The notes under the pieces: generated by a model | The model's database searches: none | What the model was told of the DNA's origin: nothing | What the model saw: the letters and a program-made list of their open reading frames with translations, nothing else | Part shown: piece by piece, positions 1 through 64,000 of the stretch | How positions within the stretch are numbered: position 1 is the stretch's first letter | Layout of the letters: the number at the start of each line of letters is the position of its first letter | Origin: Hyphomicrobiales bacterium | GTDB taxonomy: Bacteria; Pseudomonadota; Alphaproteobacteria; Rhizobiales; MH13 | DNA: 64,000 nt | Direction of reading: 5' to 3' | Assembly (NCBI GenBank): GCA_040219355.1 | Contig: JAVJSN010000015.1 | Location: forward strand, 382,708 to 446,707 | Program-made: the position numbers and the translations under genes

Positions 1-1
1 C

Positions 2-958
2 ATCCTGACGCTGCCACGGATGACGGTGGAGTTCGGCGCACCCGATGGGCTCGATGCGCTGGATGTCAGGGTGTTGGGCGACTGGGACGATCCGGCACAA
101 TTGGTGGCCGGCATCCTCAGCGAATTGGGCGTGGGCGATAACCCGCGCATCGCTGTCAGCGATGATGCCGAGGCCGAAACCCTGATCGAGCTGCAACACC
201 TGCGTCCAAGCGTGCGCTTCCTGTCGGGTACAGACCTTCTACGACCTCAACGGGTGATCAAGGATGCCGATGAGATCGAGAAACTGCGTCGCGCTGGCGC
301 CATCACCGAAGCTGCTTTTGCCGCCACGGTGAAGCAGATGAAGATCGGCATGACCGAATTGGATATTTTGTCGGAGATCGATCACCAGATGAAAGCGCAT
401 GGCTCTCTGGGGCCGTCCTTCACCACGTCAATGTACAACACCGGTCCCAACATCACGCTGGAGTTCGGCAACAAACTAAAATCCTGGCCGCGCAAGCTGG
501 AGCCGCCGATCAGTGTGCTCTTTGACTTCGGCGCTGTGCTGGATGGCATGTGTTACGATTTTGGCCGTACGGCCTGCATGGGCGAGCCGTCCGCTGAACA
601 GATCAAGGTGCATAAGCTGATCATGGAAAGCCAGGCCGCCGGTATCGCAGCACTCAAAGCTGGCGCAGTCACTTGCGAGGCAGTCGATAAGGCGGCGCGT
701 GATGTGCTGGAGGATGCCGGCTATGGCGAGGCATTCCGCCACCGGTTGGGCCATGCGATCGGCTGGGATGTCCATGAACCGCCCTTCCTGACCAATGGCG
801 ACAAAACGCTGGTCGAAGAAGGCATGATATTTACCATTGAGCCGTCGATTTTCCGTGATGGGGATTCAAGCGCTCGGGTCGAGGATTGTGTTGTGGCTCG
901 TCCAAATGGCGGGGAGGCACTGACCAGTGGCTTTCAGGAATTGATCGTGATTGCCTGA
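2..958 (+). CDS. M24 family metallopeptidase (Xaa-Pro peptidase-like), 5' end outside the window
   Basis: All five pita-bread metal ligands are present: DFG..D(FGRT), HRLGHAIGWDVHE, TIEPS, RVED. The frame is open back to base 2. Confidence 0.85.
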   Translation: MLTLPRMTVEFGAPDGLDALDVRVLGDWDDPAQLVAGILSELGVGDNPRIAVSDDAEAETLIELQHLRPSVRFLSGTDLLRPQRVIKDADEIEKLRRAGAITEAAFAATVKQMKIGMTELDILSEIDHQMKAHGSLGPSFTTSMYNTGPNITLEFGNKLKSWPRKLEPPISVLFDFGAVLDGMCYDFGRTACMGEPSAEQIKVHKLIMESQAAGIAALKAGAVTCEAVDKAARDVLEDAGYGEAFRHRLGHAIGWDVHEPPFLTNGDKTLVEEGMIFTIEPSIFRDGDSSARVEDCVVARPNGGEALTSGFQELIVIA

Positions 959-1079
959 CAACGGTGACGGGTGATCGGCGGCGAGGGCGTGTGGGTCTGG
1001 AGAAAACCCTCTGGCACGTGCAAACAGAAACTGGGCAAGCTCTGGCCCGCCGAACGATCCGTGCGTATACGGAGTGACT

Positions 1080-1688
1080 ATGCGAGATGACAATCCCCGG
1101 CTGGACACGGCGTCAGAAGCGTTCCGGATCGGCCCGCCTATGCGCGCTTCGCGTCAGAAGGCCGGTATGACTCTTCAAGATGTGGCGCGCTCGGCCGGGG
1201 TATCAATCGGTTATCTGAGCTTGATTGAGCGTGACCAAGCCACACCGACCTTAACGACGCTGGACCGCATCGCGCAGGCCTTAGGGGTCGGGTTGGAGAG
1301 GTTCGTGGTACGTCCAGAGCCGGTTGAATGCGTGACCCGTGCCGCCGAGAGGCAGCGCTTTTACGTTGGCTCCGACTTGCTAGGCTATGAAAGGGTGAGC
1401 GCTCAGTTCCCTGGGTCGGAACTGTCAAGCTATGTGTTGACGATCGCGCCGGGCTATCACTCCGAAACGGTCGACCATGCAGGCGAAGAGCATGTCTATC
1501 TCCTTTCAGGCGCCCTTGACGTTCGACTTGATGGCAAGTTGCTGTGTTTGATGCCGGGCGACAGCGTGCATTACCCGTCGACCCAACCTCATGCCTGGGC
1601 CAACCCCTACGAAACGGTCGCCCAAGTACAGTGGACGGGCACGCACGACATTTTTACCCCGCGCAATATCACCAAGGCCGATCCATGA
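1080..1688 (+). CDS. XRE-family HTH + cupin transcriptional regulator (PuuR-like)
   Basis: N-terminal HTH (MTLQDVARSAGVSIGYLSLIERDQATPTL) and C-terminal cupin (HAGEEHVYLLSG...GDSVHYPSTQPH). GGAG RBS at 1071. Confidence 0.9.
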   Translation: MRDDNPRLDTASEAFRIGPPMRASRQKAGMTLQDVARSAGVSIGYLSLIERDQATPTLTTLDRIAQALGVGLERFVVRPEPVECVTRAAERQRFYVGSDLLGYERVSAQFPGSELSSYVLTIAPGYHSETVDHAGEEHVYLLSGALDVRLDGKLLCLMPGDSVHYPSTQPHAWANPYETVAQVQWTGTHDIFTPRNITKADP

Positions 1689-1755
1689 GCGCGGGGTCTT
1701 CGAACCAGCGTCGGCCCGCTCTACCTCGCCACACAGCGACAGAGGTGCGAACGTC

Positions 1756-2430
1756 ATGATCACCTTTTTCTATAGCATGGCGCCAAACCCCATGAAGGTG
1801 GCGCTGTTTCTCGAAGAGGCTGGGCTCGACTACAAGGCCGTCCCTGTCGACACGAAAAAGGCCGAGCAGCACACTGATGCGTTCAAGACTATGAACCCGA
1901 ATGCGAAATTGCCGGTGATCATGGATGGCGAGACACCCGTCTTCGACAGCAATGCGATCCTGCTTTATCTTTCCGAAAAGACTGGGCAATTCTTACCCTC
2001 AGCCGATCAGCGCGGCGTCTTGCTGTCTTGGATGATGTTCGTGGCCTCGGGTTTGGGTCCATTTTCCGGCCAGGCGGTGCATTTTCGCAATTTCGCGCCT
2101 GAAAAAATTCCCTATGCCATCAAGCGGTACGATTACGAAGCGCGACGGCACTGGCAGATCGTGGACGATCAGCTCGGGCGGGGACCTTACATGTTGGGCG
2201 ATGTCTATTCGATTGTTGATATGGCGGTCTGGGGTTGGGGTGACCGGCTGACCTACATGCTGGGCGATGATGACATAATGCGGGGCTTTCCCAACCTCAA
2301 TCGCCTGATGAACGAGATTGATGCCCGCCCGGCCGGTCTGCGGGCACGTGGGCTCAAAGACCTCCACACATTTCAGCAGACCATGGATGAGGTCGCGCGC
2401 CGATCACTTTACCCGCAACTCTACGCGTAG
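1756..2430 (+). CDS. Glutathione S-transferase family protein (YfcG/YghU-like)
   Basis: APNPMKV, NPNAKLPVI, FDSNAILLYL, YSIVDMAVWGW motifs. The ATG at 1756 follows GAGGT. Confidence 0.9.
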   Translation: MITFFYSMAPNPMKVALFLEEAGLDYKAVPVDTKKAEQHTDAFKTMNPNAKLPVIMDGETPVFDSNAILLYLSEKTGQFLPSADQRGVLLSWMMFVASGLGPFSGQAVHFRNFAPEKIPYAIKRYDYEARRHWQIVDDQLGRGPYMLGDVYSIVDMAVWGWGDRLTYMLGDDDIMRGFPNLNRLMNEIDARPAGLRARGLKDLHTFQQTMDEVARRSLYPQLYA

Positions 2431-2444
2431 CTCGATAATTAGCG

Positions 2445-5400
2445 CTAGCTGGCTGCGGCTAGCAGGCTGGCGTTGCCGCCTGCAGCTGTTGTGTCGATGC
2501 AAATGTGGCGCTCAAGTCGACACCAGCGTCCGAAATCCTGCTCAGCAAGCAGGGAGATGATTGGGCCATCGCGTGATGCAAGTGCTTTGCGAAGTTGCCT
2601 AAGATGAACATCGTCGGCAAAGCAAACGACAGCCTCAAATCCCTTTAACTCACCAAGCGCAGACGATGCCAGCGTCCCTCCGACACCCTCACTGGCGCTC
2701 AGTCCTGGTGCAGTGCAAATCGGAACGCACCCATTTTCGGCGGCTACCGTAGCCTGCCGCAGAGCCTGTTCTCGGGTTGGGCCGAGGCAAAGTACAACGC
2801 CGCGACCATATTCAGAGAAGCGATTGGACTCACCTGTTGGCCCTGCCAGCGTTCTGGTGGAAAGCTGCTTTGCCTCTTTTTTGGATTCGTCGATCAGTCG
2901 TTGGACGGCGCTGACTTCTGCTGGTTTGGTTTCCTCACCTGCGTCAACGATGCGCTCAGGACGCGTGAAACGGGCAACATAATTCGGACCGCCTGCTTTC
3001 GGTCCGGTGCCTGAAAGACCTTCGCCTCCGAAAGGTTGAGAGCCGACGATCGCACCAATCTGATTGCGGTTCACATAAATATTGCCCGCGGCCACCTTGC
3101 TGGAGAGAAGCTGCACGCGGTCATCAATGCGAGAGTGAATGCCGAAGGTCAGGCCGTAGCCGCTCGCGTTAATGTCGTCGATGACGCCGCGTAGTTTTGG
3201 CGCTTTGAAGGTTGCCACGTGCAAAACAGGACCAAAAATTTCCACTTCCAAATCGGCGATACCGCCAACTTTGATCACAGTCGGTGCAACGAACGTACCT
3301 TGGGTTGGTGCTGATACCCGTTTCAACACCTGTCCGGTCGCCTCGGCCTTTTCGATATGAGCCAAGATACCCTCTTGGGCTGTTTCGCTGATGATAGGTC
3401 CAACATCACTGGACATCAGCCAAGGGTCACCGACCACAAGCTCATCCATGGCGCCGAACAGCATCTCCAAGAAGTTTTCAGCGATGTCCTCCTGAAGGTA
3501 CAGCATGCGCAAGGCAGAGCAGCGCTGACCGGCTGATTGGAATGCAGAAGCAACGATGTCTTTGATCGCCTGTTCTGGCAGTGCCGTGCTGTCGACGATC
3601 ATCGCATTCAACCCGCCCGTTTCGGCGATTAGAGGTGCGGTTGGCTCAACGTAGTCGACCATTGTTCGATGGATCGATTTGGCTGTTGCCGTTGAGCCCG
3701 TGAAACAAATGCCATGTATGTCTGGAGATGCTGCTATTTGAGCCCCAACGATTGAACCTGTGCCTGGCAGCAGTTGAAGAGTGGTTTTGGGTACACCGGC
3801 CTGGTGCAGCAGTTTGACGGCAAGGCCCGCGATCAACCCTGTCGGTTCGGCGGGCTTTGCCAGTACACCATTGCCTGCGGCCAGTGCTGCTGCGATTTGG
3901 CCGGTGAAAATTGCCAACGGAAAATTCCAAGGCGAAACGCACGCGAATACGCCACGCGATGGTCTGTCCATCTCAGTCCCTCTGGCCGCGTAGTAGCGCA
4001 GGAAGTCTACGGCTTCACGCAGTTCTGCAATCGCGTCAGCCGGTGTTTTCCCCGCTTCGCGGGCGAGCAACGCAAAAATCTCGCCGGCAGAGGCTTCGTA
4101 AAGATCCGCTGCTTGTCTCAGGACATTTGCACGGTGGGTTGGTGGTGCGGTCCAAGTTTGGGCCAGTTGTAACGCCATTTCGGTATCTTGCTTGGTGCAA
4201 TGCCTTAAGGTGCCAACGATATCCGTGGAGTTGGCTGGGTTGCGCACTGGCTGTGCGCCTTCTCCATCGGCTGGTGCCGCAAGCATCGGGCCGATTTCCC
4301 ACTGTGTGTTTTGAAATGGCGCCCGCAGGCGCTCATAGGTTTCAACATCCACTGGATTGTGGAGGTCAAAGCCTTTTGAGTTGCTGCGTTCTGGCGCGTA
4401 AAGATCTCTTGGTAACGGGACAGGGGATCGTGCGGTTTTCACCGCCTCAAAGGGGTCTTCGGCAATCGCTTCTGCTGGCACATCGGTGTCGACGATCTGA
4501 TTGACGAAGGAGCTGTTTGCACCGTTCTCTAACAGACGGCGAACCAAATAGGCCAGAAGATCGCGGTGTGGACCGACAGGAGCATAAATGCGGCAGCGGG
4601 CGTTTTCGCGTTCCATAACGGTGTCGTAAAGAGCTTCCCCCATGCCATGGAGTCGCTGGAACTCGAAGGCTTTTTGATCGCCTGCCAATTCCAAGATCGT
4701 TGCAACGGTGTGGGCGTTGTGCGTGGCGAATTGCGGATAAAGATGGTCGGTTAGGGTCAGCAAATGGTGCGCGCAACAGATGTAGGAGACGTCTGTAGCG
4801 GGCTTTCGCGTGAATACCGGATAATCCGAAAGCCCCTCAACCTGTGAACGCTTGATCTCGGTGTCCCAATAAGCACCCTTCACAAGCCGAACCATTACTT
4901 TCCGATTATGTTCTTTGGCAAGTGCGCTAATCCAATCGATGACGGGCAAAGCACGCTTGCCATAGGCTTGGACGACAACACCGAAACCATCCCAGTCTGC
5001 CAGTTTGGGGTCTTTGAGAACTGCTTCAATGACATCCAGGCTAAGATCAAGACGATCAGCCTCCTCTGCATCGATGTTCAGCCCCATGCCAGCTTCCTGG
5101 GCCATCCGGGCAAGACGGCTGGCACGTTCTACAAGTTCGCACATCACGCGATTTCGTTGGCCCAGCTCATAGCGAGGATGCAGCGCAGAGAGCTTAATTG
5201 AGATGCCTGGATTTTGCCTGATGTCGCCCGAATGGCATTCCTTTGCCAAGCGCTTGATTGCATCGGCATAGGCATCAAAAAATGCTTGCGCATCGCGCTC
5301 TGTTAAAGCCGCTTCCCCGAGCATGTCATAGGAGAAGGTATAGCCTCCTTCCTGTTGAGTGCGCCCACGCTCCAGCGCTTCTGCGATGGTTCGACCGAGT

Positions 5401-5909
5401 ACGAACGTGCCGCCAAGCTCTTTCATCGCGCTTTTGATAGCTACGCGGATAACCGGTTCACCCAGGCGCTTGATTGCGGAGCGAAGGACCGTCGCTGTGC
5501 CTTTATCATCGGACAGAACTTTGCCAGTCAACATCAAGGCCCAGGTTGACGCATTAACGAGCGATGAGCTGGATTTACCAAGATGCTCGCCCCAGGCTGA
5601 TGGGGCGATCTTGTCTTCGATCAGCGCATCGATGGTGTCCACATCGGGCACGCGCAACAGCGCTTCAGCGAGGCACATCAGCGCCACGCCTTCATCGGTT
5701 GAGAGCCCATACTCGGCAAGAAACACTTCCATCAGACCAGGACTTTTGGCCCTCCGGATCGTTTCAATTAGGCTGATTGCTCGCCGCTTTGCTTTGCTTC
5801 GCGTTTCTTGCGAGATGGCTGATTTCTCGACCAGCTTGGCCAGAACCACATCTTCTGCTGCCAGCGTGAGGCTTCTAATGGTCTTCCGTTGGTCCTCTAA
5901 GCGCGTCAT
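2445..5909 (-). CDS. putA: Bifunctional proline dehydrogenase / L-glutamate gamma-semialdehyde dehydrogenase
   Basis: EYGLSTDEGVALMCLAEALLRVPD, SYDMLGEAA, RLVKGAYWD, FATHNAHT, FQRLHGMGE, RRLLENGANSSF, SPWNFPLAIF, ETGG, GQRCSALR. Confidence 0.97.
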   Translation of the reverse strand: MTRLEDQRKTIRSLTLAAEDVVLAKLVEKSAISQETRSKAKRRAISLIETIRRAKSPGLMEVFLAEYGLSTDEGVALMCLAEALLRVPDVDTIDALIEDKIAPSAWGEHLGKSSSSLVNASTWALMLTGKVLSDDKGTATVLRSAIKRLGEPVIRVAIKSAMKELGGTFVLGRTIAEALERGRTQQEGGYTFSYDMLGEAALTERDAQAFFDAYADAIKRLAKECHSGDIRQNPGISIKLSALHPRYELGQRNRVMCELVERASRLARMAQEAGMGLNIDAEEADRLDLSLDVIEAVLKDPKLADWDGFGVVVQAYGKRALPVIDWISALAKEHNRKVMVRLVKGAYWDTEIKRSQVEGLSDYPVFTRKPATDVSYICCAHHLLTLTDHLYPQFATHNAHTVATILELAGDQKAFEFQRLHGMGEALYDTVMERENARCRIYAPVGPHRDLLAYLVRRLLENGANSSFVNQIVDTDVPAEAIAEDPFEAVKTARSPVPLPRDLYAPERSNSKGFDLHNPVDVETYERLRAPFQNTQWEIGPMLAAPADGEGAQPVRNPANSTDIVGTLRHCTKQDTEMALQLAQTWTAPPTHRANVLRQAADLYEASAGEIFALLAREAGKTPADAIAELREAVDFLRYYAARGTEMDRPSRGVFACVSPWNFPLAIFTGQIAAALAAGNGVLAKPAEPTGLIAGLAVKLLHQAGVPKTTLQLLPGTGSIVGAQIAASPDIHGICFTGSTATAKSIHRTMVDYVEPTAPLIAETGGLNAMIVDSTALPEQAIKDIVASAFQSAGQRCSALRMLYLQEDIAENFLEMLFGAMDELVVGDPWLMSSDVGPIISETAQEGILAHIEKAEATGQVLKRVSAPTQGTFVAPTVIKVGGIADLEVEIFGPVLHVATFKAPKLRGVIDDINASGYGLTFGIHSRIDDRVQLLSSKVAAGNIYVNRNQIGAIVGSQPFGGEGLSGTGPKAGGPNYVARFTRPERIVDAGEETKPAEVSAVQRLIDESKKEAKQLSTRTLAGPTGESNRFSEYGRGVVLCLGPTREQALRQATVAAENGCVPICTAPGLSASEGVGGTLASSALGELKGFEAVVCFADDVHLRQLRKALASRDGPIISLLAEQDFGRWCRLERHICIDTTAAGGNASLLAAAS

Positions 5910-6035
5910 TAAGCTGCCCCTGATCATCAAGATTTGCTTGGCAGCATAGCGTGATCGCGTTAGGCTAAATTCCTGAAAAATTCATATTGTTGGAGATCTT
6001 GACCTAAAGTCGTTTGTTTTTTGGGTGATATGGTG

Positions 6036-6503
6036 ATGAATGATCAATATCATAGGACATTAGACCGATATGACCAAGTTATCCTCGACATCTTATCGGT
6101 GGAGGGACGCTTGCCAATCACCGAGCTTTCTAAGCGGGTCGGTCTGTCAAAGACGCCATGTCAAAACCGCCTAAAACGGCTTGTCAGCGAGGGCTATATC
6201 ATTGGCTTTCGCGCCATTTTAAGCCCGCGAAAGCTTGGGCAAGAGCATGTTGCCTTTGTCGAAGTGAAGCTGTCTGACACGCGCGAAAAAGCCCTTCGCG
6301 ATTTCAACCGGGCTGTGATGGCAACGCCGGAGATTGAGCAGTGTCATATGATCGCCGGGGCGTTTGATTATCTGCTCAAAGTACGAACCGGGGATATGCG
6401 AGATTATCGTCTGGTGCTGGGAGAGAAGATTTCTGCTCTGCCGCATGTGGCAAACACATCGACTCACGTTTCCATGGAGGCGGTCAAAGACGCGTCGCGT
6501 TGA
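6036..6503 (+). CDS. putR: Lrp/AsnC family regulator, divergent from putA
   Basis: LDRYDQVILDIL..EGRLPITELSKRVGLSKTPCQNRLKRL and GAFDYLLKV. The divergent arrangement with putA is typical of alphaproteobacteria. Confidence 0.85.
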   Translation: MNDQYHRTLDRYDQVILDILSVEGRLPITELSKRVGLSKTPCQNRLKRLVSEGYIIGFRAILSPRKLGQEHVAFVEVKLSDTREKALRDFNRAVMATPEIEQCHMIAGAFDYLLKVRTGDMRDYRLVLGEKISALPHVANTSTHVSMEAVKDASR

Positions 6504-6602
6504 TTTCAGTGTGTTGAGAAGACTCGATTTTTTGATAGGGTTTGGCTGGCCAATTTTCTTGGGCGTGCCAAGCCTAAGTTCTAAATCACAGGGAACCTGA
6601 TC

Positions 6603-7442
6603 ATGAAAATGTTGACGTTTGGACTTTCGGTTTTGGCGCTAGCCACGATGTCCTTCTCTATTGGTTCGGCAGTTGCAGATGATCATGCCGCATGTGCTGC
6701 GGGAAAGACCTTGGAAGACGGCATTTTGACGATCGCGACCGGCAATCCTGCTTTTTATCCGTGGGTACTCAATGATGATCCGGCGAGCGGCGAGGGCTAT
6801 GAGGCGGCGGTGGCTTACGCAATTGCCGACGCCATGGGCTTTGACGCTGACCATGTGACCTGGGTGCGAACCTCGTTCGATGAAGCCATCCAGCCGGGCT
6901 CGAAAGACTTTGATTTCAACATGCAGCAATATTCGATCACCGCGGAGCGCGAGGAAATGGTCGACTTTTCGCTGCCCTACTACACCTCGGCTATGGCGGT
7001 GCTCACCACGCAGTCGGTCGTCGATGCTGGCCTTGAACCCACGGTAGCGTCCCTGCAAGGCGCCATTTGGGGTGCCCATTCCACAACGACCGCTTTGCCG
7101 ATGCTCAACGAGATCGTTCAGCCAGAACGTGATCCGCTGCTTTATGGCGACAATGTCGACGTGACAGCGGCGATGCAGGCCGGTCAGATCGATGCGGCAC
7201 TGTTTGATCTGCCGACAGCGCTCTATCTGGCAGCCGTTGTGGTCAATGACGGCGTGATTCTGGGTCAGTTCGCAGCCAATCGGTCGGACAACCCAGATCA
7301 GTTTGGTTTGCTGATGGAAGAGGGCAATCCGCTCAAGGAATGCGTTGATGCTGCGGTCATGGAGCTGACCGATTCCGGCGCGCTCGCCGCGATCGAAGCG
7401 CGATGGTTGCAGGAAGCCACCGGCGTGCCCGTCATCGAATAG
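6603..7442 (+). CDS. Polar amino-acid ABC transporter substrate-binding protein
   Basis: Signal peptide and SBP_bac_3-like motifs (LTIATG, SITAEREEMVDFSLPYY). First gene of an SBP-permease-ATPase trio. Confidence 0.85.
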   Translation: MKMLTFGLSVLALATMSFSIGSAVADDHAACAAGKTLEDGILTIATGNPAFYPWVLNDDPASGEGYEAAVAYAIADAMGFDADHVTWVRTSFDEAIQPGSKDFDFNMQQYSITAEREEMVDFSLPYYTSAMAVLTTQSVVDAGLEPTVASLQGAIWGAHSTTTALPMLNEIVQPERDPLLYGDNVDVTAAMQAGQIDAALFDLPTALYLAAVVVNDGVILGQFAANRSDNPDQFGLLMEEGNPLKECVDAAVMELTDSGALAAIEARWLQEATGVPVIE

Positions 7443-8309
7443 ATGGCCGACACTGGACTGAGATCGGGCGCCAGCCCGGCGGCCACAACCAGAGCAACGC
7501 CCACCCGCCGCGCCGCCTACGAAGCGCGAATGAAACGGCGGTCCGTGACGATCGCCGTGACGTCCACATTGGCGGTATTGGTTGCGTTTGTTCTCCTGGT
7601 GCCTTTCGCGCCGGGCTGGGAGGCGGTGCAGCGCAGTTTCTTCAACGGGCAGGTCTTCGCCCGAACTTTTCCGGGGCTCCTCAACGCATTTTTGCAGAAC
7701 GTGATGATCTTTGCCTGGTGTGCGCCGATCATTGCGATCCTCGGACTGGCGATTGCCCTCTGCCGGGATGTGCGGGCACCGATCCTCTTCCCGCTGCGCA
7801 TGTTCGGGGCGCTCTACACCGATGTGTTTCGCGGCGTTCCGGTTATCCTGGTCATCTATCTGATTGGGTTCGGCGTGCCCGGTCTTGGGCTGCCCCGACC
7901 TTGGAATTCGCCCTATATCTGGGGCTCGCTGGCTCTGGTTCTGGTCTATGCCGCCTATGTGGCCGAGGTCTTCCGCTCCGGCATTGAATCGATCCATGAA
8001 AGCCAGCGTGCGGCGGCGGCTTCTCTTGGTTTGTCCGATCAGGACGCGATGCGGTTTGTGGTGCTGCCTCAGGCCATCCGCAATGTGATGCCGGCCAACA
8101 TGAACCTTTTTATCGCTCTGCAAAAAGATGTGGCGCTGCTCTCCTTCATCGGGCCGGTGGAAATTTTTCGCCAGGCCGGCGTCTACAAGTCGCTGTTTGC
8201 CAACTTCACGCCCTATGTCGGCGCGGCGCTGATCTTTCTGGCGATCACGATTCCAGCGACGCGCTATGCCGATTATCTGCTGCACCGGCAAACGAGGCGC
8301 CGGACGTGA
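7443..8309 (+). CDS. Polar amino-acid ABC transporter permease (HisM/GlnP family)
   Basis: [41 protein letters not shown]. Confidence 0.92.
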
Positions 8310-9049
8310 CGGCGCAGTCAGGCGTAAAACTCTCGCTTCGCGGGGTGGAGAAGAGCTTTGGGCAGAACCATGTCTGCCGCGGTATCGATCTTGATGTTGC
8401 CGATGGCGAAATGGTGTGCCTCATCGGGGCATCGGGGTCCGGCAAGTCGACGCTGCTGCGCTGTATCAACCTGCTTGAACCGATCGATGATGGCGCGATT
8501 TTTCTGGACGGCATCGACATCGCTGAGCCCGGCTACGACCCGCAGCCAGTGCGCGAGCGCATCGGCATCGTGTTTCAGTCCTACAACCTATTTCCGCATA
8601 TGACGGCTGAGGAGAATGTGATGCTGGCGCCGATGCGCGTACGCGGTCGCAGCAAAGCTGAGCTTGCCGAACCGGTCGTGGCCTTGTTCGAGCGCTTCGG
8701 ATTGCCGGAGCATCGCTACCATTATCCCGACCAGCTCTCAGGCGGTCAGCAACAGCGCGTGGCGATTATCCGCGCGCTGGCGATGGAACCGGAGATCATG
8801 CTCTTTGATGAGATCACCTCTGCGCTCGATCCGGAGCTGGTCGGCGAGGTTTTGGATGTCCTGCGGCAACTCCACCGCGATGGCATGACGATGATCCTTG
8901 CCACCCATGAGATGGGGTTCGCGCGCGAGCTGGCCAACAAAGTCTGCTTTCTGGATGCCGGTCGCATTTTGGAGGAGGGCGCGCCGGACGATGTGTTCAG
9001 TGCGCCACAACAGGAGCGCACCAAGGCTTTTCTGTCGCGCGTGCTCTGA
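8306..9049 (+). CDS. Polar amino-acid ABC transporter ATP-binding protein
   Basis: [35 protein letters not shown]. Confidence 0.95.
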
Positions 9050-9054
9050 AGAGC

Positions 9055-10005
9055 CTAACTGCGCCATAGTGCGTTTTGCTCGTGCCTCAGGATCGTGTCG
9101 GCAAGCGTGGTGAACTCGCGCACGATGAACTGATGGAACCGCCGAACAGTCGGCCCTAGCGGAACATCGGCGCGTGTCAAAAGCCCCAAGTTCCGTTCCG
9201 GATGACCGATCTTGATGGAGAGCGCCGACAGCATTTTCTGTCGACGCAGCGTGAAAACCACAGAGTATGGCAGGATGGTGAGCGCGTCGGAGCGTTCGAG
9301 AATGTTGATGATCGACGTTAGCGAGCCGCCCGAAAAACTCACGCGGAAATCGCGCATTCCGATGCTGGAGAGGACGCTGCGCAAATCTTCATAAAGCGGG
9401 CTGTCCGTCGGCGGTGCGATCCAGGGGTAGGGAGCAATGTCGGACAGTGTCACCGACGTGCGATTGGCGACGGGATGCGTCGCCCCGCAGGCAATTACAT
9501 TGCGACCAGGCAGGATGTCTTTGAACGAAAAGTCGCTTGGGATGGCATCCACTTTCATTGGGCAAATCGCAACGTCGAGTGTGCCAGCCTCAAGCTTTTC
9601 CATCAGGTCTTGGGCATAATTGTAGGACTGGTCGATGCGCACGTCCGGGTGACCGTTCTGAAACTCTGCAATCATGCCGGAAATGACGCCGTCCATGAAA
9701 ATCGGAGATCCGCCAACGCGCACCATGCCGGAGCGTCCATCAAGGTAGCGTTTGACGACGTCTGATGCAGCCTTATTGGCGGCCAAGACCTTTCGTCCTT
9801 CGGCGGCCAGCGCCAGACACAGTTCAGTCGGCTGAAGAGGGCGTTTGTTTTTCTCAAACAGGCGGGAGCCGACCCGCGCCTCCAGAAGCGAGAGCGTCCG
9901 CGATACGCTGGGCTGCGATTTGCCAAGCGCCTCGGCCCCTTCCGTCAAACCACCAGAATCCACGATGGCAGCGACGATCTCAAGGTGGCGCGGGTCAAAT
10001 TTCAT
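9055..10005 (-). CDS. LysR family regulator, divergent from the aromatic operon
   Basis: N-terminal HTH (GGLTEGAEALGKSQPSVSRTLSLLE...LFE) plus a substrate-binding domain. Confidence 0.93.
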   Translation of the reverse strand: MKFDPRHLEIVAAIVDSGGLTEGAEALGKSQPSVSRTLSLLEARVGSRLFEKNKRPLQPTELCLALAAEGRKVLAANKAASDVVKRYLDGRSGMVRVGGSPIFMDGVISGMIAEFQNGHPDVRIDQSYNYAQDLMEKLEAGTLDVAICPMKVDAIPSDFSFKDILPGRNVIACGATHPVANRTSVTLSDIAPYPWIAPPTDSPLYEDLRSVLSSIGMRDFRVSFSGGSLTSIINILERSDALTILPYSVVFTLRRQKMLSALSIKIGHPERNLGLLTRADVPLGPTVRRFHQFIVREFTTLADTILRHEQNALWRS

Positions 10006-10018
10006 AACGTGAAGTTAT
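10004..10018. promoter_or_regulatory. Putative LysR recognition site ATAAC-N5-GTTAT (T-N11-A dyad) overlapping the lysR start codon
   Basis: ATAACGTGAAGTTAT is an interrupted palindrome with T-N11-A spacing in the divergent promoter. Confidence 0.65.
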
Positions 10019-10119
10019 ATTAACGCTCGCGAATTGGATCAAGTGACGGAATTTGACGTGCTAGCGTTCCCTTAATGAGAAGAGCAAGCGCTCACTAAGG
10101 GCGCCGTCCGGGAGGATCG

Positions 10120-11193
10120 ATGGCCCATTTCCAAAGCCAGTTTGAAGCCCAAAGCGCCGCGGTTCGCGTGCGATTCGGTGCTGGCTTGCGCCACAAGATC
10201 GAGGAGGAAATCGACCGGCTTGGCTGCGCACGGGCGCTGGTGCTTTCCACACCGCCTCAGGCCGACAGCGCGATGGACATGGCCGCCAGCCTCAACGGCA
10301 AGGCCGCTGGCGTTTTCACCAAGGCAGCCATGCACACCCCAGTCAATGTGACGGCGGAAGCCATCGCCCATGCGCAGAGTGTGGAGGCGGACTGCCTGGT
10401 GGCGCTGGGCGGTGGATCGACAACGGGCCTGGGTAAAGCCATCGCCTATCAGACGGATCTCCCACAGATCGTGATCCCCACCACCTATGCCGGTTCCGAG
10501 GCGACCGCGATATTGGGTCAGACCGAGAACGGTGTGAAGACCACGGTCACCGATCCCAAAATTCAGCCCGAAGTCATCCTCTATGATGCTGAGCTCGTTG
10601 CGACGCTGCCGGTGCCGATGACGGTGACGAGCGCGCTCAACGCGATGGCCCATGCCGCCGAAGCGCTTTATGCCGTGAACCGCAATCCCGTCTCGACGAT
10701 GCTGGCCATTGAGGGGCTATCGGCCTTCAAGAGCGCGCTGCCGAAGGTCATCGACAATCCGCAAGACCTAGAGGCGCGCGGCGAAACGCTTTATGGCGCC
10801 TGGCTATGCGGCACGGTGCTCGGCCAAGTCGGCATGGCGCTGCATCATAAGCTTTGCCACACGCTGGGTGGGTCGTTTAATCTCCCCCATGCTGAAACGC
10901 ACGCTGTCGTGCTGCCCCATGCCATTGCCTATAATGCCCGCGCCGTTGCCGGCCAGTTGCAACCCATCTGCGACATCTTTGGTGGCACGAACGCTGGCCA
11001 GTCTTTGCATGCATTCGCGGTGATGGTGGGTGCGCCGACCGCGCTGAAGGATCTCGGCCTCGACGAGAGCGATCTCGAAAGGGCGGCTGATCTAGCCACC
11101 AGCAAACCCTATCCCAATCCACGGCCTGTTGAGCGCGATGCGATCCGCAAGCTGCTCCAAGCCGCTTGGGCAGGCGACCCGCCCGTTCTCTGA
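10120..11193 (+). CDS. Maleylacetate reductase (iron-containing ADH family)
   Basis: AAMHTP, GGGSTTGLGKA, IPTTYAGSE, NAMAHAAEALY, MALHHKLCHTLGG, LPHAETH, YPNPRP. Confidence 0.93.
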   Translation: MAHFQSQFEAQSAAVRVRFGAGLRHKIEEEIDRLGCARALVLSTPPQADSAMDMAASLNGKAAGVFTKAAMHTPVNVTAEAIAHAQSVEADCLVALGGGSTTGLGKAIAYQTDLPQIVIPTTYAGSEATAILGQTENGVKTTVTDPKIQPEVILYDAELVATLPVPMTVTSALNAMAHAAEALYAVNRNPVSTMLAIEGLSAFKSALPKVIDNPQDLEARGETLYGAWLCGTVLGQVGMALHHKLCHTLGGSFNLPHAETHAVVLPHAIAYNARAVAGQLQPICDIFGGTNAGQSLHAFAVMVGAPTALKDLGLDESDLERAADLATSKPYPNPRPVERDAIRKLLQAAWAGDPPVL

Positions 11194-11232
11194 CAACCGA
11201 CAAACAACGAACCAATCATCTGGGAGGATGAC

Positions 11233-12498
11233 ATGATCACACGCCGCACACTTTTGAAGAGCACAGCCGCTGCCGCTGCAGTGAGTGCCTTCCCCATGCC
11301 GGCCATTGCGCAGGGTGCACGCATCAAGCTTGGCTATGTCAGCCCGCAATCGGGGCCGCTGGCTGCCTTCGCTGAAGCTGACAATTTCATCCTGTCGAAC
11401 TTCGCGCAGTCCGCGGTTGCTGAGAATTTTGAGGTTATCGTCAAGGACAGCCAGTCCAATCCCAACCGCGCGGCGGACGTCGCCCAGGAACTCATCATTG
11501 ATGATGAGGTGGACTTGCTGCTCGTTGCCTCCACCCCTGAAACCACCAACCCTGTTGCGACGACGGCAGAGTCCGAGGGCGTGCCGGTGATCTCAACGGT
11601 TGCGCCATGGCAACCCTGGTTCATTGGGCAGCAAGGTAATCCTGGCAACCCGGAAAGCTGGGAACCGTTCGACTATGCCTACCATTTCTTCTGGGGCCTT
11701 GAGGATGTGATCTCGGTGTTCACCGCCATGTGGGGTCAGCTCGATACCAACAAATCGGTTGGCGGCCTGTTCCCCAATGATGGCGACGGCAATGCCTGGG
11801 GCGATCCCAATGTCGGCTTCCCGCCGGTTCTCGATGCCCAAGGCTACACACTGACCGATCCAGGTCGTTACCAGAATCTGACAGATGACTTCTCTGCGCA
11901 GATCAATGCCTTCAAGCAGGGCAATGTGGAGATCGTCACCGGCGTGCCGATCCCACCGGATTTCACGACGTTTTGGAATCAGGCCAAGCAGCAGGGCTTC
12001 ACGCCGAAGGCTGCCTCGATCGGCAAGGCGATCCTGTTCCCGCAGGCCGTTGAAGCGTTGGGCGACAGCGGACATAACCTTTCCTCAGAGGTCTGGTGGT
12101 CACCCAGCCATCCGTTCTCGTCCTCGCTCAATGGCCTGACCGCTGGTCAAGTTGCTGAGGCCTACACCGGTGAAACTGGCAAGCAGTGGACGCAGCCCAT
12201 CGGCTTCGTGCACGCCCTGTTCGAGCTGGCCGTCGATGTGATGGGTCGGGTCGAAGACTCAAGCGATGGCGATGCGGTGGCCGAGGCCATTGCCGCGTCC
12301 AACCTCAACACCATTGTTGGTCCGATTGCCTTCAATGGTGCTGGTTTGCCGCCCTTTGCCGCGCGCAATATCGCCAAGACACCGCTCGTTGGTGGTCAGT
12401 GGCGCCTAAAAGATGGCGGAGGCTATGACCTCGTCATTGTCGACAATTCCGACCAGCTATCGATCCCCACAGGTGGAACGATGGAAGAGATTTCCTAA
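11233..12498 (+). CDS. Branched-chain/aromatic-type ABC transporter substrate-binding protein with Tat signal
   Basis: MITRRTLLK twin-arginine signal, IKLGYVSPQSGPLA, KDSQSNPNRAA. Confidence 0.88.
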   Translation: MITRRTLLKSTAAAAAVSAFPMPAIAQGARIKLGYVSPQSGPLAAFAEADNFILSNFAQSAVAENFEVIVKDSQSNPNRAADVAQELIIDDEVDLLLVASTPETTNPVATTAESEGVPVISTVAPWQPWFIGQQGNPGNPESWEPFDYAYHFFWGLEDVISVFTAMWGQLDTNKSVGGLFPNDGDGNAWGDPNVGFPPVLDAQGYTLTDPGRYQNLTDDFSAQINAFKQGNVEIVTGVPIPPDFTTFWNQAKQQGFTPKAASIGKAILFPQAVEALGDSGHNLSSEVWWSPSHPFSSSLNGLTAGQVAEAYTGETGKQWTQPIGFVHALFELAVDVMGRVEDSSDGDAVAEAIAASNLNTIVGPIAFNGAGLPPFAARNIAKTPLVGGQWRLKDGGGYDLVIVDNSDQLSIPTGGTMEEIS

Positions 12499-12511
12499 GC
12501 TTTATCAACGT

Positions 12512-12535
12512 GTACGGCGCCACACTGCGCCGTAC
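12512..12535 (+). terminator. Intercistronic hairpin after the SBP gene
   Basis: GTACGGCGC-cacact-GCGCCGTAC, a 9-bp perfect stem with no strong U-tract. It may be an mRNA stabiliser rather than a terminator. Confidence 0.55.
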
Positions 12536-12570
12536 GCTCCCTCTCTCAGCCAAGCCGCCTGGAGCGAGCC

Positions 12571-13290
12571 ATGACCATGCTTGCCTTACAAAACGTGTCG
12601 AAAAGCTTCGGCGCTTTGAAAGTGACGGACGATGTCACATTCGACGTGTCGGAGGGGCAGGCGCTCGGTATCATTGGGCCGAACGGTGCCGGTAAGTCCA
12701 CGTTGTTCAACCTGATCACCGGCAACATCCCGGCGGACAAGGGCAGCGTCCATTTTGAAGGACGCGACGTGACCAAAGTGCCCGCTATGCAGCGTTGCAT
12801 TTCAGGCATTGGGCGGTCATTTCAGATTCCGCAACCCTTCACGCATCTGACCGTCTACGAGAATTTGGTGGTGGCGGCGACCTTCGGGCGGCAGCGTGCC
12901 GAGAACGAAGTGATGCTCCAATGTGCAGTGATTCTGGAGCGGACCGAACTGATCGGCAAAGCCAACCAGACATCCGGCTCGCTGTCGCTGCTTGAGCGCA
13001 AGCGGCTGGAATTGGCCCGCGCCATGGCGACCCATCCGAAACTTTTGTTGCTCGATGAAATCGCTGGCGGGCTCACCGAAGGCGAGTGCCACGCGCTGGT
13101 GGAGACCATCAAGTCGATCCATGCCGAAGGCGTCACGATCATCTGGATCGAACACGTTCTGCACGCGCTCAACTCCGTGGTCGACCGGTTGCTTGTCCTC
13201 GACTTTGGCAAGGTGATCGGCATCGGCGATCCCGAAGTGATCATGGAGTCCAGAGAAGTCAAAGAGATCTATTTGGGAATCGAAATCTGA
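12571..13290 (+). CDS. ABC transporter ATP-binding protein (LivG-like)
   Basis: GPNGAGKST, LSLLERKRLELARA, LDEIAGGL, IEH. Confidence 0.93.
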   Translation: MTMLALQNVSKSFGALKVTDDVTFDVSEGQALGIIGPNGAGKSTLFNLITGNIPADKGSVHFEGRDVTKVPAMQRCISGIGRSFQIPQPFTHLTVYENLVVAATFGRQRAENEVMLQCAVILERTELIGKANQTSGSLSLLERKRLELARAMATHPKLLLLDEIAGGLTEGECHALVETIKSIHAEGVTIIWIEHVLHALNSVVDRLLVLDFGKVIGIGDPEVIMESREVKEIYLGIEI

Positions 13291-13997
13291 TGACGCTCCT
13301 CAAGACCAATAATCTCACCGCCCATTATGGTGATTTCCAAGCCTTGTTCGGCGTGGATATCGACCTCAACGAGGGCGAGACCATCGCGATCATCGGTGCC
13401 AACGGCGCGGGCAAGACAACGCTCATGCGGTCCATCGCGGGCGTGCTCATTAATGCCCTAGGTACTGTAACCTTCGATGGCCAAGCCATTGGCAATGCGA
13501 CCGCCGATGCCATCATGGCGATGGGTGTGGCGATGGTGCCGGAGGGGCGACGCCTGTTCCCATCCTTGTCGGTGGAAGAGAACCTGCTGATCGGCACCTA
13601 TGGCCGCAAGACTGGCGGGCATTGGGATCTGGAGACGGTCTACGACCTCTTCCCGATCCTTAAAGAACGCCGCAGCAACCCCGGCACGGCGCTGTCAGGC
13701 GGCCAGCAACAGATGGTGGCAATTGGCCGGGCGCTGATGAGCAATCCGCGCATTCTTCTGTGCGATGAAATCTCGCTCGGCCTCGCACCGGTGGTGATCC
13801 GCGACATCTACAAAGCGGTTCCCAAAATCAAGGAGGCCGGGGCCTCTCTCATCTTAGTCGAACAGGACATCGGCCAGGCGATGCAGGTTGCCGACCGCGT
13901 CTACTGCATGATGGAAGGCCGGGTGACGCTGTCGGGCACGCCCGATGATCTGTCGCGGGAGGCTATCCACGACGCTTATTTTGGAGCAGCGGCATGA
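13290..13997 (+). CDS. ABC transporter ATP-binding protein (LivF-like)
   Basis: GANGAGKTT, LSGGQQQM, DEISLGLAP. The ATG overlaps the upstream TGA. Confidence 0.93.
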   Translation: MTLLKTNNLTAHYGDFQALFGVDIDLNEGETIAIIGANGAGKTTLMRSIAGVLINALGTVTFDGQAIGNATADAIMAMGVAMVPEGRRLFPSLSVEENLLIGTYGRKTGGHWDLETVYDLFPILKERRSNPGTALSGGQQQMVAIGRALMSNPRILLCDEISLGLAPVVIRDIYKAVPKIKEAGASLILVEQDIGQAMQVADRVYCMMEGRVTLSGTPDDLSREAIHDAYFGAAA

Positions 13998-14857
13998 TCT
14001 GGGTTGATACCGTCCTTCAAGGCATTCTGCTTGGTGGGCTTTACGCGCTATTTGCCGCCGGCCTCTCGCTCGTGTTCGGCATCATGCGGCTGGTGAACCT
14101 GGCCCATGGCGACCTTATCGTGATGGGCGCCTATCTCATCTTGCTGCTGGTGACGATGACCGGTCTGTCGCCCTTCCTTGCGGCGGCGGTGGCGATCCCG
14201 TTCATGTTCATGCTTGGTTATGGCCTGCAGAAGTACATGCTCAACCGCGTGTTGGGCGAGGACATCCTTCCACCCTTGTTGGTCACATTCGGCTTGTCGG
14301 TTGTGTTGCAAAACGCGCTGCTGGAAGGCTTTTCCGCCGACAGCCAACGCTTGCCCACTGGCGCCTTGTCCACGGCTTCGGTTGAGGTGGCGGGTATCAA
14401 TCTTGGTGTGCTGCCACTGCTCACTTTTGGCTCGGCGATCTTGGTGATCGTTGGCCTCAACCAGCTCTTCTATCGCACCGAGCTTGGTCGGGCGTTTCGC
14501 GCAACGTCTGATGATCCCACCACGGCAAGCCTTATGGGTATCAAGCCTGCAAATATCTTTGCCAAGGCAACCGGCATCGCGATGATCATTGTGACCATCG
14601 CCGCGCTCTATCTTGGCATGCGCTCGAACTTCGATCCGAACATTGGCCCGGCTCGCCTCATCTACGCGTTCGAGGCGGTAATCATCGGCGGTCTTGGATC
14701 GCTCTGGGGCACGCTCCTTGGCGGTATCATCATCGGAGTGGCGCAGACGGTGGGTGCGGCGATCAATCCCGAGTGGCAAATCCTGGCCGGCCATGTCGCC
14801 TTCTTGGTGGTGCTGCTCATTCGTCCGCGCGGGCTTTTCCCGCGGGCCGTGGATTAG
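13994..14857 (+). CDS. ABC transporter permease (LivH-like)
   Basis: GGLYALFAAGLSLVFGIMRLVNLAHGD, IIGGLGSLWG, RPRGLF. Confidence 0.92.
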   Translation: MIWVDTVLQGILLGGLYALFAAGLSLVFGIMRLVNLAHGDLIVMGAYLILLLVTMTGLSPFLAAAVAIPFMFMLGYGLQKYMLNRVLGEDILPPLLVTFGLSVVLQNALLEGFSADSQRLPTGALSTASVEVAGINLGVLPLLTFGSAILVIVGLNQLFYRTELGRAFRATSDDPTTASLMGIKPANIFAKATGIAMIIVTIAALYLGMRSNFDPNIGPARLIYAFEAVIIGGLGSLWGTLLGGIIIGVAQTVGAAINPEWQILAGHVAFLVVLLIRPRGLFPRAVD

Positions 14858-14868
14858 GAGGCCGAGCG

Positions 14869-15972
14869 ATGGATGACCACACGACACCCTATGCCGTTCA
14901 CACCGGCACCAAAGCCTCCAAGATAGCGGGCATCTTCGCCCTCATCCTGATCGTGGTGCTGGTGGCGCTGCCCGCCTTCGCCTCGCGAAGCCTGATCCAG
15001 GACATGTTTTTCATCCTCACTATGCTGGTGCTGGCGCAATTCTGGAACTTGCTCGCTGGTTATGGTGGGCTTGTCTCCATCGGCCAGCAAGCCTTTGTTG
15101 GCATTGGTGCTTACGCCATGTTCGGCGTCGTGATTCTCGCCGGGCTTGATCCCATACCCGCGATCTTGCTTGGCGGCGTTGTGGCCGTGCTCCTTGCTAT
15201 CCCCACTGCGTTCTTCGCGTTCCGCCTCCAAGGCGCTTATTTCGCCATTGGTACCTGGGTGATCGCCGAGGTGGTGCGCCTTGTGACGTCACAATGGCAG
15301 GCCGTCGGCGGCGGCACGGGCACGTCGCTGCCGCGCTCGGCGACACGCGAACTGATGTTCGCCGAAGCGATTGAAAACCTCTTCGGCGTGCGCAGCGCGG
15401 CGGCGCGCGACATCCTCTCTTACTGGCTGGCCGTTATCTTGGCGGTGGCGACCATTGGCGGCATCTATTGGCTTCTGCGCACCAAACGTGGTCTCGCTTT
15501 GGCCGCCGTGCGCGACAACATCGAAGCGGCTAAATCGGTCGGGGTCGATGCTGGGCGCATGAAGTGGGTCGTGTTCCTGGTCGCAGCCTTCGGCACCGGT
15601 ATCGCAGGTGCCCTGATCTATCTGCAAAAGGCGCGCATCTCACCCGACGCTGCCTTCTCGGTTCAGGACTGGACGGCTTACGTCATCTTCATCGTGGTGA
15701 TCGGCGGCATCGGCACCATTGAGGGGCCAATCGTTGGCGTGCTGGTGTTCTTCATCTTGCAATCGCTGCTTGCCGACTATGGCACCTGGTACCTGATGAT
15801 TCTTGGCATCATCGGCATCATCATCATGCTTTTCGCGCCCAAGGGCCTCTGGGGTCTGGTCTCCAGTCGCACCGGCGTTGAGCTGTTCCCGGTACGCCGA
15901 CGCCTGACCGGCGGGGCGCTGGATACCCCAAAACCAAAGACACAACAGACTGAGGAAGTACCAAATGGCTGA
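14869..15972 (+). CDS. ABC transporter permease (LivM-like)
   Basis: WNLLAGYGGLVSIGQQAF, RLQGAYFAIGT, VVIGGIGTIEGP. GGAGG RBS upstream of the ATG at 14869. Confidence 0.92.
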   Translation: MDDHTTPYAVHTGTKASKIAGIFALILIVVLVALPAFASRSLIQDMFFILTMLVLAQFWNLLAGYGGLVSIGQQAFVGIGAYAMFGVVILAGLDPIPAILLGGVVAVLLAIPTAFFAFRLQGAYFAIGTWVIAEVVRLVTSQWQAVGGGTGTSLPRSATRELMFAEAIENLFGVRSAAARDILSYWLAVILAVATIGGIYWLLRTKRGLALAAVRDNIEAAKSVGVDAGRMKWVVFLVAAFGTGIAGALIYLQKARISPDAAFSVQDWTAYVIFIVVIGGIGTIEGPIVGVLVFFILQSLLADYGTWYLMILGIIGIIIMLFAPKGLWGLVSSRTGVELFPVRRRLTGGALDTPKPKTQQTEEVPNG

Positions 15973-17725
15973 CATCACGACAGACGTTCTCATCATCGGC
16001 ACCGGACCTGCCGGGTCTGCCACCGCAGCGCTTCTTTCCAGCTATGGCATCGAGAATATGGCGGTGAACCGCTACCGCTGGCTCGCTAACACGCCGCGCG
16101 CGCACATCACCAACCAGCGCACGATGGAAGTGCTGCGCGATCTCGGACAGGAGGTCGAAGACGAGGCCTATATGTTCGCAGCCGAGCAAGAGCTTATGGG
16201 CGAGAACGTCTTCTGCGAAAGCCTGGCGGGTGAAGAGATCGGCCGCATGAAGAGCTGGGGCAATCATCCGATGTCGAAGGCGGAGCACCTGCTCTCTTCG
16301 CCAACCTTCATGAACGATTTGCCGCAAACAATGATGGAGCCGCTGCTCTTCAAGACGGCCTGCTCACGCGGCACACAGGCGCGCATGTCGACCGAGTATC
16401 TGCGCCATGAACAGGACGCAGAGGGCGTGACCACAACCTGTCTTGATCGGCTGAGCGGCAAAGAGATCACCATCCGCTCGCGCTATTTGGTGGGCGCTGA
16501 TGGGGGCAACTCCAAGGTGGCCGAGCTGGAGAATTTGCCGTTTGAAGGGGAGATGGGCGTCGGCGGCTCGATGAACATCATCTTCAAGGCTGACCTTTCG
16601 AAATTCGTCGCGCACCGTCCTTCTGTTCTCTACTGGGTGGTACAGCCGGGCGCGGATGTTGGCGGCATCGGCATGGGATTGGTGCGCATGGTGCGCCCCT
16701 GGAACGAGTGGCTGATCGTCTGGGGTTACGACATCAATCAGCCTGCGCCAGACGTGACAGATGATTTTGCAACCAAGGTGGTGCGCGATTTGGTTGGCGA
16801 TCAGTCTATTGAGCCCGAGATCACCTCCGTTTCGACGTGGACGGTGAACAACATGTACGCCACAAATATGCAGGCGGGCCGGGTGTTCATTATGGGCGAT
16901 GCGGCGCACCGTCATCCGCCGTCCAATGGGCTTGGGTCGAACACCTCGATCCAGGATTCCTTCAATCTTGCCTGGAAGCTTGCCGCCGTGATCAAGGGCC
17001 AGGCGGGTGAGGCTTTGCTTGACAGTTACTCAGAAGAACGCGCCCCGGTGGCCAAGCAGATTGTGACCCGCGCCAACCAGTCTATCGGCGAGTTTGGGCC
17101 GATCTTCGAGGCGCTGGGTTTGACCGAGTCTACCGATCCAGAGGTCATGCAGGCCAATATGGACAAGCGCTGCGATGCCAACATGGAAGCCGAGCAGCAA
17201 CGCGCCGCGATCCGCGAGGCGATTGCGTTCAAGAAGTACGAGTTCGACGCCCACGGCGTGGAGATGAACCAGCGATATAAATCATCGGCTATCGTCACCG
17301 ATGGGCAGATGGAGCCGGCCTTTGAGCTCGACGCTGAGCTACACTACCAGCCGACGACCTGGCCCGGTGCGCGCATCCCGCACGCCTGGGTTTATGACCA
17401 TGATGGTGGCAAGCATTCCACGCTCGATCTTGTCGGTCGCGGGCAATTCACGATCCTCACAGGGATCAATGGCGAACCCTGGATGGATGCTGCAACGAAG
17501 GTGGGCAAGGAGTTGGGCCTCGACATCCGCGCGCATGTGATCGGGCCGCGCCGGGATATCATCGACCATCATGGCGATTGGGCCCGTGCCCGTGAGGTCA
17601 ATGAAGCCGGCTGCGTTCTGGTCCGGCCTGATCAACATGTCGCCTGGCGGGCAGAAGATATGGTGGAAAACCCCGAAGCTGAGCTTACTCGTGTCCTCAA
17701 CGCCCTCCTACACCGCGCAAATTAG
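15965..17725 (+). CDS. FAD-dependent aromatic monooxygenase (TfdB / resorcinol 4-hydroxylase-like)
   Basis: GTGPAG, TPRAHITNQRTME, GADGGNS, GDAAHRHPPSNGLGSNTSIQD, and a C-terminal thioredoxin-like LVRPDQHVAWR. Confidence 0.9.
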   Translation: MADITTDVLIIGTGPAGSATAALLSSYGIENMAVNRYRWLANTPRAHITNQRTMEVLRDLGQEVEDEAYMFAAEQELMGENVFCESLAGEEIGRMKSWGNHPMSKAEHLLSSPTFMNDLPQTMMEPLLFKTACSRGTQARMSTEYLRHEQDAEGVTTTCLDRLSGKEITIRSRYLVGADGGNSKVAELENLPFEGEMGVGGSMNIIFKADLSKFVAHRPSVLYWVVQPGADVGGIGMGLVRMVRPWNEWLIVWGYDINQPAPDVTDDFATKVVRDLVGDQSIEPEITSVSTWTVNNMYATNMQAGRVFIMGDAAHRHPPSNGLGSNTSIQDSFNLAWKLAAVIKGQAGEALLDSYSEERAPVAKQIVTRANQSIGEFGPIFEALGLTESTDPEVMQANMDKRCDANMEAEQQRAAIREAIAFKKYEFDAHGVEMNQRYKSSAIVTDGQMEPAFELDAELHYQPTTWPGARIPHAWVYDHDGGKHSTLDLVGRGQFTILTGINGEPWMDAATKVGKELGLDIRAHVIGPRRDIIDHHGDWARAREVNEAGCVLVRPDQHVAWRAEDMVENPEAELTRVLNALLHRAN

Positions 17726-17735
17726 GAGCTTTTCC

Positions 17736-18575
17736 ATGGCTTTGTTCACCGAAGAAACGTCTGTCACCGCCGTCAACAGCCGCATGGGCGAAGATATCAA
17801 TCCTCGTCTGGCTACGGTGATGGCATCGCTGGTGAAGCACCTTCATGCTTTCGCCAAAGATGTGGAGCTGACCCAGGAGGAGTGGGGCGTCGCCATCGAT
17901 TTTCTGACCCGTACTGGCCAGATGTGCGACGAGAACCGCCAGGAGTTCATCCTCCTCAGTGACACGCTGGGCGTGTCGATGCTGGTGGATGCCATCAACC
18001 ATCGCCGGCCAAGCGGCGCGACCGAAAACACGGTGCTCGGCCCGTTTCATGTGGCCGATGCCCCACACTATCCGATGGGGCAGAACATATCCCTAGATGG
18101 CAAAGGTGAGAGTTGCCTTTTTCAGGGCCGTGTTCTTGATCACCAGGGTAACCCAATCGAGAATGCCACAATCGATGTCTGGTGCGACAACTCTGATGGC
18201 TTCTACGACGTGCAGCAGCCGGACATTCAGCCGAAGTTTAACAATCGCGGCATCTTTACCACCGGCGCAGATGGCGACTACAGTTTTCGCGGCATCCGGC
18301 CCGTCGCCTATCCCATCCCCGATGATGGCCCAGTAGGGCAGATGCTCGCAGCACTTGGGCGACACCCAAACAGACCAGCGCACATGCATTTCATCGTCTC
18401 GGCACACGGCTACGAGCGCATCATCACCCACACCTTTGTCGATGGTGATGAATGGCTGACGTCGGATGCGGTTTTCGGGGTTAAGGCTTCGCTTATTTCG
18501 ACCATGGAACCTGGCGACGAGGGTGATACGATGTGGAAATCCTCCTTCGATTTCATCATGGTAGAGCAAGACTAA
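17736..18575 (+). CDS. Intradiol ring-cleavage dioxygenase (hydroxyquinol 1,2-dioxygenase-like)
   Basis: RQEFILLSDTLG, TENTVLGPF, and Fe ligands in GFYDVQQP, YPIP and RPAHMHF. Confidence 0.92.
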   Translation: MALFTEETSVTAVNSRMGEDINPRLATVMASLVKHLHAFAKDVELTQEEWGVAIDFLTRTGQMCDENRQEFILLSDTLGVSMLVDAINHRRPSGATENTVLGPFHVADAPHYPMGQNISLDGKGESCLFQGRVLDHQGNPIENATIDVWCDNSDGFYDVQQPDIQPKFNNRGIFTTGADGDYSFRGIRPVAYPIPDDGPVGQMLAALGRHPNRPAHMHFIVSAHGYERIITHTFVDGDEWLTSDAVFGVKASLISTMEPGDEGDTMWKSSFDFIMVEQD

Positions 18576-19415
18576 ATGGCAAACGACAAACCCTGCATCA
18601 TCTGTGTGGCGATCACCGGCTCACTGCCGACAAAGGCTAACAATCCGGCCGTTCCGATCACGGTGGATGAGCAGGTGGAATCCACGCATGAAGCCTTTGA
18701 GGTGGGTGCTACGATTTTGCATGCGCATGTGCGCAACGATGATCAAACGCCGTCCAGTGATCCGGAAAAATTTGCCCGGCTGAAAGAGGGTGTGGAAAAG
18801 CATTGCCCTGGCATGATCATTCAGTTCTCGACCGGTGGCCGATCCGGCGCTGGGCATGAACGCGGCGGCATGCTGCCGCTGAAGCCCGATATGGCCTCCC
18901 TATCGGTCGGCTCGAACAATTTCCCCAACCGTGTTTATGAAAACCCGCCGGACTTGATCGATTGGCTGGCCGGCGAAATGCGCACCTATGAGGTGAAGCC
19001 GGAAATCGAGGCGTTTGACCTCTCGCACATTCACCAGGCGGCAAAGATGCATGCCGATGGCCGCATTCCCGACACGCCGTACATTCAGTTTGTCATGGGC
19101 GTGAAAAACGCGATGCCCGCCGACAAGGATGTGTTTGATTATTATGTGAAAACCGTTGAGCGCCTGGTGCCGGGCGGGGAGTGGTGCGCGGCTGGCATCG
19201 GCCCTGCGCAGGTCTTGCTCAACGAATGGGCGGTGGCCGCTGGCGGGCATGCTCGTGCGGGTTTGGAAGACAATGTCCGGCTGGACAAAAGCACGCTTGC
19301 GCCTTCAAATGCGGCGCTCATCCAGCGGGTGGTTGATATCTGCGCGCGCCATGAAAGACCAGTGGCAACAACCGATCAGGCGCGGGAGATGCTTGCGCTG
19401 CGCCAGGCGGCTTAG
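18576..19415 (+). CDS. Beta-keto acid cleavage enzyme (BKACE/DUF849, Kce family)
   Basis: ICVAITG, Zn-binding HAHVR, FSTGG, SVGSNNF, RAGLEDN. Confidence 0.92.
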   Translation: MANDKPCIICVAITGSLPTKANNPAVPITVDEQVESTHEAFEVGATILHAHVRNDDQTPSSDPEKFARLKEGVEKHCPGMIIQFSTGGRSGAGHERGGMLPLKPDMASLSVGSNNFPNRVYENPPDLIDWLAGEMRTYEVKPEIEAFDLSHIHQAAKMHADGRIPDTPYIQFVMGVKNAMPADKDVFDYYVKTVERLVPGGEWCAAGIGPAQVLLNEWAVAAGGHARAGLEDNVRLDKSTLAPSNAALIQRVVDICARHERPVATTDQAREMLALRQAA

Positions 19416-20218
19416 GCGACGTCCTGCTCGCGGTTGAAGCCTGCCTCGTCGAAACCGTCCCGGCCGACAATCACTTGCGTGCCCCAGTCGTCGCAGGCTT
19501 TGGCCAGGTCGGCGGGGATCGGATCATCGGTGAAGAAGCATGAGACATCGGCGAGCGAGCCGACGCGTGCCGGTGCCTTGCGCTGAAACTTGATGTGGTC
19601 GGCGACCAGAAAGACGTCGCGGGCCTGGTTGATGATGCGCTGGGTGACGCCGACTTCCTGGATATCGAAGTCGAGAATGTCGCCCTCATCATCCAGGGCC
19701 GAGCACCCGATGATGGCGTAATCGAACTTGAACTGTTCAATGGTGTTGGTGGTTAGATTGCCAACCAGGCCACCGTCCGACCGGCGCAGCGTCCCGCCTG
19801 TGACGATCACCTGGCATTCATCGTTCGGGATAAGAATGGCCGCGACGTTCATGTTGTTGGTGACGACCAGCATGTCGCGGTGGGTGAGAAGCTCGCGCGC
19901 CACGGCCTCGGTCGTCGTGCCCAGATTGATGAACACCGAACAATCATCGGGCAGGGCGGCTGCGCAGGCGCGGGCAATCTCCAGCTTGCCGTCAAAGTTC
20001 AGGTTGCGACGCTGCTCATAGGCGATGTTGGCGGTCCCGGACGGCAAAACCGCTCCGCCATGCACCCGCTCGATCTTCCCTGCTTCGGCCAGCTCCGACA
20101 GATCGCGGCGGATCGTTTGTAGGGTGACGTCGAACCGCTCGGCCAGGCTTTCAACGGTGATCTTACCCTCGCGCCGGATGACATCGACGATCTCAACTTG
20201 CCTGAAGGTTTGGGCCAT
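19412..20218 (-). CDS. glpR: DeoR/GlpR family repressor
   Basis: LAERFDVTLQTIRRDLSEL, RVHGGA, GTTTE, GGTLR. Divergent from glpD. Confidence 0.88.
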   Translation of the reverse strand: MAQTFRQVEIVDVIRREGKITVESLAERFDVTLQTIRRDLSELAEAGKIERVHGGAVLPSGTANIAYEQRRNLNFDGKLEIARACAAALPDDCSVFINLGTTTEAVARELLTHRDMLVVTNNMNVAAILIPNDECQVIVTGGTLRRSDGGLVGNLTTNTIEQFKFDYAIIGCSALDDEGDILDFDIQEVGVTQRIINQARDVFLVADHIKFQRKAPARVGSLADVSCFFTDDPIPADLAKACDDWGTQVIVGRDGFDEAGFNREQDVA

Positions 20219-20293
20219 TTGCGGCTTCTCCATTGCTGATCATGATTTCATCACCTTCGGTTGTTGCCTGCAAGTTGTGCATCAATTGCGCGT

Positions 20294-20447
20294 TTCTGTT
20301 CGGTATTCGATTATGGGTATCAAATGGATGTTGTTCAGCGTCAAAATCGTTCAAAATTGACCGAAATTCGCATTTTCGGAAGCCTTTTCGGTACAAAAAA
20401 CATAGATAAAGCATTGCGATAAGAAAACCGAAAAAAAACGAAAAAAA
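20294..20447. promoter_or_regulatory. glpR-glpD divergent promoter with repeated TTCG/CGAA elements (putative GlpR operators)
   Basis: AT-rich intergenic region with TGTTCGGT, ATTCGAT, TTTTCG at 20373 and 20385, and CGAAAA at 20429 and 20439 (10-bp period). Confidence 0.4.
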
Positions 20448-20509
20448 CTATCTTCCTTTTTCTTGTTCAGCCTGCCATGCTTAGAAAAATTCTGAGGAGG
20501 GAGGCTCAG

Positions 20510-22153
20510 GTGCCGAAAAAACAAGGCACATCGGATATCCACGATCTTTTCGTGATCGGTGGCGGTATCAATGGATGCGGGATCGCACGCGATGCGGCCG
20601 GTCGCGGCTTGGATGTGGTCCTGGCTGAGATGGGCGATCTGGCGTCTGCGACCTCATCGGCTTCCACCAAGCTGTTCCATGGTGGCCTTCGCTATCTTGA
20701 GTATTTTGAGTTCCGCTTGGTGCGCGAGGCGCTGATCGAGCGCGAGGTGCTGCTGCGCGCCATGCCGCATATCAGCTGGCCGATGCGTTTCGTGCTGCCG
20801 TACCACAAGGATATGCGCTTTGAGAGCGACACGCCGACCTCGCGGCTGCTCAACGTATTCATGCCATGGATGAAGGGGCGGCGCCCCGCTTGGCTCATTC
20901 GTCTTGGCCTGTTTTTGTACGATTCCCTGGGTGGCCGGAAAATCCTGCCGGGTACAGCGACGCTTGATCTGCGCCAAGCGCCGGAAGGCGGGCCAATCAA
21001 TGATCGCTTTGAGCGGGCCTACGAATACTCCGATTGCTGGGTGGAAGACTCCCGCTTGGTGGTGCTCAATGCCCGCGACGCTGAAGCGCGCGGCGCCGCG
21101 ATCATGGTGCGTACCAAAGTCGTCGGCGCTGAACGCCATGCCGATCATTGGGATGTGACGACCGAGGATGTGGCCACTGGTGCCCGGCAGGGTTTCAAGG
21201 CGCGCATGCTGGTCAATGCCGGTGGGCCCTGGGTTGGCGACATTATTCACCAGAAGGTTCGGTTGAACTTATCTGAGGGCGTGCGGCTGGTGCGCGGCAG
21301 CCACATCGTGACGCGCAAGCTCTACGATCACGACAAGTGCTACTTCTTCCAGGGCACGGATGGTCGGATCATTTTTGCCATTCCCTATGAGCAGGACTTC
21401 ACGCTGATCGGGACGACCGACGCCGAGCATGAGGATGTATCAATTGCAGCCGAATGCACGCCGGAAGAGAGGGACTATTTGCTGCGATTCGTCAGCCAGT
21501 ATTTCAAACAAGAAGTGACGGTTGATGATGTGGTCTGGACCTACTCCGGTGTCCGGCCGCTCTACGATGACGGTGCGAGTTCAGCGACCGCGGCGACGCG
21601 TGATTACACGTTGAAGGTGGACAAGAATGGCGGTGCGCCGATCCTCAATTGCTTTGGCGGCAAGATCACGACCTACCGCCGGCTGGCCGAAAGCGCGCTC
21701 GATCTGATCGCCGAACAGTTCGATGGGCTGCCTGGTCCCTGGACGGCAGGTGTGGCGCTGCCTGGCGGCGATTTCGCCGTCGATGGCTTCGATCAACTGG
21801 TCAATGATTTGCGCCGCGATCATCCTTATCTGGAACATCGCCATGCCCGCCGTTTGGTGCGCGCTTATGGCACTGAGGCTTCCGCAATCCTTGGGGATGC
21901 GGCGGGCCACGCGGATCTAGGTGAAGATTTTGGCGCGACGCTCAGTGAGCGCGAAGTGCGGTGGCTTATGGATCATGAATATGCCCGTGCAGCCGACGAT
22001 ATCGTTTGGCGGCGGACCAAACTTGGTTTGAAACTCAAGCCTGAAGAAATTGCAGTGCTCGATACTTGGATCGACGACCATCGTGCCGCGCCTGGGGGCG
22101 CCAATGGTGGCGAGCCATCCGAGGCACGCAGCGCGCTCGGGGGAGGGCGGTAA
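20510..22153 (+). CDS. glpD: Aerobic glycerol-3-phosphate dehydrogenase
   Basis: IGGGINGCGIARDAAGRG, TSSASTKLFHGGLRYLE, RGSHIV, YSGVRPL, GGKITTYR, WRRTKLG. GTG start with a GGAGG RBS. Confidence 0.96.
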   Translation: MPKKQGTSDIHDLFVIGGGINGCGIARDAAGRGLDVVLAEMGDLASATSSASTKLFHGGLRYLEYFEFRLVREALIEREVLLRAMPHISWPMRFVLPYHKDMRFESDTPTSRLLNVFMPWMKGRRPAWLIRLGLFLYDSLGGRKILPGTATLDLRQAPEGGPINDRFERAYEYSDCWVEDSRLVVLNARDAEARGAAIMVRTKVVGAERHADHWDVTTEDVATGARQGFKARMLVNAGGPWVGDIIHQKVRLNLSEGVRLVRGSHIVTRKLYDHDKCYFFQGTDGRIIFAIPYEQDFTLIGTTDAEHEDVSIAAECTPEERDYLLRFVSQYFKQEVTVDDVVWTYSGVRPLYDDGASSATAATRDYTLKVDKNGGAPILNCFGGKITTYRRLAESALDLIAEQFDGLPGPWTAGVALPGGDFAVDGFDQLVNDLRRDHPYLEHRHARRLVRAYGTEASAILGDAAGHADLGEDFGATLSEREVRWLMDHEYARAADDIVWRRTKLGLKLKPEEIAVLDTWIDDHRAAPGGANGGEPSEARSALGGGR

Positions 22154-23241
22154 TGTCATTGAAATTAGAGGGTGTGTCGAAATCCGTTGCCGGCAAAACG
22201 CACATCTATCCAACAGATCTGGAATTGCAGAACGGCACGATGAACGTGCTGCTCGGGCCGACGCTGTCTGGAAAAACCACACTGATGCGCCTGATGGCAG
22301 GCCTTGATGTGCCCAATACCGGACGGGTTCTTTGGAACGGCGAGGATGTGACCGGTCAGCGCGTGCAGGACCGCAAGGTCGCCATGGTCTACCAGCAGTT
22401 CATCAATTACCCGTCGATGACGGTTTACGACAACATCGCCTCGCCGCTGCGCTTGCTGAAGATGGATGCTGGCGAAATCGACAAGGCCGTCCAAGAAGTC
22501 GCTGAGATGATGAAGTTGACGCCGATGCTTCAGCGCAAGCCGCTTGAGCTTTCCGGGGGTCAGCAACAACGGTGTGCGCTGGCACGGGCTCTAGTGAAGA
22601 ATGCCGGGTTGGTGCTGCTTGATGAGCCGCTCGCCAACCTTGATTACAAGCTGCGCGAAGAACTGCGCATCGAAATTCCCAAAATCTTCGAGCGATCGGG
22701 CGCGATTTTTGTCTACGCGACGACAGAGCCGGAAGAGGCTCTGCTGCTCGGCGGTAACACCGCGGCCATGTGGGAGGGTAAGATCACCCAGTTTGGTTTG
22801 ACCCCGTCGGTTTATCGCAAGCCCAACAATGCCACGACGGCGCGGGTGTTCTCCGACCCACCGATGAACTTCCTGGCTGTGACGAAAACGGGTGACACAC
22901 TTTCATTTGGTGATGGCCAGAAGGCGCCAGCGGTCAAACAGCTATCAGGCGTTTCTGACGGCCAGTATTTGGCCGGCTTCCGTCCGAACCATGTGGAGCT
23001 GCACCGCCATGTGGATGGTGCGATGGAGTTCAACACCAAGCTTTCGGTGACAGAGATCACCGGCTCGGAAACCTTCGTTCACCTCGATCACCATGGCGAG
23101 CCTTGGGTTGGTCTCATCCACGGCGTCCACGAGTTGGAGTTGGGAAAGGAGTTGAAGGTTTACCTGGATACCGACCACGCCTACATCTTTTCCCAGGATG
23201 GCGATCTGGTCGCGCCGGCGCCTTATGCGGAGGCCGCGTAG
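22153..23241 (+). CDS. glpS: Glycerol ABC transporter ATP-binding subunit
   Basis: [29 protein letters not shown]. Gene order matches the Rhizobium-type glp transporter. Confidence 0.8.
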   Translation: MSLKLEGVSKSVAGKTHIYPTDLELQNGTMNVLLGPTLSGKTTLMRLMAGLDVPNTGRVLWNGEDVTGQRVQDRKVAMVYQQFINYPSMTVYDNIASPLRLLKMDAGEIDKAVQEVAEMMKLTPMLQRKPLELSGGQQQRCALARALVKNAGLVLLDEPLANLDYKLREELRIEIPKIFERSGAIFVYATTEPEEALLLGGNTAAMWEGKITQFGLTPSVYRKPNNATTARVFSDPPMNFLAVTKTGDTLSFGDGQKAPAVKQLSGVSDGQYLAGFRPNHVELHRHVDGAMEFNTKLSVTEITGSETFVHLDHHGEPWVGLIHGVHELELGKELKVYLDTDHAYIFSQDGDLVAPAPYAEAA

Positions 23242-23243
23242 AC

Positions 23244-24340
23244 ATGGCCAAGATCACCTTTGAAAATTTGGCGCACTCCTATCTTTCCAACCCGTCGGGC
23301 GAGGACGATTACGCGCTCAAAGAAATCAACCATGATTGGGTGGACGGGGAAGCTTACGCGCTGCTCGGTTCATCGGGCTGCGGCAAGACCACCTTGCTCA
23401 ACATTATTTCTGGGCTCTTACAGCCGAGTCAGGGTCAAATTTTCTTCAATGGTGAAGATGTCACCCAGTCGCCAACCGCCGAGCGCAACATCGCGCAGGT
23501 CTTCCAGTTCCCTGTCGTCTACGACACGATGAGCGTGCGCGATAATCTGGCGTTTCCGCTGCGCAATCGCGGCGCCGATGCAGCTTACATCGCCCAGCGC
23601 GTACAGACCGTCTCCAAGATGATCGGCATGGAAGAGGAGCTTGGCCGCAAAGCACGTGGGCTGACCGCCGACGCCAAGCAGAAGATTTCGCTCGGGCGCG
23701 GCATGGTCCGCGAAGACGTCAACGCGCTCCTGTTCGATGAACCGCTCACCGTGATCGATCCGCATCTCAAGTGGGAGCTGCGCACGCAGCTGAAATCCCT
23801 GCATCACGAATTTGGGCACACGATGATTTATGTGACCCACGATCAGACCGAAGCACTGACCTTCGCCGACAAGGTGGTGGTTATGTATGACGGCCGCGTG
23901 GTGCAGATCGGCACACCCGAAGAGCTTTTTGAGACGCCTGAACACACCTTCGTTGGTTATTTCATCGGCTCGCCTGGCATGAATTTGCTCGATGCAACTG
24001 TTGATGGCGCAACGGCCCAGGTCGCCGGCGGATCGGTGGATCTTGGCCAGGGCTACGGCCCGGCAAGCGGCAAGGTGCAAATCGGTGTGCGCCCAGAATT
24101 CGTGCGTCTTGCCAGCGGTGGTGCCGGCCTGTCGGCAACCATCGACCGGGTTGAGGATGTTGGTCGCCACAAGATCGTGCGGCTCAGCCTGGCTGATGTT
24201 GGCCTGAGCGCAATTTTGGCGGAAGGTGAGCCGGTGCCTTCCTCTGACGTAAGAGTCACTTTCGATCCGTCGAAGATCAACATTTATGCCGACGACTGGC
24301 GTGTGGCGCCTCTTGAAGAGCAAAAAGGGGAGGCGGCCTG

Positions 24341-24341
<1 letters not shown>
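23244..24341 (+). CDS. glpT: Glycerol ABC transporter ATP-binding subunit
   Basis: GSSGCGKTT, LTADAKQKISLGRG, DEPLTVIDPHLK, THDQTEA. Confidence 0.8.
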
Positions 24342-25212
<871 letters not shown>

Positions 25213-25213
<1 letters not shown>

Positions 25214-26013
25214 TGATCAATCGTAAAGCCATCGTGATGGCGCTCTACCTGCTGTTTCTGTTTTTGCCGATTTACTGGCTCATCAATATGAGCCTGAAGA
25301 CAAATTCAGAAATATTGGGCGGGCTGACGCTGTTCCCGACCAATCTGACCTTTGCCAACTATGCGACGATCCTGACCGATCCCAGCTGGTATATGGGTTA
25401 TGTGAACTCGATCATTTACGTGACGATGAACACGGTCATCAGCTTGGCGGTTGCTTTGCCGGCCGCCTACGCTTTCAGCCGCTACAATTTCCTCGGCGAC
25501 AAGCATCTGTTCTTCTGGTTGCTCACCAACCGGATGGCGCCACCTGCGGTTTTCGCGCTGCCGTTTTTCCAGCTTTATGGGTCGGTCGGCCTGTTCGACA
25601 CGCATATTGCCGTCGCCTTAGCGCACACGCTGTTCAACGTGCCACTGGCAGTGTGGATATTGGAAGGCTTCATGCGCGGCGTGCCGAAGGAAATCGACGA
25701 GACGGCCTATATCGACGGCTACTCGTTTCCGCGCTTTTTCGTGAAGATTTTCATGCCGCTCATCGCCTCAGGCATCGGTGTGGCAGCCTTCTTCTGTTTC
25801 ATGTTTTCGTGGGTGGAACTGCTGCTCTCACGTACGCTCACGGCCACTGAAGCCAAGCCGATCGCTGCCATCATGACCCGGACCGTTGGTGCGTCCGGGA
25901 TCGATTGGGGCGTGCTTGCCGCAGCTGGTGTTCTCACCATCGTGCCGGGTGCTTTGGTCATCTATTTCGTTCGCAACTACATCGCCAAGGGCTTTGCCCT
26001 GGGCCGCGTTTAG
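25213..26013 (+). CDS. glpQ: Glycerol ABC transporter permease
   Basis: AYAFSRY, NRMAPPAVF, EIDETAYIDG, RNYIAKGFALGRV. Confidence 0.8.
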
Positions 26014-26037
26014 AGCCCCGAAAGGAGGGAGGAAATC

Positions 26038-26316
26038 ATGGACCTTTCCTGGATGGCATGGACTTCGCAGACGGCGATTTTTTTCGGCGTCATCGCGCTC
26101 CTGCTTTTCACCTTCACGGTGCTTGCCATCAAATTCCCGGAGACGCCGCGTGTCGGCGTTCTTCGGATCGAAACGACCCGTGGTGATCGGCTGTTCATCA
26201 CGCTTCTTGGCTCAGCCTTTATCAATCTGGCCTGGCTGGGCTTGGAGGTCGGACCGCAGCCCTATGCGCTGCTCGTCTGCCTTGCTTATGCCGCTGCGGT
26301 TTTCCGCTGGGTGTAA
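26038..26316 (+). CDS. glpU: DUF2160 small membrane protein of the glycerol ABC system
   Basis: WMAWT..TAIFF, R.GVLRIETTRGDRLFITLLGSAFI. Lies between the permeases and the SBP. Confidence 0.8.
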   Translation: MDLSWMAWTSQTAIFFGVIALLLFTFTVLAIKFPETPRVGVLRIETTRGDRLFITLLGSAFINLAWLGLEVGPQPYALLVCLAYAAAVFRWV

Positions 26317-26393
26317 CGGGCAATTCCCACGCGGACCGATGCCAACAAGTCGGCCGCACCAAACCAACTGTTCCAATCCTTTGGGAGGAAACA

Positions 26394-28118
26394 ATGAAGT
26401 CAATCCTTAGAACAACCTCGGTGCTTGCACTGACGGCAGGGCTGTTGCCCGTCATGCCGGCATTTGCCGACATGGATGCCGCGACCGCATTCCTTGATGC
26501 GGAAATCGAGCGCTCCGTGATTAGCCGCGCTGAGCAGGAAGCGGAGATGCAGTGGTTTATTGACGCTGCTGAGCCCTATCAAGGGATGGAAATTCGTGTG
26601 GTGTCGGAAACGATCACAACCCACGAATATGAAGCCAACGTGTTGGCGCCAGCGTTCACCGCAATCACCGGCATTCAGGTCACCCACGATCTGATCGGCG
26701 AGGGCGATGTTGTTGAGCGTCTGCAAACGCAGATGCAGACCGGCGAAAACATCTATGATGCTTATGTGAACGATTCCGATCTCATCGGCACACACTGGCG
26801 CTATCAGCAGGTTCGCAACCTGACCGACTGGATTGCAGGTGAAGGCGCTGACGTTACCAGCCCAACGTTGAACCTGGACGATTTCATCGGCCTGGACTTC
26901 ACCACCGGTCCTGATGGCAAGCTCTACCAGATGCCGACGCAGCAGTTCGCGAACCTTTACTGGTTCCGTTATGACTGGTTCACCGACGAAAAGAACATGG
27001 CCGACTTCGAAGCCGAATATGGCTATCCGCTTGGCGTGCCAGTGAACTGGACGGCGTACGAGCAGATTGCTGAGTTCTTCACCGGTCGCGATCTCTCGCA
27101 TATGGGTCATGAAGGCGATGTCTACGGCCACATGGACTATGGTCGTCGCGATCCCTCGCTTGGCTGGCGCTTCACCGATGCGTGGATGTCGATGGCTGGC
27201 ATGGGAGACGTTGGCGAGCCGAACGGTCTGCCGGTCGATGAGTGGGGCATTCGTGTGAACGAAAACTCTCAGCCCGTGGGTTCTTGTGTTGCCCGTGGCG
27301 GTGCTACCAACGGTCCAGCAGCTGTTTATGCCATCGAAAAGTACACCGATTGGCTGACTGCTTATGCACCTCCGGCTGCTGCTGGCATGAACTTCTCTGA
27401 ATCCGGTCCGATCCCATCGCAGGGCGGCATCGCGCAGCAGATGTTCTGGTACACAGCGTTCACCGCCGACATGGTGGGTGAAGGTGCGGCTGCTGTTCTC
27501 AACGAAGATGGCTCACCGCGCTGGCGCATGGCCCCAAGCCCGCATGGCGCTTACTGGGAAGATGGCATGAAGGTCGGTTACCAGGATGCTGGTTCCTGGA
27601 CCTTGATGGAGTCGACCCCAGTGGATCGTGCGCAGGCTGCTTGGCTCTACGCCCAGTTCGTCACCTCCATGACGGTCGATCTTGAGAAGTCTCACACTGG
27701 TCTGACATTCATCCGTGAATCGACGATCAACCATGAGAGCTTCACCGAGCGTGCGCCGAACCTTGGTGGTCTGGTCGAGTTCTACCGCTCGCCGGCTCGC
27801 GTTCAGTGGTCACCAACCGGCACCAACGTGCCTGACTACCCACGTTTGGCGCAGCTCTGGTGGCAGAACATTGGTGATGCCTCTTCTGGTTCCCTTTCGG
27901 CTCAGGAAGCACTCGACAATCTCTGCGCCGAGCAAGAACGTGTTCTTGAGCGTTTGGAGCGTTCTGGTGTTCAGGGCGACCTTGGTCCGGTCCTCAACGA
28001 GGAAATGGATCCAGAGTTCTGGTTGAGCCAGCCAGGGTCTCCGAAAGCTGAGTTGGAGAACGAAGACGAGCAGCCAATGACGATCAGCTACGATGAGCTG
28101 ATCCAGTCCTGGCAGTAG
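26394..28118 (+). CDS. glpV: Glycerol ABC transporter substrate-binding protein
   Basis: Signal peptide, 574 aa, SETITTHEYE, DSDLIGTHWRY, WRFTDAW, GYQDAGSWT, TGTNVPDYP. Confidence 0.85.
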   Translation: MKSILRTTSVLALTAGLLPVMPAFADMDAATAFLDAEIERSVISRAEQEAEMQWFIDAAEPYQGMEIRVVSETITTHEYEANVLAPAFTAITGIQVTHDLIGEGDVVERLQTQMQTGENIYDAYVNDSDLIGTHWRYQQVRNLTDWIAGEGADVTSPTLNLDDFIGLDFTTGPDGKLYQMPTQQFANLYWFRYDWFTDEKNMADFEAEYGYPLGVPVNWTAYEQIAEFFTGRDLSHMGHEGDVYGHMDYGRRDPSLGWRFTDAWMSMAGMGDVGEPNGLPVDEWGIRVNENSQPVGSCVARGGATNGPAAVYAIEKYTDWLTAYAPPAAAGMNFSESGPIPSQGGIAQQMFWYTAFTADMVGEGAAAVLNEDGSPRWRMAPSPHGAYWEDGMKVGYQDAGSWTLMESTPVDRAQAAWLYAQFVTSMTVDLEKSHTGLTFIRESTINHESFTERAPNLGGLVEFYRSPARVQWSPTGTNVPDYPRLAQLWWQNIGDASSGSLSAQEALDNLCAEQERVLERLERSGVQGDLGPVLNEEMDPEFWLSQPGSPKAELENEDEQPMTISYDELIQSWQ

Positions 28119-28176
28119 GTCTAGGCTCTAAGTCGTAAGCCTTCCTCCAGTCGGGGCCTGACGGTTCCGGCAGGTT

Positions 28177-28217
28177 CCAGGGCCCGAGATCGAAAGATCT
28201 CGGGCCCTGGTTCGTTT
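28177..28217. terminator. Intrinsic, probably bidirectional terminator between the convergent glpV and MFS genes
   Basis: CCAGGGCCCGAGATC-GAAA-GATCTCGGGCCCTGG, a perfect 15-bp stem with a GNRA loop, followed by TTCGTTT. Confidence 0.8.
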
Positions 28218-28242
28218 GAAAGAGCACGATTTGCCGGATTGT

Positions 28243-29523
28243 TTATCTGGCCGAGAGTTCGCGCGTCAGGCGGCGTTCTATGAACAGGCACACGACCGAA
28301 AGGCCAATGCACCAAAGACCCATGGTGAGGGCTTGCGCTGGAAAAGTGATGCCATGATCAATCAGCAAGCCAGTGATGCCAGGTCCAATGGCGGTAGACA
28401 CCACCATGATCGTTGTCGCCATAGAGCGGATCGATCCGAGATGCTCGGTGCCATAGACCAGCGGGAAGAGAACGCCCAGAAGGGCGCTGTTGACGCCCTG
28501 CGTGATGCCTATCAGCCCAAGCGCCATATACCACGCCGCGACATGCTCCGCCGGACCAACAACCGCGATACCCAGGCCCATTGGAACGAGCAAAAGAGGC
28601 AGTAGCCTTTGTGCACCAAACCTGTCGCTGGCCCATCCACTGAGGAAGCCGAATGCGACCGAAAGGCCGGCATATGCTGTATATCCTGGCGCCATCGCAA
28701 GCAGTGTCCAGCCTTTGACCTCTGCCACATGTACTTGATGAAAGAAGATGACGGTGCCGATGAACCCAGGGGTCAGCAAGACAGGCAGCATCGCCGGCAG
28801 CAGCCAGTGCCGCGCCGCATCTTGGCGTTTCCAGTGCTTGCCGCCCAATCCTGGAGTGCCCGTTTGCAACCGTACGCCCTGTGCGGTCCGTCCTTCATGA
28901 AGAAGCCAATAGAGGCTTGGTAGAATGACGAGGATGAGAATCGCTGATACGACCAGCCACGTGGTCTGCCAACCAAGCACCCCGATTGCGACGACAGCGG
29001 TCAAGGCCAGCGCCATCTCACCAGCTGGATGCCCCAAGTTGGCGACGGCAACAGCTTGCCCGCGGCGTGCTTCGAACCAACGGCCCATTGCTGTCATCGC
29101 GATATGTGTAAACATCCCCTGACCGCAGAAGCGCAGCGCAAACAAGGACAACCCAAGCAGCCAAACCCATGGCGAGAACGCCAGACCGAGTGCCGCGATG
29201 CCGAACCCGGCGGCGATAATTGGGGCGAGCTTGTAAAGCGGGATCGTGTCGGCGAGGGAGCCGCGCCAGAAGAGCAGAGCGGCTGAGCCGAGCGTCGCCA
29301 CGGTGTAGAGGCTGCCCCATTGACCATCGGTCAGGCCGTGCTCCTGTTTTATGAACCCGGCAAACAGAGAAATGAACCAGGTCTGGCCGAACCCGGACGA
29401 GATGGTCAGAAGAAATCCTGCGCCAAGCCATCGGGCGTTGTTTTTGAGGAACTGAAACAAGAGGGCTGCATTCAGATCGGTGAGGGGGTCAAAGCGCGAG
29501 GGCGCAGACCATGCCCTCTTCAA
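28243..29523 (-). CDS. MFS transporter (true start probably somewhat downstream of the ORF start)
   Basis: About 12 hydrophobic segments; SGFGQTWFISLF, LRFCGQG, GRWFEARRG, GWASDRFG. Confidence 0.88.
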   Translation of the reverse strand: MKRAWSAPSRFDPLTDLNAALLFQFLKNNARWLGAGFLLTISSGFGQTWFISLFAGFIKQEHGLTDGQWGSLYTVATLGSAALLFWRGSLADTIPLYKLAPIIAAGFGIAALGLAFSPWVWLLGLSLFALRFCGQGMFTHIAMTAMGRWFEARRGQAVAVANLGHPAGEMALALTAVVAIGVLGWQTTWLVVSAILILVILPSLYWLLHEGRTAQGVRLQTGTPGLGGKHWKRQDAARHWLLPAMLPVLLTPGFIGTVIFFHQVHVAEVKGWTLLAMAPGYTAYAGLSVAFGFLSGWASDRFGAQRLLPLLLVPMGLGIAVVGPAEHVAAWYMALGLIGITQGVNSALLGVLFPLVYGTEHLGSIRSMATTIMVVSTAIGPGITGLLIDHGITFPAQALTMGLWCIGLSVVCLFIERRLTRELSAR

Positions 29524-29571
29524 ATACGCTGATCAAACCAGGTTGAATAGGGTCTCTGACTTGCAGTCACA

Positions 29572-30483
29572 TTAGCTGGGCTCACCTACCGGGAGCGATT
29601 CCAGTAGCGACCAAATAAGGTCTTCACTTTTGGTCGTCTCTTGGTTGAGGCGCGCGGCAGTGATTGTGAGATCGCAACTGGGTAATGTGGACGAGAGATC
29701 GTGAAGACTCCCAGAGGATAGTTCCTTGCGTGCAAGTGATAGTGGCACCCAGGCAACGCCGATGGCGGAGGCTGCAAATTCTAATGCGGCCAGAGTGAGT
29801 GCTGTTTCCACGCGTGGGACGGCGTCGGCAAGGCTACGTACTCGTGGGAGGATCGTGCGATCCATCACCTGGCCCAAGAACACATCATTGGGGTAAGCGA
29901 TAATGGGCAATTGTCCGGACGCAAAACGCTCGTTGAGCAGAGCCTTGTCGGCAGCTGAAAACACAGGAACCAGCCTGTCGTTGCCGATGGTTAGCGTTTG
30001 GAGAAAATCTGCAGATTGGTCCGGTTTTTGATCTGGCGCTTGGTAGAGAATGGCCAAATCTGCCTGGCGTCCCAAGAGCAAGCTAAAACAATCATCCAGA
30101 TTGGCTGAGCGCAGCCGTACGTAAAGCTCACTGTGGTGTCGTTGTATGACTCTAAGCACGCGTGGGGTAAACGCGGCGGTCAGCGCATGCTGGCTGGCAA
30201 TCACCAAGCGATTGCCGGACAATCGGCTGCTGCGCTGTAAATCGGTGGATAGCTGCCGCAAGCTGCCAACAAGCCTAGCGATCTCGGCTTTGTTCTCATC
30301 TGTGGTCGGCTTTAGCTGGATGGGCTTTCGGGTGCGGTCGAATAGTTCCACGCCCAGATGCTCTTCAATCTGTTGGATGCGGCGAGAGAATGCCGACGGC
30401 GTTAAGTGCTGTCTGTCTGCGGCTTCAGTGAAGGAGCCGGTGTCGGCGACCGCCAAGATATCCTCAAGCCATTCTAATCGCAT
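29572..30483 (-). CDS. LysR family regulator divergent from cuyA (CuyR-like)
   Basis: GSFTEAADRQHLTPSAFSRRIQQIEEHLGVELFDR. Confidence 0.9.
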   Translation of the reverse strand: MRLEWLEDILAVADTGSFTEAADRQHLTPSAFSRRIQQIEEHLGVELFDRTRKPIQLKPTTDENKAEIARLVGSLRQLSTDLQRSSRLSGNRLVIASQHALTAAFTPRVLRVIQRHHSELYVRLRSANLDDCFSLLLGRQADLAILYQAPDQKPDQSADFLQTLTIGNDRLVPVFSAADKALLNERFASGQLPIIAYPNDVFLGQVMDRTILPRVRSLADAVPRVETALTLAALEFAASAIGVAWVPLSLARKELSSGSLHDLSSTLPSCDLTITAARLNQETTKSEDLIWSLLESLPVGEPS

Positions 30484-30593
30484 GACGCTCCCCTAAGTTG
30501 CATGATTTGCATGTTAGATCAAAAATTTCGAATTTGCATTGGGGTTTTTCGTCAGCAAGACTGCGATGGTGCAATTTTAACAAAGGACCTGCC

Positions 30594-31616
30594 ATGCACC
30601 TCGCTCGTTTTCCTCGGCTTCGGCTGGCGCATCTCCCAACCCCGCTGGAACCGATGGAGCGGTTGAGCAAGGAGTTGGGTGGTCCGGAGATCTGGATTAA
30701 GCGCGACGACTGCACCGGCATGTCCACTGGCGGCAACAAGACGCGCAAGCTGGAATTTCTGATGGCCGAAGCCGAGGCCATGAACGCCGACATCGCCATG
30801 ACCCAGGGCGCAACCCAGTCTAACCATGCTCGTCAGACGGCGGCCTTTGCTTCCAAGCTCGGCATGAAATGCCACATCCTGCTTGAGGACCGTACCGGCT
30901 ACAGCGATCATAATTACAACGACAATGCCAATGTGCTGCTTGATCATTTGCATGGCGCGACCACGGCTAAGTATCCCGGTGGTCACGACATGCCTGGCGA
31001 GATGGAAAAGGCCGCCGAGGCGGCCCGCGCCGAGGGTAAGACGGTTTATGTGATCCCAGGCGGAGGATCGAACCCGACGGGTGCCCTAGGATACGTCAAC
31101 TGCGCGATGGAGTTGCTCGCCCAGGCCAATGAGCAAGGCTTGGTGGTCGATCATCTTGTGCACGCGACTGGGTCATCGGGCACCCAGGCCGGATTGGTCG
31201 TCGGCTTGAAGGCTTTGAATGCTGGCATTCCTCTCCTCGGGTTCGGCACCCGCGCGCCGCAGCCGAAACAAGAGCAGATGGTCTATGACCTGGCCTGTAA
31301 AACGGCGGAAAAAATGGGATTGCCTGGCATTGTTGCGCGCGAAGATGTTCGTGCCGACACGAACTATGTCGGCGAAGGCTACGGCCTGCCGCGCGAGGAC
31401 ACGCTGGAAGCGATCCGGATGTTTGCTGAGCTGGAGGGTATCCTTCTGGATCCTGTTTACTCCGGCAAAGGTGCTGCTGGTCTGATCGACTATGTCCGTA
31501 GAGGACACTTCAAAAAGGGCGAGCGCGTGGTTTTCCTTCACACTGGTGGATCGGCGGCTTTGTTTGGCTATGACGCCTTCTTTGCTGACACTTCCATGGC
31601 GCAGGCGGCGGAGTAA
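30594..31616 (+). CDS. cuyA: Cysteate sulfo-lyase / D-cysteine desulfhydrase family PLP enzyme
   Basis: [78 protein letters not shown]. Closely resembles Ruegeria CuyA as I recall it, and the context is sulfonate genes. Confidence 0.8.
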
Positions 31617-31619
31617 GCC

Positions 31620-32822
31620 ATGGGTCTGCCACCCTTTCGGGGCAGTTTCACACAGCAGGAACCGATCCCTGATGAGGGGATCGCGGCAGCTGTTGAGGTG
31701 ATGCAGTCCGGGCGATTGCACCGCTACAACGTTTTGGCGGGTGAAGAATCCGAGACGGTCCTGCTGGAGCGTGATTATGCCGCTTGGCAAGGCGCGCGCT
31801 ACTGTCTGGCCGTGGCATCTGGCGGACAGGCGATGCAGATTGCGTTGCGCTCCGCTGGCGTCAAGCCCGGCGACAAAGTGCTCACCAATGCCTTCACGCT
31901 TGCGCCTGTTCCTGGCGCCATCGCCGGAGTCGGCGCCGAGCCGGTGCTTGTCGAAATCACCGAGGATTTGGTCATCGATTTAGATGATCTTCGCGCCAAG
32001 GCCGAGCAGTCAGGCGCTAAGGTGCTGATGCTGTCGAACATGCGCGGTCATCTTTGTGACATGGACGCGTTGGGTGCTTTGACCGAAGCGCTAAACATAA
32101 CCCTGCTAGAAGACTGTGCCCACACGATGGGTGCATCCTGGCGTGGCAAGAAGTCGGGCAATTTCGGGTTGGCCGGTTGTTTCTCCAGCCAGACCTACAA
32201 GCATATCAATTCCGGCGAGGGCGGGCTGATCATCTCCACGGATGAAGCCTTCATGGCACGTGCGACAATTATGTCTGGCTCCTACATGCTGTTTGATCGT
32301 CATGGCGCGGGGCCTGCCGCTGATGTTTACGATGACATCAAGTTGGATACGCCCAACATGTCGGCGCGGATGGACAATCTGCGTGCGGCGATCCTTCGCC
32401 CGCAATTGGCCAAGCTGGATGATGCAATCGCCCGCTGGAACGAGCGTTATCGTGTCGTCGAAGAAGCTCTGTCGCAAAGCAACACCTTCCATTTGCCAAA
32501 GCGGCCAAGCGAGGAGTTTTTTGTAGGCTCGTCGATCCAGTTTTTGATGTCTGGATTGGATGAGGCGGCGGCGCGCGCTTTCCTGCGTGACACGCGCGAG
32601 CGCGGCATTGATCTGAAATGGTTTGGCGATGCTGACCCGGTCGCCTTCACTTCGGCGCATTCAAGCTGGCGCTATGTACCCCGTCAACATCTGCCGCAAA
32701 CTGATGATGTCTTGGCCAGTCTCTTCGACATGCGCTTGCCGCTGACCTTCTCGCTTGCCGATTGCGAGTTGATTGCCGCCCATATTGTCGAAGCGGCCAA
32801 CGAGCTGGTTGCCAATGCTTGA
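31620..32822 (+). CDS. DegT/DnrJ/EryC1/StrS family PLP-dependent enzyme
   Basis: SGRLHRY, LLEDCAH, SSQTYKHINSGEGG (PLP-binding Lys). Confidence 0.88.
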   Translation: MGLPPFRGSFTQQEPIPDEGIAAAVEVMQSGRLHRYNVLAGEESETVLLERDYAAWQGARYCLAVASGGQAMQIALRSAGVKPGDKVLTNAFTLAPVPGAIAGVGAEPVLVEITEDLVIDLDDLRAKAEQSGAKVLMLSNMRGHLCDMDALGALTEALNITLLEDCAHTMGASWRGKKSGNFGLAGCFSSQTYKHINSGEGGLIISTDEAFMARATIMSGSYMLFDRHGAGPAADVYDDIKLDTPNMSARMDNLRAAILRPQLAKLDDAIARWNERYRVVEEALSQSNTFHLPKRPSEEFFVGSSIQFLMSGLDEAAARAFLRDTRERGIDLKWFGDADPVAFTSAHSSWRYVPRQHLPQTDDVLASLFDMRLPLTFSLADCELIAAHIVEAANELVANA

Positions 32823-33615
32823 GCGGAGCGCCCTTCGACCGGTTGGTGTTTTGGGCGGTATGGGGCCTGAGGCGACGCTTTTGTTCATGCAGCGGGTGCT
32901 CGCGGCTGTGCCGGCTCGCGATGACGCCGACCACATTCCTTTGCTCGTTGATCAGAATCCGCAGGTCCCCTCGCGCATTGGGGCCTTGATTGAAGGCACC
33001 GGGGAAGATCCGTCGCCTGCGCTTTCGACCATGGCACGGCGCCTTGAAGTGGCAGGCGCGCAAGCGCTGGTCATGCCCTGTAACACTGCTCATGCCTACG
33101 CGCCCGCCATTCGAGCCGCTGTGACCATCCCGTTCCTTTCGATGGTGGATGTGACCGCCCAAACTATCGCCGCGCACTATCCCGGCGCAAAAGTCGGCAT
33201 GCTGGCGTCTCCTGCCGTAAAGCTAACTGGCGTGTTCGAACCGGCCTTCAAAGCGGCGGGTCTCTCACCGCTCTACGCGGACGATCAGGGCGGCCTGCTG
33301 CAAGCCATTCGATGCTTGAAGCAAGATGGCGCAGATGTTGGCGCGCGAAAAACTGCGGTCCTAGCCGCCAACGCACTGCGCGCCTCGGGCGCCGACATCG
33401 TGCTTGTCGGATGCAGCGAGTTCTCAATGCTCACCCAAGATATCGCGGCGGAGATGCCGTTGATCGACAGCTTGGATGTGCTCGTCTCGGCAACCGTGAC
33501 GTTTTCTCAACTCGGGGACAGTGCCGCAGGCGTCTGCCCCACAGCCGTGCATAGACCGGGTGCGGCTTCTTCCAAAAACCATTCCGGTCAGACAACAAGG
33601 GAAGCAGTAGTATGA
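32815..33615 (+). CDS. Aspartate/glutamate racemase family protein (candidate cysteate racemase, CuyB-like)
   Basis: GVLGGMGPEAT; both catalytic Cys are present (MPCNTAH, VGCSEF). The start overlaps the upstream gene. Confidence 0.88.
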   Translation: MLERSALRPVGVLGGMGPEATLLFMQRVLAAVPARDDADHIPLLVDQNPQVPSRIGALIEGTGEDPSPALSTMARRLEVAGAQALVMPCNTAHAYAPAIRAAVTIPFLSMVDVTAQTIAAHYPGAKVGMLASPAVKLTGVFEPAFKAAGLSPLYADDQGGLLQAIRCLKQDGADVGARKTAVLAANALRASGADIVLVGCSEFSMLTQDIAAEMPLIDSLDVLVSATVTFSQLGDSAAGVCPTAVHRPGAASSKNHSGQTTREAVV

Positions 33616-34574
33616 TGAAATCCGTGTCCAAAACGGCACTTGCGACCGGCGTATGTGCGCTTGCAGCCGTTTCCACAGGCCAGGCAGCAGACCTGGTTCT
33701 CGGCGTGCCAAATTGGCCGGCGGCCAACGCGACGGCGAACATTCTTAAAGTGGTTATCGAGGAAAATTTTGGCCTTGATGTTGAGCTTCAAAACGGCACC
33801 AATCCAATCATCTTCGAGGCGATGGACGCCGGGTCGATGCACCTACACCCAGAGGTTTGGATGCCGAACCAGCAAAATCTGCACGATCAGTATGTGCAGG
33901 AAAATCAATCGGTTGTTATGAACAACAACCCCGTTCAGGCTGTTCAGGGCATGTGCGTTCCAACGTATATCGCCGAGCAGTACGATATAACCAGCATTGA
34001 GGATCTGACCGATCCGGAAAAGATGGCGATCTTCGACTTCGATGGCAATGGAACGCCGGAAGTTTGGATTGGGGCACCAGGTTGGGCTTCCACAGCGATC
34101 GAGCGCATTCGCGCGCGCTCCTATGGCTACGATGAAGTGATGGACCTCCAGGAATATGATGGCTCAGTCGCTTGGGGCGCGCTGGGAAGCGCGGTTGCCG
34201 CCGAAGAGCCATGGATTGGCTTTTGCTACGACCCGCACTTCATCTTCGTGGCCTATGACCTGACTATCCTAGATGAACCACCCCATGATCCGGACACTTG
34301 GACGATCATTCAGCCGACAGATGATCCGGCTTGGCTTGAAAAGTCAGAGGCATCGACTGCTTGGAACGGCGCCACGCTGCATTTGCACTATGCAGCCAGC
34401 GTTCGGGATGATTTCCCCGAAGTCGCAGCGATGTTCGATGCCTACCAGATGCCATCGGCAGCTCTGAGCGAAATGGGCTACGCGCTGAGCGTGCAGGGCG
34501 AAGATGCAGCTGATTTCGCCCGTCGCTGGGTTGATGAGAATGAAGACGTCGTTCTTGGTTGGCTGACCAACTAG
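33612..34574 (+). CDS. Glycine betaine/proline-type (ProX/OpuAC) ABC substrate-binding protein
   Basis: Signal peptide, GVPNW, HPEVWMPNQ, GAPGW, CYDPH. Confidence 0.85.
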   Translation: MMKSVSKTALATGVCALAAVSTGQAADLVLGVPNWPAANATANILKVVIEENFGLDVELQNGTNPIIFEAMDAGSMHLHPEVWMPNQQNLHDQYVQENQSVVMNNNPVQAVQGMCVPTYIAEQYDITSIEDLTDPEKMAIFDFDGNGTPEVWIGAPGWASTAIERIRARSYGYDEVMDLQEYDGSVAWGALGSAVAAEEPWIGFCYDPHFIFVAYDLTILDEPPHDPDTWTIIQPTDDPAWLEKSEASTAWNGATLHLHYAASVRDDFPEVAAMFDAYQMPSAALSEMGYALSVQGEDAADFARRWVDENEDVVLGWLTN

Positions 34575-34582
34575 CTCCCTCC

Positions 34583-34608
34583 CGGGTGGCCGCTTTTGTG
34601 GCCACTCG
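34583..34608 (+). terminator. Intercistronic hairpin after the SBP gene
   Basis: CGGGTGGCCGC-TTTT-GTGGCCACTCG, an 11-bp stem with two G-U pairs. Confidence 0.5.
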
Positions 34609-34657
34609 TCTCCCCCCATTTTTTGACCCTTCAATCGTAGCGTGGAAGTGAAGCGCC

Positions 34658-35707
34658 GTGGATGTGAATCCCAAGCCGGAAGCCGTGGTTGAACTCTCGA
34701 ATGTGTGGAAGGTGTTCGGTGAACGCGCCTCACAGACAGTGGAGGCCGCAAAGACAACCGGGCTCACCAAAGCGCAAGCGCTGGAGAAATTCGCCACTGT
34801 TATCGGCGTGCGTGATGCAAGTTTTTCGGTCGCGCGCGGCGAGATATTTTGCATCATGGGTTTATCTGGGTCGGGAAAGTCGACCCTGGTGCGCCATGTC
34901 AACCGGCTGATTGAGCCGACTGCCGGCACGATCAAAGTGCTCGGCGAAGATGTCAGCGCCATGGGCACGAAGGATTTGCGCGCTATGCGCTCGCGTCATA
35001 TCGGCATGGTGTTTCAGCATATGGCGCTGATGCCGCATCGTTCGGTGCGTGAAAACGTTGCTTATCCACTCGAGATTCGCGGCGTTCCCAAATCGCAGCG
35101 TTGGGCCGTGTCTGATCACACGCTGGGGCTGGTCGATCTGCAAGGTTATGAGGACAGGCTGCCGCGCGAACTTTCTGGCGGCATGCAGCAGCGCGTCGGT
35201 ATTGCGCGGGCGTTGGCCTCTGATCCTGAAATTCTTCTCATGGACGAACCATTCTCCGCGCTTGACCCATTGATACGGCTGCAGCTGCAAGATCAGTTTA
35301 GAGCGCTTGTTTCTGAACTGAAAAAGACGACCCTGTTCATCACCCATGATCTGGATGAAGCGATCCGCATCGGTCATCGCATCGCAATTATGAAAGATGG
35401 GGTGATCGTCCAGATTGGTACGCCGGAAGACATCGTGACCAATCCAGCGGACGATTATGTTCGCGAGTTTGTTCAGGGCATCTCGCGGCTTAAGCTTGTG
35501 AAGGCGCACTCTATTATGCAGCCACTCAACGGTTATGACCGCTCAGCCCTTGTTGATGCCAAGCGAGCCTCTCACGACACAGACCTTGATACGCTCATAG
35601 ACATGTCGGTCGACAGTGATGCTCCGGTGGTGGTCACTGAAGGCGGTAACGAGGTTGGTTACATTTCCAAGGCCACGCTGTTGCGTGGCATCCAAGGCGG
35701 ACGATAG
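34658..35707 (+). CDS. ProV/OpuAA-type ABC ATP-binding protein
   Basis: [39 protein letters not shown]. Confidence 0.92.
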
Positions 35708-35716
35708 GGGGCGAAC

Positions 35717-37300
35717 ATGACCGATCAAACCGTTCAGGATGATTTACTGCCTCGGAATGTACTGAAGGCCTCCGCTGTCGCCAATGTCCAGGTCGACCGA
35801 GCAGCACTCGATCAGTCCATCGCCGCGTTCGTTGAGCGCAATCCAAGCTATTATCAGCGCGTCTTTCACACGATTCACGACACGACATCGGGCATCCCGC
35901 TCACGTTCAATGCAGCCGCCGCTTTGCTCGGCCCACTTTGGGCCGCGGCACGTGGTGTCTGGGGTATGTTTTGGGGGTTTTTGATCCTGGAGATCATCGC
36001 CTGGGTGCAAATCGGGCGTGGCACTTGGGGCGAGTTGGGCGCTGCCGACCTGCAGCAGGCCATCCGCCAAGAAACGCGAGCACAAGAGTTTCTTGATCGT
36101 GCCGCCGCAGCTATTGCCGCCGGCGAGGACGGCTCGCGGTTCGAGACGCTTGGCGATAACTTGATGCGAGCAGCCGAGCGCAGTCGCGCCGCCGCTGATG
36201 CGGCCGCCGCCGACGCCATGATGATCCTGCTGACCGGTATCGTGCTGCTCATTGCCATCCGTGTCGTACAGGGCGTGTGGAGTAACATTGCCTATGAGAA
36301 GCAGTACTCAGCTTGGCGCGTGACGCCGGACAAGGTGGCTTCAGGCGTCAGCATGGTATCGGCTGGGTTTGGCGCGCTGTTGCTGATCGCGGTGATGCCG
36401 CTGACCGTCTATCGCTTCACCGTGGAAAACGTGCCGGAATTCCTGCTCGCTTTCCCGGCAACGCCTGACCATTACACCGACACGGCCCGTTGGCTCGAAG
36501 GCCAAATCGATGCGGCAGCAACGGCTGGCTCAGGTACCTTTGATGGCATCGTGCTGGCTGTACGCACTGTGCTCGACACAGTGTCGCTGGCATTGATGGG
36601 AACCCCTTGGCCGGTGGTCATGATCGTGATCTGCGTCGTAGCCTGGCGGTCTGCTGGCCCGCGCGTAGCGATCTTCACTGCGGCAGCACTCGCCTACATC
36701 GCCTTCCTTGGCTATTGGGAAATAGCGATGGAAACGGTGGCTTTGGTCGGCGCAGCGGTGGTTCTCTGCGTGCTTGCCGGCATTCCGCTGGGCATTTGGT
36801 TTGGCAAGTCTATTCGGGCCTACAAATTCGCCGAGCCTGTGCTCGATCTGATGCAAACGCTTCCCGCTTTCGTCTATTTAATTCCCATCATTGCCTTTTT
36901 TGGGACAGGCAATCCTCCTGGTATTCTTGCCACCATCATCTTTGGTATGCCGCCTGTTATCCGACTGACGGCGCTCGGCATTCGCGGCGTGCCGGAAAGC
37001 ATCAAAGAGGCAGCGTCTGCTTTTGGTGCCTCGCGTCGACAGATTCTGCGGGATGTGGAAATACCGCTGGCATTGCCATCCATCATGACTGGGGTGAACC
37101 AAACCATCCTGATGTGTCTGTCGATGGTCGTGATCATCTCCCTGATCGGTGGCGGTGGACTTGGCCAGGTCATCCTTGAAGCTCTGCAGTTTGCAGCCAA
37201 AGGACCCGGCCTTCTCGGCGGCTTTGCCATTCTTTTTGTTGCCATGGTCATTGACCGCATCGTGCAGGGCGCGTTCCGTCGCGCTGACCTTAAGACCTAG
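35717..37300 (+). CDS. ProW-type ABC permease with a long N-terminal extension
   Basis: The C-terminal half has LDLMQTLPAFVYLIP, RLTALGIRGV, EAASAFGAS, GVNQTI. About 250 extra residues sit at the N-terminus. Confidence 0.88.
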   Translation: MTDQTVQDDLLPRNVLKASAVANVQVDRAALDQSIAAFVERNPSYYQRVFHTIHDTTSGIPLTFNAAAALLGPLWAAARGVWGMFWGFLILEIIAWVQIGRGTWGELGAADLQQAIRQETRAQEFLDRAAAAIAAGEDGSRFETLGDNLMRAAERSRAAADAAAADAMMILLTGIVLLIAIRVVQGVWSNIAYEKQYSAWRVTPDKVASGVSMVSAGFGALLLIAVMPLTVYRFTVENVPEFLLAFPATPDHYTDTARWLEGQIDAAATAGSGTFDGIVLAVRTVLDTVSLALMGTPWPVVMIVICVVAWRSAGPRVAIFTAAALAYIAFLGYWEIAMETVALVGAAVVLCVLAGIPLGIWFGKSIRAYKFAEPVLDLMQTLPAFVYLIPIIAFFGTGNPPGILATIIFGMPPVIRLTALGIRGVPESIKEAASAFGASRRQILRDVEIPLALPSIMTGVNQTILMCLSMVVIISLIGGGGLGQVILEALQFAAKGPGLLGGFAILFVAMVIDRIVQGAFRRADLKT

Positions 37301-37308
37301 GACGCTCC

Positions 37309-38616
37309 ATGCCTGCTACCTATTTGAAGACGGCCGTGAAAACGGCTGAGACGGACCAGTCCGACGTACAAAGGACCGTTGCAGAGATGCTGTGCGCCAT
37401 TGAAACTGGCGGCGACCGTGTTGCGGCGGACTATTGCCGGACATTCGATGGTTGGAGTGGCGATATCATTGTCGGTCGTGAGGCGATCGAGGCAGCGATC
37501 GCCAAGGTCCCCGAGCAACTGAAGCAAGACATTCGTTTCGCGCACGACAATATCCGCCGGTTTGCTGAGGCTCAGCGCGCAACGATCCAGGAGTGTCAGA
37601 TCGACGTCATCCCTGGATTGACAGCCGGCCAGAAACAAATCCCGGTTTCGGCCGCTGGGTGTTATGTGCCGGGCGGGCGCTACAGCCACATTGCTTCGGC
37701 GATCATGACGATTACAACCGCCAAGGTGGCCGGTGTGCCGCATATCGCTGCTTGTTCGCCGCCAAAACCCGGCGAGGGCATTCCCGCGGCTATTTTGTTT
37801 ACGATGGATTTGTGCGGCGCCGATGTCATCCTGAATATGGGTGGGGTTCAGGGTATCGCCGCAATGGCCTACGGCCTTTTTGGCCTACCGAAAGCCGATA
37901 TTTTGGTCGGCCCAGGAAACCAGTTCGTCGCTGAGGCCAAGCGTTTGCTTTTCGGACAGGTTGGGATCGATATGTTCGCCGGTCCAACGGACTCCATGGT
38001 GATCGCAGACAAGCACGCCGACCCAGAGGTCGTCGCTTGGGATTTGGTGGGGCAGGCTGAGCATGGCTATAACTCGCCGGTTTGGCTTGTAACCGACAGC
38101 CGATCGATTGCTGATCGCGTGAGCAACCTCGTGCCGGAACTGATTGCCCAGTTGCCGGACCTCAACGGCAAGAACGCCAAGGCAGCTTGGCACAATTATG
38201 CCGAGATCATCCTTTGTGCAAATCGCGAAGAAATGGCGCAAACCGCTGATCGCTATGCTCCCGAACATCTGCATGTGCAGGCAGAGGGTTTGGATTGGTG
38301 GTTGGGCCGTCTCTCCAGTTACGGCTCTTTGTTCCTTGGCGAAGAAACAACGGTGGCCTTTGGCGACAAGGCCGCCGGCCCTAACCACGTGCTGCCGACG
38401 TCTGGCGCTGCGCGTTACACAGGTGGGTTGTCGGTGCACAAATTTATGAAGACAGTGACGTGGCAGCGCGCCACCCGCGAGGGTGCAAGGCCGGTTGCCG
38501 AAGCGACGGCGCGCATCTCACGCCTTGAAGGCATGGAGGGGCATGCTAAGACGGCAGACATTCGTCTTGAGAAATATTTTCCTCAAGAGACGTTCGATCT
38601 TCGCGTGACCAGCTAG
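37309..38616 (+). CDS. hpsN: HpsN-like NAD-dependent sulfonate-alcohol dehydrogenase (histidinol dehydrogenase family)
   Basis: CYVPGGRYSHIASA, GPGNQFVAEAKR, AGPTDS, QAEHGYNSP, APEHL, GDKAAGPNHVLPT, LEGMEGHA. These are HpsN-type rather than HisD-type variants. Confidence 0.75.
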   Translation: MPATYLKTAVKTAETDQSDVQRTVAEMLCAIETGGDRVAADYCRTFDGWSGDIIVGREAIEAAIAKVPEQLKQDIRFAHDNIRRFAEAQRATIQECQIDVIPGLTAGQKQIPVSAAGCYVPGGRYSHIASAIMTITTAKVAGVPHIAACSPPKPGEGIPAAILFTMDLCGADVILNMGGVQGIAAMAYGLFGLPKADILVGPGNQFVAEAKRLLFGQVGIDMFAGPTDSMVIADKHADPEVVAWDLVGQAEHGYNSPVWLVTDSRSIADRVSNLVPELIAQLPDLNGKNAKAAWHNYAEIILCANREEMAQTADRYAPEHLHVQAEGLDWWLGRLSSYGSLFLGEETTVAFGDKAAGPNHVLPTSGAARYTGGLSVHKFMKTVTWQRATREGARPVAEATARISRLEGMEGHAKTADIRLEKYFPQETFDLRVTS

Positions 38617-38631
38617 TCTGGGGGCTAACCC

Positions 38632-39612
38632 TTGTTTTCTATCTTCAAACCGCTCGCGGGCGGCTATAGCGGTCTTGCTTTGGCCGTTACAATTGCCCTG
38701 TGCGCCGGGTTTTTGTCGGAGCATTACGGCGCGCCAGTCATGCTGTTTGCCTTGTTGGTGGGCATGGCGTTCAATTTCCTAGCCGATCATCCCAAATGCG
38801 CAGGCGGAATCACGTTTGCCTCAAAATCTCTGCTTCGCATGGGCGTTGCGCTGCTCGGTTTTCGGCTCAGCCTAAGCGACGTCACAGCGCAGGGTTGGGA
38901 GCCGGTGGCGGTGATTATCGCGCTGGTTGCTCTAACGCTCGCCAGCGGCGCTCTGCTGGCGCCTCTGTTTAAGCGAAAAATTGCTTTTGGTATCTTGACC
39001 GGTGGTGCAACGGCTATCTGCGGTGCATCGGCGGCGCTGGCTATTTCTGCCGTCATGCCAAAGCGCGACAATCTTGAGCGCGACACGCTGTTCACTGTCG
39101 TCGCCGTAACAACGCTGAGCACCGTAGCTATGGTGCTTTACCCGCTGCTGTTCTCGGTGCTTGGCTTCAACGACGAGCAGTCCGGATTTTTAATTGGCGC
39201 GACGATCCACGATGTGGCGCAGGTTGTCGGTGCTGGGTTTTCGATCAGTGATGAAGCTGGCAATGTCGCCACGCTCACCAAGTTGCAGCGGGTTTTGCTG
39301 CTCCCGGTTGTTATCCTGGCTATTTTAATTGCCACGCGCAAAAGCGACGGTGAGCGCGTGGGTATTCCGCTGTTCGTGATCGCCTTCATCGTTTTCATGT
39401 TGATCAACTCAACCGGTTTATTGCCGGTAGCGGTCGTCGCTTTTTTTGTCGAAGCAAGCCGTTGGATGCTGATCATTGCCATCGCCGCGTTGGGTGTGAA
39501 GACGTCCCTTGGTGCCATGGTCAATCTTGGCGGCAATCACATTGCGTTGGTTGTTGCTCAGACTGTTTTCCTGCTTGTCGCTGCTATTGCGGCCAAGCTT
39601 CTTTTTCTTTGA
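38632..39612 (+). CDS. YeiH/UPF0324 family membrane protein (putative sulfate/sulfite exporter)
   Basis: LLRMGVALLG, ICGASAALA, GATIHDVAQVV, ATLTKLQR, KTSL. TTG start. Confidence 0.88.
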   Translation: MFSIFKPLAGGYSGLALAVTIALCAGFLSEHYGAPVMLFALLVGMAFNFLADHPKCAGGITFASKSLLRMGVALLGFRLSLSDVTAQGWEPVAVIIALVALTLASGALLAPLFKRKIAFGILTGGATAICGASAALAISAVMPKRDNLERDTLFTVVAVTTLSTVAMVLYPLLFSVLGFNDEQSGFLIGATIHDVAQVVGAGFSISDEAGNVATLTKLQRVLLLPVVILAILIATRKSDGERVGIPLFVIAFIVFMLINSTGLLPVAVVAFFVEASRWMLIIAIAALGVKTSLGAMVNLGGNHIALVVAQTVFLLVAAIAAKLLFL

Positions 39613-39637
39613 CCCATCCTGAAATGGAGACACATGT

Positions 39638-40015
39638 ATGCCCGTAACCACTTTGATCGCTGATGGCGCTCCGCCAGCCGTTGGCCCTTACAGCCACGCA
39701 GCAAAGGCTGGCGACACGCTGTATATCTCCGGATGTTTGGCGCTTGATGAAACCGGCACGTTCTTAGGTGGTGATGCAGCTGCACAGGCACGCCAAGCGT
39801 TGAGCAATCTTGGCAAAGTGCTGGCCGCTGATGGCCAAGAGCCGCGCAATGTGGCCAAGGCCGTTGTGTTTCTAACCGATATGGCAGATTTCGCCGCCGT
39901 CAACGCCGTCTATACTGAGTTTTTCGGTGACCACAAACCGGCCCGCTCTTGCATTGCGGTTGCGGCGCTGCCGCTTGGGGCAACGGTTGAGATTGAAGCT
40001 GTCGCGGTCAAATAG
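39638..40015 (+). CDS. RidA family enamine/imine deaminase
   Basis: PPAVGPYSHA, YISG, VNAVY, PARSC (catalytic Arg), LPLGATVEIEA. Confidence 0.92.
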   Translation: MPVTTLIADGAPPAVGPYSHAAKAGDTLYISGCLALDETGTFLGGDAAAQARQALSNLGKVLAADGQEPRNVAKAVVFLTDMADFAAVNAVYTEFFGDHKPARSCIAVAALPLGATVEIEAVAVK

Positions 40016-40030
40016 CTGCCGATTGCTTGC

Positions 40031-41314
40031 TTAACTGGCGCGCCAGCACAGGCGTGCCACACCAACACTGGCTTCGGCCTCATTGGCTTGCGTGATCGGC
40101 GTGTTCAACAGCCTTTGGCGTATGGCCGTCCAGACCGGATTTTTGGCCCCACCACCAGCGGTGAAAACTCGCCTGGGGGCAGGCGAGCCAAGCTCCACAA
40201 GGCGGCTATACCCGACTGCCTCAATGCGCGCGATCCCTTCCAACATGCCATGCAGGAACGCCACATCGCCTTGTGGGCGCGGTTCAAGTCGCGGCGCAAG
40301 CTTTGGATCATTGATCGGAAACCGCTCACCGGGCGTGAGAAGCGGATAGTAGTCGAGCTCACTTGGCCTCTCCGGGTCGATCTGGCGGCTCAGCGCCGCC
40401 AATTCATCTCCGGTGAAGAACGAGGCCAACACCCCACCTCCAGTATTGGATGCACCGCCCACCAGCCAGCTGTCGCCAACGCGGTGGCTGTAAACACCGC
40501 TGGATGAGTCGTCGATCCGTTGGTCGCTCAGCAGTTTGATGGCCAGGGTTGTGCCCAAAGACGTTACCGCATCTCCGACTTCGCATGCGCCGGAGGCAAG
40601 AAACGCCGCAATGCTGTCGGTGGTGCCAGCATGCAGCTGAAGGGTGGGCGATAGCCCAAAGCGAGCAGCCATTTGGCTGCCTATTTGGCCAATAGCGGTG
40701 CCCGTTGGATGAACGCTTGGCAGCAAGGGCATGGATACGCCAAGCTCTTCAAACCAGTTCGGCCAAGTGCGGTCAGCGGGATCCCAGCCGAGCTTTAGAG
40801 CGTTATTATCGTCCGAGCCGAGCGATGTGCCTGCTAGCTTCGCGGTTATGAAATCGGCCTGGTGCAAAAGGTGTTTGGCATGGCCATTCTGGTTGAGTGC
40901 CTGCAGACGCAACATGCGCGACAGGGCCGATGAGCTTCCACGCGTGATCGAGGTGGGTTCAGCGAATCGATCAATGCTCTTAGCTTCTGCTGTGAAGCCG
41001 GACGTGTTGTACATCAGTGCTCGCGTGACAGGCGTGAGCTGCTCATCGACTAAGACCATGGATCCTGATGTGCCATCGACAGCAGCGCGAGCGATTTTTT
41101 GAGGGTCTATGCCAATATCTCGCAGCTGTTGAACTTGGGCGTTGAGGGTGCGTGCTACGGCATCCCACCATGCTGATGCGTCCTCGTTCGACGTTGCCAG
41201 ATGGGCGGCTTTTGCTGTGCTGACCACTTTGCCGGAGCTATTGACGACAGCCGTGCGAACGCCGGATGTTCCAACGTCAATGCCAAGTGCAAGATCGGAT
41301 GGTGCGTCGCTCAT
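40031..41314 (-). CDS. FGGY family carbohydrate kinase (D-ribulose kinase-like clade)
   Basis: GIDVGTSGVR, GTTDSIAAFLASG, TSLGTTL, GGASNTGG, AGGGAKN. Confidence 0.9.
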   Translation of the reverse strand: MSDAPSDLALGIDVGTSGVRTAVVNSSGKVVSTAKAAHLATSNEDASAWWDAVARTLNAQVQQLRDIGIDPQKIARAAVDGTSGSMVLVDEQLTPVTRALMYNTSGFTAEAKSIDRFAEPTSITRGSSSALSRMLRLQALNQNGHAKHLLHQADFITAKLAGTSLGSDDNNALKLGWDPADRTWPNWFEELGVSMPLLPSVHPTGTAIGQIGSQMAARFGLSPTLQLHAGTTDSIAAFLASGACEVGDAVTSLGTTLAIKLLSDQRIDDSSSGVYSHRVGDSWLVGGASNTGGGVLASFFTGDELAALSRQIDPERPSELDYYPLLTPGERFPINDPKLAPRLEPRPQGDVAFLHGMLEGIARIEAVGYSRLVELGSPAPRRVFTAGGGAKNPVWTAIRQRLLNTPITQANEAEASVGVARLCWRAS

Positions 41315-42276
41315 GACTGACGAGCGGCCAACGCCTGCCGATATTTTTCTGCGTCCCAGTTAAGAAGTTCGGCTTCGGCATCCGCGCCGATGGCGCTCGG
41401 TGTCCATTCAGCCGGTAGACGCGAAAGAACGTCGCTAAGGCATTGTGCCATGGCGTTCTGTGCCGGTGTTGCCTCCTTTCGGATCGCCAAACCCTCGCCT
41501 TCTACGAGGTAGGCGGGTGCGCCATCGACAGGTTTTGTTGGCAAGGCTGGGCCAAGAAAGACGACGTGGTCGGGATAGTATGACCCTCTGGTAGCCAAGG
41601 AAAACAGGCGGTGGTCCTGAGCCAACGCATTGGCTTGTGACCAGACAAAACCTTCGGGAGCAGGGCTCTGGCGTGCCGTGGCTTTGACCAGAACGGGCAT
41701 GGCCAAGCGTCGTTCAACCTCGCTCATGAGTTCAGCAACGTCAGATCCACTGTCGCCTGCCACGATCAGACCGTGATTGCCGAGAACGACCACCTGCGTG
41801 TTTGGCGTCAACTCGGCCGCAATTGCCTCTGTCAACGGGCGCCCGGGTTTGCGATAGGGCACGAAGGCCACCGGCAGGCCATCGAGCTTGCGTTTTGCTT
41901 CGGCAATGCCTTTGTCACTTGTGGCATGCGCCAATGTTGCGACCGAATGCGTGTGTGCGACGACGGGCCAATCAATCAGAGCGTGAAAGGTGGTTTCGAT
42001 GGATGGGCGTAGTCCGCGCTCTGGATCAAGAATGGCGGCCTGACAGGTGCCATCGCCGGCGCCTTTGGCTTCGGATAGAGCGATAGCGCGGTCCACAGCG
42101 ACGAAAATGTCTTGATCCAGAGCATTGGCGAGCTCCGTGCCCGATGCTTTGATCCACAGTGTCTCGCCAATCTTGATGGATGTGTTCCCACCTGGCCCCT
42201 GGACGCGCAGCGGGTCGCTACCACAGACAGCGGAAAGCGTCAGAAACTCTTCAGGGAGCGCAGCGTGATTGCCCAT
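41311..42276 (-). CDS. Class II aldolase/adducin family protein (RhaD-N-domain-like)
   Basis: QGPGGNTSIK, IKASG, RPSIETTFH, HTH, NHGL, YPDHVVFLG. Confidence 0.88.
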   Translation of the reverse strand: MGNHAALPEEFLTLSAVCGSDPLRVQGPGGNTSIKIGETLWIKASGTELANALDQDIFVAVDRAIALSEAKGAGDGTCQAAILDPERGLRPSIETTFHALIDWPVVAHTHSVATLAHATSDKGIAEAKRKLDGLPVAFVPYRKPGRPLTEAIAAELTPNTQVVVLGNHGLIVAGDSGSDVAELMSEVERRLAMPVLVKATARQSPAPEGFVWSQANALAQDHRLFSLATRGSYYPDHVVFLGPALPTKPVDGAPAYLVEGEGLAIRKEATPAQNAMAQCLSDVLSRLPAEWTPSAIGADAEAELLNWDAEKYRQALAARQS

Positions 42277-42280
42277 CGCT

Positions 42281-43135
42281 CTAGCCTTTCTCGCCAGCCA
42301 AATTGCCAATCAGAAAATCTGGCAAGGGCGACGCGTGGTCTTGCGCGAGGCGTGCCGTGACCTCGATTGGGTCGCGATTATCAAAGGCGTCGGCGTGCAG
42401 GCCGGTCATCACAAAGGCGGTTTTCCAGCCGGCATTGGCCCCTCCAGCAATATCGTGTTCCAGCGAGTCACCCACCATGAGTGTGGAAGATGGTGCTGTT
42501 CCCAGTGCGTCGATCAGGGCATCAAAAACTGGGCGGTGGGGCTTGCCGTAAAACACGACTTCGCCACCGGCGTCTTGATAGTCATGGGCAAGAGCGCCCG
42601 GCGATAGCTGCACCACACCATCGGCGCGCGGTGAACCGCGATCCGGGTTGGTACAGTAAAGCGGCAGTCCTTTTTTACGTGCCTGACTAAGCAAGGCGCG
42701 CTCTTCGTGGCCGTCCCCACCTTCCGGTAGGCCCATCAAAAGCACGGCATCAGCTTGCTCCAACGTGCTTGCCCAGGAGAGGAAGAGGCCATTGCCCCAA
42801 AACTTGGCATCGCCTGGTTTGGCCGTGATCGGCAGAAAGCTTTTGTACGGAATACGGGCTTTGGCGCAGTCTTGCCAAAATGCCTCGCCTGACGTCATCA
42901 CGTGATCAAAGGCATCAGCTGGTAGACCCATGGCCGCGATCCGCTGACGGTTGGGCTCTGACCGCTTTCCTGAGTTGGACAAAACAGCCAGTTTTTTTCC
43001 TGCTTTTGCCAGCTCCTCGACGGCGTCGATAGCGCCGGGGTAGGGCTGCGAGCCATTGTGCAGCACACCCCACTGATCAAACACAATCGCATCGCATTGA
43101 CCGGCTACGGCCATCAGGTTGTCGATGGATTGCAT
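42281..43135 (-). CDS. HAD-superfamily subfamily IIA hydrolase (TIGR01459-like)
   Basis: FDQWGVLHNG, LSNSGK, TNPD, GKPH, GDSLEHDI. Confidence 0.9.
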   Translation of the reverse strand: MQSIDNLMAVAGQCDAIVFDQWGVLHNGSQPYPGAIDAVEELAKAGKKLAVLSNSGKRSEPNRQRIAAMGLPADAFDHVMTSGEAFWQDCAKARIPYKSFLPITAKPGDAKFWGNGLFLSWASTLEQADAVLLMGLPEGGDGHEERALLSQARKKGLPLYCTNPDRGSPRADGVVQLSPGALAHDYQDAGGEVVFYGKPHRPVFDALIDALGTAPSSTLMVGDSLEHDIAGGANAGWKTAFVMTGLHADAFDNRDPIEVTARLAQDHASPLPDFLIGNLAGEKG

Positions 43136-43142
43136 TGTCTGT

Positions 43143-44069
43143 TCAATCCGGCGTTGGTGGGACGAGGCCAGCGATGTAGGCGTCCGCTTCCTGTTTGGAC
43201 ATGGCTGGCGCGGCTTTGTCGACCGATCCCGCAGGCATGTCGCCGAAGTAGAATTGGTAGCCTGGGATCACTTGACGGCGTTTGCGCAATGGCATTCCGT
43301 CATAAGGGAACACGTCGGAGCGGGCATTGGCCACCTTGTCGTGGCAGGCGAGGATGTAGTCAGCGCGTTTGTCCAACTCTTCCACAGATTTCCAGCCTTC
43401 GAAGGAGTTCACGAAGCGGGCCGGGACCCAGTATCGCCAACCTTCGGCTGGATTGGGTTCCAAATTGCGCTCTTGGAAGATGGCATCGCCAGCAACAACG
43501 ATGTCGCCGGCCGAGGTTGCGACCGTCACTGCCATGTGACCGACTGAATGGCCCGGCGTATGGAACATGGTGATGCCGGGTAGCACCTCACATTCATCTT
43601 CCACGGCCTCAAACACACAGCCTGCGTAGGCGTGTTCAATGCCCAGATAGCCGGACTCATAGGTGCGGTAGTAGAGCGGTAGCGGGTTGTAGGCCATTTC
43701 AATTTCGGCTTTGGGCGCGATATAGCGGGCGTTCTTGAACTCTTTCATGTTCTGCACGTGATCCCAGTGCAGATGAGTGAACACAATGGCGTCTATCTCG
43801 TCTGGATGCACACCGAGCTTCTGTTCGAGGTGTTCGTGCACCTGGAGGCAACCACGCTTATCACACTTATGATGGTACTTGGTTGCGCGTTCTTCATCGC
43901 AAAGGCCTGTGTCGATAAGGATCTTGTGCTCGCCGGTATCCACATAGTGACAATAGACCGGGTTCCAAATCTTTAGACCTGCCGGACCCTTCCAAAAAAT
44001 GTAGGTGCCAAGGTCTGCTTCCAGCCAGCCGGTGTTGATAGGATAGATTTTTGTCTCGTTAATGCCCAT
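43143..44069 (-). CDS. Metallo-beta-lactamase fold lactonase (AHL-lactonase family)
   Basis: LIDTG, THLHWDH (HxHxDH), HTPGHSVGH, AGDA, CHD. No signal peptide. Confidence 0.88.
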   Translation of the reverse strand: MGINETKIYPINTGWLEADLGTYIFWKGPAGLKIWNPVYCHYVDTGEHKILIDTGLCDEERATKYHHKCDKRGCLQVHEHLEQKLGVHPDEIDAIVFTHLHWDHVQNMKEFKNARYIAPKAEIEMAYNPLPLYYRTYESGYLGIEHAYAGCVFEAVEDECEVLPGITMFHTPGHSVGHMAVTVATSAGDIVVAGDAIFQERNLEPNPAEGWRYWVPARFVNSFEGWKSVEELDKRADYILACHDKVANARSDVFPYDGMPLRKRRQVIPGYQFYFGDMPAGSVDKAAPAMSKQEADAYIAGLVPPTPD

Positions 44070-44099
44070 GCTACTCCGCTCCGGCTGTTGGTGCGGCTA

Positions 44100-44111
44100 T
44101 TTGTATACAAA
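44100..44111. promoter_or_regulatory. Putative GntR operator TTTGTATACAAA upstream of the lactonase operon
   Basis: Perfect 12-bp palindrome, identical to the core at 44909-44920. Confidence 0.75.
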
Positions 44112-44170
44112 GATTTTCTTCTGTCCACAGCCAACAGCAAATATGCCGAGAAATTGTTCCCATGGCGCCT

Positions 44171-44824
44171 CTAATTGGCTGCAAGCACGCGCATGAAGCT
44201 CTCTTCCATGTGCTTGCGCATATAATCAAAGGCATCATTGGAGTTGGCTGAGAATATTTTTTCCAGCAATTCATCGTGACTTTTGGCAGAGGAAATTAGG
44301 TCTGCTTTGGTGGCAAATTTCTTGGCGCGAAATGGCCCGGTACGCCGCCGAAAATCTGATGCCATCTGTTGGATGTAGGGATTTCCAGTCGCTTGGTAGA
44401 TGGCGAAGTGTAGTGCTTCGTTGGCGCGAAGATAGGCTGGAAAATCGCCAGCATTTGCGGCCTTATGGCAACGTGCCTGCGCCTCTTCAATCTGAGAACG
44501 GGCAAGCAATGTGAGGCGTTGCGCCACCAGGCGGGCGCAAAGGGCCTCGATTTCGTGCATAGCTTCGAACATTTGCGCAAGGTCTTCGCGGCTGTATTGC
44601 GCAACCCGCGCACCACGACCTTCGCCTGTTTCCAGAACGCCTTGAGCGGTCAGTCGACCCAGTGCCTCGCGTACAGGCGTGCGCGAAGCTCCAAAGCGTT
44701 CAGCCAGTCTTGTTTCGTCAAGCCGTTCGCCAGGTGCAATCTGGCCAGCGGCGATCTCATCCAAGAGGGCGGCCTCGATCTTTTGTGCAACGCTGACGCG
44801 GCCCCGTTGGTTCTCAGACCTCAT
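44171..44824 (-). CDS. GntR family regulator (FCD domain)
   Basis: PGERLDETRLAERFGASRTPVREAL, NEALHFAIYQATGN. Confidence 0.93.
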   Translation of the reverse strand: MRSENQRGRVSVAQKIEAALLDEIAAGQIAPGERLDETRLAERFGASRTPVREALGRLTAQGVLETGEGRGARVAQYSREDLAQMFEAMHEIEALCARLVAQRLTLLARSQIEEAQARCHKAANAGDFPAYLRANEALHFAIYQATGNPYIQQMASDFRRRTGPFRAKKFATKADLISSAKSHDELLEKIFSANSNDAFDYMRKHMEESFMRVLAAN

Positions 44825-44907
44825 ACCTAGCCTCCCCTTTGTCTGGTTAGGTACCGCAATCGTCGCTTAAAAACAATCATAGCGTCATATTGTATGTTTT
44901 TGATTGC

Positions 44908-44921
44908 TTTTGTATACAAAA
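44908..44921. promoter_or_regulatory. Putative GntR operator TTTTGTATACAAAA in the gntR/ABC divergent promoter
   Basis: Perfect 14-bp palindrome with the TTGTATACAA core typical of GntR-family sites. Confidence 0.78.
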
Positions 44922-44961
44922 TATGTGTTGCTTGTGGAACTGGGAGAAAAGAAGAGCTGAA

Positions 44962-46041
44962 ATGCCCGAAATCCGGCTGGAAAACCTACGCAAGGCTTAT
45001 GGTCCCGTCACTGTGATCGAGGATCTGAACCTTACCATGAATGATGGTGAGTTCACGGTTCTCGTGGGCCCCTCAGGGTGTGGCAAGTCCACCACTTTGC
45101 GGATGATTGCTGGGCTTGAGTCCGTGACAGGTGGCTCGATTTCAATCGGCGATCGTGATGTGACCCGGCTTGATCCTAAGGATCGCGATCTCGCGATGGT
45201 TTTTCAGGATTATGCGCTCTATCCGCATATGAACGTTGCCAAGAATATGTCGTTTGCGTTGCGGTTGGCGCGATATCCCAAAGCAGAGATCGACTCTCGG
45301 GTAAAAGAGGTCGCCGCAACACTTGGGCTCGATCAGCATTTGCACCGACGTCCGGGTGAGTTGTCAGGCGGTCAGCGACAGCGCGTTGCCATGGGGCGGG
45401 CGCTTGTGCGCGACGCTTCAACATTTTTGTTCGATGAACCTCTGTCCAATTTGGATGCGAAACTGCGCGGGCAAATGCGCGCTGAGTTGGCGCTGATGAG
45501 CAAGCGTATCCAAAAGAACATGGTCTATGTGACCCATGATCAAATCGAAGCGATGACGCTGGGCGACAAAATTGTGGTCATGCGAGGCGGTGAGATCATG
45601 CAGGCTGGCACGCCAGAAGCGCTTTATCGCCGTCCAGCCAGTCGGTTTGTGGCCGGGTTCATCGGCTCGCCCACGATGAACTTCTTGAACGCAGAATTGG
45701 TTCAGGAAGGCGATCAGGTTTTAGTCTCCGGCCCTGGCTTCCGCATCCCGCTAACCCCCGAGCGCGCCAGCGGTCTGTCCAGCTATCATGGGCAGGCCGT
45801 TCAGGTGGGCGTGCGACCGTCCGCTTTTGCTGAAGACACGGGTCCGGACGCCATGACGCTGCCGATTGTTCTGTCGGAGTACATTGGTGCCCAGTCAGTG
45901 CTTATTTCCGAGCTGGGCGGACAAACCATCCAAATCGAAATTTCAACGGCCGCGCCAATCCCGTCTGGAGAGTCGCGCTCGTTCCGTATCGATACTGGGG
46001 AACTGCACCTCTTTAATCCGAAAACTGAAGCAGCGCTCTAA
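44962..46041 (+). CDS. Carbohydrate ABC transporter ATP-binding protein (MalK/UgpC-like)
   Basis: GPSGCGKST, VFQDYALYPHM, LSGGQRQR, DEPLSNLDAKLR. Confidence 0.95.
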   Translation: MPEIRLENLRKAYGPVTVIEDLNLTMNDGEFTVLVGPSGCGKSTTLRMIAGLESVTGGSISIGDRDVTRLDPKDRDLAMVFQDYALYPHMNVAKNMSFALRLARYPKAEIDSRVKEVAATLGLDQHLHRRPGELSGGQRQRVAMGRALVRDASTFLFDEPLSNLDAKLRGQMRAELALMSKRIQKNMVYVTHDQIEAMTLGDKIVVMRGGEIMQAGTPEALYRRPASRFVAGFIGSPTMNFLNAELVQEGDQVLVSGPGFRIPLTPERASGLSSYHGQAVQVGVRPSAFAEDTGPDAMTLPIVLSEYIGAQSVLISELGGQTIQIEISTAAPIPSGESRSFRIDTGELHLFNPKTEAAL

Positions 46042-46092
46042 GCGTCGCTGAAAACCGGCCAAAATGGCCATCATCATCTTGGGAGGAATAAG

Positions 46093-47433
46093 ATGAAATT
46101 GATCAAGACAATAGCCCTTGCGGCGCTTGTCGGCACTGCGATCAGCAGCGCTCCGGCATCGGCGCAGATGCCAGAAGCGGTTTACGCGCCTTATCAGGCC
46201 GTGACGCTGGTGGTGAACTTCCCTGCGCACCCGCACTATGATGCAGCGATGCGCGTGTTGCCGCTTTTCACCGAAGAAACGGGCATCGAAGTTGAAGTCG
46301 ATCAGCTTCAATATCTGCGTATGCGCGAGCGCCAAACACTTGAACTGACGCAGGATGAAGGCGACTACGATCTCATCGCTTACGTTGTGTTCTCGAAGGC
46401 TGACTATGTGTTCGCCGATCAGCTGCACAATTTGGCACGGTTCTTCATGGACCCTTTGCTCGCCGATCCAAATTACAATGCTGACGACCTGATCGACGGT
46501 TATGTGCAAAACATTGGCGTTGCTGGCGGTACCAAAGGCTATCTGCCGGGGCCCACTGGTTCTCTGTTCGGCATTCCGTTCGGTTCAGAAACATCGGTTC
46601 TAGGCTACCGTACCGACGTGTTTGAAGAGCATGGCCTGGAAGTGCCCGAGACTTATGAAGAGCTTCTTGAACTTGCCTGCCTGATCACTGAGCTGGAGCC
46701 CGGTATGGGCGGTCTCGCATCGCGCGCAGCGTCCGGTCACCAGGCAAGCCACGCTTATCTGTTGCACCTCAACCCTCTGGGCGGTGGTATCTTTGATGAC
46801 AATTGGGAGCCTATCGTCAACAATGCCCAGGGTGTGGAAGCAGCCCAAGCACTGAAGACTATTGTGGATTGCGGCATCGAAGGCTCAACCACCTTTGGCC
46901 CGTCTGAGGCTGCGGCGGCCTTTGCTCAAGGTCAGTATGCGATGTTCTTGGACTCCATCGCTTTCGCAGCTGGGTTTGAGGATCCTTCGCGTTCCACAGT
47001 TGCCGGTAATGTCGGTTGGGCCATGCACCCCATGGGTGTTGAACGGGCTTCGCAGACCGGTGGTTTCGGTCTGGCCATCCCACGCAATGCGCCAAACGCT
47101 GAAGCGGCATTCTTGCTGATGCAGTGGCTGACCAGCCCACGGATCGATCTAATGATCGCCATGGAAGGTGGAAACCCGTCGCGGTTCTCGACTTACCAGG
47201 ATGCCGCGCTAAACGAGCGCTTCCCATACTCGGCAACATTCGGTGAAGCTCTGCGCTTTGCTGATCCAGACTGGCGTCCAATCATCCCGACTTGGGGAGA
47301 AATCAATGCTGATCTAGGCACCACACTCAGCCAAATCCTGACAGAGGACCTGGACATCCAGGAAGGTCTGGACGGCGTTGCAGAACGTGCACGTGGGATC
47401 ATGGACGAAGCCGGCTACTACGCCTGGCGGTAA
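46093..47433 (+). CDS. Carbohydrate ABC transporter substrate-binding protein (CUT1)
   Basis: Signal peptide, FTEETGIEVEV, GIPFGSE..LGYRTDVF, GGFGLAIP. Confidence 0.88.
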   Translation: MKLIKTIALAALVGTAISSAPASAQMPEAVYAPYQAVTLVVNFPAHPHYDAAMRVLPLFTEETGIEVEVDQLQYLRMRERQTLELTQDEGDYDLIAYVVFSKADYVFADQLHNLARFFMDPLLADPNYNADDLIDGYVQNIGVAGGTKGYLPGPTGSLFGIPFGSETSVLGYRTDVFEEHGLEVPETYEELLELACLITELEPGMGGLASRAASGHQASHAYLLHLNPLGGGIFDDNWEPIVNNAQGVEAAQALKTIVDCGIEGSTTFGPSEAAAAFAQGQYAMFLDSIAFAAGFEDPSRSTVAGNVGWAMHPMGVERASQTGGFGLAIPRNAPNAEAAFLLMQWLTSPRIDLMIAMEGGNPSRFSTYQDAALNERFPYSATFGEALRFADPDWRPIIPTWGEINADLGTTLSQILTEDLDIQEGLDGVAERARGIMDEAGYYAWR

Positions 47434-47447
47434 GCCAATACGCTTTG

Positions 47448-47477
47448 CGGCGGGCCGACTTACCGGTCCGCCGTTTT
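47448..47477 (+). terminator. Intercistronic hairpin / partial terminator after the SBP gene
   Basis: CGGCGGGCCG-acttac-CGGTCCGCCG followed by TTTT. Confidence 0.6.
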
Positions 47478-47505
47478 CGCTTTTCGAAGGTTCGGCGCAA
47501 AGCTC

Positions 47506-48444
47506 ATGAACATCCAAGCTGCCAATCGGCTCACGCCCTATATGTTTTTGGCACCGGCTGCCGCGGTGATGATCATCGCGCTGCTCTATCCGATCGGCTA
47601 CATGGTCTATGCGAGCTTTTTGGATTGGAATCCCAGTCAGCGCATTGGCGAAGCTGAATTTGTCGGTCTGCGCAATTACATAAATCTCTGGAATTCCGCC
47701 AGTTTTTGGGAAAGTTTTTGGGTCACCATTCGCTTCGCGGCGTTTGTCGTGTCCATCGAAATGTTCCTTGGTGTTGGGCTCGCGCTGCTGCTTGATCGTC
47801 AATTGCGCGGCATGGCCGTTCTGCGCACGATTTTTATCTTGCCGATGATGATTGCGCCCATCGTTGTTGGTTTGATGTGGCGCTACATGTACCATCCGCA
47901 GGTTGGCGTGTTTAACCGCTGGCTGAACAATCTGGGCTTCGACACAATCCCCTTTCTTGGCGACAGTTCCTGGGCATTCGCCTCTGTTGTCATTGCGGAT
48001 ATCTGGCAGTGGACGCCATTCATTTTCATTTTGGCTCTTGCTGCGTTGCAGTCCTTACCGTCCTCAGCGTTGGAAGCTGCGCGGGTTGATGGTGCCACCG
48101 GCTGGCAGCAAATTCTCTACATCAAGCTGCCCCTCATGTTGCCGGTGCTGATCGTTACCTGCCTGTTGCGTCTGATCGATGCTTTCAAGGTGCTCGAGGT
48201 GATCCTGGTCATGACCAATGGCGGGCCAGGGCTATCAACCGAGATTCTGGCCCTGCGTATCTCGCGCACGGCCTCTGAATTCCGACAGCTGGGTGAGGCA
48301 GCGGCGATGTCGAACTATCTGCTTATTCTTCTCATGGCGATCACGGCCATCATGTTTGTATACACGCGGCTCAATGATGCCCGGTTGGCGCGGATACGCG
48401 CAGCGGGGGCTAAGGCCGCTCAGGCCGAAGAGGAGGCGGCTTAG
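47506..48444 (+). CDS. Carbohydrate ABC transporter permease
   Basis: FVGLRNY, LPMMIAPIV, WQWTPF, LEAARVDGA. Confidence 0.93.
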   Translation: MNIQAANRLTPYMFLAPAAAVMIIALLYPIGYMVYASFLDWNPSQRIGEAEFVGLRNYINLWNSASFWESFWVTIRFAAFVVSIEMFLGVGLALLLDRQLRGMAVLRTIFILPMMIAPIVVGLMWRYMYHPQVGVFNRWLNNLGFDTIPFLGDSSWAFASVVIADIWQWTPFIFILALAALQSLPSSALEAARVDGATGWQQILYIKLPLMLPVLIVTCLLRLIDAFKVLEVILVMTNGGPGLSTEILALRISRTASEFRQLGEAAAMSNYLLILLMAITAIMFVYTRLNDARLARIRAAGAKAAQAEEEAA

Positions 48445-48445
48445 C

Positions 48446-49321
48446 ATGTCGCAAGGACACATCGAGAATCGCGCAAACCCAGCCTTCTATGTGCTGCTCA
48501 TCTGTCTGGTGGTGATGTCTGCTGGTCCAATCGTGCTCATGCTGGCCAATTCGTTCAAGCTGAACGTGGATATCACCTCGCCAACAGCCAGTCTGTTTTT
48601 CATGCCGACGTTGCAAAATTACGAAACGGCGTTGTGCGAATTTCTGCCCTACGAGCCTGAGCATCTGCGCCGCTGTGACCCGACCTTTGGTCGTGCGCTG
48701 GTCAATTCACTGATCATTTCTTTGGTCTCTACAGCTCTTACCCTCATTCTTGGCTGCATGGCTGCCTATTCCATTGTGCGGTTTCGTTTCATGGGCCGTG
48801 ATACAGCAAGCTTCACAACGCTTATCATGCGTATGGTGCCGCCTGCTGTGCTGTTGGTTCCCGTGTTCGGCATTTGGAACGAACAGTTTGGTCTCGATGG
48901 CACGCGTTCTGGCATCATTCTTGTCTATGTGGCGATGAACTTGCCGTTTGTGATCTGGATATTGCAGAGTTTTATCGTGCAGGTGCCAATACAGTTGGAA
49001 GAGGCTGCGCGCATCGACGGGGCAGGGCCATTTCGTGTGTTTTTCCTGGTGGTTCTGCCGCTGATCAAACCAGGGCTCGCCGCCGCAGCGATCTTCACCT
49101 TCCGGGTGGCATGGAACGAATTTCTGTTGGCCAACGCGCTGTCAGACCGCAATTCTCGCACCGTTCCGGTCACCATTGTGAACTCAATCACTGAGTACAA
49201 TATTGACTGGGGCGTGATCATGGCGACGGGCATGTTGCTTGCCATTCCACCCATCCTCTTCACATTTTTCGCCTCGCGTCAGATCATTACCGGCATGACC
49301 GCGGGTGCCGTGAAGGGTTAG
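48446..49321 (+). CDS. Carbohydrate ABC transporter permease
   Basis: NSLIIS, RMVPPAV, LEEAARIDGA, WNEF, GMTAGAVKG. Confidence 0.93.
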   Translation: MSQGHIENRANPAFYVLLICLVVMSAGPIVLMLANSFKLNVDITSPTASLFFMPTLQNYETALCEFLPYEPEHLRRCDPTFGRALVNSLIISLVSTALTLILGCMAAYSIVRFRFMGRDTASFTTLIMRMVPPAVLLVPVFGIWNEQFGLDGTRSGIILVYVAMNLPFVIWILQSFIVQVPIQLEEAARIDGAGPFRVFFLVVLPLIKPGLAAAAIFTFRVAWNEFLLANALSDRNSRTVPVTIVNSITEYNIDWGVIMATGMLLAIPPILFTFFASRQIITGMTAGAVKG

Positions 49322-49326
49322 CGTCG

Positions 49327-50535
49327 ATGGGTTGTTCCGTCCTGCTGCTGGCGACGATGGAAACCAAACAAGAGGCCATTGCCTACTTTCAGGCGGTAAT
49401 GGATCGGCATGGTGTGCATTGTCATATGCTCGATCTGTCGCTGAACGCTCGCGGCGAGGTCCTTTCTGGTGTGCGCAAACTTCAAACGATGGCTGAGGTG
49501 GCAAACAACGCCGCGGTTCTGGCGCGTGACGCCATTGAAGCAGGGGCAACGGCGGCTGTTTCCATTGGTGGCGGGACTGGCGGAGAAATTGCGCTGCAAG
49601 TGATGCGCAGCATGCCGTTTGCCTTCCCCAAAATGTTGGTGACGACGCTACCGTTCGATCCGCGTTACGCCTTGGCCGACAATGCCATTGTTGTTGTCCC
49701 GACTCTTGCTGATGTCTGCGGGATCAATGCTGCTTTGCGGCAGGCGCTGGAAAATGCTGGTGCCATGCTGGCCGGGCTTTGCCAGGCCTCAACCACCTTG
49801 CCGCACGTTTCTGCCAACCCTTCGGTCGGCATTACCGCGCTTGGTGCAACCGGTGCCTGCGCTGACGGTTTGGCAAACGCGCTAAAGGCCGAAGGGCAAG
49901 AGGCCACCGTGTTCCACGCCAATGGCTTTGGAGGAGCGGCCTACGCCCGTTTTGCACGCTGCGGTACGTTCCACTCGGTTGTCGATATGACGCTGCATGA
50001 ACTCACCCGCATCCACGTGGCAGGCGCGCATGTCCACATGCCTGATCGGTTGACGGCGGCACGTGATGCCGGTGTCCCGCAGGTCGTACTGCCTGGCGGA
50101 TTGAATTTCATCGGGCTAGGGGAATTGGCTCTGGTGCCACCAGCCTATCTGGAGCGACCGCATTATCAACATACCGGCTTTTTTACCCATGTTCAGGTGA
50201 CTGAGGACGAAATGGTCCATGTCGCGGGCAAGCTGGCCGACGCTTTAAACGGCGCCACTGCGCCGGTTTCTGTTTTGGTGCCTATGGGTGGTTTTTCCCA
50301 TCAGGATGCGCCCGGTGGCGCGATTGAATCTCCGGTGCTGCGCGACGCGTTTCTCGGTGTGATGCAAGATTCCTTGTCATCATCCGTCACGTTGCGCCCG
50401 CTCGATCATCACATCAACGATGCCCGCACAGTGCGCGCCATCATGGATGTCCTGCGTCACCACTTGCCTGCCCCCAACGAAGCTCCCCAAAAAGCCCCCC
50501 ATGAAGGAACGATCCATGTCCGCGCAGAAGCCTGA
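49327..50535 (+). CDS. Tm-1-like ATP-binding domain protein (UPF0261)
   Basis: ATMETKQEA, GGGTG, MPFAFPKMLVTT, DVCGIN, VFHANGFGG, PQVVLPGG, PMGGFS, HINDA. Confidence 0.85.
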   Translation: MGCSVLLLATMETKQEAIAYFQAVMDRHGVHCHMLDLSLNARGEVLSGVRKLQTMAEVANNAAVLARDAIEAGATAAVSIGGGTGGEIALQVMRSMPFAFPKMLVTTLPFDPRYALADNAIVVVPTLADVCGINAALRQALENAGAMLAGLCQASTTLPHVSANPSVGITALGATGACADGLANALKAEGQEATVFHANGFGGAAYARFARCGTFHSVVDMTLHELTRIHVAGAHVHMPDRLTAARDAGVPQVVLPGGLNFIGLGELALVPPAYLERPHYQHTGFFTHVQVTEDEMVHVAGKLADALNGATAPVSVLVPMGGFSHQDAPGGAIESPVLRDAFLGVMQDSLSSSVTLRPLDHHINDARTVRAIMDVLRHHLPAPNEAPQKAPHEGTIHVRAEA

Positions 50536-51187
50536 CGCTAGTGAACTAGAAGCCAAAAAAGATGCGCTGATCGCCACCGCCCGCCGCTGCTTCGACGTTG
50601 GTCTGCAAACCAATGCTGGGGGCAACCTTTCTGTGCGCTTAGCCTCGGCAGAAGCTATCGTTATCAAGCCGTCAGGCGTGGGATTTGCTGAATGCACGCG
50701 TGACAATCTACAGGTCGCCTATTTGGATGGAACCCTGGAACCATCAGCGTTCAAACCGTCCAAAGACTTAGATTTTCACGCCGATCTTTACCGTATTCGC
50801 CGCGACATCAATGCCATCGTGCATTGCCATAGCCCGTGGGCAACAGGCTATGCGTCGGCAGGAATCGAGATCCCATGCCTGACCGTTCAGACGATTGAAA
50901 AGATCGGTCGCATGCCCCTAATTCCGCTCTCTGCAAATGGTGGACCGCAGACCGATGTAGAAATTTCACCGGTGTTCCGTGACCCATCCATTCGTGCTGC
51001 CGTCCTTGCCAATCACGGAACCATCGGTGTTGGTAAAACGCTTATGGCGGCGCAGTATCTCGCTGAAATTATTGAGGAAACAGCTCATATCGCATTCGTG
51101 CGCGATGCCTTGATGGTTGCTCACGGGAAGACCATGGCGGACTTGCCTCGCTATGGTACCGCCAAGGATGCTGCTGCGGCGTCCTGA
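50516..51187 (+). CDS. Class II aldolase/adducin family protein (FucA/AraD-like)
   Basis: GGNLSVR, IKPSG, PSKDLDFH, HCHS, NHG. Confidence 0.9.
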   Translation: MSAQKPDASELEAKKDALIATARRCFDVGLQTNAGGNLSVRLASAEAIVIKPSGVGFAECTRDNLQVAYLDGTLEPSAFKPSKDLDFHADLYRIRRDINAIVHCHSPWATGYASAGIEIPCLTVQTIEKIGRMPLIPLSANGGPQTDVEISPVFRDPSIRAAVLANHGTIGVGKTLMAAQYLAEIIEETAHIAFVRDALMVAHGKTMADLPRYGTAKDAAAAS

Positions 51188-51293
51188 TCCAAGAGGTGCG
51201 ATACAGCACCGCGTCAATCCGATTTTTCTTCACCAGGTTCGCGCGATATGTAAGGGTTGCCTTAGGTAATCGCGTATCGTCCAGGACCGGTTG

Positions 51294-52052
51294 ATGAACC
51301 ATTCTTTGCCACAGGCGTCGTTTCGTACGCGCTGTGATCAGTGTTCCATTCATAACAGAGCCATATGCAGCCGTGCGTCATCTGCGGCGGCGCAAGAACT
51401 GCAGAATCTTAGCCGTATCCGCCGGTTTTCCGCCGGTCAGGTGATCATCGCGGAGCATACTGAGAGCCTGTTCATGGGCAATGTGGTTACGGGGATGGTC
51501 AAGCTGTGCAAAACGCTTGAAGACGGTCGGCAGCAAGTTGTCGGGCTTCTGTTCCCCTCTGATTTTTTTGGCCGCCCGTTTGAAGAACAGTCACCTTTTT
51601 CTTTTGAGGCGGCGACCGACGTTGAGATTTGCGTTTTCGAGCGCCAAGCCTTTGAGGCTCTGCTCGCACGCTTTCCGGAAGTCGAGCATGAGTTGCTGGT
51701 TCAGGTGTTGACCGAGCTAGACGCGGCGCGTGAGTGGATGGTGCTGCTTGGCTGTCAAACCGCCCGCGAGAAGGTGGCAAGTTTTCTGCTGATGCTGTTG
51801 CGCAGATCTGGTCTTATGGGCTGCGATAAAGCCGATACTCCCGAGGCGCGCATTGTTACAGTTCCTGTGAGCCGGAAGGATGTGGCGCTCTATCTCGGCA
51901 CGACACCAGAGACTGTTTCGCGGCAAATTCAGTGGATGTCGCGCAATGAAATTGTGCGCATTATCGACAGTCAAACCTTCGCGGTTCTTAGTCCACAAAG
52001 GTTGGCGCACGCCGCTTCGCGCGAAGAATGGCTGGATGAGCTTAGCGCTTAG
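51294..52052 (+). CDS. Crp/Fnr family regulator, FnrL/FnrN type with Fe-S cysteines
   Basis: N-terminal C-x2-C-x7-C (CDQCSIHNRAIC) plus the central EICVF Cys; GRQQVVGLLFPSDF; ELDAAREWMVLLG; recognition helix TPETVSR. Confidence 0.88.
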   Translation: MNHSLPQASFRTRCDQCSIHNRAICSRASSAAAQELQNLSRIRRFSAGQVIIAEHTESLFMGNVVTGMVKLCKTLEDGRQQVVGLLFPSDFFGRPFEEQSPFSFEAATDVEICVFERQAFEALLARFPEVEHELLVQVLTELDAAREWMVLLGCQTAREKVASFLLMLLRRSGLMGCDKADTPEARIVTVPVSRKDVALYLGTTPETVSRQIQWMSRNEIVRIIDSQTFAVLSPQRLAHAASREEWLDELSA

Positions 52053-52074
52053 CTGATCCAGCCTTCTGCCTTGG

Positions 52075-54459
52075 TTATCTGGCCGATTTTTCTGCCTCAG
52101 CGACATTCGCTTTGACCGCCAGAAAGCTGTCCGGCGTGACCGATATGCTGTCGATCTTCGCTTCGACCAAAAACTTGGCGAACGTTGGGTCGTTGCTCGG
52201 TGCCTGACCGCACAGGCCAACTTTGGCGCCGGACTTATGGGCGCGTTCAATCACAGTCTCGATCATCCATTTGACAGCTGGATTCTGTTCTTCAAAGACG
52301 CCGGACAGATGCTCGTTGTCGCGATCCACGCCAAGCGTTAGTTGGGTCAAATCGTTGGATCCAATAGAGAAACCTGAGAAGCGTTTGGCAAATTCTTCGG
52401 CCAGAATAACGTTGGATGGCACCTCGCACATCACATAGATATCAAGGCCGTTCCTACCGCTTTCCAGGCCGTTTTTCGCCATCACATCAAGCACCAGATC
52501 GGCTTCTTGTGGTGTGCGGCAGAATGGGATCATGACCAATACGTTGGTGAAACCAAGGTCATCACGTAGGTGGCGGATCGCCTGACATTCCAGGGCAAAA
52601 CCATCGCGATAGATGTCGGCATAATAGCGCGATGCGCCGCGCAGCCCGATCATCGGGTTTTCCTCGTCCGGCTCAAACGCGGAGCCGCCAAGCAGCTTGG
52701 CGTATTCGTTGGTTTTGAAGTCGCTCATCCGCACTATCGCCGGGTTGGGATGAGCAACAGCGGCGATGCGCGAAAGGCCTCGGGCCAGCGTTTCCACGAA
52801 ATAGTGCTTCTTGTCGTCGTAGCCGCGTGTCAGCGCCTCGATTTCTTGCTTGTCGTGGACATCATGCAGTTTGTCGAAATTGACCAAGGCCATCGGGTGC
52901 ACTTGCACGGCGGAATTCACCACAAACTCCATGCGGGCCAGGCCAACGCCGTCTGATGGCAAGCGCCACCAGCGGAACGCCGAGGCTGGGTTGGCCAAGT
53001 TCAGCATGATTTTCGTTTTGGTGTCGGGCACATGGTCGAGCTTGATGTCTTCGACGTCAAAATCGAGATAGCCCTGATATATATCGCCTTGCTCACCACC
53101 GGCGCATGAGACCGTCACTTTCTGCCGGTCATGCAAAACATGGGTGGCATCGCCCGTGCCGACGATGGCCGGGATGCCCAATTCGCGGCTAACGATGGCG
53201 GCGTGAGATGTGCGCCCGCCATGGTCGGTGATGATGGCTGCGGCCCGCTTCATAATGGGCACCCAGTCGGGATCGGTTGTTGAGGTGACCAGGACAGACC
53301 CATCAACAAACTGCTCAATGTCTTGGGCGCTTTCAATGATGCAGATCGGCCCTTGTGTGACCGCGTTGCCGACGCTCAAGCCGCTCAAGATCGGCTTATC
53401 CTTGGTGTTGAGCGTGAAGTTTTTCATCACGTGATGGTCGGCGCGCGATTGCACGGTTTCTGGCCGTGCCTGGACGATGTAGAGCTCGCCAGTCTCCCCA
53501 TCCTTGGCCCATTCCATATCCATCGGTTGGCCGTAATGCTTCTCGATGGTTGCGGCCTGACGCGCCAGGGCGACGATTTCTTCGTCGCTCAAGACAAAGC
53601 TCTGCTGCTCGCGTCTAGAGGTTGGAACATTGATCGTCTCGCCGCCTTCTTGGCCGGCATAGATCATCTTTTGCTCTTTTTCGCCCAGGCGCTTCTCAAC
53701 GATTGGGCTAAGGGATTTGTCATCAAGGAACGGCTTAAACACCTGATATTCATCTGGGTTTACGGCGCCTTGCACGACGTTCTCGCCAAGGCCCCATGCG
53801 GCGTTGATGAGAACGACTTTGTCGAAACCTGTTTCGGTGTCGATGGAGAACATCACGCCTGAGCCGCCAATGTCAGAGCGGACCATGAGTTGAACCCCGA
53901 CCGAGAGGGCGACCTTCTTATGGTCAAAACCTTTCATAGTGCGGTACATGATGGCGCGATCCGTGAAGAGCGAAGCGTAGCACCGACGACAGGTGGCAAG
54001 CAGCGCCTCGGCACCGCGAACATTCAAGAAAGTCTCCTGCTGGCCGGCAAAGCTGGCATCGGGCAAGTCTTCTGCGGTGGCGCTGGAGCGCACAGCAACG
54101 GACAGGTCGTCAGCGCCGGTGCGTTTCTTAAGTTCATCAAACTGAGCGACGATGTCATCGCGCAAATCCTGCGGCCAATCGCCGGCGACGAAAGCCTTGC
54201 GGATGTGCTTGCCAGCTTCCTGAAGCGTCATCTGTTTGCTGGCCAACTGTCGCAGTGTTTCGTCCAACACGCTATCCAGGCCATTGTGCTTGACGAAACC
54301 TCGGAAGGCGTCAGAAGTGGTGGCAAAACCAGGTGGCACCTTGATGCCCGCGCTCCCCAACTGCTGCACCATTTCGCCAAGTGAAGAGTTCTTGCCGCCG
54401 ACAAGGCTAACGTCGCCACGCGAGAGTGTGTCAAACCATATGATGTTTTGCGTGCTCAT
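52075..54459 (-). CDS. ppsA: Phosphoenolpyruvate synthase
   Basis: VGGKNSSLGEM, VRSSATAED, FAGQQET, QARPETV, GGRTSHAAI (phospho-His), RMSDFKTNEY, IGSNDLTQL, CGQAPS. Confidence 0.96.
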   Translation of the reverse strand: MSTQNIIWFDTLSRGDVSLVGGKNSSLGEMVQQLGSAGIKVPPGFATTSDAFRGFVKHNGLDSVLDETLRQLASKQMTLQEAGKHIRKAFVAGDWPQDLRDDIVAQFDELKKRTGADDLSVAVRSSATAEDLPDASFAGQQETFLNVRGAEALLATCRRCYASLFTDRAIMYRTMKGFDHKKVALSVGVQLMVRSDIGGSGVMFSIDTETGFDKVVLINAAWGLGENVVQGAVNPDEYQVFKPFLDDKSLSPIVEKRLGEKEQKMIYAGQEGGETINVPTSRREQQSFVLSDEEIVALARQAATIEKHYGQPMDMEWAKDGETGELYIVQARPETVQSRADHHVMKNFTLNTKDKPILSGLSVGNAVTQGPICIIESAQDIEQFVDGSVLVTSTTDPDWVPIMKRAAAIITDHGGRTSHAAIVSRELGIPAIVGTGDATHVLHDRQKVTVSCAGGEQGDIYQGYLDFDVEDIKLDHVPDTKTKIMLNLANPASAFRWWRLPSDGVGLARMEFVVNSAVQVHPMALVNFDKLHDVHDKQEIEALTRGYDDKKHYFVETLARGLSRIAAVAHPNPAIVRMSDFKTNEYAKLLGGSAFEPDEENPMIGLRGASRYYADIYRDGFALECQAIRHLRDDLGFTNVLVMIPFCRTPQEADLVLDVMAKNGLESGRNGLDIYVMCEVPSNVILAEEFAKRFSGFSIGSNDLTQLTLGVDRDNEHLSGVFEEQNPAVKWMIETVIERAHKSGAKVGLCGQAPSNDPTFAKFLVEAKIDSISVTPDSFLAVKANVAEAEKSAR

Positions 54460-54536
54460 GGTGTTTCCTCTTGGTCGCTGATTTCAGCAGTTGGAGCTTC
54501 AAGGGCATTTGTATGGGTCGGTCTGGCGCGACGGCT

Positions 54537-54950
54537 TCATCCCCACTGACTGGCAAGTGCGCGCAGGGCGTCTGTGCGGCTGAGCTGCCCGACAAGCTTG
54601 CCGCCATCCATTACGGGAAAGCGGCGAAAGGGTTTTTCAATGAATAGATTTGTCGCGCTGATGACATCCATGCTTGCTTCAATGGTCGCCACCGGATGGC
54701 TCATATAGGCCTCAACGCGCCCGCCCCAGTCGCGGTAATAGCTGGCATCCAGAGCGGCTTTCAGGCAGTCGCGCTTTGTTAAAACGCCAATGAGAAATCC
54801 TTCAGAGTCGAGCACTGGTGCGCCAGATATCCGCCGATCGAGCAGAATGTTCATCGCACGGTTGATTTCCATGTCCGGTGTCAGCGTCACCAGATCTTTG
54901 GACATGAAGTCGGCAACCAAGGGCAGGGAGTCCGTGGTTCTGGCGCTCAT
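54537..54950 (-). CDS. Stand-alone tandem CBS-domain protein
   Basis: VADFMS, ISGAPVLD, GVLTKRD, RRFPVMD.GKLVGQLSRTD. The start overlaps the nqrM stop (ATGA). Confidence 0.9.
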   Translation of the reverse strand: MSARTTDSLPLVADFMSKDLVTLTPDMEINRAMNILLDRRISGAPVLDSEGFLIGVLTKRDCLKAALDASYYRDWGGRVEAYMSHPVATIEASMDVISATNLFIEKPFRRFPVMDGGKLVGQLSRTDALRALASQWG

Positions 54951-55120
54951 GGCTCTCGCTCCAGCATTTTTTTGTTGGGGCAGGTGGCACACTCAATGTT
55001 TTTCAGGCAGGCCACACCGCCACATGATCCTTCAATCGGTTTGCGCCCAGCCATAACGCCGACTGCCAAACCTGCGATTGCTAGGGCAAAAATCGTCAAT
55101 GCGAACAGGAAGATCACCAT
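54947..55120 (-). CDS. nqrM: Na+-NQR maturation factor NqrM (DUF539), 57 aa, absent from the ORF track
   Basis: Hand-translated as MVIFLFALTIFALAIAGLAVGVMAGRKPIEGSCGGVACLKNIECATCPNKKMLEREP: one TM helix, GRKPIxGSCGG and 4 Cys. AGGAGG RBS; directly downstream of apbE. Confidence 0.9.
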   Translation of the reverse strand: MVIFLFALTIFALAIAGLAVGVMAGRKPIEGSCGGVACLKNIECATCPNKKMLEREP

Positions 55121-55126
55121 CGCCTC

Positions 55127-56101
55127 CTAGGCCACGACATGGTCGGAGAAGCTGCCGGTCATGGTTTCGTCCAATCCATTGTCGGTGCGTGTCAGGAAAA
55201 GAGCTGAGACGGCCAGCTCAGATGCACATTGAATGCCGCGTTGCGGTCCAAGGACCATGAGTGCGGTAGCCAGTGCATCGGCGCGTATGGCCGTCGGTGC
55301 GAGAACTGAAACCGCAGCAAGGCTATTGTCTGTTGGGCGTAGATCGCTGGGGTCGATAAGATGACTGAGCGCCACACGGCCGCGATAGCCGTTCGCGCTG
55401 TGACCGGAGCTTGCCAGTGCCAGGTGTCCTGGTGCGATGATGCGGTGAGCGGTTACCTGTGGTGTGCCCGGCTGTTCGATAGCGACCTGCCAAGGACGAC
55501 CCATAGGGTGCTCGCCGATGGCAGAGACTTCTCCGCCAAGCTCAATCAGCGCGCTTGTCACACCTGCGCGGTGTAGCAAGTCTGCAATCTCATCTAAGGC
55601 ATGCCCTTTGGCGATCCCACAGAGGTCAAGCGTTAGGTCATGATGGGCTTTGCGAACCGCTCCATTCTCAACAATGATTGCTTTGTAGGAGCCGGAACCA
55701 CCGTTAATCGGGCCAAACCCAAAGCGAGCAACGGCTGGCCCGACGGTTGGATCAAAGGCGCCGCTGGTGATCTCGGCAACAGCAAGGCTTTCGGCAACAA
55801 CGTGGCAGACATCGCTGGGTAGAGGTTGCCATGCGGTGGTAGCGTTGCGATTGAACCGCGAAATGTCGGAGTCGTTGCGCCAGGGGGACATTTGCTCATC
55901 GACCCGCTGGATGATCGCTTCGACAGGAGGTCGAAGCAGGCGTTCATCCAAGGTGGCCCCGCCTGCTATGCGCCATGTGCTTGCAAAAGCACGACCGCCG
56001 AAGGAGACGGTTGCTGCCTCAGCCTGTGAAGCAAAACCAAGCCCAAAAGCAGCGGTCCATGCCGCGCCGCCTGCCACAAAACTGCGCCGTGTCACGGGCA
56101 T
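55127..56101 (-). CDS. apbE: FAD:protein FMN transferase
   Basis: Twin-Arg signal (TRRSF), SDISRFN, GAFDPTVGP, LDLCGIAKGH, ELGGE, LASSG, HLIDP, ADALATAL. Confidence 0.93.
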   Translation of the reverse strand: MPVTRRSFVAGGAAWTAAFGLGFASQAEAATVSFGGRAFASTWRIAGGATLDERLLRPPVEAIIQRVDEQMSPWRNDSDISRFNRNATTAWQPLPSDVCHVVAESLAVAEITSGAFDPTVGPAVARFGFGPINGGSGSYKAIIVENGAVRKAHHDLTLDLCGIAKGHALDEIADLLHRAGVTSALIELGGEVSAIGEHPMGRPWQVAIEQPGTPQVTAHRIIAPGHLALASSGHSANGYRGRVALSHLIDPSDLRPTDNSLAAVSVLAPTAIRADALATALMVLGPQRGIQCASELAVSALFLTRTDNGLDETMTGSFSDHVVA

Positions 56102-56103
56102 CG

Positions 56104-57324
56104 CTACACTCCGAAATCGTCGTTGAAGATGTGGTCGCGATCGACACCCAGATCGTCCAGCATCTGAAAAACAGCGCGGATCATCAGCGGTGGACCACAG
56201 AGATAGTATTCGCAGTCTTCAGGCGCAGGGTGGTCGCGCAGGTAGGTCTCCAGCGCCACCTGATGAACGAAGCCAACGGCGCCTTGCCAATCATCTTCTG
56301 GCTGCGGATCGGAGAGCGCGACTGTCCAGTCGAAGGTGTCGTGCTCGGCTGCAAGTGCATCCAACTCATCGACGTAAAGCAATTCGGCCTTGCTACGTGC
56401 GCCATACCAGAAAGTCATGCGACGCCCGCTTTTCGTAATGCCCAGCTGCTCATGGATGAGGGCGCGTAGTGGCGCCATGCCGACCCCACCGCCGATGAAC
56501 ACCATTTCCTTGCCGGTCGGTTGCGCACGGAAGCTGCCGAAGGGACCGGATGTTGTGACCTCCTGGCCCGGCTTGAGAGCAAACAACCAAGACGACACGA
56601 TACCGGGTTGTACTTGCGGTTCGGAGGGCGGTGGCAGGGCAAGGCGAATGTTCAACACCACACGGCGGGCTGCTGTGTCTTCGGGTCGGTTGGAGATGGA
56701 GTAAGCGCGGGTAACGTCCTCTTCGCTTTGAACCGATAGGGATCGCAAAGAGCGCCATGCGTCCTTATGGCCGTCGGGCGTGTCAATTGTCGCGTAATCA
56801 AGCGTGTAAGGCGGTGCGGTGACCTGAACATAAGAGCCGGCAACAATGCTAGCATCGACATCATCAGGCAATTGCAGCACGATTTCGCGGATAAGCGGGG
56901 TAAGTGCGGTAACCGAATGTACCGTGCATGTGTAGCTGGTCGCGCCCACCCACTCTTGCGGGGCCTCGACAGCCATATCGTCGCGCAGGGTAACCTGGCA
57001 GGCCAGATGCACACCGTCTCGGCGATCAGCGTTGGAAAGCTGCGCAATTTCAACTGGTAGGTGAGATTGATCCTCGCCGACCACCGTGATCCGGCACAGT
57101 CCGCACGTGCCTGCGCCAGCGCAGGCCGAGGGCACCAGCACATCATGATCATGCAAAGCAGCGAGCAGTTTTTGCCCGGTTTTGACGTGGAACTCGGTTG
57201 AGCCATTGACCGTCAGGACTGCTGGCCCCGAGGGCATCAAAACGCCACGGGCGATCATCACCATGGCGGTCAAAACCAGAACGACGCAGACGATCAGCAC
57301 TGTGCCAAAGAGGATGACGCTCAT
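56104..57324 (-). CDS. nqrF: Na+-NQR subunit F (2Fe-2S, FAD, NADH-binding)
   Basis: N-terminal [14 protein letters not shown]...[32 protein letters not shown]. Confidence 0.93.
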
Positions 57325-57920
57325 AGGCCCACCCCGGCAAATGCAGAAAAGCCGAGCGACATAAGGCCGGTAACAATGAAGGCGATCCCTAGGCCCTGAA
57401 GACCAGCGGGAATGTTGGCGTATTTCAAGCGCTCACGGATTGCAGCAAAGGCGATAATTGCTAGGGCCCAGCCGAAGCCGCTGCCAAACCCGTAGACGAT
57501 GGACTCGCCAAAATCGTACTGACGCTCGACCATAAACAGACTGCCGCCAAGGATCGCGCAGTTGACTGTGATCAGCGGCAGAAACACGCCAAGCGCGTTG
57601 TAAAGAACCGGCACATACCGATCCAGCGTCATCTCCAGCACCTGCACGAAGGCGGCAATAACGCCGATGAATGCGATCAATTTGAGATAGGTGAGGTCCA
57701 TCTCGGGCAGCCCGAGAAAGCCCCAAGCACCTTCGACCAGCAGGCCGTTGAAGATGAGATTGTTGAGAGGAACCGTCAGCGTTTGGACGGCAACGACCGC
57801 AATGCCCAGGCCAACGGCGGTTTCAAAGCGTTCTGAAACGGCCAGGAAGGTACAGACACCCAAAAAGAAGGAGAGCGCCAAGTTCTCTTGGAAGATCGCT
57901 GCGAGAAGAAGGTCGCTCAT
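57321..57920 (-). CDS. nqrE: Na+-NQR subunit E
   Basis: [40 protein letters not shown]. Confidence 0.93.
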
Positions 57921-58582
57921 GAACGTCCCCCGGCAGATTTCAGCGAAGGGTGCAATTTGAACTTCGGCGCTTCGATCTGCGCGGTCCAGCGCGTGCGGAT
58001 GACCCAGATAAGCAGGCCAATGATGAAGAACGCGGCTGGTGCCAGCTGCATCAGGCCAAGCGGTTCAAACCATCCGCCATCGGCAACGGTGACGAAGACG
58101 GTCTGGCCAAATAGTGTGCCCGCTCCAAGAAGTTCACGGATGCCGCCCACAAGCATAAGAATGAGGCTGTAGCCGAGCCCATTGCCGAGCCCATCCAACA
58201 CCGATGGGCCTACTGGATTGCGCATCGCGAAGGCTTCCGCTCGGCCGAGCACGAGGCAATTGGTGACAATGAGGCCGACAAACACCGAGAGCTGTTGGCT
58301 GATCTCAAAGGCAAAGGCTTGCATCAGCTCGTCAATTACGATCACCAGCGATGCGATGATGGTGATCTGAATGATCAGTCTAATGCTGGTGGGAATGTGG
58401 TGACGTATCAGGCTGATGATCGCCGATGACATGCAAAGCACGGCGGTCAGCGCGACCGACATCATGGCGGCTGTTGTCAGCGAGGTTGTAACCGCCAAAG
58501 CCGAGCAGATGCCTAGGATTTGGAGTGTGACAGGGTTTTCCTTCACCAGCGGCGTGGTGAGATGGTGGGCCCAGCGCGCCAT
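57917..58582 (-). CDS. nqrD: Na+-NQR subunit D
   Basis: [53 protein letters not shown]. Confidence 0.93.
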
Positions 58583-59374
58583 CTACAGTCCCTCCTCGGC
58601 AAGGCGATCAAGGAAGGGGCCAAAGCCATTTGGGCCCATCCAAAAGTGCAGGGCAAACGTGACACCATCGCCGGTGCGGGTGGCACCGGAAAGGCCGTCG
58701 ACTTCATGCACGCTCTGCGCCTGGCCACGAACGACCTCGATGACAATGTCGCCCTCCTCATTCAGAAGCTCTTTGCCTGGCCAGAGGCTTTGCCAGTCCG
58801 GTTCTGTGATACGAGCACCAAGCCCAGGCGTTTCTGCCTGTTCGGTGATGGTCAGCGCTGCGACCGTGGAAAGGTCTGGTTCCAGGGCCAACATAGCGCG
58901 GATGGTCGACGCGTAGCCGCTGCCATAAACTGGCAGAACAATGAGCAGCAGATCGCCATCGCGTTCCAGCAGGTGGACGGGTGCATAGAGCGGACGCCGT
59001 CGGATGCTCGCCAGATCATCGTCTGTAGGGATAGCAACCGATAGCTCTGGATCAGTCGCGGCGGCCACAAAATCGTATGTGGCCGGATCAATGTCTGGTG
59101 CGAATTGACCGGTTTGCAGATCAACAATGCGCGTTTCTAACGCTGTCACGCCGGCTTCTTCCATGACCTGACGCATGCCTGGAAGCGTGTCGAGCATGGA
59201 TTCCATGCGGGCGGCTTGCTCAGCGTCAATTTGGGCTTGCTGAATAGGGCCGAGCAAAACCGAGGCGGTGGAGACGAGGATCGCGCAGACAAAGGCCACC
59301 AGTGCCGCGATAGTGACTGTTTTGGTCGTGTCGTCGTTGGGCCGGGCAAACAGAGCGCTGACAGGATTAGGCAT
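58583..59374 (-). CDS. nqrC: Na+-NQR subunit C (covalent FMN)
   Basis: N-terminal TM (ALVAFVCAILVS), PVYGSG, ETPGLG, and the flavinylation motif DGLSGAT. Confidence 0.92.
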   Translation of the reverse strand: MPNPVSALFARPNDDTTKTVTIAALVAFVCAILVSTASVLLGPIQQAQIDAEQAARMESMLDTLPGMRQVMEEAGVTALETRIVDLQTGQFAPDIDPATYDFVAAATDPELSVAIPTDDDLASIRRRPLYAPVHLLERDGDLLLIVLPVYGSGYASTIRAMLALEPDLSTVAALTITEQAETPGLGARITEPDWQSLWPGKELLNEEGDIVIEVVRGQAQSVHEVDGLSGATRTGDGVTFALHFWMGPNGFGPFLDRLAEEGL

Positions 59375-60245
59375 CGTGCTTCTCCGCGTCGCGTTTCTCT
59401 CCAAAGCGTTTTTTCCAGTGTGCCTCTCTGCGGCTTTCCCGGACATAGGCGTTAGTGAGCACGGCAAGATGATCGAGCAGCGGGGCAAAGATGCTTGCCA
59501 AAAGCGCTGCAAAAACAAGGGCTTCAGCCTTTAAATCAGCCGTCGCGAAACCTGAGAAAACAGCGATAAGGAACCCTGCCAACGCGCCATAGGCCCAGCG
59601 ACCGGGATTGGTGCAGGCCGCGCCTAATGGGTCGGCAATGAGGAACACCAAGCCAACGGAAAGAGCGATGGCGAGTGTTTGCATTAATCCAAATTCGCCA
59701 AGTAGTGCCATCGCAGCTGCGGTTATTACCAGGGTTGCGACCAAGACACGCCAGGAGATCAAGCCGGCGAGCAGAAGCAGGATTGCACTAGGAATGGCGG
59801 CCAGCGCGACCGTTACGTCGACGGACTGCAAGGCTAGCTGAGGGAAGGAAAAGACCAAAAGAGCGAGCGTGGCAGCTGCCGGGTTCACAAATCCAAAGCC
59901 GCGTCCACCAAATACCAGTTCGCCCAAAACAACGCCCAGCGAGACCGCGACGGCCAATTGCCAAGTTTCAACGCCCAGTGGCACAAACAGCGTGATAAGC
60001 ATGGCCGTTGTAAGTCCGTGTAAGGACATATCGGCGTGGCGCAAAAAAGCGAAAAGGTTCTCCCAAGCCAGCGCAACCACAAGGCAGGTTAAGAACACCG
60101 GAACAAGCAGTGGCCCTCTGTTGGCAAAATCCATGGCCAGAGGAAATGCCAAAGCTGCGGCCTGTAGCAGGCTCACGCGTCCAGCGCTGAAGAGGAAAGG
60201 CAGCAGTGCCGCCGATTGAACGGTTGGGCGTTGAAAACTGGCCAT
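59367..60245 (-). CDS. nqrB: Short NqrB/RnfD-family subunit (292 aa) lacking the FMN-carrying loop
   Basis: WENLF, GELVFGGRGFGFVNP, SWR, ADP, T..GRWAYG, FAPLLDH, at the nqrB position between nqrA and nqrC. No SGAT motif. Confidence 0.82.
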   Translation of the reverse strand: MASFQRPTVQSAALLPFLFSAGRVSLLQAAALAFPLAMDFANRGPLLVPVFLTCLVVALAWENLFAFLRHADMSLHGLTTAMLITLFVPLGVETWQLAVAVSLGVVLGELVFGGRGFGFVNPAAATLALLVFSFPQLALQSVDVTVALAAIPSAILLLLAGLISWRVLVATLVITAAAMALLGEFGLMQTLAIALSVGLVFLIADPLGAACTNPGRWAYGALAGFLIAVFSGFATADLKAEALVFAALLASIFAPLLDHLAVLTNAYVRESRREAHWKKRFGEKRDAEKHDA

Positions 60246-61570
60246 CAGGCGGCGTCCTCGGCCAACTCATCGAGCACTGAGCGCAGCAAAACACAGTAGT
60301 CGGCACCGCTTGTGCAGATCATGTTCAATGCCGCGACATCTTCTTCGACCAGATCTAATGCACCGAGTTGCTTGGCCGCCTGCGCGTCGCCGACGCTTAG
60401 TGCGCGCATCATCGGCACTGCCAGCACATCGGCGGGGAGGGCGCGATCCATCACGATGTTTGGGATGAGTGACGCGGTGGAGTTGGAACCGAAGAAAGGC
60501 AGGCGCGATGTCCAAGATGGGCGTAGCCCGCGCTTTCGATTTGAAAGGACGCTCACTTGGCTGTGATAGCGGCCAAGATAGCTGAGCTCGCGACCGGTAA
60601 CCGCCGACCCCGACAAGGTGCGGGTGCTGCCATGGTTGGCGGCTTGTGGTTTTAATTCACCTTCGATGAGGCCGCGCAGGCTTGCGCCGAGTTTTGTCGT
60701 CAGAAGACGTGGATTTGTTAGCTGTTCACCGCTTAGCGCAATCACCCTTGTGGCATCGTACCGCCCGGTTAAAAACAAGGTTCCGATGGCTATCACGTCC
60801 TGATACCCGATGCTCCACACGGGCAGATCTGGTGAAGCGGGTGAAAGTCGATGGATGTGCGTCGACGCCAAGCCCGCTTGATAACTACCACCAAAACGGG
60901 CTGTTCTGATTTTCAGGGTGTCAGGCGCTTGGAAGCTGCTCGCCTTATGTTGGCAGACAAAAACCTGCCCATCCGTGAGCTTGGCCAACACTTCAAGGCC
61001 GTGGCGAAAAGCATCCGCATTGTCGGCGATCACAGGGTCGGGATTGGCAGCACCTGGAGATAGATCAATGGCTGACACGAAGATGGCGACTGGGTTCTGG
61101 GCAGATGGCGGTATCAGTCCGAAGGGGCGTGATCGGAAAGATGGCCAAAGCCCGCGCGACAAAAGGACGTTGCGAACGTGCTGACGCGATGGCGCATTGA
61201 TGGCAACCGGTTCAGCGGAGGATTGGCTTTTCTCGTCCTTCCCGTCTTGATGACTGGCTTGGGCGCGGACCACGATTGCCGACAAGGTTCGTCGTGGTCC
61301 GTAGTCGATGGAAAACACACGTCCGCTGATGGGTGAGGCGAAGCAAATCGCGTCATCCTTGCGATCAACAAAAAGAGTTTGCCCTTCGTCCACCTGCTCG
61401 CCGACATCGACCAGAAAGCGTGGGCGCATGCCCGGATAATCCGTCCCAAGTAGAGCAGCCGCAGCGACGGACACGGATTGATCAATCACTTGCGATGGCG
61501 CACCAGGCGCGGAAAACCGAAGACCGTTTCGCAAAGAGACGGGCTTCAACGGTTTGCGTTCAAACGACAT
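60245..61570 (-). CDS. nqrA: Na+-NQR subunit A (divergent)
   Basis: DYPGMRP, GQTLFVDRK, FASPISG, GPRR, GLWPSFRSRPF, YQDVIAIG, YLGRYH.Q, LVEEDVA. Confidence 0.9.
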   Translation of the reverse strand: MSFERKPLKPVSLRNGLRFSAPGAPSQVIDQSVSVAAAALLGTDYPGMRPRFLVDVGEQVDEGQTLFVDRKDDAICFASPISGRVFSIDYGPRRTLSAIVVRAQASHQDGKDEKSQSSAEPVAINAPSRQHVRNVLLSRGLWPSFRSRPFGLIPPSAQNPVAIFVSAIDLSPGAANPDPVIADNADAFRHGLEVLAKLTDGQVFVCQHKASSFQAPDTLKIRTARFGGSYQAGLASTHIHRLSPASPDLPVWSIGYQDVIAIGTLFLTGRYDATRVIALSGEQLTNPRLLTTKLGASLRGLIEGELKPQAANHGSTRTLSGSAVTGRELSYLGRYHSQVSVLSNRKRGLRPSWTSRLPFFGSNSTASLIPNIVMDRALPADVLAVPMMRALSVGDAQAAKQLGALDLVEEDVAALNMICTSGADYCVLLRSVLDELAEDAA

Positions 61571-61636
61571 CTAGAGAAGAGGAAGAAAGGTTGATTGGGG
61601 CACAACTAACCTTCCTGCATCACGCTTTGGGGTTCA

Positions 61637-61650
61637 TTGACCGGCGTCAA
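61637..61650. promoter_or_regulatory. FNR/FixK-type box TTGAC-N4-GTCAA between the divergent nqrA and cytochrome c genes
   Basis: TTGACCGGCGTCAA is a perfect 14-bp palindrome, one base per half-site away from TTGAT-N4-ATCAA. An Fnr gene lies in the same block. Confidence 0.72.
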
Positions 61651-61725
61651 TGCCTTGGTGGAACGACAAGCTATGACCAAGGGAGCCAGATGGCCTTTCG
61701 CTCCAACCGGACAGGATCGACTTCC

Positions 61726-62847
61726 ATGTGCTTGCCAAAGCTGCGTCTGCCCAAAATCTTCGTTGTTTCCGTTTTGACGGCCTTGATCGGGCTGCCGATC
61801 AGCCACGCTGCGGCGCAAGACGATGCGGGAGAGACCGCGATTCTTCAGCTACAAGGTATTGTCGAGGCCTGGCTGTCTTCACCGCATGCTGACATTACCA
61901 GCCAAGCCTTTCATCACTGGGATGAAGATGGCGAAATTCCCGCTACATGCGCGACCTGCCACACGAGTTTCGGTTTCATTGAATATGTGCGTGGCGCCAT
62001 GGACCAGGCAGGCATTGCGCCGCAAGCCATGCCAACAGGTGGCGTCGTTGATTGCGCAGCTTGCCACAGTGAGGCATCCACCGCGCTTGTGAGCGTTCCT
62101 TTTCCATCGGGTGTGAGTGTTGATACGTTCGGCAGCTCTGCCACCTGCGCCGTTTGTCACCAGGGGCGTGCGGCGGGTTCAACCGTCGCTGCTGCAAGTG
62201 AAGGCATGGATGAGGACACCGTGTCGGAAGACCTCGGTTTTATCAATGTGCACTACGCGCCATCGGCTGCAACGCTGATGGGATCGGTCACGTCCGGCGG
62301 ATTTGAGTATGAAGGCCGTGAGTATCGCGGTCAGTTTACGCACGTGCCTGATTTTGCGACCTGCACCAGTTGTCACCAGCCGCATAGCTTGGAACCAGTT
62401 GCAATGGAGACCTGCGCGACTTGTCACCAAGAGGCCGAAACGTTTGAAGACATTCGCACCACCCGTATCGATGTGGATGGCGATGGTGATATGTCTGAAG
62501 GCATTGCCGACCCGATCCACACCCTGCACGAGCGTCTCTATGCGGCCATTCAAGCCTACGGCACGGATGTTGCGGGCACGGCGATCATCTATGCCGATCA
62601 GTTTCCTTATTTCTTCACCGATACCGATGGCGATGGCGCTGTTAGCGAAGGCGAAGCGGCTTTCCCCAACCGGTATGCGTCGTGGACGCCGCGCCTGTTG
62701 AAGGCAGCCTACAATTACCAGTTCATCGCCAAAGATCATGGGGCGTTCGCACACAATCCGCACTATGCACTCCAGCTCCTTTATGACAGCCTGGAGGATC
62801 TTAGCGGACAGGTTGACGTGGACATGGCTGCGATGGCGCGCCCGTAA
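61726..62847 (+). CDS. Periplasmic pentaheme cytochrome c (alternative start at 61690)
   Basis: Sec signal (..HAAA/QD), five CxxCH motifs (CATCH, CAACH, CAVCH, CTSCH, CATCH), two DxDGDG loops, C-terminal GAFAHNPHY. Confidence 0.92.
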   Translation: MCLPKLRLPKIFVVSVLTALIGLPISHAAAQDDAGETAILQLQGIVEAWLSSPHADITSQAFHHWDEDGEIPATCATCHTSFGFIEYVRGAMDQAGIAPQAMPTGGVVDCAACHSEASTALVSVPFPSGVSVDTFGSSATCAVCHQGRAAGSTVAAASEGMDEDTVSEDLGFINVHYAPSAATLMGSVTSGGFEYEGREYRGQFTHVPDFATCTSCHQPHSLEPVAMETCATCHQEAETFEDIRTTRIDVDGDGDMSEGIADPIHTLHERLYAAIQAYGTDVAGTAIIYADQFPYFFTDTDGDGAVSEGEAAFPNRYASWTPRLLKAAYNYQFIAKDHGAFAHNPHYALQLLYDSLEDLSGQVDVDMAAMARP

Positions 62848-62888
62848 GTTTGGCCTTTCAGTCGATATCAAGCCACGTGGGCGTCTGA

Positions 62889-64000
62889 ATGGAAGACGCC
62901 CACTCTCATGCCCTTGTGCTGGTCGCCATTGGTGTCCTGTTTCTAGGCGGGTTGGCACTTGATGCTTTTGGCCGGATTGTCCATGTTCCGCGTGTAACGC
63001 TGCTCATGCTTCTTGGTGCTTTGCTGGGACCGCCCGTTTTGGACGTGCTTCCAAACGCGATCGCTGGCGGCAATCCGATCTACACTGATCTTGCGCTGAC
63101 AATGGTTGCCTTTCTGCTCGGCAGCTCGCTAAGCCGCCAGACCTTGGCGGCCCACGGTCGCGAAATTCTTGTCGTTTCGATCATCGTCGTGTTGGTTTCC
63201 ATCACGCTGGTGGCAGGTGGGCTCTACCTTCTGGGCGTGCCGCTGCCCATCGCGCTGTTGCTGGGTGGGATATCGGCGGCCACCGCACCTGCTGCGACGC
63301 ACGATGTCATCCGGCAATCTGGCAAGACGGGTAAGTTCGTTACCAACTTGACCGGCATCGTGGCCATTGACGATGCATGGGGGCTGCTTGCTTTTAGCGT
63401 GCTTTTAACACTGGCTGCGCTTCTGGTTGGTAATGGCGCTGATGGTGGCGCCTTGTTCCAGGCTTTTTATGAAGCTTTTGGTGGCATTGCCTTGGGATTG
63501 GCGATTGGTCTGCCCGCCGCTTTCCTCACAGGTCGTTTGAAGCCAGGCGAACCTTCGCTTGTTGAGGCGATTGGCGTGGTGATGCTGTGCACCGGTCTTT
63601 CGCTTTATTTTGAAGTCTCGTTCCTTTTGACGGGCATGGTGTGCGGTGCGGTGATTGTGAACTTTGCCCGCCACCATGAACGGCCGTTTCACGAAATCGA
63701 ACGCATCGAATGGCCTTTTCTTTTGCTGTTTTTTGTCATGGCCGGTGCGTCGCTGCACGTGGAAGCGTTGATGGCGCTTGGCGTTGCTGGTGTGGGCTAT
63801 TGTGTGCTGCGATTTGGTGCGCGCCTTGTCGGTGGATGGCTTGGTGGGCGTGCATCGGGGCTGTCGTCGCAAGAAGGCGTTTTAACAGGTATGGCACTGA
63901 TGCCCCAGGCCGGGGTGGCCATCGGCATGGCGTTGGTTGCCAGCGATCACTTTCCGCAATACCGCGAAACGTTGGTGACGATCACGATTGCCAGCACGAT
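62889..64000 (+). CDS. Cation:proton antiporter (CPA, Na_H_Exchanger family), 3' end outside the window; absent from the ORF track
   Basis: Hand-translated as MEDAHSHALVLVAIGVLFLGGLALD...SAATAPAAT...IVAIDDAWG...PQAGVAIGMAL. The frame is open to the window end. Confidence 0.88.
   Translation, partial: MEDAHSHALVLVAIGVLFLGGLALDAFGRIVHVPRVTLLMLLGALLGPPVLDVLPNAIAGGNPIYTDLALTMVAFLLGSSLSRQTLAAHGREILVVSIIVVLVSITLVAGGLYLLGVPLPIALLLGGISAATAPAATHDVIRQSGKTGKFVTNLTGIVAIDDAWGLLAFSVLLTLAALLVGNGADGGALFQAFYEAFGGIALGLAIGLPAAFLTGRLKPGEPSLVEAIGVVMLCTGLSLYFEVSFLLTGMVCGAVIVNFARHHERPFHEIERIEWPFLLLFFVMAGASLHVEALMALGVAGVGYCVLRFGARLVGGWLGGRASGLSSQEGVLTGMALMPQAGVAIGMALVASDHFPQYRETLVTITIAST

Follow-up and report, generated by a model that had tools for sequence, protein, structure and literature searches.

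The last gene of a nine-gene operon, probably for phenolic compounds, encodes a BKACE (DUF849) enzyme that is probably the operon's exit from 3-oxoadipate, in place of PcaIJ and PcaF. The operon lies within a window of 64,000 nucleotides (the whole stretch of DNA analysed) from a marine Hyphomicrobiales bacterium, an alphaproteobacterium. A role in 3-oxoadipate cleavage has so far been proposed for BKACE mainly in protocatechuate operons, whereas the genes which precede BKACE here point to a hydroxyquinol pathway.

The operon consists of nine tightly packed genes on the plus strand (window positions 10120-19415), with a divergent LysR regulator upstream. The features considered in this analysis are as follows:

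9055-10005, minus strand: LysR-type regulator, divergent, likely activator of the operon (HTH_1 and LysR_substrate domains)
10004-10018, no strand assigned: candidate LysR operator, palindrome ATAAC-N5-GTTAT of the T-N11-A type (palindrome scan)
10120-11193, plus strand: maleylacetate reductase of the Fe-ADH family, operon gene 1 (Fe-ADH and ADH_Fe_C domains; PDB matches)
11233-12498, plus strand: periplasmic solute-binding protein with a twin-arginine-type leader (Peripla_BP_6)
12571-13290, plus strand: ABC importer ATPase 1 (ABC_tran)
13290-13997, plus strand: ABC importer ATPase 2 (ABC_tran); start refined, the ATG overlapping the preceding TGA by 1 nt
13994-14857, plus strand: ABC importer permease 1, LivH type (BPD_transp_2)
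14869-15972, plus strand: ABC importer permease 2, LivM type (BPD_transp_2); start refined, the ATG lying behind AGGAGG
15965-17725, plus strand: single-component FAD phenol hydroxylase of the HbpA/TfdB group, the presumed hydroxyquinol-forming enzyme (FAD_binding_3 and Rng_hyd_C)
17736-18575, plus strand: intradiol dioxygenase, hydroxyquinol type (Dioxygenase_N and Dioxygenase_C)
18576-19415, plus strand: BKACE/DUF849 protein, assigned to the 3-oxoadipate:acetyl-CoA acetyltransferase type, final operon gene (PF05853, NF053568)
19412-20233, minus strand: DeoR regulator downstream of BKACE, convergent, part of a glycerol-3-phosphate-type locus

Five ABC-importer genes separate the reductase from the hydroxylase, and the three genes at the distal end are closely joined. 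The hydroxylase ends with TAG at 17723-17725 and, after a gap of 10 nt, the dioxygenase begins at the ATG of position 17736 with AGGAG ahead of it. The start at 17571 which had been listed for this reading frame makes the gene too long, and ATG 17736 is preferred. The dioxygenase TAA (18573-18575) directly abuts the BKACE ATG (18576-18578), with a spacer of 0 nt. These junctions bear out the coupling of hydroxylase, dioxygenase and BKACE noticed in the first-pass annotation. Downstream, the stop codon of the convergent DeoR gene, which belongs to a separate locus, overlaps the BKACE stop codon, which makes BKACE the terminal gene of the operon. Neither a CoA-transferase nor a thiolase is encoded anywhere within 9055-20233, in agreement with the absence of these enzymes from the operon claimed by the same annotation.

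The BKACE protein comprises 279 residues. It matches PF05853 over the entire profile (positions 1-274 of 274) with 306.5 bits, compared with a gathering score of 24.8. A finer assignment comes from the NCBIfam equivalog NF053568 (3-oxoadipate:acetyl-CoA acetyltransferase), on which the protein scores 484.9 bits with a cut-off of 350; the alignment covers residues 5-276 and profile positions 2-273 of 274. This supports the reaction predicted in the first-pass annotation, namely the conversion of 3-oxoadipate and acetyl-CoA to succinyl-CoA and acetoacetate. The name of NF053568 rests on a homologue, the model label pointing to Cupriavidus necator H16. That reference enzyme comes from another organism and another operon, but the full-length match, the shared zinc and catalytic residues and the same predicted reaction place the present protein in its type. 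The 3-oxoadipate-type enzyme reportedly goes back to a screen of BKACE enzymes (Bastard et al. 2014, Nat Chem Biol 10:42).

Kce belongs to the same TIM-barrel family, with zinc ligands and a catalytic glutamate common to both enzymes. Alignment to Kce (2y7d, 182 bits) shows that H49, H51, E145, R227, E231 and D232 are all retained in BKACE. We take H49, H51 and E231 to be the zinc ligands and E145 to be the catalytic glutamate, in line with the roles reportedly assigned to the Kce residues by Bellinzoni et al. 2011. Glu14 of Kce, presumably the acidic residue which binds the substrate amine, aligns with Leu17 of BKACE. An identity as the Kce of lysine fermentation was rejected, given a score of 247.6 bits on the Kce equivalog model (cut-off 382), the loss of Glu14 and the lack of lysine-fermentation genes nearby. 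Among DUF849 structures, 3fa5 (470 bits), 3chv (462 bits) and 3no5 (403 bits) match BKACE from end to end, which means that structures showing the fold of the subfamily exist already. The entries describe proteins without a known function, and their names carry neither a ligand nor an activity.

The genes upstream of BKACE delineate the pathway which would feed it. The first gene product scores 427.5 bits with the maleylacetate reductase 3w5s and 418 bits with 3hl0, which confirms the earlier view that a maleylacetate reductase leads the operon. 3w5s is GraC of Rhizobium sp. MTP-10005, which belongs to that strain's resorcinol/gamma-resorcylate clusters. The dioxygenase is closest to 8r2x, a 6-chlorohydroxyquinol 1,2-dioxygenase (436.7 bits), and reaches 258 bits with PnpC (3n9t) and 243 bits with the hydroxyquinol 1,2-dioxygenase 1tmx; catechol dioxygenases attain only about 120 bits. 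A hydroxyquinol dioxygenase and a maleylacetate reductase are thus both present, the pair by which we recognise a hydroxyquinol-pathway operon. The hydroxylase (586 residues) scores 607 bits with HbpA, the 2-hydroxybiphenyl 3-monooxygenase, and 492 bits with the 2,4-dichlorophenol 6-monooxygenase TfdB; none of the NCBIfam models assigned it to an equivalog.

As the best solved matches are named for chlorohydroxyquinol and dichlorophenol, halogenated phenols are possible substrates, and the intermediate which reaches BKACE could be a substituted 3-oxoadipate. Both resemblances would also fit an enzyme acting on another beta-keto acid of the pathway: maleylacetate, yielding maleyl-CoA and acetoacetate, or a halogenated or methylated 3-oxoadipate. 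According to PMC4922564, BKACE enzymes are promiscuous towards beta-keto acids, and the substrate ranges of their groups overlap. However, maleylacetate already has a consumer, since maleylacetate reductase leads the operon. Furthermore, the NF053568 score lies well above the cut-off, and orthologues 77-82% identical to BKACE (for example in Roseibium and Leisingera) are found in operons for protocatechuate, a pathway free of both maleylacetate and halogenated intermediates. We consider such an alternative substrate unlikely and retain 3-oxoadipate as the probable one.

The first-pass annotation had proposed to look for pcaIJF elsewhere in the genome. Each family was searched for in turn in the assembly, which spans 3.73 Mb in 18 contigs and is 99.4% complete. 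No PcaF above the cut-off was found: the top match of the genome to TIGR02430 scores 367.4 bits with a cut-off of 597 and is a generic thiolase. As regards pcaHG, the sole PcaH match in the genome is the operon's own dioxygenase, and nothing in the genome exceeds the cut-offs for pcaD and pcaB. The operon is therefore the only recognisable source of 3-oxoadipate in this genome and, judged from family assignments, BKACE is its only dedicated consumer. With an NF053568 score of only 98 bits and a TRAP transporter as its neighbour, a BKACE paralogue on contig 8 was dismissed as a possible back-up for the 3-oxoadipate step.

For PcaIJ the search gave a mixed result. One CoA-transferase pair, located on another contig, exceeds the shared pcaI_scoA and pcaJ_scoB subfamily cut-offs, but it is unlinked to the operon and its ScoB is closest to transferases of the acetoacetate type, namely succinyl-CoA:3-ketoacid CoA-transferases (289 bits to 3cdk). 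The pair adjoins a mannose-1-phosphate guanylyltransferase gene and has no aromatic genes nearby. Of 12 genomes of the genus, 11 retain it; the remaining one is 78% complete. No acetoacetyl-CoA synthetase scores over the cut-off in the genome. In two pca loci the gene order is pcaG-BKACE-scoA-scoB, the transferase pair being 72-88% identical to the ScoAB of the present genome.

From these assignments we infer the activities of the enzymes, the nature of the inducer and the role of ScoAB. The LivK-type ABC system would import a polar phenolic compound, and ortho-hydroxylation of this compound would yield 1,2,4-trihydroxybenzene (hydroxyquinol) or a substituted derivative of it. Ring opening would give maleylacetate, and its reduction 3-oxoadipate. 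The zinc-dependent BKACE would then transfer acetyl from acetyl-CoA to the acetate unit that 3-oxoadipate releases, so that succinyl-CoA and acetoacetate are formed and both PcaIJ and PcaF are replaced. The unlinked ScoAB would convert acetoacetate and succinyl-CoA to acetoacetyl-CoA and succinate, and the generic thiolase would cleave acetoacetyl-CoA to two molecules of acetyl-CoA, and one of these would prime the following round. ScoAB and thiolase would be the obvious route for the disposal of acetoacetate. Because ScoAB takes exactly the two products of BKACE, the predicted net reaction of the three enzymes (3-oxoadipate and CoA to succinate and acetyl-CoA) equals that of the classical route. 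The term 'one-enzyme exit' used in the first-pass annotation is not strictly apt, as acetoacetate still needs activation and cleavage, for which an unlinked ScoAB-type transferase and a generic thiolase are encoded in the genome.

The same enzymes could, in principle, run the classical route on their own: ScoA and ScoB score above cut-offs which PcaI and PcaJ share, and with a thiolase they could perform the PcaIJ and PcaF steps, leaving BKACE accessory or redundant. The four sampled genomes in which BKACE and PcaF occur together (see below) are compatible with such redundancy. Yet the pair has no neighbours from an aromatic pathway, its ScoB is nearest to acetoacetate-type transferases and the sole thiolase stays under the PcaF cut-off. 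Moreover it is BKACE, and not the transferase, whose gene shows translational coupling to the pathway, and four genera preserve it in this place. A classical route through ScoAB is accordingly judged quite improbable, and BKACE is kept as the likely exit.

The most direct evidence for the replacement is found in a related member of the Hyphomicrobiales. Its locus, L142, reads SBP-ABC-hydroxylase-dioxygenase-pcaI-pcaJ-pcaF, with 77% identity for the hydroxylase and 61% for the dioxygenase. The importer, hydroxylase and dioxygenase are those of the present operon, and pcaIJF occupies the position of BKACE. On the basis of gene order, we regard this as a non-orthologous displacement at a fixed operon position. 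In L139 and L141 the dioxygenase and reductase adjoin pcaIJF, and in L143 pcaF immediately precedes the dioxygenase.

Distribution across genomes follows a similar pattern. Out of 201 sampled genomes of the order, 35 contain a match to the dioxygenase at E <= 1e-83. PcaF only is present in 24 of these, BKACE only in 7, both in 4 and neither in 0, numbers which describe a pattern and not a statistic because related genomes are not independent. Six of the seven BKACE-only genomes belong to the genus of the present genome, which is itself included. PcaF was detected in none of the other five sampled genomes of the genus, compared with 113 of the 201 genomes of the order. Together with the L142 displacement and with the orthologues placed between pcaG and pcaB, the lack of a PcaF above the cut-off in the genome and in the genus sample supports the earlier proposal that BKACE stands in place of PcaIJ/PcaF.

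The present genome and CP121339.1, labelled Cohaesibacter sp., fall into one GTDB genus. The full nine-gene order is kept in at least 10 other species of this genus, and the same gene order is also found in Roseibium/Labrenzia, Ruegeria and Tabrizicola. The arrangement, conserved across species and genera, is not due to chance. A broader view was obtained from the 80 closest BKACE loci in species genomes (77-97% identity). About 25 of them show the order reductase-importer-hydroxylase-dioxygenase-BKACE or a shorter form of it, in Cohaesibacter as well as in the three groups just named. Protocatechuate operons of the form pcaC..pcaG-BKACE-pcaB, with pca genes verified by NCBIfam, account for about 33, while about 22 lie in neither aromatic context. 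In a quick maximum-likelihood tree (IQ-TREE), used solely to examine the interleaving of contexts, the contexts are intermixed, each label requiring 8 or more switches; this one tight BKACE subfamily has therefore been joined repeatedly to two pathways. 3-Oxoadipate is the sole metabolite common to the protocatechuate and hydroxyquinol pathways.

In 12 of the loci outside both aromatic contexts (Thalassovita, Thalassobius, Lutimaribacter and relatives), BKACE directly follows a 561-residue acyl-CoA dehydrogenase and no aromatic genes are near. The subfamily may thus have a second use or substrate. Some species of the genus, in addition, carry a second BKACE copy outside the operon. Both findings would fit a reading in which BKACE is a co-transcribed passenger with a role outside the aromatic pathway, for instance in a process linked to acyl-CoA dehydrogenase. 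A passenger would hardly account for the abutting dioxygenase stop and BKACE start, for a position conserved over several families, for pcaIJF taking that same position in L142, or for the presence of at least one of the two exits in all 35 genomes of the sample that encode a close dioxygenase. We regard a passenger role as very improbable indeed, and the assignment of BKACE to the 3-oxoadipate step is maintained.

A comparable replacement has been described for protocatechuate operons. DUF849 was proposed to replace PcaIJ/PcaF in the pca clusters of Methylobacterium (PMC8963497), where the pca operon carries a DUF849 gene, kce, instead of pcaIJ/pcaF (PMC12379598). Both studies cite Bastard et al. 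2014 for BKACE. M. extorquens PA1 supplied with van and pca clusters is reported to metabolise vanillate and protocatechuate (PMC12379598). The proposed replacement, with DUF849/kce lying between pcaG and pcaB, is the same as the one suggested here, but the upstream branches differ: protocatechuate degradation (pcaHGBCD) in Methylobacterium, and hydroxylase, hydroxyquinol dioxygenase and maleylacetate reductase in the present operon. Classical hydroxyquinol operons, such as those of L142 and Rhizobium sp. MTP-10005, end in or rely on pcaI-pcaJ-pcaF, whereas the present operon ends in BKACE. We found no paper which ties BKACE/DUF849 to hydroxyquinol or maleylacetate, which is weak evidence of novelty as most subscription journals lie outside the coverage of the search. 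With the enzyme kind already curated (NF053568) and the bypass published for pca operons, the present finding is a small extension to a less-described pathway context.

This extension matters for pathway reconstruction. Genomes which, like the present one, lack pcaIJF would be judged incapable of finishing the hydroxyquinol or beta-ketoadipate route, a gap which one curated enzyme and the ketone-body enzymes would close. The swap of pcaIJF and BKACE at the end of an operon also backs the proposed physiological role of the BKACE subfamily with clean comparative evidence. More tentatively, the self-priming loop of BKACE, ScoAB and thiolase might be the usual exit of both 3-oxoadipate branches in marine Alphaproteobacteria, in preference to PcaIJF, with the operon serving a marine phenol that is polar or halogenated, for example a derivative of resorcinol, hydroquinone or bromophenol from algae; we consider this broader proposal possible, though on balance doubtful.

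Some indications as to the substrate come from the importer and the hydroxylase. The solute-binding protein scores 104.7 bits on Peripla_BP_6 and 22.0 bits on TAT_signal, slightly under the cut-off of 22.7. A PDB search returned no solved relative of this protein and hence no clue to its ligand. The presence of a high-affinity importer suggests a polar or charged substrate. A single ortho-hydroxylation to hydroxyquinol points to an inducer resembling hydroquinone or resorcinol.

The regulation of the operon probably involves the divergent LysR protein, whose gene also adjoins the operon in the relatives within the genus and in Ruegeria. Its top NCBIfam match is PcaQ, with 107 bits, far under the cut-off. 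Promoter and terminator scans of 9800-20500 gave counts no higher than in shuffled sequence. The perfect palindrome ATAAC-N5-GTTAT occurs a single time in the 64-kb window, at the start of the regulator gene, where the intergenic region towards the reductase gene borders on it, and is a candidate operator of the LysR T-N11-A type. Its ATAAC and GTTAT half-sites are conserved, with a variable spacer, at 8 distinct loci of the genus and at 3 Ruegeria loci.

The gene order of two protocatechuate (pca) operons, L097 and L111, hints that BKACE, the DUF849 enzyme predicted to act on 3-oxoadipate and acetyl-CoA, works jointly with ScoAB, the acetoacetate-type CoA-transferase. In both operons the genes run pcaG-BKACE-scoA-scoB-(pcaD)-pcaB, and the two transferase subunits encoded there share 72-88% identity with the unlinked ScoAB pair in the genome of the window.

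At twelve further loci, a BKACE orthologue (~80% identical) is placed after a 561-aa acyl-CoA dehydrogenase which bears an N-terminal extension of ~170 aa. These loci form cluster 1 (L060 (6862-8547), L061-L064, L072, L078, L099, L107, L108, L110 and L126) and are carried by Thalassovita, Thalassobius, Lutimaribacter, one Pseudooceanicola and Rhodobacterales MAGs. No aromatic genes were found near BKACE in any of the twelve, which therefore represent a third context for the subfamily.

Single Roseibium genomes hold two or three BKACE copies (L068/L095/L104, L073/L120 and L088/L133) with ~80% mutual identity, one located in a pca operon and one in a hydroxyquinol operon. The Roseibium hydroxyquinol operons additionally start with a second dioxygenase-like gene (41-43% identity) ahead of the reductase. 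In the genus of the window, some species possess a second copy outside the operon: that of G003 (L037) contains an in-frame TAA and neighbours a succinate-semialdehyde dehydrogenase and an aminotransferase, and that of G011 (L050) adjoins the DeoR regulator gene. The genome of the window itself encodes a paralogue of a different subtype, on contig 8:

L009:1334-2233, + strand, BKACE paralogue

It scores 98 bits with NF053568, the 3-oxoadipate:acetyl-CoA acetyltransferase model, and 132 bits with the model of Kce, the lysine-fermentation relative, both under the cut-off. A TRAP transporter (DctP/DctM) lies directly downstream and a response regulator adjoins.

One record seems at odds with its taxonomic title. 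L085 (JAHVJD010000004.1), titled Nocardioides marinus (Actinomycetota), carries a pcaC-pcaG-BKACE locus and is placed with Cribrihabitans and Leisingera in the starred pca clade, with a branch length of 0.011. The underlying assembly is probably mislabelled or contaminated.

In the window, upstream of the operon, a perfect palindrome is located at the start of the divergent LysR gene, on the edge of the region separating it from the maleylacetate reductase gene:

10004-10018, ATAAC-N5-GTTAT

The motif occurs once in the whole window and is kept, with a variable spacer, in loci of the genus and of Ruegeria; it is a probable operator of LysR. Downstream of the operon, the following features are found:

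from 19412, convergent, DeoR regulator
20477-22153, GlpD-like FAD dehydrogenase
within 19412-26013, two MalK-like ATPases and two permeases

Together, the genes of 19412-26013 make up a locus for uptake and oxidation of the glycerol-3-phosphate type, which has no relation to the BKACE operon finding.

Lastly, within the order, the cut-off for the thiolase PcaF was exceeded in G021, G119, G152, G182 and G211, five members of one genus with genomes of only 1.3-1.4 Mb. In G021, a dioxygenase of the hydroxyquinol type and a match to ScoB are present as well, a gene set that is surprising at such a small genome size.

Follow-up and report, generated by a model that had tools for sequence, protein, structure and literature searches.

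A predicted operon for D-cysteinolate catabolism with a candidate ABC importer in a Hyphomicrobiales bacterium

Cysteinolate (2-amino-3-hydroxypropane-1-sulfonate) is among the most abundant sulfonates of marine algae, and its aerobic turnover has barely been studied. An enzymatic route from the D-enantiomer to pyruvate, ammonia and sulfite was described in December 2025 (Liu et al., J Biol Chem 2025; PMC12814064). In this route, the DegT-family enzyme CuyC converts D-cysteinolate into L-cysteinolate, HpsN oxidizes the latter to L-cysteate, which CuyB racemises to D-cysteate, the substrate that CuyA cleaves to pyruvate, NH3 and sulfite. The pathway includes two racemisations because CuyC turns the natural D-isomer into the L-isomer that HpsN accepts. 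CuyC, HpsN and CuyA were assayed, Desulfovibrio litoralis was grown on D-cysteinolate and also grows with L-cysteate, and the Bilophila HpsN was found to oxidize (R)-DHPS as well, at a slower rate (PMC12814064). The genes are arranged as hpsN-cuyC-cuyA-cuyB in Bilophila sp. 4_1_30 and D. litoralis, and D-cysteinolate clusters are commonest in aerobic marine Alphaproteobacteria (PMC12814064). The terms transporter, ABC, TRAP, exporter, RidA and LysR do not occur in the text of that paper.

Three other kinds of described systems are related to parts of this route. The terminal CuyB and CuyA module is found in the cysteate dissimilation systems, that is, cuyA/cuyB of Bilophila wadsworthia (J Biol Chem 2024; PMC11193023) and cuyARZ of Ruegeria pomeroyi, where a LysR regulator adjoins cuyA. 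The HpsN family is common to the DHPS operons of R. pomeroyi and Cupriavidus pinatubonensis, which combine the hpsKLM TRAP transporter with hpsN/O/P and suyAB. The TRAP binding protein HpsK clearly prefers DHPS, and the analogues for which an appreciable stabilisation was reported do not include cysteinolate (PMC13335735). Finally, onium compounds are imported by OpuAC-fold systems with ProV/ProW-type partners, such as DmpXWV (DMSP; PDB 7YLE), TmoXWV (TMAO; PDB 4XZ6), and ProU.

A ten-gene locus and its predicted pathway

The locus lies at positions 29572-40015 of the window, i.e., the whole stretch of 64,000 nucleotides that was analysed from this marine alphaproteobacterium (assembly GCA_040219355.1, contig JAVJSN010000015.1, positions 382,708 to 446,707). 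It consists of a LysR gene and a divergent, tightly packed plus-strand operon with the order cuyA, the DegT-family PLP gene (cuyC), cuyB, the genes of an OpuAC/ProVW-type ABC importer, hpsN, yeiH and ridA. Profile matches place all 10 genes where a preliminary description of this DNA had put them, and the tight spacing reported there holds as well: the genes of the operon are separated by -8 to +25 nt, with the exception of 83 nt upstream of the ATPase gene. A congeneric MAG, Oceaniradius, a Rhizobiaceae MAG and further genomes have the same gene order, and since this synteny is kept across families the arrangement is not due to chance.

Judging from its gene content, the operon very probably serves the LysR-controlled catabolism of the algal osmolyte D-cysteinolate, from import to export. 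The four enzyme families and the predicted chemistry are those of the Bilophila and D. litoralis cluster: two racemases act together with a single HisD-type dehydrogenase and a single PLP sulfo-lyase. The window differs in the order cuyA-cuyC-cuyB-ABC-hpsN and in the addition of the importer, a YeiH-family exporter, RidA and the divergent LysR regulator. Liu et al. recognised such clusters by a PF01041 gene (CuyC) located five ORFs or fewer from PF00815 (HpsN), PF01177 (CuyB) and PF00291 (CuyA) genes (PMC12814064). In the window, cuyA is directly upstream and cuyB directly downstream of cuyC, and hpsN is the fifth ORF downstream, which places this gene set among the clusters so defined. The earlier proposal of cysteinolate oxidation to cysteate, racemisation and cleavage by CuyA is therefore supported, although its single racemisation, which corresponds to the CuyB step on cysteate, was incomplete, as the DegT-type CuyC adds the racemisation of cysteinolate. 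Its caution that parts of the route might already be published was justified: the whole enzymatic route is now known and the pathway itself is not new. To this route the locus adds a candidate system for uptake and a predicted exporter, and a second hpsN, dedicated to DHPS, lies nearby.

The D-cysteate sulfo-lyase CuyA (PLP-dependent, D-cysteine desulfhydrase/ACC-deaminase fold; 30594-31616, plus strand) scores 536 bits with the NF052482 equivalog (cut-off 450). Since residue 33 of the listed ORF is the first one covered by the model and the purine-rich AAAGGA precedes ATG 30594, the start is probably this codon and not TTG 30498. The following gene, cuyC (31620-32822, plus strand), encodes a DegT/DnrJ-family PLP enzyme (PF01041, 192 bits), predicted to be a cysteinolate racemase from the function of the Bilophila CuyC (PMC12814064). 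Its product reaches no sugar-aminotransferase equivalog among the NCBIfam models, and its PLP lysine aligns within 'QTYKHINSGEGG'. This protein is 57-89% identical to 80 homologues, mostly from marine Alphaproteobacteria; for many Roseobacteraceae and Paracoccaceae homologues, of the kind described by Liu et al., the identity is 57-68% (tblastn E-values of 1e-156 to 1e-179). The CuyC similarity-network cluster of that paper, defined at E <= 1e-110 (about 45% identity), includes Bilophila G1V6E7 and R. pomeroyi Q5LPQ3 (PMC12814064). The cysteate racemase gene cuyB (two-cysteine Asp/Glu racemase family; 32815-33615, plus strand) reaches NF052483 with 271 bits (cut-off 190), and its catalytic cysteines, in 'PCNTAH' and 'GCSE', are kept in at least 95% of 25 aligned sequences. 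Its likely start, ATG 32815, gives an 8-nt overlap with the end of cuyC.

In the proposed route, the OpuAC/ProVW-type ABC system would import zwitterionic cysteinolate, and CuyC, by homology to the assayed Bilophila enzyme, would racemise the D- to the L-form. HpsN paralogue 1, which has all HpsN residues, would then use two NAD+ to oxidize L-cysteinolate to L-cysteate. The two enzymes assigned by NCBIfam equivalogs would follow, CuyB producing D-cysteate and CuyA eliminating sulfite to yield 2-aminoacrylate. From its known role, RidA would hydrolyse 2-aminoacrylate/iminopyruvate to pyruvate and NH3, protecting the PLP enzymes of the operon (CuyA and CuyC), and the YeiH/TauZ-like protein may export sulfite, or sulfate after oxidation. 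L-cysteate could also be degraded by the latter part of this sequence, from CuyB to the exporter.

Two HpsN paralogues on one contig

The hpsN gene of the operon (paralogue 1; 37309-38616, plus strand) encodes a HisD-family protein (PF00815), predicted to be a Zn-containing, NAD+-dependent L-cysteinolate dehydrogenase carrying out a four-electron oxidation to L-cysteate. The product, HpsN1, has a sequence identity of 69.5% with PDB 8WWE, an entry deposited under the name (R)-DHPS dehydrogenase, and of 57.5% with CpHpsN (PDB 8V35). HpsN proteins were distinguished from HisD by the G-R-Y-A/S-H motif (His126 of CpHpsN) together with Gln248, His251, Glu318, His319, Asp352, Lys353, His359 and His411. 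HpsN1 contains G-R-Y-S-H and all the Zn, catalytic and sulfonate ligands, in a numbering equal to that of CpHpsN plus one, and its sulfonate and Zn site is the same as in the HpsN of the described DHPS operons. The preliminary description had called the enzyme HpsN-like; the family was correct but the qualifier can be dropped, since by the presence of every HpsN-specific residue this is a true HpsN. A third paralogue, on another contig (C17), has G-K-F-P-M instead and fails the motif test.

HpsO, HpsP and sulfolactate-degrading enzymes were not found in 29572-40015 or its flanks, and SuyAB and a TRAP transporter are missing from the operon, as had been noted before for this segment, but the absence does not extend to the genome. 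A complete DHPS operon, TRAP-hpsN2-hpsO-hpsP-suyAB, is located on the same contig (C15) at about 453-463 kb, beyond the window end at 446.7 kb and 36.8 kb from hpsN1 (locus L081, 6327-16162). It contains TRAP genes, HpsN2, HpsO- and HpsP-like genes, SuyA, SuyB, Ldh_2 and a second YeiH protein (YeiH2), and by its gene content it would handle (R)/(S)-DHPS. As this operon has its own HpsN paralogue, the HpsN of the window would serve a separate route. No Xsc was found above the cut-off in a profile search of the genome; hence, CuyA and SuyAB are the sole recognised desulfonating enzymes among those searched for.

HpsN2 is 78% identical to 8WWE, compared with the lower value of HpsN1, and the two paralogues are 71% identical to each other. 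In an HpsN tree, cuy-linked copies are set apart from DHPS-linked ones (4-5 label changes, compared with about 18 for shuffled labels), and HpsN1 falls in the cuy-linked groups, outside the DHPS-linked clade. Exceptions are the cuy-linked HpsN of two loci (L025 and L075), which lie inside the DHPS clade. Between cuy-linked and DHPS-linked HpsN no first-shell differences were seen, HpsN1 and HpsN2 being identical there, and only six columns are fully discriminating, all of them away from the listed ligands. The evidence for a specialisation of the paralogues thus comes from genomic context and phylogeny. With its two HpsN paralogues, the genome is a natural test case for what distinguishes cysteinolate oxidation from DHPS oxidation. 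Ocean surveys take hpsN, at low bit-score cut-offs, as a marker of DHPS use (PMC11131964), and such cut-offs would also count cuy-linked copies such as HpsN1. If HpsN1 is indeed specialised for cysteinolate, environmental 'hpsN' counts for DHPS include cysteinolate dehydrogenases.

A candidate importer and alternative substrates

The importer genes occupy the position between cuyB and hpsN and adjoin them at junctions of 4 nt and 8 nt. The first one encodes a periplasmic OpuAC-family substrate-binding protein (SBP), a candidate cysteinolate binder (33612-34574, plus strand; PF04069, 174 bits), whose N-terminus resembles a signal peptide when the sequence is inspected by eye. It is followed by a ProV-type ATPase (34658-35707, plus strand; TIGR01186, 344 bits against a cut-off of 326.6) and a ProW-type permease (35717-37300, plus strand; BPD_transp_1 at residues 355-517). 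The permease carries an N-terminal extension of about 250 residues, unlike DmpXWV, TmoXWV and ProU. The ProW and ChoW models match the permease from residue 257, and by a crude hydropathy scan the extension has about three additional hydrophobic segments. In its general features the system agrees with ProU/OpuA-type importers, as it combines ProV- and ProW-type partners with an OpuAC-fold SBP that has an aromatic cage. The SBP is not an equivalog of ProX (NF008334, 62.8 bits against 215) or ChoX (TIGR03414, 44.7 against 379), and it is only distantly similar to proteins of solved structure (best phmmer E-value 1e-10).

The pocket positions of the SBP are W35, T63, W83, Q112, W158, A159, F204 and Y206. 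In an L-INS-i alignment with the published DmpX pocket, the cage residues W35/W83/W158/Y206 match W35/W84/W152/W202 of DmpX, and these four positions are invariant in 12 SBP orthologues. The Thr/Ala hydrogen-bond positions of DmpX are kept too, a Gln replaces its Glu113, and no basic residue is added. The retention of a betaine/DMSP/TMAO-type cage is unexpected for a ligand with a primary amine, which is what the genomic context suggests here, and not a methylated onium compound as for DmpX and TmoX. SBP orthologues (at least 71% identity) adjoin cuyC in 10 of 11 genomes, the SBP also accompanies cuyC in loci that lack cuyA and cuyB (L122 and L123), and in other genomes the same slot is filled by a TauABC/NMT1-type (taurine-type) ABC system. 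From the adjacency to cuyC and this substitution, the SBP is regarded as part of a candidate cysteinolate importer; none has been described in the searchable literature, and the system of the window is a testable candidate.

Other substrates have to be weighed against cysteinolate. The ABC system might import DHPS, which HpsN would oxidize to (R)-sulfolactate and then, via sulfopyruvate, the DegT-type enzyme would transaminate to cysteate for CuyB and CuyA. The sulfolactate-sulfopyruvate-cysteate-CuyA branch is discussed in the literature and has been proposed for R. pomeroyi; moreover, HpsN1 has all substrate ligands in common with the characterised (R)-DHPS dehydrogenase, and the Bilophila enzyme acts slowly on (R)-DHPS. 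This reading is nonetheless highly improbable, and a DHPS route through the window operon was rejected, since the nearby DHPS operon is complete and includes an HpsN of its own, and the window operon lacks a sulfolactate dehydrogenase or any other sulfolactate enzyme. In addition, the CuyC family has been demonstrated to be a racemase (PMC12814064), and an OpuAC-type SBP fits a zwitterion better than the anionic DHPS.

The same pocket bears on the possibility that the imported compound is cysteate (L or D), hpsN and cuyC merely feeding in a minor side substrate. Cysteate is net negative, but the pocket is similar to pockets that take net-neutral zwitterions; it shows a change from Glu to Gln and has gained no basic residue. 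The presence of cuyC and hpsN in one operon with the transporter, and the company that the SBP keeps with cuyC in L122 and L123, also speak against cysteate import, which is judged unlikely even though CuyB and CuyA alone suffice for cysteate use, D. litoralis grows with L-cysteate, and many loci contain LysR-cuyA-cuyC-cuyB without a nearby hpsN. About equally doubtful is the reading that the ABC system takes up common osmoprotectants (betaine, DMSP or choline-O-sulfate) or an N-methylated sulfonate and has only a loose connection to the enzymes. The conserved DmpX cage, the ProV score above the betaine/proline/choline subfamily cut-off, and the occurrence, in distant relatives, of an SBP and CuyC-like pair near MttB-type and DMGDH-like genes would agree with it; on the other hand, the ABC genes are embedded in the operon and coupled to cuyC in nearly all close relatives, a taurine-type system takes their place elsewhere, and the window operon has no demethylase, while CuyC chemistry requires a primary amine. 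With cysteinolate as the preferred substrate, it is tentatively proposed that the OpuAC/ProVW system might be the first dedicated cysteinolate importer, and a new specificity class of the betaine-binding-protein family in which the retained aromatic cage would accommodate a primary-ammonium sulfonate, and jointly that HpsN1 and HpsN2 might be specialised for L-cysteinolate and (R)-DHPS, respectively, by second-shell changes.

Predicted sulfite export, RidA and regulation

Because the host is aerobic, sulfite would be a waste product to be exported or oxidized and not an electron acceptor, unlike in Bilophila and D. litoralis. When the genome was searched for a sulfite dehydrogenase, the one candidate was a SorA/SorT-like enzyme whose score is far under that of the equivalog cut-off. 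The YeiH/PSE-family membrane protein (38632-39612, plus strand; PF03601, 208 bits) is predicted to export sulfite or sulfate, in a TauZ-like manner; with TIGR00698 it scores 138 bits, under the cut-off of 232.6. In many cuy clusters, with one transporter type or the other, hpsN is followed by a YeiH-family gene, and a paralogue closes the DHPS operon of the genome studied here. CuyZ of the R. pomeroyi cuyARZ system, in contrast, is a TauE/DUF81-type protein, and TauZ belongs to the PF03601/PSE family. TauZ has been described as a sulfate exporter (PMC5320631).

The LysR-family regulator (cuyR-like; 29572-30483, minus strand) matches Pfam HTH_1 (68 bits) and LysR_substrate (54 bits) and reaches no NCBIfam equivalog. 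About 20 related loci likewise have a LysR gene upstream of cuyA in divergent orientation. The 110-bp intergenic region between both genes contains a candidate LysR operator (30498-30539) made up of TTGCATGATTTGCAT (30498-30512) and TTTCGAATTTGCAT (30526-30539). Of 14 cuy clusters that were examined, 11-12 contain the motif, (A/T)TGCA-N5/6-TGCAT followed by CGnATTTGCAT, and these include both transporter types; it is not evident in L017 and L125. A scan for consensus promoters gave 3 sites against 4.0 +/- 2.0 expected, which is not above chance, and the 22 terminator-like matches (12.3 +/- 3.9 expected) all fall inside coding sequence and are uninformative.

The last gene of the operon, ridA (39638-40015, plus strand), encodes an enamine/imine deaminase of the Rid family (TIGR00004, 137 bits against a cut-off of 106.25) and follows yeiH in the congeners as well. 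One congener carries a 10.4-kb deletion scar.

The D-cysteinolate route and its operon

A catabolic route for D-cysteinolate has been described by Liu et al. (J Biol Chem, December 2025, PMC12814064), in which cuyA and cuyB frequently occur alongside a PF01041 enzyme, named CuyC, and a close homologue of HpsN. In Bilophila sp. 4_1_30, CuyC catalyses alpha-proton exchange in D-cysteinolate, and CuyC, acting jointly with HpsN, turns D-cysteinolate into cysteate; this HpsN has a preference for L-cysteinolate over (R)-DHPS, and D-cysteinolate is no substrate for it. Cysteate is then broken down by CuyB and CuyA, in that order, with pyruvate, ammonia, and sulfite as the products. The cluster is carried by Desulfovibrio litoralis, for which D-cysteinolate serves as a sulfite source for growth (PMC12814064).

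All genes listed in the preliminary description for window 29572-40015 are present, as judged by family or profile matches. A LysR-family gene (29572-30483, minus strand) is divergent from nine plus-strand genes, cuyA through ridA. CuyA reaches the NCBIfam equivalog "D-cysteate sulfo-lyase" (536 bits against a cut-off of 450) and CuyB the equivalog "cysteate racemase" (271 bits against 190). The gene between them (31620-32822) encodes a DegT/DnrJ-family PLP enzyme (PF01041) that does not reach the sugar-aminotransferase equivalogs. Downstream of cuyB are found an OpuAC-fold substrate-binding protein (SBP, 33612-34574), a ProV-type ATPase (TIGR01186, above cut-off), and a ProW-type permease; the last three genes encode a HisD-family dehydrogenase (HpsN1), a YeiH-family membrane protein (PF03601), and RidA. 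The most likely start of cuyA is the ATG at 30594, leaving a 110-bp intergenic region to the LysR gene, and that of cuyB is most likely the ATG at 32815, with an 8-nt overlap with the cuyC stop; the remaining junctions range from -4 to +25 nt, except for 83 nt ahead of the ATPase gene. Base composition is even throughout the operon. The upstream flank (glycerol-3-phosphate dehydrogenase, a sugar-type ABC system, and an MFS gene) and the downstream flank (FGGY kinase, aldolase, and HAD genes) are unrelated to it, so the operon is indeed the self-contained unit that had been proposed. The first ~250 residues of the ProW-type permease (encoded at 35717-36480) form an N-terminal extension that has roughly three additional hydrophobic segments and a linker rich in Ala and probably helical; it bears no similarity to the C-terminal permease domain.

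The window operon has PF00815, PF01177, and PF00291 genes within five ORFs of cuyC, which is the criterion used by Liu et al. (PMC12814064). The cysteinolate/cysteate catabolism suggested from the gene order is therefore the correct interpretation and already published, and the suspicion that parts of the route might already be in the literature proved right. By these bioinformatic criteria the operon belongs among the published clusters for D-cysteinolate degradation and is predicted to work alike; the DegT-type enzyme, to which no role had been assigned, is by analogy the predicted cysteinolate racemase CuyC. In comparison with the published clusters, the window operon adds a candidate OpuAC/ProVW importer, a candidate YeiH exporter, RidA, and putative LysR control, and its host is aerobic. 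According to the established function of its family, RidA would hydrolyse the 2-aminoacrylate/iminopyruvate coming from CuyA. The pathway is thus already known, and what is still of interest is the candidate cysteinolate importer, together with a pair of HpsN paralogues.

HpsN1, HpsN2, and the DHPS operon

HpsN1 shows 57.5% identity to Cupriavidus HpsN (CpHpsN), keeps the HpsN-specific motif G-R-Y-A/S-H, and retains all the Zn, catalytic, and sulfonate ligands named in the CpHpsN structure paper (PMC11382572): His126, Ser/Thr226, Gln248, His251, Glu318, His319, Asp352, Lys353, His359, and His411. Since the motif and every named ligand are conserved, HpsN1 is a true HpsN, and the earlier label "HpsN-like dehydrogenase" was too weak.

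A search of the whole genome (3.73 Mb, 18 contigs; the window being C15:382708-446707 of contig JAVJSN010000015.1) revealed a second HpsN (HpsN2, C15:458.4-459.7 kb), 71% identical to HpsN1. It belongs to a complete DHPS operon located past the end of the window and about 15-20 kb downstream from the cysteinolate operon (positions 6327-16162, minus strand, of locus L081, C15:446708-466700). This operon comprises TRAP DctP/Q/M, hpsN2, an HpsO-like SDR, an HpsP-like Zn-dependent alcohol dehydrogenase, SuyA (L081 9668-9958, minus strand), and SuyB, as well as an Ldh_2 enzyme (sulfolactate-dehydrogenase-like) and a second YeiH. The DHPS-route genes reported as unseen are thus absent from the window operon itself, but the genome holds them as a separate unit.

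Both paralogues resemble PDB 8WWE, deposited as an (R)-DHPS dehydrogenase and appearing in a published characterisation of R. pomeroyi HpsN (PMC11131964), HpsN2 more closely (78%, 734 bits) than HpsN1 (69.5%, 652 bits). In a maximum-likelihood tree of 56 HpsN/HisD-family sequences, labelled by their neighbouring genes, the alphaproteobacterial DHPS-linked HpsN, including 8WWE, form a single well-supported clade, and the cuy-linked HpsN form two adjacent groups outside it; 4-5 label changes are needed, compared with about 18 when the labels are shuffled. Substrate specialisation of HpsN1 and HpsN2 is, on these sequence comparisons, plausible but unproven, because the split is imperfect (two cuy-linked HpsN, of loci L025 and L075, fall within the DHPS clade), no first-shell residue differences were found between cuy-linked and DHPS-linked HpsN, and only six columns discriminate fully between them (positions 26, 134, 142, 165, 336, and 381 in CpHpsN numbering). 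Such a picture is in keeping with the promiscuity reported for the enzyme.

A third HisD-family paralogue (46% identity to HpsN) is found on another contig, within 6072-11283 of locus L082 (C17:92000-111000). It has G-K-F-P-M in place of the G-R-Y-S-H of HpsN and the G-S-A-P-L of HisD, comes after the genes of a TAXI-TRAP binding protein and of a fused TRAP permease, is followed by an SDR, and has orthologues in most congeners.

The candidate cysteinolate importer

No description of a cysteinolate importer was found in the literature searched, and the text of PMC12814064 makes no mention of a transporter, ABC, TRAP, exporter, RidA, or LysR. HpsK, the DHPS TRAP binding protein of R. pomeroyi, clearly favoured DHPS, and the analogues for which appreciable stabilisation is reported do not include cysteinolate (PMC13335735). 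In the window the OpuAC-type ABC system lies within the operon, with cuyB upstream and hpsN downstream, and this arrangement recurs in congeners, Oceaniradius stylonematis, a Rhizobiaceae MAG, and other genomes. The cuy clusters of Cypionkella, Limimaricola, Ancylobacter, and several MAGs carry a TauABC/NMT1-type ABC in the same slot, which is a non-orthologous replacement. Among 301 genomes sampled from the order, SBP orthologues at least 71% identical occur in 11, adjoining cuyC in all but one (G050). In five genomes, a more distant SBP tier, about 51% identical, has a CuyC-like gene (48-52% identical) as its direct neighbour, and these clusters lack cuyA and cuyB. Operon position, replacement in the same slot elsewhere, and adjacency of SBP and cuyC tie the OpuAC-type system to the pathway, and we regard this candidate as the probable, though by no means certain, route of cysteinolate import.

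The binding pocket calls for caution. The DMSP-binding OpuAC-family protein DmpX (PDB 7YLE) has a published pocket formed by W35, T64, W84, E113, W152, A153, Y200, and W202 (PMC10030565). The aligned SBP positions are W35, T63, W83, Q112, W158, A159, F204, and Y206, invariant in all 12 orthologues examined; the aromatic cage of quaternary-ammonium/sulfonium binders is therefore kept, and Glu to Gln is the only change singled out. Judged from the alignment, the retained cage would count against an easy assignment of a primary-amine sulfonate ligand to the SBP.

Two variant clusters, L123 (G108:C48, 366-13696) and L122 (G076:C2, 4762-13793), have a CuyC-like gene (about 50% identical) beside an OpuAC-type ABC and lack cuyA and cuyB. 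L123 also contains a HisD-like gene (58%), a 682-aa agmatinase-family protein, a LacI regulator, a ThrC-like PLP enzyme, and a DMGDH-like oxidase; in L122 a non-Pyl MttB-family gene lies at a distance of two regulator genes. Their substrates may be guanidino- or N-methyl-derivatised amino-sulfonates or amino alcohols.

Regulation, sulfur disposal, and distribution

A motif, (A/T)TGCA-N5/6-TGCAT followed by CGnATTTGCAT, is present between the LysR gene and cuyA in 11-12 of the 14 cuy clusters examined, with both transporter types; its halves lie at 30498-30512 and 30526-30539 in the window. We infer that it is a credible putative LysR operator. In many cuy clusters hpsN is followed by a YeiH-family gene, and the DHPS operon ends with a paralogue of it, a placement that fits a putative role in disposal of a sulfur oxyanion. 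TauZ belongs to this YeiH/PF03601 (PSE) family. In the sulfonate literature TauZ is described as a sulfate exporter (PMC5320631). A SorA/SorT-like molybdoenzyme encoded in the genome scores far short of the equivalog cut-off; Xsc was not found there.

Within the genus, an hpsN1-type copy with ProW, YeiH, and RidA neighbours occurs in 9 of 16 species, and hpsN2 in nearly all species of the genus. The congener G005 (L129, G005:C2:37000-50500) lacks the operon, and to either side of the missing stretch it is collinear with the window. A 10.4-kb deletion, corresponding to window 28118-38496, took the MFS gene, the LysR gene, cuyA, cuyC, cuyB, the ABC genes, and most of hpsN, leaving a 3' remnant of hpsN (~120 nt, encoding "...ARISRLEG"), yeiH, and ridA. 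This arrangement is a deletion scar, and the operon is thus being lost in some lineages. A 574-aa ORF without a Pfam match (window 26394-28118) has 98% protein identity to its G005 counterpart, compared with about 82-90% for its neighbours.

In two loci of Candidatus Pseudothioglobus/SUP05-type gammaproteobacteria (L030 and L072), cuyC is found within 9 kb of hpsN, hpsO, and suyB, and in L030 also of hpsP. These clusters are of the DHPS type, without cuyA or cuyB, and their HpsN group with Cupriavidus HpsN in the tree, which suggests that these bacteria, abundant in pelagic waters, may channel cysteinolate into other sulfonate routes.

Follow-up and report, generated by a model that had tools for sequence, protein, structure and literature searches.

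A conserved eleven-gene unit of marine alphaproteobacteria with a possible redox-free route for an ascorbate-like sugar lactone

Positions 40031-51187 of the window (the whole 64,000-nucleotide stretch of DNA analysed here) contain 11 genes, and Pfam and NCBIfam searches confirm the families, arrangement and coordinates that a preliminary description had given for them. The leftward arm encodes an MBL-fold hydrolase, a HAD-IIA hydrolase, a long class II aldolase (AldL) and an FGGY kinase. The rightward arm encodes a CUT1 ABC importer, a UPF0261 protein and a short class II aldolase-family protein (AldS). As also claimed before, the same searches find no dehydrogenase, glycosidase or recognised isomerase inside the unit. 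Its genes and associated features are as follows.

40031-41314, minus strand: short FGGY kinase (427 aa), SePSK/AtXK-1 type; Pfam FGGY_N and FGGY_C
41311-42276, minus strand: AldL, long class II aldolase-family protein, 321 aa; PF00596, E = 3.8e-20
42281-43135, minus strand: HAD-IIA hydrolase; TIGR01459, 145 bits against a cutoff of 103.75
43143-44069, minus strand: MBL-fold hydrolase, 308 aa; PF00753
44100-44111: putative operator O1, perfect palindrome TTTGTATACAAA, 31 nt upstream of the MBL start codon
44171-44824, minus strand: FadR-type GntR/FCD regulator, 217 aa; PF00392 and PF07729
44909-44920: putative operator O2, palindrome TTTGTATACAAA again, in the divergent gntR/ABC promoter region
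44962-46041, plus strand: ABC ATPase, MalK/UgpC type, 359 aa from MPEIRL; PF00005 and OB_MalK
46093-47433, plus strand: CUT1 solute-binding protein with signal peptide; SBP_bac_1
47447-47474, plus strand: GC-rich stem-loop immediately 3' of the binding-protein gene; pattern match only
47506-48444, plus strand: ABC permease 1; BPD_transp_1
48446-49321, plus strand: ABC permease 2, 291 aa, start MSQGH (homologues 290-291 aa); BPD_transp_1
49327-50535, plus strand: UPF0261 (Tm-1-like) protein, N and C domains; PF06792 and PF23189
50516-51187, plus strand: AldS, short class II aldolase-family protein, 223 aa; PF00596, E = 1.2e-35

The AldL reading frame extends to 42309, and the ATG at 42276 gives the 321-aa database protein. 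Its stop codon overlaps the start codon of the kinase gene (ATGA), and HAD, AldL and FGGY form a translationally coupled trio that stays together. The true start of AldS is 50516, which lies within the last codons of the UPF0261 gene; the start first given for its open reading frame, 50420, is too far upstream. The ABC ATPase scores 442.7 bits on NF008653 and has homologues of 358-359 aa. The stem-loop has 11 pairs, nine of them G-C, and a T-rich tail, and may serve as an intra-operon attenuator or transcript stabiliser.

The unit is bordered on the left by a RidA gene, the last of a separate operon, and on the right by fnrL and a PEP synthase gene. It is present in at least 217 species genomes, chiefly of marine alphaproteobacteria; cultured examples are Yoonia maricola DSM 29128, Roseobacter sp. 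CCS2 and Ahrensia marina. Of the 80 related loci examined, which come mainly from marine Rhodobacterales, most have identical 11-gene content and order between unrelated flanks, and no flanking gene family is seen in more than eight of the 80. Because gene order is kept in most of these loci while the flanks differ, the 11 genes are a real, self-contained unit. AldL and the MBL hydrolase are both retained in all six rearranged genomes tested, so all six enzymes appear to be needed together. Gene order is shuffled in genome G025, which retains the full gene set, and in genome G041 HAD-AldL-FGGY and ABC-MBL-UPF0261-AldS lie on separate contigs. The unit is best viewed as two modules, MBL/UPF0261/AldS and HAD/AldL/FGGY, each of which is found in every one of the six rearranged genomes.

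The GntR/FCD gene keeps its place between the arms in most of the 80 loci. Both operator positions are likewise conserved in most loci. For O1, a TGTATACA core stands at the equivalent position in most of them, and the palindrome variants TTTGCATACAAAA and TTTTGTATGCAAAA are seen in loci L013 and L015. O2 overlaps a promoter-like site for gntR. The perfect palindrome shared by the arms argues that they are one GntR-controlled regulon, and its conservation at both promoters bears out the earlier view of a single regulon rather than two arms with different inducers.

The MBL hydrolase heads its operon directly behind an operator and is the most conserved protein of the unit, with a median identity to the window protein of 86% in distant loci. 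Its sequence contains HxHxDH and the His and Asp ligands that come further on, and the models it fits best are those of 4-pyridoxolactonase (92 bits, cutoff 325) and of lactonases of the AiiA type. We propose that it acts as a lactonase and opens the ring of the imported compound. As first suggested, a lactone or ester as substrate stays the most economical reading.

FCD regulators typically sense carboxylates. In the two genomes without any CUT1 binding-protein orthologue, a TTT or SsuA/AtsR-like ABC transporter adjoins the cluster, and a cytoplasmic Cys-type arylsulfatase is encoded beside it. Ascorbate 2-sulfate is a classical arylsulfatase substrate; the sulfatase link is drawn from two genomes, which may not represent independent events. 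The regulator type, together with the replacement transporters and arylsulfatase of these two genomes, points to an acidic substrate. Against this, the resemblance of the binding protein is to binders of polyols and sugars and not to the known binders of acids: no NCBIfam model matches it, and its best PDB matches, 5IAI and 4RYA, are annotated as sugar and sorbitol binding proteins.

The FGGY kinase matches PDB 5HTR/5HTN best, over its full length (E = 5.5e-98), and every NCBIfam equivalog scores far below cutoff. It shares a short architecture of about 430 aa with SePSK (Synpcc7942_2462) and AtXK-1 (At2g21370), orphan kinases without a known physiological substrate or pathway (PMC4880283). 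Unlike these, it belongs to a regulated catabolic unit, in which its translation is coupled to that of an aldolase-family protein and a HAD hydrolase. The best NCBIfam models for AldL are aldolase domains of bifunctional rhamnulose-1-P aldolase/SDR enzymes. AldL conserves three zinc histidines, a FucA-type Glu (motif PSIE) and a C-terminal extension of about 130 aa, and its distant homologues directly follow GlpD/EryB-like dehydrogenases and adjoin the same type of FGGY kinase. The Glu, the models and these neighbours suggest that AldL is a ketose-1-phosphate aldolase yielding DHAP, and the FGGY kinase is proposed to phosphorylate a free ketose at C1. This arrangement recalls RhaB/RhaD, FucK/FucA and the YuxG-type bifunctional aldolase, in which a Zn-dependent class II enzyme of aldolase fold comes after an FGGY kinase and gives DHAP. 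In contrast to the rhamnulose and fuculose pairs, no ketose-making isomerase is present here.

The third member of this module has an unusual active site. Motif I of the HAD-IIA hydrolase is DQWGV, without the usual Asp+2 general acid/base. It reads D-Q-[W/F/Y]-G-V in all 68 orthologues, and the Asp+2 position is aromatic in five of five distant homologues checked; motif I of PDB 6NQ4 is DVWGV, as against DxDGV in PLP phosphatase. Such a site would be odd if the enzyme hydrolysed an ordinary sugar phosphate, and is more in keeping with a substrate that has a better leaving group, for example an enol, aryl or acyl phosphate.

Methionine salvage provides a known case in which a class II-fold dehydratase works together with a HAD phosphatase (MtnB and MtnC), and an enol-phosphate leaving group would suit a HAD enzyme of this kind. 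AldL and HAD might thus act like MtnB and the enolase-phosphatase MtnC on a neutral ketose or polyol-like sugar, giving a reductone processed by other enzymes, with the MBL hydrolase acting on a later intermediate and no lactone imported at all. The sugar and sorbitol binders closest to the binding protein agree with this, as does the occurrence of the AldL/FGGY/HAD trio in polyol-type loci without MBL or UPF0261. We nevertheless consider it unlikely. The MtnB models give just 20 bits for AldL and 43.6 bits for AldS against a cutoff of 137, the replacement transporters are anion types, no dioxygenase or other reductone consumer is present in the unit, and the MBL hydrolase, so prominently placed and conserved, is most lactonase-like. 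AldL's distinct C-terminal domain, a HAD of type IIA without the Asp+2 acid, and model scores far under all cutoffs separate the module from MtnB/MtnC and from the rhamnulose and fuculose pairs alike.

Kinases of the SePSK/AtXK-1 type are conserved in cyanobacteria and plant chloroplasts, where they have no obvious catabolic role, and if the compound handled is unstable, this could account for the very strong purifying selection seen on MBL and AldS. The unit might then salvage or detoxify a reactive sugar-derived compound, such as a damaged metabolite or a furanone/diketone signal of the AI-2 type, instead of supplying carbon. A dedicated high-affinity importer, a substrate-type repressor and DHAP output are all typical of catabolism, however; the AI-2 kinase model gives 52.6 bits against a cutoff of 528, and LsrF and LsrG equivalents are absent. 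We regard this role as quite improbable.

The preliminary description had UPF0261 fill an unknown step, but the family is by now better understood. It includes ATP-dependent kinases, as found in 2025 for MarK (PDB 9MPY; Saro_1862 in Novosphingobium aromaticivorans). MarK is the one member of the family for which an activity has been shown, and it forms ADP on substrate phosphorylation (PMC12624787). PDB matches to the UPF0261 protein of the window are Tm-1 (E = 5e-40) and MarK (E = 3e-29). It shares the two-domain fold of MarK, and Lys14, Gly173, His197, Phe261 and His282 are invariant and equivalent to MarK K16, G195, H219, F283 and H304. The ATP-site lysine of MarK and Tm-1, the acceptor-site Gly and His and the stacking His are thereby kept. 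We propose that it is an ATP-dependent kinase for the ring-opened acid, and assume that it forms ADP as MarK does. Identity to MarK is only roughly 30%, however, and the specificity pocket is altered, with MarK aromatic-pocket residues T196, I285 and H348 replaced by Ala, Gly and Gln. The neighbours also differ: sugar-type genes here, an acetovanillone carboxylase set at MarK.

These replacements bear on whether the unit degrades an aromatic lactone of the vitamin B6 type, for example 4-pyridoxolactone, with UPF0261 phosphorylating a phenolic hydroxyl as MarK does. The sole known UPF0261 activity is indeed on phenols, 4-pyridoxolactonase is the best MBL match, the HAD resembles PLP phosphatase, and Mlr6791, a decarboxylase of the B6 pathway, belongs to the class II aldolase family. 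The matches lie far under the family cutoffs, however (92 bits against 325; 28 bits to 2Z7B), the unit has no ring-cleaving oxygenase or dehydrogenase, and a B6 pathway would have no use for the sugar-type importer, the sugar kinase or the DHAP-type aldolase. With the MarK pocket residues also replaced, B6-type degradation is very improbable.

AldS, with a median identity to the window protein of 82% in distant loci, retains three zinc histidines and has the motif PSKD. Its scores are roughly equal and all below cutoff for epimerase (110 bits), aldolase (94 bits) and OtnC decarboxylase (89.8 bits) models. It is proposed to act on the UPF0261 product as a decarboxylase, or else as an isomerase or epimerase; the epimerisation step suggested earlier is thus a possible role for AldS, and one of several. 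Both AldS and AldL keep three zinc histidines, an acidic ligand and phosphate-pocket residues, and therefore two phosphorylated substrates would match the two kinases.

None of the unit's enzymes reaches a curated equivalog cutoff, so every pathway step is argued by analogy. We infer which compound is imported, where each phosphate sits and how the steps follow one another. Since no redox enzyme is present, the keto function for class II chemistry would already be latent in the substrate, as in an enediol lactone. Our best guess for the imported compound is an acidic sugar lactone, vitamin C (L-ascorbate) or a close relative. The best explanation, which we hold tentatively and at less than even confidence, is that the unit degrades an enediol or beta-keto sugar lactone, for instance L-ascorbate, by a redox-free route. 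The CUT1 system would import the compound, and the binuclear-metal MBL enzyme would open the lactone to a beta-keto sugar acid, 3-keto-L-gulonate in the case of ascorbate. The ring-opened acid or a product of it probably frees the FCD-type repressor from both operators. UPF0261 would phosphorylate the acid with ATP, and AldS would perform Zn-enediolate chemistry on the phosphate ester, most likely an OtnC-like decarboxylation to a pentulose phosphate, or alternatively isomerisation or epimerisation. The HAD enzyme would strip the phosphate, the SePSK-type kinase would re-phosphorylate the free ketose next to its carbonyl, and AldL would split the resulting ketose-1-phosphate, giving DHAP together with glycolaldehyde as the C2 aldehyde.

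Several points count against this scheme, among them the active site of the HAD enzyme and the likeness of the binding protein to sugar and polyol binders, both described above. It is uneconomical to take off a phosphate only to put one on at another position, and we know of no precedent for this. Ascorbate itself is short-lived in oxic seawater at pH 8. In vitro, SePSK prefers D-ribulose and does not respond to L-xylulose (PMC4880283).

The preliminary description likened the unit to enterobacterial L-ascorbate utilisation by ula (UlaABC, UlaG, UlaD, UlaE, UlaF) and yia/sgb (YiaMNO, YiaK, LyxK, SgbH, SgbU, SgbE). The resemblance stands as the most economical reading: an MBL-fold lactonase, an FGGY kinase (LyxK there) and an AraD-family class II protein are common to both, and the proposed route would share a redox-neutral path from enediol lactone through beta-keto acid phosphate to pentulose phosphate. 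The unit does not belong to that system, with UlaD, UlaE and the PTS absent. The unit is also without YiaMNO, an OMPDC-type decarboxylase, a TIM-barrel 3-epimerase and a reductase, and has UPF0261, HAD-IIA and a second aldolase-family enzyme in addition. The MBL protein is of the AiiA/pyridoxolactonase type, with no UlaG model among its matches, and AldS is far under the AraD cutoffs (81.9 bits against 257). The predicted products are DHAP and a C2 unit here, D-xylulose 5-phosphate there.

The four-carbon acid-sugar route of OtnK (DUF1537) and OtnC and the oxidative D-apiose routes offer another comparison. In these, too, a kinase gene is directly followed by a gene for a class II aldolase-fold enzyme, which acts on a phosphorylated beta-keto sugar acid, and the output is DHAP or tetrulose phosphate. 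The kinase here is UPF0261, not DUF1537, and the dehydrogenase and isomerase that form the 3-oxo acid there are absent here, for which the lactonase may substitute. The same ascorbate-like lactone could be degraded in this style. The FGGY kinase would act like LyxK and phosphorylate the ring-opened acid at its terminal carbon, AldL would perform an AraD-like retro-aldol cleavage to glycolaldehyde phosphate and 3-oxo-tetronate, and HAD would dephosphorylate the C2 fragment. UPF0261 would replace OtnK, and AldS would replace OtnC, the 3-oxo-tetronate-4-phosphate decarboxylase, giving DHAP and CO2. Each enzyme then has a known analogue, no phosphate is removed just to be re-added, and the persistence of the coupled HAD, AldL and FGGY trio is accommodated. 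AldS matches the OtnC model (E = 1.9e-25) and shares the Lys of its PSKE motif. This order is unlikely, however: AldS is far under the OtnC equivalog cutoff of 250 bits, AldL has a FucA/RhaD-type Glu instead of the AraD-type Asp, and its distant homologues follow GlpD-like enzymes that would make ketose-1-phosphates. In G041, moreover, the MBL gene travels with UPF0261-AldS, not FGGY-AldL, which suggests that UPF0261 acts first, as in the favoured scheme.

The interpretation in the preliminary description is thus partly supported, including its statement that the enzyme set matches no recognised pathway; no paper or curated model was found that assigns one to this unit. The route fits no described pathway, and it draws on three enzyme families that have almost no known physiological role.

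Six-frame open reading frames (ORFs) and Pfam and NCBIfam scans bear out the gene list of the preliminary description. The unit at window positions 40031-51187 holds eleven genes in a minus-strand and a plus-strand arm, with a gntR gene between them.

Genes of the unit in order of window position (six-frame ORFs with Pfam/NCBIfam models)
40031-41314, minus strand: short FGGY kinase
41311-42276, minus strand: AldL, the long class II aldolase-family protein
42281-43135, minus strand: HAD-IIA hydrolase, TIGR01459 (145 bits, cutoff 103.75)
43143-44069, minus strand: MBL-fold hydrolase (MBL), the proposed lactonase; first gene of the minus arm
44171-44824, minus strand: FadR-type GntR/FCD regulator (PF00392 and PF07729), upstream of the MBL gene
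44962-46041, plus strand: MalK/UgpC-type ATPase
46093-47433, plus strand: CUT1 binding protein
47506-48444, plus strand: permease 1
48446-49321, plus strand: permease 2
49327-50535, plus strand: UPF0261 protein (PF23189 and PF06792)
50516-51187, plus strand: AldS, the short class II aldolase-family protein; its start overlaps the end of the UPF0261 gene

The HAD, AldL and FGGY genes are closely spaced, with a 4-nt gap between the first two and an ATGA overlap between the last two. The same scans find no dehydrogenase, glycosidase or isomerase among the unit's 11 proteins. To the left, the adjoining gene is part of another operon; to the right lie fnrL and then a PEP synthase gene. Within the importer operon, a strong GC-rich stem-loop with a T-rich tail (47447-47474) directly follows the 3' end of the binding-protein gene.

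Both arms appear to share one control signal. The perfect palindrome TTTGTATACAAA occurs twice, at 44100-44111, which is 31 nt before the start of the MBL gene, and at 44909-44920, in the divergent promoter between gntR and the ABC importer genes. The core TGTATACA is found at both equivalent places in most related loci, and close variants occur in three of them (L013, L015 and L113). In a shuffle control, 1 of 100 shuffled windows reached three matches to the 10-mer core when one mismatch was allowed. The regulator thus combines the usual features of a FadR-type GntR regulon, namely a winged helix-turn-helix domain (PF00392), an FCD domain (PF07729) and palindromic candidate operators at the regulated promoters. 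It had been considered earlier that the two arms might respond to different inducers, and the presence of the same conserved palindrome before each of them argues against this. Regulators of the FCD type usually sense carboxylates. The permease 1 gene contains a further near-match to the operator core, TTGTATACAC at 48356-48365 with one mismatch, that has probably arisen by chance.

Across prokaryote species, each represented in the scan by one genome, 217 loci encode a relative of the UPF0261 protein, and the unit is present in at least 217 species-level genomes. Most carriers are marine Rhodobacterales, including HTCC2255, Planktomarina, Yoonia, Roseobacter sp. CCS2, Sulfitobacter, Shimia, Cognatishimia, Marivita and Planktotalea. 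Others are Roseibium, Cohaesibacter, Devosiaceae, Afifellaceae and one Rhodospirillaceae metagenome-assembled genome. Ahrensia marina ac1, also a carrier, shows 84% identity, and the window matches Ahrensia at the genus level. When the best 80 of the 217 loci were searched by tblastn with the 11 window proteins, gene set and gene order were found to be kept in most of them, and two metagenomic contigs with gene calls have the identical arrangement. The flanks are variable. When 572 flanking ORFs from these 80 loci were clustered, no additional conserved partner gene emerged, as no family flanks more than 8 of them. Six enzymes, one transporter and one regulator therefore make up the pathway, with no other linked gene.

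The MBL protein is unusually well conserved. Among related loci (L013-L113) its median identity is 86% (range 77-94%), where UPF0261 is at about 52%, HAD at 51% and FGGY at 56%. In the genome of L113 (G025) MBL is still 86% identical, while UPF0261, AldL and HAD reach merely 36-40%. AldS is similarly over-conserved relative to its operon partners, at 82% identity. Recent transfer is ruled out as the cause of the high MBL identity because four-fold degenerate sites in this gene are as saturated as in neighbouring genes, which indicates purifying selection. A plasmid collection contains no MBL homologue. In a phylum-wide sample of 401 genomes only close MBL orthologues are found, all in a single family, with no intermediate relatives showing other contexts.

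Two further observations concern individual genomes. In the genome that carries L081 (G043), MBL-like fragments broken by stop codons lie beside a 70%-identical binding-protein copy (contig C11:338448-342575), and look like a decaying second copy of the unit. In L113 the binding-protein match at 12533-13775 is spread over two reading frames, which could be a frameshift or a sequencing error.

Some loci are rearranged in informative ways. In G041 (locus L029), one contig carries a LacI-type regulator, an ABC importer, MBL, UPF0261 and AldS, and another contig carries HAD-AldL-FGGY among polysaccharide genes. In G042 (L045), MBL-HAD-AldL-FGGY is separated by a few tens of kilobases from UPF0261-AldS on the same chromosome. 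L113 has a single operon, ABC-UPF0261-AldS-AldL-FGGY-HAD, with gntR-MBL divergent from it. Each of the six variant genomes tested encodes AldL as well as MBL. We read these arrangements as a core module (MBL, UPF0261 and AldS) and a finishing module (HAD, AldL and FGGY), both of which are needed by one pathway. The variant loci L029, L045, L080, L081, L027 and L052 show other regulators, TRAP or TTT transporters and sulfatases, and none of these six has linked Ula genes.

Both domains of the UPF0261 protein pass their Pfam thresholds (PF23189, 171.5 bits; PF06792, 79.6 bits; cutoff 27 each). The sole demonstrated activity in this family is that of MarK (Saro_1862 of Novosphingobium aromaticivorans), an ADP-forming kinase for phenolic hydroxyls (PMC12624787). 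Across 20 orthologues, five residues of the window protein never vary: Lys14, Gly173, His197, Phe261 and His282. In the alignment they fall on MarK K16, G195, H219, F283 and H304. The counterparts of the MarK ATP-site lysine (K16, equivalent to Tm-1 K20) and of G195 and H219, which form hydrogen bonds to the acceptor oxygen, are therefore kept. In contrast, the aromatic-substrate pocket of MarK (T196, I285 and H348) is replaced by A174, G263 and Q326, and the acetovanillone carboxylase genes that neighbour MarK have no counterpart in the unit. The natural reading of this alignment is that the window protein would be a kinase whose substrate differs from those of MarK and is probably more polar. 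The same genome encodes a second UPF0261 copy outside the window (contig C17:283220-284395; 27% identity) within a 741-aa open frame, long enough to suggest fusion to a second domain in the manner of Tm-1.

The FGGY kinase is similar over its full length to the crystallised orphan kinases SePSK and AtXK-1 (5HTR, E = 5.5e-98 over residues 8-424; 5HTN, E = 3.1e-95). In vitro, SePSK responds to D-ribulose (PMC4880283).

The HAD protein belongs to a family with an unusual active site. Its motif I, near residue 20, reads D-Q-[W/F/Y]-G-V in all 68 orthologues, and motifs II to IV are normal. An aromatic residue also occupies the Asp+2 position in each of five distant homologues checked and in PDB 6NQ4 (DVWGV), which shares DxWGV with the window protein. 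The Asp+2 general acid/base that ordinary HAD phosphatases possess is thus missing from the whole TIGR01459 family, while the Mg and phosphate motifs are kept alongside the D-x-W/F/Y-G-V motif I. This pattern suggests that the substrate may have a good leaving group or that the chemistry may be non-standard.

The two class II proteins were aligned with FucA, AraD and OtnC reference sequences, each of which scores above its own NCBIfam equivalog cutoff. AldS and AldL both retain the three zinc histidines, the acidic ligand and the phosphate-pocket residues. AldL has the motif PSIE, with an aldolase-type Glu, and its top models are rhamnulose-1-phosphate aldolase domains. The AldS motif PSKD is a hybrid of AraD PSSD and OtnC PSKE, and AldS scores almost equally on epimerase, aldolase and decarboxylase models, always far under the cutoff.

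Model scores and gene content separate the unit from known systems. The ula and yia-sgb pathways use a UlaABC PTS or YiaMNO TRAP transporter, UlaD/SgbH and UlaE/SgbU, and an L-ribulose-5-phosphate 4-epimerase (UlaF/SgbE/AraD). The unit has instead a CUT1 ABC importer with no PTS or TRAP gene inside it, and its 11 proteins include no OMPDC-type or xylose-isomerase-like TIM-barrel domain. Its AldS falls far under the AraD-type cutoffs (NF006047, 81.9 bits against 257; TIGR00760, 68.5 against 389; reference AraD, 447). In the Otn pathway OtnC stands beside a DUF1537 kinase; the unit has no DUF1537 protein, and AldS reaches 89.8 bits on the OtnC model NF043034 (cutoff 250; reference OtnC, 334.8). 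The main rival to the pathway favoured below is an order in which the FGGY kinase acts first, AldL carries out a retro-aldol cleavage and UPF0261 and AldS then act like OtnK and OtnC. We consider this order unlikely.

The MBL protein carries the HxHxDH metal site, and it shares metal-site motifs with 4-pyridoxolactonase and the AHL lactonases, but it scores below equivalog level on these nearest models (92 bits against 325 for 4-pyridoxolactonase; 74.6 against 375 for AiiA). A vitamin B6-type lactone as the substrate is accordingly a very remote prospect. By the tests listed, the unit belongs to none of the ula/sgb, Otn, Mtn and pyridoxine pathways. It resembles ula, as proposed at the outset, and likewise Otn, in logic alone. 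Literature searches found no publication that assigns the cluster to a pathway, in agreement with the initial view that its enzyme set matches none that is recognised. A Cupriavidus ascorbate pathway, reportedly described by Stack et al. in 2020, is said to use quite different enzymes. We class the unit as a substrate-inducible regulon for carbohydrate catabolism whose combination of enzymes is undescribed; that it serves salvage or detoxification is very unlikely.

Distant relatives of AldL provide a second view of the finishing module. In a class-wide sample of 401 genomes, AldL homologues occur in 11 at 33-46% identity, and six of their loci were examined (L107-L112, in G125, G085, G349, G076, G299 and G079). 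Three of these loci have a SePSK-type FGGY kinase directly next to the homologue, and three have a GlpD/EryB-like FAD dehydrogenase beside it. Other neighbours are a HAD with the aromatic motif, AldS-like proteins, RpiB and DeoR genes and CUT1 importers. One of these loci resides in a 1.4-Mb streamlined genome. They look like polyol or tetritol catabolic loci and also seem to be undescribed. A GlpD-like enzyme would convert a polyol phosphate to a ketose-1-phosphate, which by analogy fits AldL as a ketose-1-phosphate aldolase and the FGGY protein as a kinase that phosphorylates next to the future carbonyl. Such contexts bring to mind a non-lactone ketose or polyol as the substrate, handled by chemistry like that of MtnB and MtnC. 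Neither class II protein reaches the equivalog score of the MtnB model TIGR03328 (AldL, 20.2 bits; AldS, 43.6; cutoff 137), and we regard this alternative as improbable.

Hints to the substrate come from what the unit lacks and from its variants. There is no redox enzyme, so the substrate must already contain, in latent form, the keto group on which class II chemistry depends. An enediol lactone would provide it on ring opening to a beta-keto acid, and L-ascorbate is the commonest natural example. In four loci (L027, L052, L080 and L081) no CUT1 genes stand between gntR and the gene for UPF0261, and two of their genomes (G044 and G046) contain no binding-protein orthologue anywhere. In both of the latter, a cytoplasmic Cys-type arylsulfatase, with a CxPxR motif and no signal peptide, adjoins the cluster. 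The two arylsulfatases (in L052 and L080) are 48% identical to each other and have the following company.

Arylsulfatase contexts
L052, 254-4643: arylsulfatase, TTT system (anion-type importer) and GntR/IdnR-like LacI regulator
L080, 11845-19033: arylsulfatase, SsuA/AtsR-like ABC system (anion-type importer) and second sulfatase

In L081 an arylsulfotransferase-like gene and a TRAP binding protein are nearby. These associations, which represent few independent events, suggest that the substrate is acidic and also occurs naturally as a sulfate ester. Ascorbate 2-sulfate would fit the sulfatase context, as would other sulfated sugar derivatives.

The best reading of the unit, which we hold tentatively and at a little less than even chances, is a pathway that begins with import of the substrate and opening of a lactone by MBL. 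The resulting acid would release the repressor and would be phosphorylated by UPF0261 in an ATP-dependent reaction. AldS would then decarboxylate (or isomerise) the product to a pentulose phosphate, from which HAD would take the phosphate off. The FGGY kinase would phosphorylate C1, and cleavage by AldL would yield DHAP and glycolaldehyde. This scheme has several weak points. Taking a phosphate off and then putting it back is uneconomical, and the active site of HAD suits substrates whose leaving group is better than a primary alcohol. Further weak points are the preference of SePSK for D-ribulose and the fact that ascorbate is unstable in oxic seawater.

A more specific proposal is possible but doubtful. 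Abundant marine Rhodobacterales (among them Planktomarina, HTCC2255-like bacteria and Yoonia) and some Hyphomicrobiales would have an undescribed, redox-free route for vitamin C or a related reductone lactone, built from a UPF0261 sugar-acid kinase, a decarboxylase of class II fold and a HAD/FGGY/aldolase module that relocates the phosphate. In some lineages a sulfated form may be fed into this pathway by a cytoplasmic arylsulfatase.

If true, the UPF0261 family would gain its first sugar-acid kinase, and first physiological roles would fall to the SePSK/AtXK-1 kinases and to those TIGR01459 HADs in which the usual general acid is missing. UPF0261, which occurs across all domains of life and counts the plant Tm-1 resistance protein among its members, has one characterised enzyme and would thereby acquire a second function, of carbohydrate type. 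The chloroplast and cyanobacterial AtXK-1/SePSK kinases and the HAD family with the unusual active site would each receive a testable function, and the common operator and compact set of six enzymes should ease study of the pathway. Many carriers belong to lineages that dominate phytoplankton-associated bacterioplankton, and knowing the substrate would add one more compound to the algal exudates on which marine bacteria are known to feed.

Follow-up and report, generated by a model that had tools for sequence, protein, structure and literature searches.

A conserved NQR variant with a shortened NqrB, genetically tied to a multihaem cytochrome c, as a candidate exporter of electrons from NADH to the periplasm

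NAD(P)H transmembrane reductases of the NOX/FRE type are assumed to transfer electrons in the outward direction alone. [quoted passage not shown] 2021; PMC11334425). Canonical NqrB has an FMN site and a quinone/inhibitor pocket (PMC9325719, PMC10643135), and these are the very parts that are absent from the NqrB encoded in the window analysed here, the whole 64 kb stretch of DNA. A conserved NQR variant in which the parts for quinone reduction are lost and whose genes are linked to that of an exported five-haem cytochrome has apparently not been described before, and no published account of a cytochrome-linked NQR with a short NqrB was found in the literature. We propose, with a probability of roughly 0.6, that this module is a low-O2-induced exporter that passes electrons from NADH to a periplasmic cytochrome.

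The NQR genes form a block of nine genes on the minus strand (nqrA-B-C-D-E-F-apbE-nqrM-CBS, positions 54537-61570), whose junctions are either overlaps of 1-8 nt or spacers of 0-6 nt. Gene calls and junction lengths thus bear out the tightly packed order described in the original prediction. The operon starts with nqrA (60245-61570), which encodes the cofactor-free cytoplasmic subunit with NQRA_N, NQRA_2nd and NQRA_SLBB domains and scores 296 bits against TIGR01936, under the cut-off of 321. Downstream of the remaining subunit genes are apbE (55127-56101; PF02424, 213 bits), encoding an FAD:protein FMN transferase with a Tat/Sec-type leader that would flavinylate NqrC, and nqrM (54947-55120; 57 aa), the gene of an NQR maturation factor, which is conserved in position and matches PF04400 with 23.4 bits against a cut-off of 22. 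The last gene (54537-54950) codes for a CBS-pair protein with two PF00571 domains. It was found in those short-NqrB loci whose sequence covers the end of the operon, every gamma-type locus has it too, and it is kept across the wider clade of CBS-linked NQRs.

On the plus strand, a Na_H_Exchanger (CPA1-like) antiporter gene (62889-64000, truncated by the window end; PF00999, 101 bits) lies on one side of the module and recurs beside it in Hoeflea, in loci L042, L047 and L052 and in the gamma-type loci. The other side holds an FnrL-like Crp/Fnr regulator gene (51294-52052, plus strand), whose product has cNMP_binding and HTH_Crp_2 domains and an N-terminal C-x2-C-x7-C motif and reaches 229 bits against the FnrL model NF045989, under its cut-off of 300. 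An Fnr and a cation:H+ antiporter had been described as flanking the block. The regulator gene is not adjacent to the operon, from which it is separated by the overlooked phosphoenolpyruvate synthase gene ppsA (52075-54459, minus strand; NF005057, 1122 bits). ppsA does not belong to the conserved module and is missing next to it in Hoeflea and Yoonia. Flanking of the module by both fnrL and ppsA is confined to the source genus, and fnrL synteny was seen only in loci L003-L006 and L029.

The electron-input half of the complex is intact, as all cofactor ligands of NqrC, D, E and F are present in the alignments. NqrF (56104-57324, minus strand; TIGR01941, 441 bits against a cut-off of 295), the NADH/FAD/2Fe-2S input subunit, is fully canonical and keeps its Cys ligands, the RAYS motif and the NAD motif GGGxGMAP when aligned to the V. 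cholerae chain 8a1t_F. NqrD (57917-58582, minus strand; NF006777, 300 bits) and NqrE (57321-57920, minus strand; TIGR01940, 290 bits) are 60-70% identical to their V. cholerae counterparts and keep Cys29 and Cys112 (7xk3_D) and Cys26 and Cys120 (7xk3_E), respectively. In the periplasmic FMN subunit NqrC (58583-59374, minus strand; TIGR01938, 172 bits against a cut-off of 144), the SGAT flavinylation threonine is retained within DGLSGATRT, which aligns to V. cholerae Thr225. These V. cholerae alignments agree with the motifs that had been read as intact in NqrF, NqrD/E and NqrC.

The output half, judged by alignment, is dismantled, with both the FMN site and the quinone/inhibitor pocket of NqrB gone. 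The nqrB gene (59367-60245, minus strand) encodes only 292 aa, compared to 415 aa in V. cholerae, and scores 119 bits against NF003756 (cut-off 414). Its residues 47-136 align to V. cholerae 129-218, and the next ~45 (44) residues, which contain Thr236, are absent; the alignment thus skips the segment holding the attachment threonine, in line with the FMN loop having been reported missing. Altogether ~80 residues are lacking from the N-terminus and the TM1-2 loop combined. Gly140/141 are replaced by Ala-Leu and Glu157 by Leu, and at the riboflavin ligands Asn200 and Asn203 the short-NqrB clade shows no conservation. Loss of the quinone/inhibitor pocket was unforeseen by the original prediction and adds to its support. 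Thr162, Asp346 and Asp397 are retained, some residues are invariant clade-wide, and an AlphaFold2 model (pLDDT 87.7; TM-score 0.67-0.70 to NqrB) confidently predicts that the short protein still folds as the 10-helix NqrB/RnfD core. When NQRs of equal NqrD/E divergence are compared, the variant shows lower conservation of NqrB and higher conservation of NqrC than canonical NQR, and NqrA diverges fast within the short-NqrB clade.

Divergently from the operon, the window encodes an exported pentahaem cytochrome c, here called cyt5 (61690-62847, alternative start 61726, plus strand), with a Sec-type signal peptide and CxxCH motifs for all five haems. No other cytochrome of the source genome has three or more haems. 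Seven more His residues are invariant in the family, whose members also share two DGDGD loops and a conserved C-terminal domain without haem; in the short-NqrB clade, the signal peptide is cleavable and a membrane anchor is absent. In profile comparison, cyt5 did not reach the cut-off of any named cytochrome family, Rnf-associated ones included, and structure prediction of cyt5 gave no confident model. Where the family occurs without NQR, a gene with Ferric_reduct, FAD_binding_8 and NAD_binding_1 domains adjoins it in 6/7 contexts; this pairing with NOX/FRE-type reductases had not been foreseen either and likewise favours the original prediction.

Short NqrB and cyt5 were found in the identical eight of 61 related genomes, adjacent every time, and in a second order all four genomes with a short NqrB also carried cyt5. 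Matching NQR-cytochrome arrangements are present in Hoeflea phototrophica and Yoonia maricola. Across the dataset, a multihaem cytochrome gene was detected at 27/31 short-NqrB loci and at 1/17 long-NqrB loci, counts that come from loci of one clade and are not independent events, because short NqrB arose once and forms a single monophyletic clade spanning several alphaproteobacterial orders, so that a Fisher test on them ignores phylogeny. On two long contigs with short NqrB (L053 and L074), no multihaem gene was found within 6.6 kb. The cytochrome itself varies, having 4, 5, 6 or 11 haems: alternative neighbours are c3-type tetrahaem, hexahaem and 11-haem cytochromes, and some loci have a Tat-exported FAD_binding_2 reductase together with a c3-type cytochrome instead. 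Partner swapping goes both ways, as the NQR variant occurs with other cytochromes and the cyt5 family with another reductase. In a sister gammaproteobacterial clade, the NqrB attachment threonine has also been lost (Thr to Asp), Gly140/141 and Glu157 are kept, no cytochrome adjoins NQR, and cyt5 was not found anywhere in two genomes. The NqrB FMN was therefore lost before the link to the cytochrome arose, and such a loss can occur without it.

The two divergent units have in common an FNR/FixK-type palindrome, TTGACCGGCGTCAA (61637-61650), and gene calls uphold the divergent arrangement around it that had been claimed. It is the sole TTGA-N6-TCAA in the window. Since one such site per window is also the chance expectation, its significance rests on conservation across loci: an FNR-type box is present in 24/24 non-identical divergent cytochrome-nqrA intergenic regions, in which the surrounding sequence has diverged, compared to 1/24 control regions upstream of nqrA in long-NqrB loci. 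Owing to this common box, induction of the module at low O2 is predicted, and the FnrL-like protein is a candidate O2 sensor that would bind TTGACCGGCGTCAA.

With gene content, residue losses and the conservation of linkage and box observed directly, we infer from gene linkage and residue loss that electrons probably take the following outward route under O2 regulation. The remodelled NQR would oxidise cytoplasmic NADH and use the exported pentahaem cytochrome c as electron acceptor in place of ubiquinone. Electrons would pass from NADH to FAD and 2Fe-2S in NqrF, to the 2Fe-2S centre of NqrD/E, to the covalent FMN of periplasmic NqrC, which would be the exit point, and from there to the cytochrome haems. 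The cytochrome may hand them on to whichever periplasmic acceptor the host has available, with the cbb3 oxidase or the dihaem peroxidase as candidates in the source genome and the Tat-exported fumarate-reductase-type flavoenzyme as a candidate at related loci. The canonical return path from NqrB FMN via riboflavin to ubiquinone would be disabled, because the NqrB FMN loop and quinone pocket are lost, and NqrA and NqrB would stay as a scaffold; Na+ pumping may continue. Both units would be switched on at low O2 through the common box, while complex I would cover ordinary NADH:quinone work. NuoD was present in 17/17 genomes tested, and the NQR variant is therefore not needed for NADH:quinone activity. 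The low-O2 conduit from NADH to a periplasmic cytochrome that had originally been suggested is thus supported by the co-occurrence across genomes (8/61, 4/4 and 27/31), its own proposed test, and by the conserved boxes.

It appears rather unlikely that the complex still works as an NADH:quinone oxidoreductase in which the NqrC FMN docks at the old NqrB-FMN site and reduces a non-covalent NqrB flavin and then quinone at a remodelled site, while the cytochrome, though co-regulated at low O2, serves another function. Short NqrB could still bind a non-covalent flavin, given Thr162, Asp346, Asp397 and the confidently modelled core, and NqrC FMN could substitute for the lost NqrB FMN by analogy with the two-subunit, likewise threonine-free Nqr/Rnf-like systems, for which similar docking was proposed from AlphaFold models. 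Retention of NqrA fits such activity, as does the gammaproteobacterial sister clade, which lacks the threonine and an adjacent cytochrome and keeps Gly140/141 and Glu157. However, Gly141 has become Leu in the short form, and any other residue at this position is stated to interfere sterically at the ubiquinone site (PMC10643135). Glu157 and the entire N-terminal pocket are absent as well, the riboflavin ligands vary within the clade, and quinone reduction leaves unexplained why cytochrome families interchange at one spot and why cyt5 pairs with NOX/FRE-type reductases.

A relay, in which the cytochrome carries electrons from NqrC FMN to quinone or another membrane carrier, in the way proposed for MmcA between Rnf and methanophenazine, we regard as improbable. 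The multihaem cytochrome subunit of M. acetivorans Rnf is thought to feed methanophenazine or external acceptors, and Chloroflexi homologues of cyt5 adjoin NrfD/4Fe-4S quinone-interacting modules, but genes for NrfD, NapC/NirT and cytochrome b are unlinked to the module in all alphaproteobacterial loci examined, and cyt5 of the short-NqrB clade is anchorless. Uphill, Na+-gradient-driven reduction of NAD+ to NADH by periplasmic donors via the cytochrome is highly improbable: in principle, RNF and NQR machines can also run backwards, and a cation exchanger gene repeatedly adjoins the module, but the hosts are heterotrophs with complex I, the alternative reductase partner of the cytochrome is taken as outward-only, and FNR-type control is easier to reconcile with getting rid of reducing power than with generating it. 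Finally, both NqrA and NqrB fall short of the curated cut-offs of their families and evolve more rapidly than the remaining subunits, as might be expected of a decaying operon with a degraded NqrB beside a chance neighbour. This reading is effectively excluded by the conservation data, as none of the ten genes is disrupted and their coupling is tight, several orders share the arrangement at 35-50% identity, and NqrB has clade-wide invariant residues and a confident fold.

The export module resembles canonical NQR in its six subunits in identical order with apbE and nqrM, in all cofactor ligands of NqrC, D, E and F and in the NqrB membrane fold. It differs in that NqrB lacks the Thr236-bearing FMN loop and the quinone/inhibitor region at the N-terminus, together with Gly140/141 and the acidic residues Asp52, Glu157 and Glu273, which have been proposed to line the Na+ path, and in the addition of the CBS-pair gene, the divergent multihaem cytochrome gene and the FNR-type box. 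In the two-subunit systems, by contrast, an NqrB-like domain is fused to an NAD-binding domain and accompanied by an NqrC-like protein, whereas NqrA, D, E and F are absent. The NOX/FRE-type reductases, as alternative neighbours of the cyt5 family, are presumably equivalent electron donors, but these single polypeptides with b-type haems are unrelated to NQR and not known as ion pumps. The closest analogy is Rnf-MmcA of Methanosarcina acetivorans, although that system is archaeal, receives electrons from ferredoxin through RnfB, has mmcA within the rnf operon whereas cyt5 is divergent, and reportedly has conserved RnfD cofactor sites. The likeness is one of genetic context: in both cases, the genes of an RNF/NQR-family machine are linked to that of a multihaem c-type cytochrome, which accepts, or in our module would accept, electrons at the outer face of the membrane.

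Family scans of the ORFs listed for the window recognized all six NqrA–NqrF products, encoded in one operon on the minus strand. The matches of nqrD (57917–58582), nqrE (57321–57920) and nqrF (56104–57324) were above the curated cut-offs and that of nqrC (58583–59374) exceeded one such cut-off (172 vs 144), while nqrA (60245–61570; 296 vs 321) and nqrB (59367–60245; 119 vs 414) scored below theirs. The operon continues on the same strand with apbE (55127–56101), nqrM (54947–55120; PF04400, 23.4 bits vs a cut-off of 22) and a CBS-pair gene (54537–54950), and neighboring genes either overlap by 1–8 nt or are separated by no more than 6 nt, in agreement with the tight block described in the original prediction. 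The pentaheme cytochrome gene (61690–62847, alternative start at 61726; hereafter cyt5), which encodes five CxxCH motifs and a Sec-type signal peptide, is indeed transcribed divergently from nqrA, and is followed by a Na_H_Exchanger gene that runs past the window end. The exchanger thus flanks the module as proposed, but the FnrL-like regulator (51294–52052, plus strand; 229 bits vs an equivalog cut-off of 300) does not adjoin it, as ppsA (52075–54459, minus strand; 1122 bits), which had been overlooked, lies between. The proximity of fnrL to the module is conserved within this genus only. The same is true for the linkage of ppsA, which has the same orientation as the CBS-pair gene, starts after a gap of 77 nt, and may be transcribed by read-through from the nqr operon. 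No second NqrB/RnfD homologue was found elsewhere in the genome. Complex I is present in the host and in 17 of 17 related genomes tested.

The state of each subunit was read from alignments to the Vibrio cholerae chains. NqrF retains all 2Fe-2S cysteines, the FAD motif RAYS and the NAD motif (vs 8a1t_F, residues 1–405, E = 1e-121). NqrD and NqrE share 60–70% identity with their V. cholerae counterparts, and Cys29/Cys112 of NqrD and Cys26/Cys120 of NqrE, which ligate the intramembrane 2Fe-2S cluster (PMC9325719), all align. The flavinylation site of NqrC is retained as well (DGLSGATRT vs DGLSGATLT, with Thr225 in SGAT), and covalent FMN on NqrC is predicted from this threonine. The alignments thereby substantiate the earlier reading of all these motifs as intact.

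NqrB differs profoundly. It has 292 aa vs 415 aa in V. cholerae and is missing approximately 40 N-terminal residues and the TM1–2 loop of approximately 43 residues (together about 80 residues), a further loop of 11 residues, and the entire 44-residue loop with the DGYSGAT motif, including the FMN attachment site Thr236. An [ST]GA[ST] motif was found neither in this NqrB nor in that of any other short-NqrB locus, confirming that the FMN loop is missing as originally noted. In addition, Gly140-Gly141 is replaced by Ala-Leu and Glu157 by Leu. According to cryo-EM studies (PMC9325719, PMC10643135), the ubiquinone/inhibitor pocket is built from the N-terminal stretch, Gly141 and the Glu157 region, riboflavin is held by Thr162, Asn200, Asn203 and Asp346, and the strictly conserved acidic residues Asp52, Glu157 and Glu273 belong to a proposed Na+ path. 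All three acidic residues are missing from the NqrB of the window. This protein retains Thr162, Asn203, Asp346 and Asp397 and has Gly in place of Asn200; both asparagine positions vary within the clade. An AlphaFold2 model based on 19 homologues (pLDDT 87.7) superposes on V. cholerae NqrB (TM-score 0.67–0.70, probability 1.0) and also on RnfD. Because this model is confident and superposes on both proteins, we rejected a decayed nqrB gene as an explanation; as modeled, short NqrB is a membrane core that has been trimmed but is intact. When loci of equal NqrD/E divergence are compared with canonical NQR, conservation is ~15 points lower for NqrB and ~8 points higher for NqrC. This shift would fit a new interface of NqrC and a loosened constraint on NqrB, but is only suggestive.

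A protein search with short NqrB retrieved 154 clusters, the best 120 of which span 194–297 aa; named sources include Sulfitobacter, Yoonia, Paracoccaceae and Hoeflea phototrophica DFL-43. In a tree of concatenated NqrD, NqrE and NqrF from 57 loci, in which the type of three loci was taken from the locus scan instead of the automatic label, all short-NqrB loci formed one clade (SH-aLRT 99). The sister clade is gammaproteobacterial and has its genes in the order nqrABCDEF-CBS; its MAG loci L009–L015 (for example L010:8601–14653) have no adjacent apbE or nqrM and no cytochrome nearby. In their NqrB, the periplasmic loop is present, but GYAGSD stands in place of the canonical GY[ST]GAT, so that aspartate replaces the attachment threonine, and Asn200 and Asn203 are both replaced by Ser. 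Since this sister clade has the loop with an aspartate at the site, the threonine appears to have been lost before the loop was deleted. A shifted flavinylation serine might exist in the gammaproteobacterial NqrB, although the motif is a misfit.

The distribution of short NqrB closely follows that of the cytochrome. Among 61 relatives, cyt5 and short NqrB occur in exactly the same eight genomes, always as a divergent pair separated by about 1.4 kb. The canonical long NqrB occurs without cyt5 in four genomes of this genus. No genome among the 61 has both NqrB types, and the variant and canonical NQR look mutually exclusive within the genus. Its genomes G000–G015 include seven with the variant NQR plus cyt5, four with long NqrB, five with neither and none with both. 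An even sample of 400 genomes from the class was sparse and yielded one extra match; therefore, locus scans and a second order were used instead. In this second order (31 genomes), cyt5 is present in four of four short-NqrB genomes, convergent and downstream of the CBS gene. The arrangement of the ten genes in Hoeflea and Yoonia is identical to that in the window. After genome and metagenome loci had been pooled and duplicates removed, with negatives scored only where at least 1.5 kb upstream of nqrA was available, a gene with at least three CxxCH motifs was found at 27 of 31 short-NqrB loci vs 1 of 17 long-NqrB loci (Fisher p = 3e-8, uncorrected for phylogeny and with a single origin of the short clade). 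The proposed co-occurrence of short NqrB is thus observed with cyt5 among the 61 relatives and with a multiheme cytochrome across the pooled loci. In one genome that lacks short NqrB, a fragment of a cyt5 homologue (G488:C1:565263–565487) is interrupted by a TAA stop and is probably a pseudogene remnant.

The associated cytochrome is not always cyt5. Three loci (L008, L044, L058) encode a c3-type tetraheme protein of 120–160 aa and one (L049) an 11-heme protein instead, and two short-NqrB loci on long contigs (L053, L074) have no cytochrome within 6.6 kb. At L042 (3100–5356) and L063 (3664–5545), a Tat-exported FAD_binding_2 reductase of the fumarate-reductase type accompanies a c3-type hexaheme or tetraheme protein, and the same reductase type occurs at the contig edge of L038 (137–1684) and L070. 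These loci belong to one sub-clade, whose module may therefore have a specific terminal reductase in the periplasm. The pair of FAD_binding_2 reductase and c3-type cytochrome at L063 and L042 resembles a split flavocytochrome c. At a further locus, an NrfB-like hexaheme cytochrome gene (L075:815–1477) precedes nqrA by 30 nt in the same orientation; the operon is CBS-linked and encodes a long NqrB with GYDQPT at the FMN site. Here, an NQR seems to have become linked to a cytochrome a second time and independently.

The divergent units share a palindrome, TTGACCGGCGTCAA (61637–61650), in the 119-nt region between cyt5 and nqrA, 67 nt from the nqrA start. It matches the relaxed FNR/FixK form TTGA-N6-TCAA used as search pattern and was not picked up with the strict pattern TTGAT-N4-ATCAA. 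An exact TTGA-N6-TCAA lies between cyt5 and nqrA at all 24 non-identical divergent loci, among which the central six bases and the surrounding sequence vary; the chance expectation is about 0.004 per 250 nt. Short-NqrB loci without a divergent cytochrome have no such box upstream of nqrA, and it was present in 1 of 24 control regions from long-type, gammaproteobacterial and canonical loci. The host genome also has an exact box at a hemN-like gene and two boxes with one mismatch each at ccoN. The shared FNR-type palindrome noted earlier is thus conserved, which is good comparative evidence for FNR/FixK-type control; the FnrL-like protein is a candidate for the regulator that would bind it.

Neither Pfam nor NCBIfam places cyt5 in an informative family, and its relatives carry the NCBI name "polyheme membrane-associated cytochrome C". 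An alignment of 17 homologues revealed that the five CxxCH motifs and seven further His residues are invariant, along with two DGDGD loops and a conserved non-heme C-terminal domain. The family comprises 813 representative clusters (E below 1e-10), has no curated name, and includes many proteins of 600–1300 aa, mostly chloroflexal, in which the module is repeated in tandem two to four times. Two chloroflexal decaheme proteins (L112:7001–8992, L113:7001–9019) consist of two tandem pentaheme modules and are encoded beside NrfD/4Fe-4S/multiheme modules and a cytochrome b module. A sequence search of cyt5 against the PDB gave no meaningful match. The AlphaFold2 model has a mean pLDDT of 55 with a disordered heme region, and Foldseek with this low-confidence model returned no match below E = 1.

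Away from nqr, single-module cyt5 homologues were surveyed in seven contexts. In six, the homologue is directly beside a gene for a NOX/FRE-type reductase (Ferric_reduct + FAD_binding_8 + NAD_binding_1), in divergent or tandem orientation (L109:7370–10077, L114:4401–7092, L115:836–3290, L117:3390–6095, with Ferric_reduct and NAD_binding_1 in the partner, L118:319–2415 and L119:5001–7586); L116 is the exception. The alphaproteobacterial pair L109 is divergent, and an FNR-type box precedes its cytochrome start by 66 nt. In the order of genome G188, the specific NOX/FRE gene was found only once, and its 35–40% paralogues are unlinked to the cytochrome; the pairing therefore rests on independent metagenome contexts. 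NOX/FRE-type proteins oxidize NAD(P)H in the cytoplasm and pass the electrons through the membrane, and the two genes look like an apparently undescribed NAD(P)H-to-periplasm module. cyt5 thus has two alternative, unrelated partners that both oxidize cytoplasmic NAD(P)H and can deliver electrons outward; no other single observation argues as strongly that electrons flow outward to the cytochrome.

Our leading hypothesis, to which we assign a probability of about 0.6, is that electrons pass from NADH via NqrF, NqrD/E and the FMN on NqrC to cyt5 and on to a periplasmic acceptor, and that this path would be switched on at low O2. The original prediction of an NADH-to-periplasmic-cytochrome conduit thus remains the best supported reading, backed by the genomic linkage, the losses in NqrB and the NOX/FRE-type partners of cyt5. 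The main rival explanation is that the enzyme has remained a quinone reductase, with the FMN of NqrC standing in for the flavin that NqrB has lost. It is kept plausible by the retention of Thr162 and Asp346 in NqrB and by the gammaproteobacterial clade, which has lost the threonine and has no cytochrome, while the altered quinone pocket and the linkage to cyt5 speak for electron delivery to the cytochrome. Two other readings are that electrons enter NQR via the cytochrome in reverse or that the cytochrome is an unrelated neighbor of nqr; the recurrence of cyt5 beside a second, unrelated type of NAD(P)H-oxidizing, outward-delivering enzyme counts against both.

If electrons do flow from NADH to cyt5, possible sinks in the host are its cbb3 oxidase and a probable, unannotated diheme peroxidase; cyt5 is the only cytochrome with at least three hemes in this genome. 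More tentatively, and in our estimate somewhat short of an even chance, the RNF/NQR machines could include a third functional class, represented by this locus: an NADH:cytochrome c oxidoreductase that may still be Na+-motive and that supplies periplasmic acceptors under hypoxia, bypassing the quinone pool and bc1, with the widespread pentaheme family as a general periplasmic receiver for NAD(P)H-driven electron exporters of the NQR-variant or NOX/FRE type. As regards possible Na+ pumping, the lost acidic residues of NqrB and the 60–70% identity of NqrD and NqrE are joined by a cation exchanger gene that recurs beside the module, as Na_H_Exchanger in this genus, in Hoeflea, at L042, L047 and L052 and in the gammaproteobacterial clade, where it is conserved 2.4 kb upstream of the operon, and as Na_Ca_ex at L063 and L070.

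NQR is the textbook quinone reductase and an antibiotic target, and whether its Na+ pumping site resides in NqrB or NqrD/E is still debated. A clade that keeps the half from NADH to the FMN of NqrC and drops the half from the FMN of NqrB via riboflavin to quinone would mean that the machine is modular, and would provide a natural experiment on which half pumps Na+. Marine alphaproteobacteria that are common (roseobacter-group genera, Hoeflea and a Cohaesibacter-related genus) would then have an additional path by which NADH electrons reach the periplasm without quinone, which would bear on redox balance at low O2. The clade would also offer a first clue to the function of a large uncharacterized family of multiheme cytochromes and of bacterial NOX/FRE-type reductases. 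Since carriers such as Hoeflea phototrophica DFL-43, Yoonia maricola and Limimaricola soesokkakensis are in culture, the idea is directly testable.

By gene content, the locus is an NQR. Nevertheless, it lacks two defining features of Na+-NQR, the FMN of NqrB and the quinone pocket. It differs from RNF in having NqrF and NqrA in place of RnfB and RnfC with their 4Fe-4S clusters, and the RnfC-like score at the locus is only 25 bits. Nor is it the two-subunit NQR/RNF-like system (Meheust et al.), which consists only of an NqrB-like domain fused to a PF00175 NAD-binding domain and an NqrC-like partner, whereas here NqrB is a separate protein of 292 aa and all six NQR subunits are present. Full-text searches of an incomplete body of literature turned up no paper on an NQR that is linked to a cytochrome or whose NqrB lacks the FMN site. 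The nearest functional precedent is Rnf with MmcA of Methanosarcina acetivorans, in which, unlike in the NqrB described here, the cofactor sites of RnfD are reported to be conserved.
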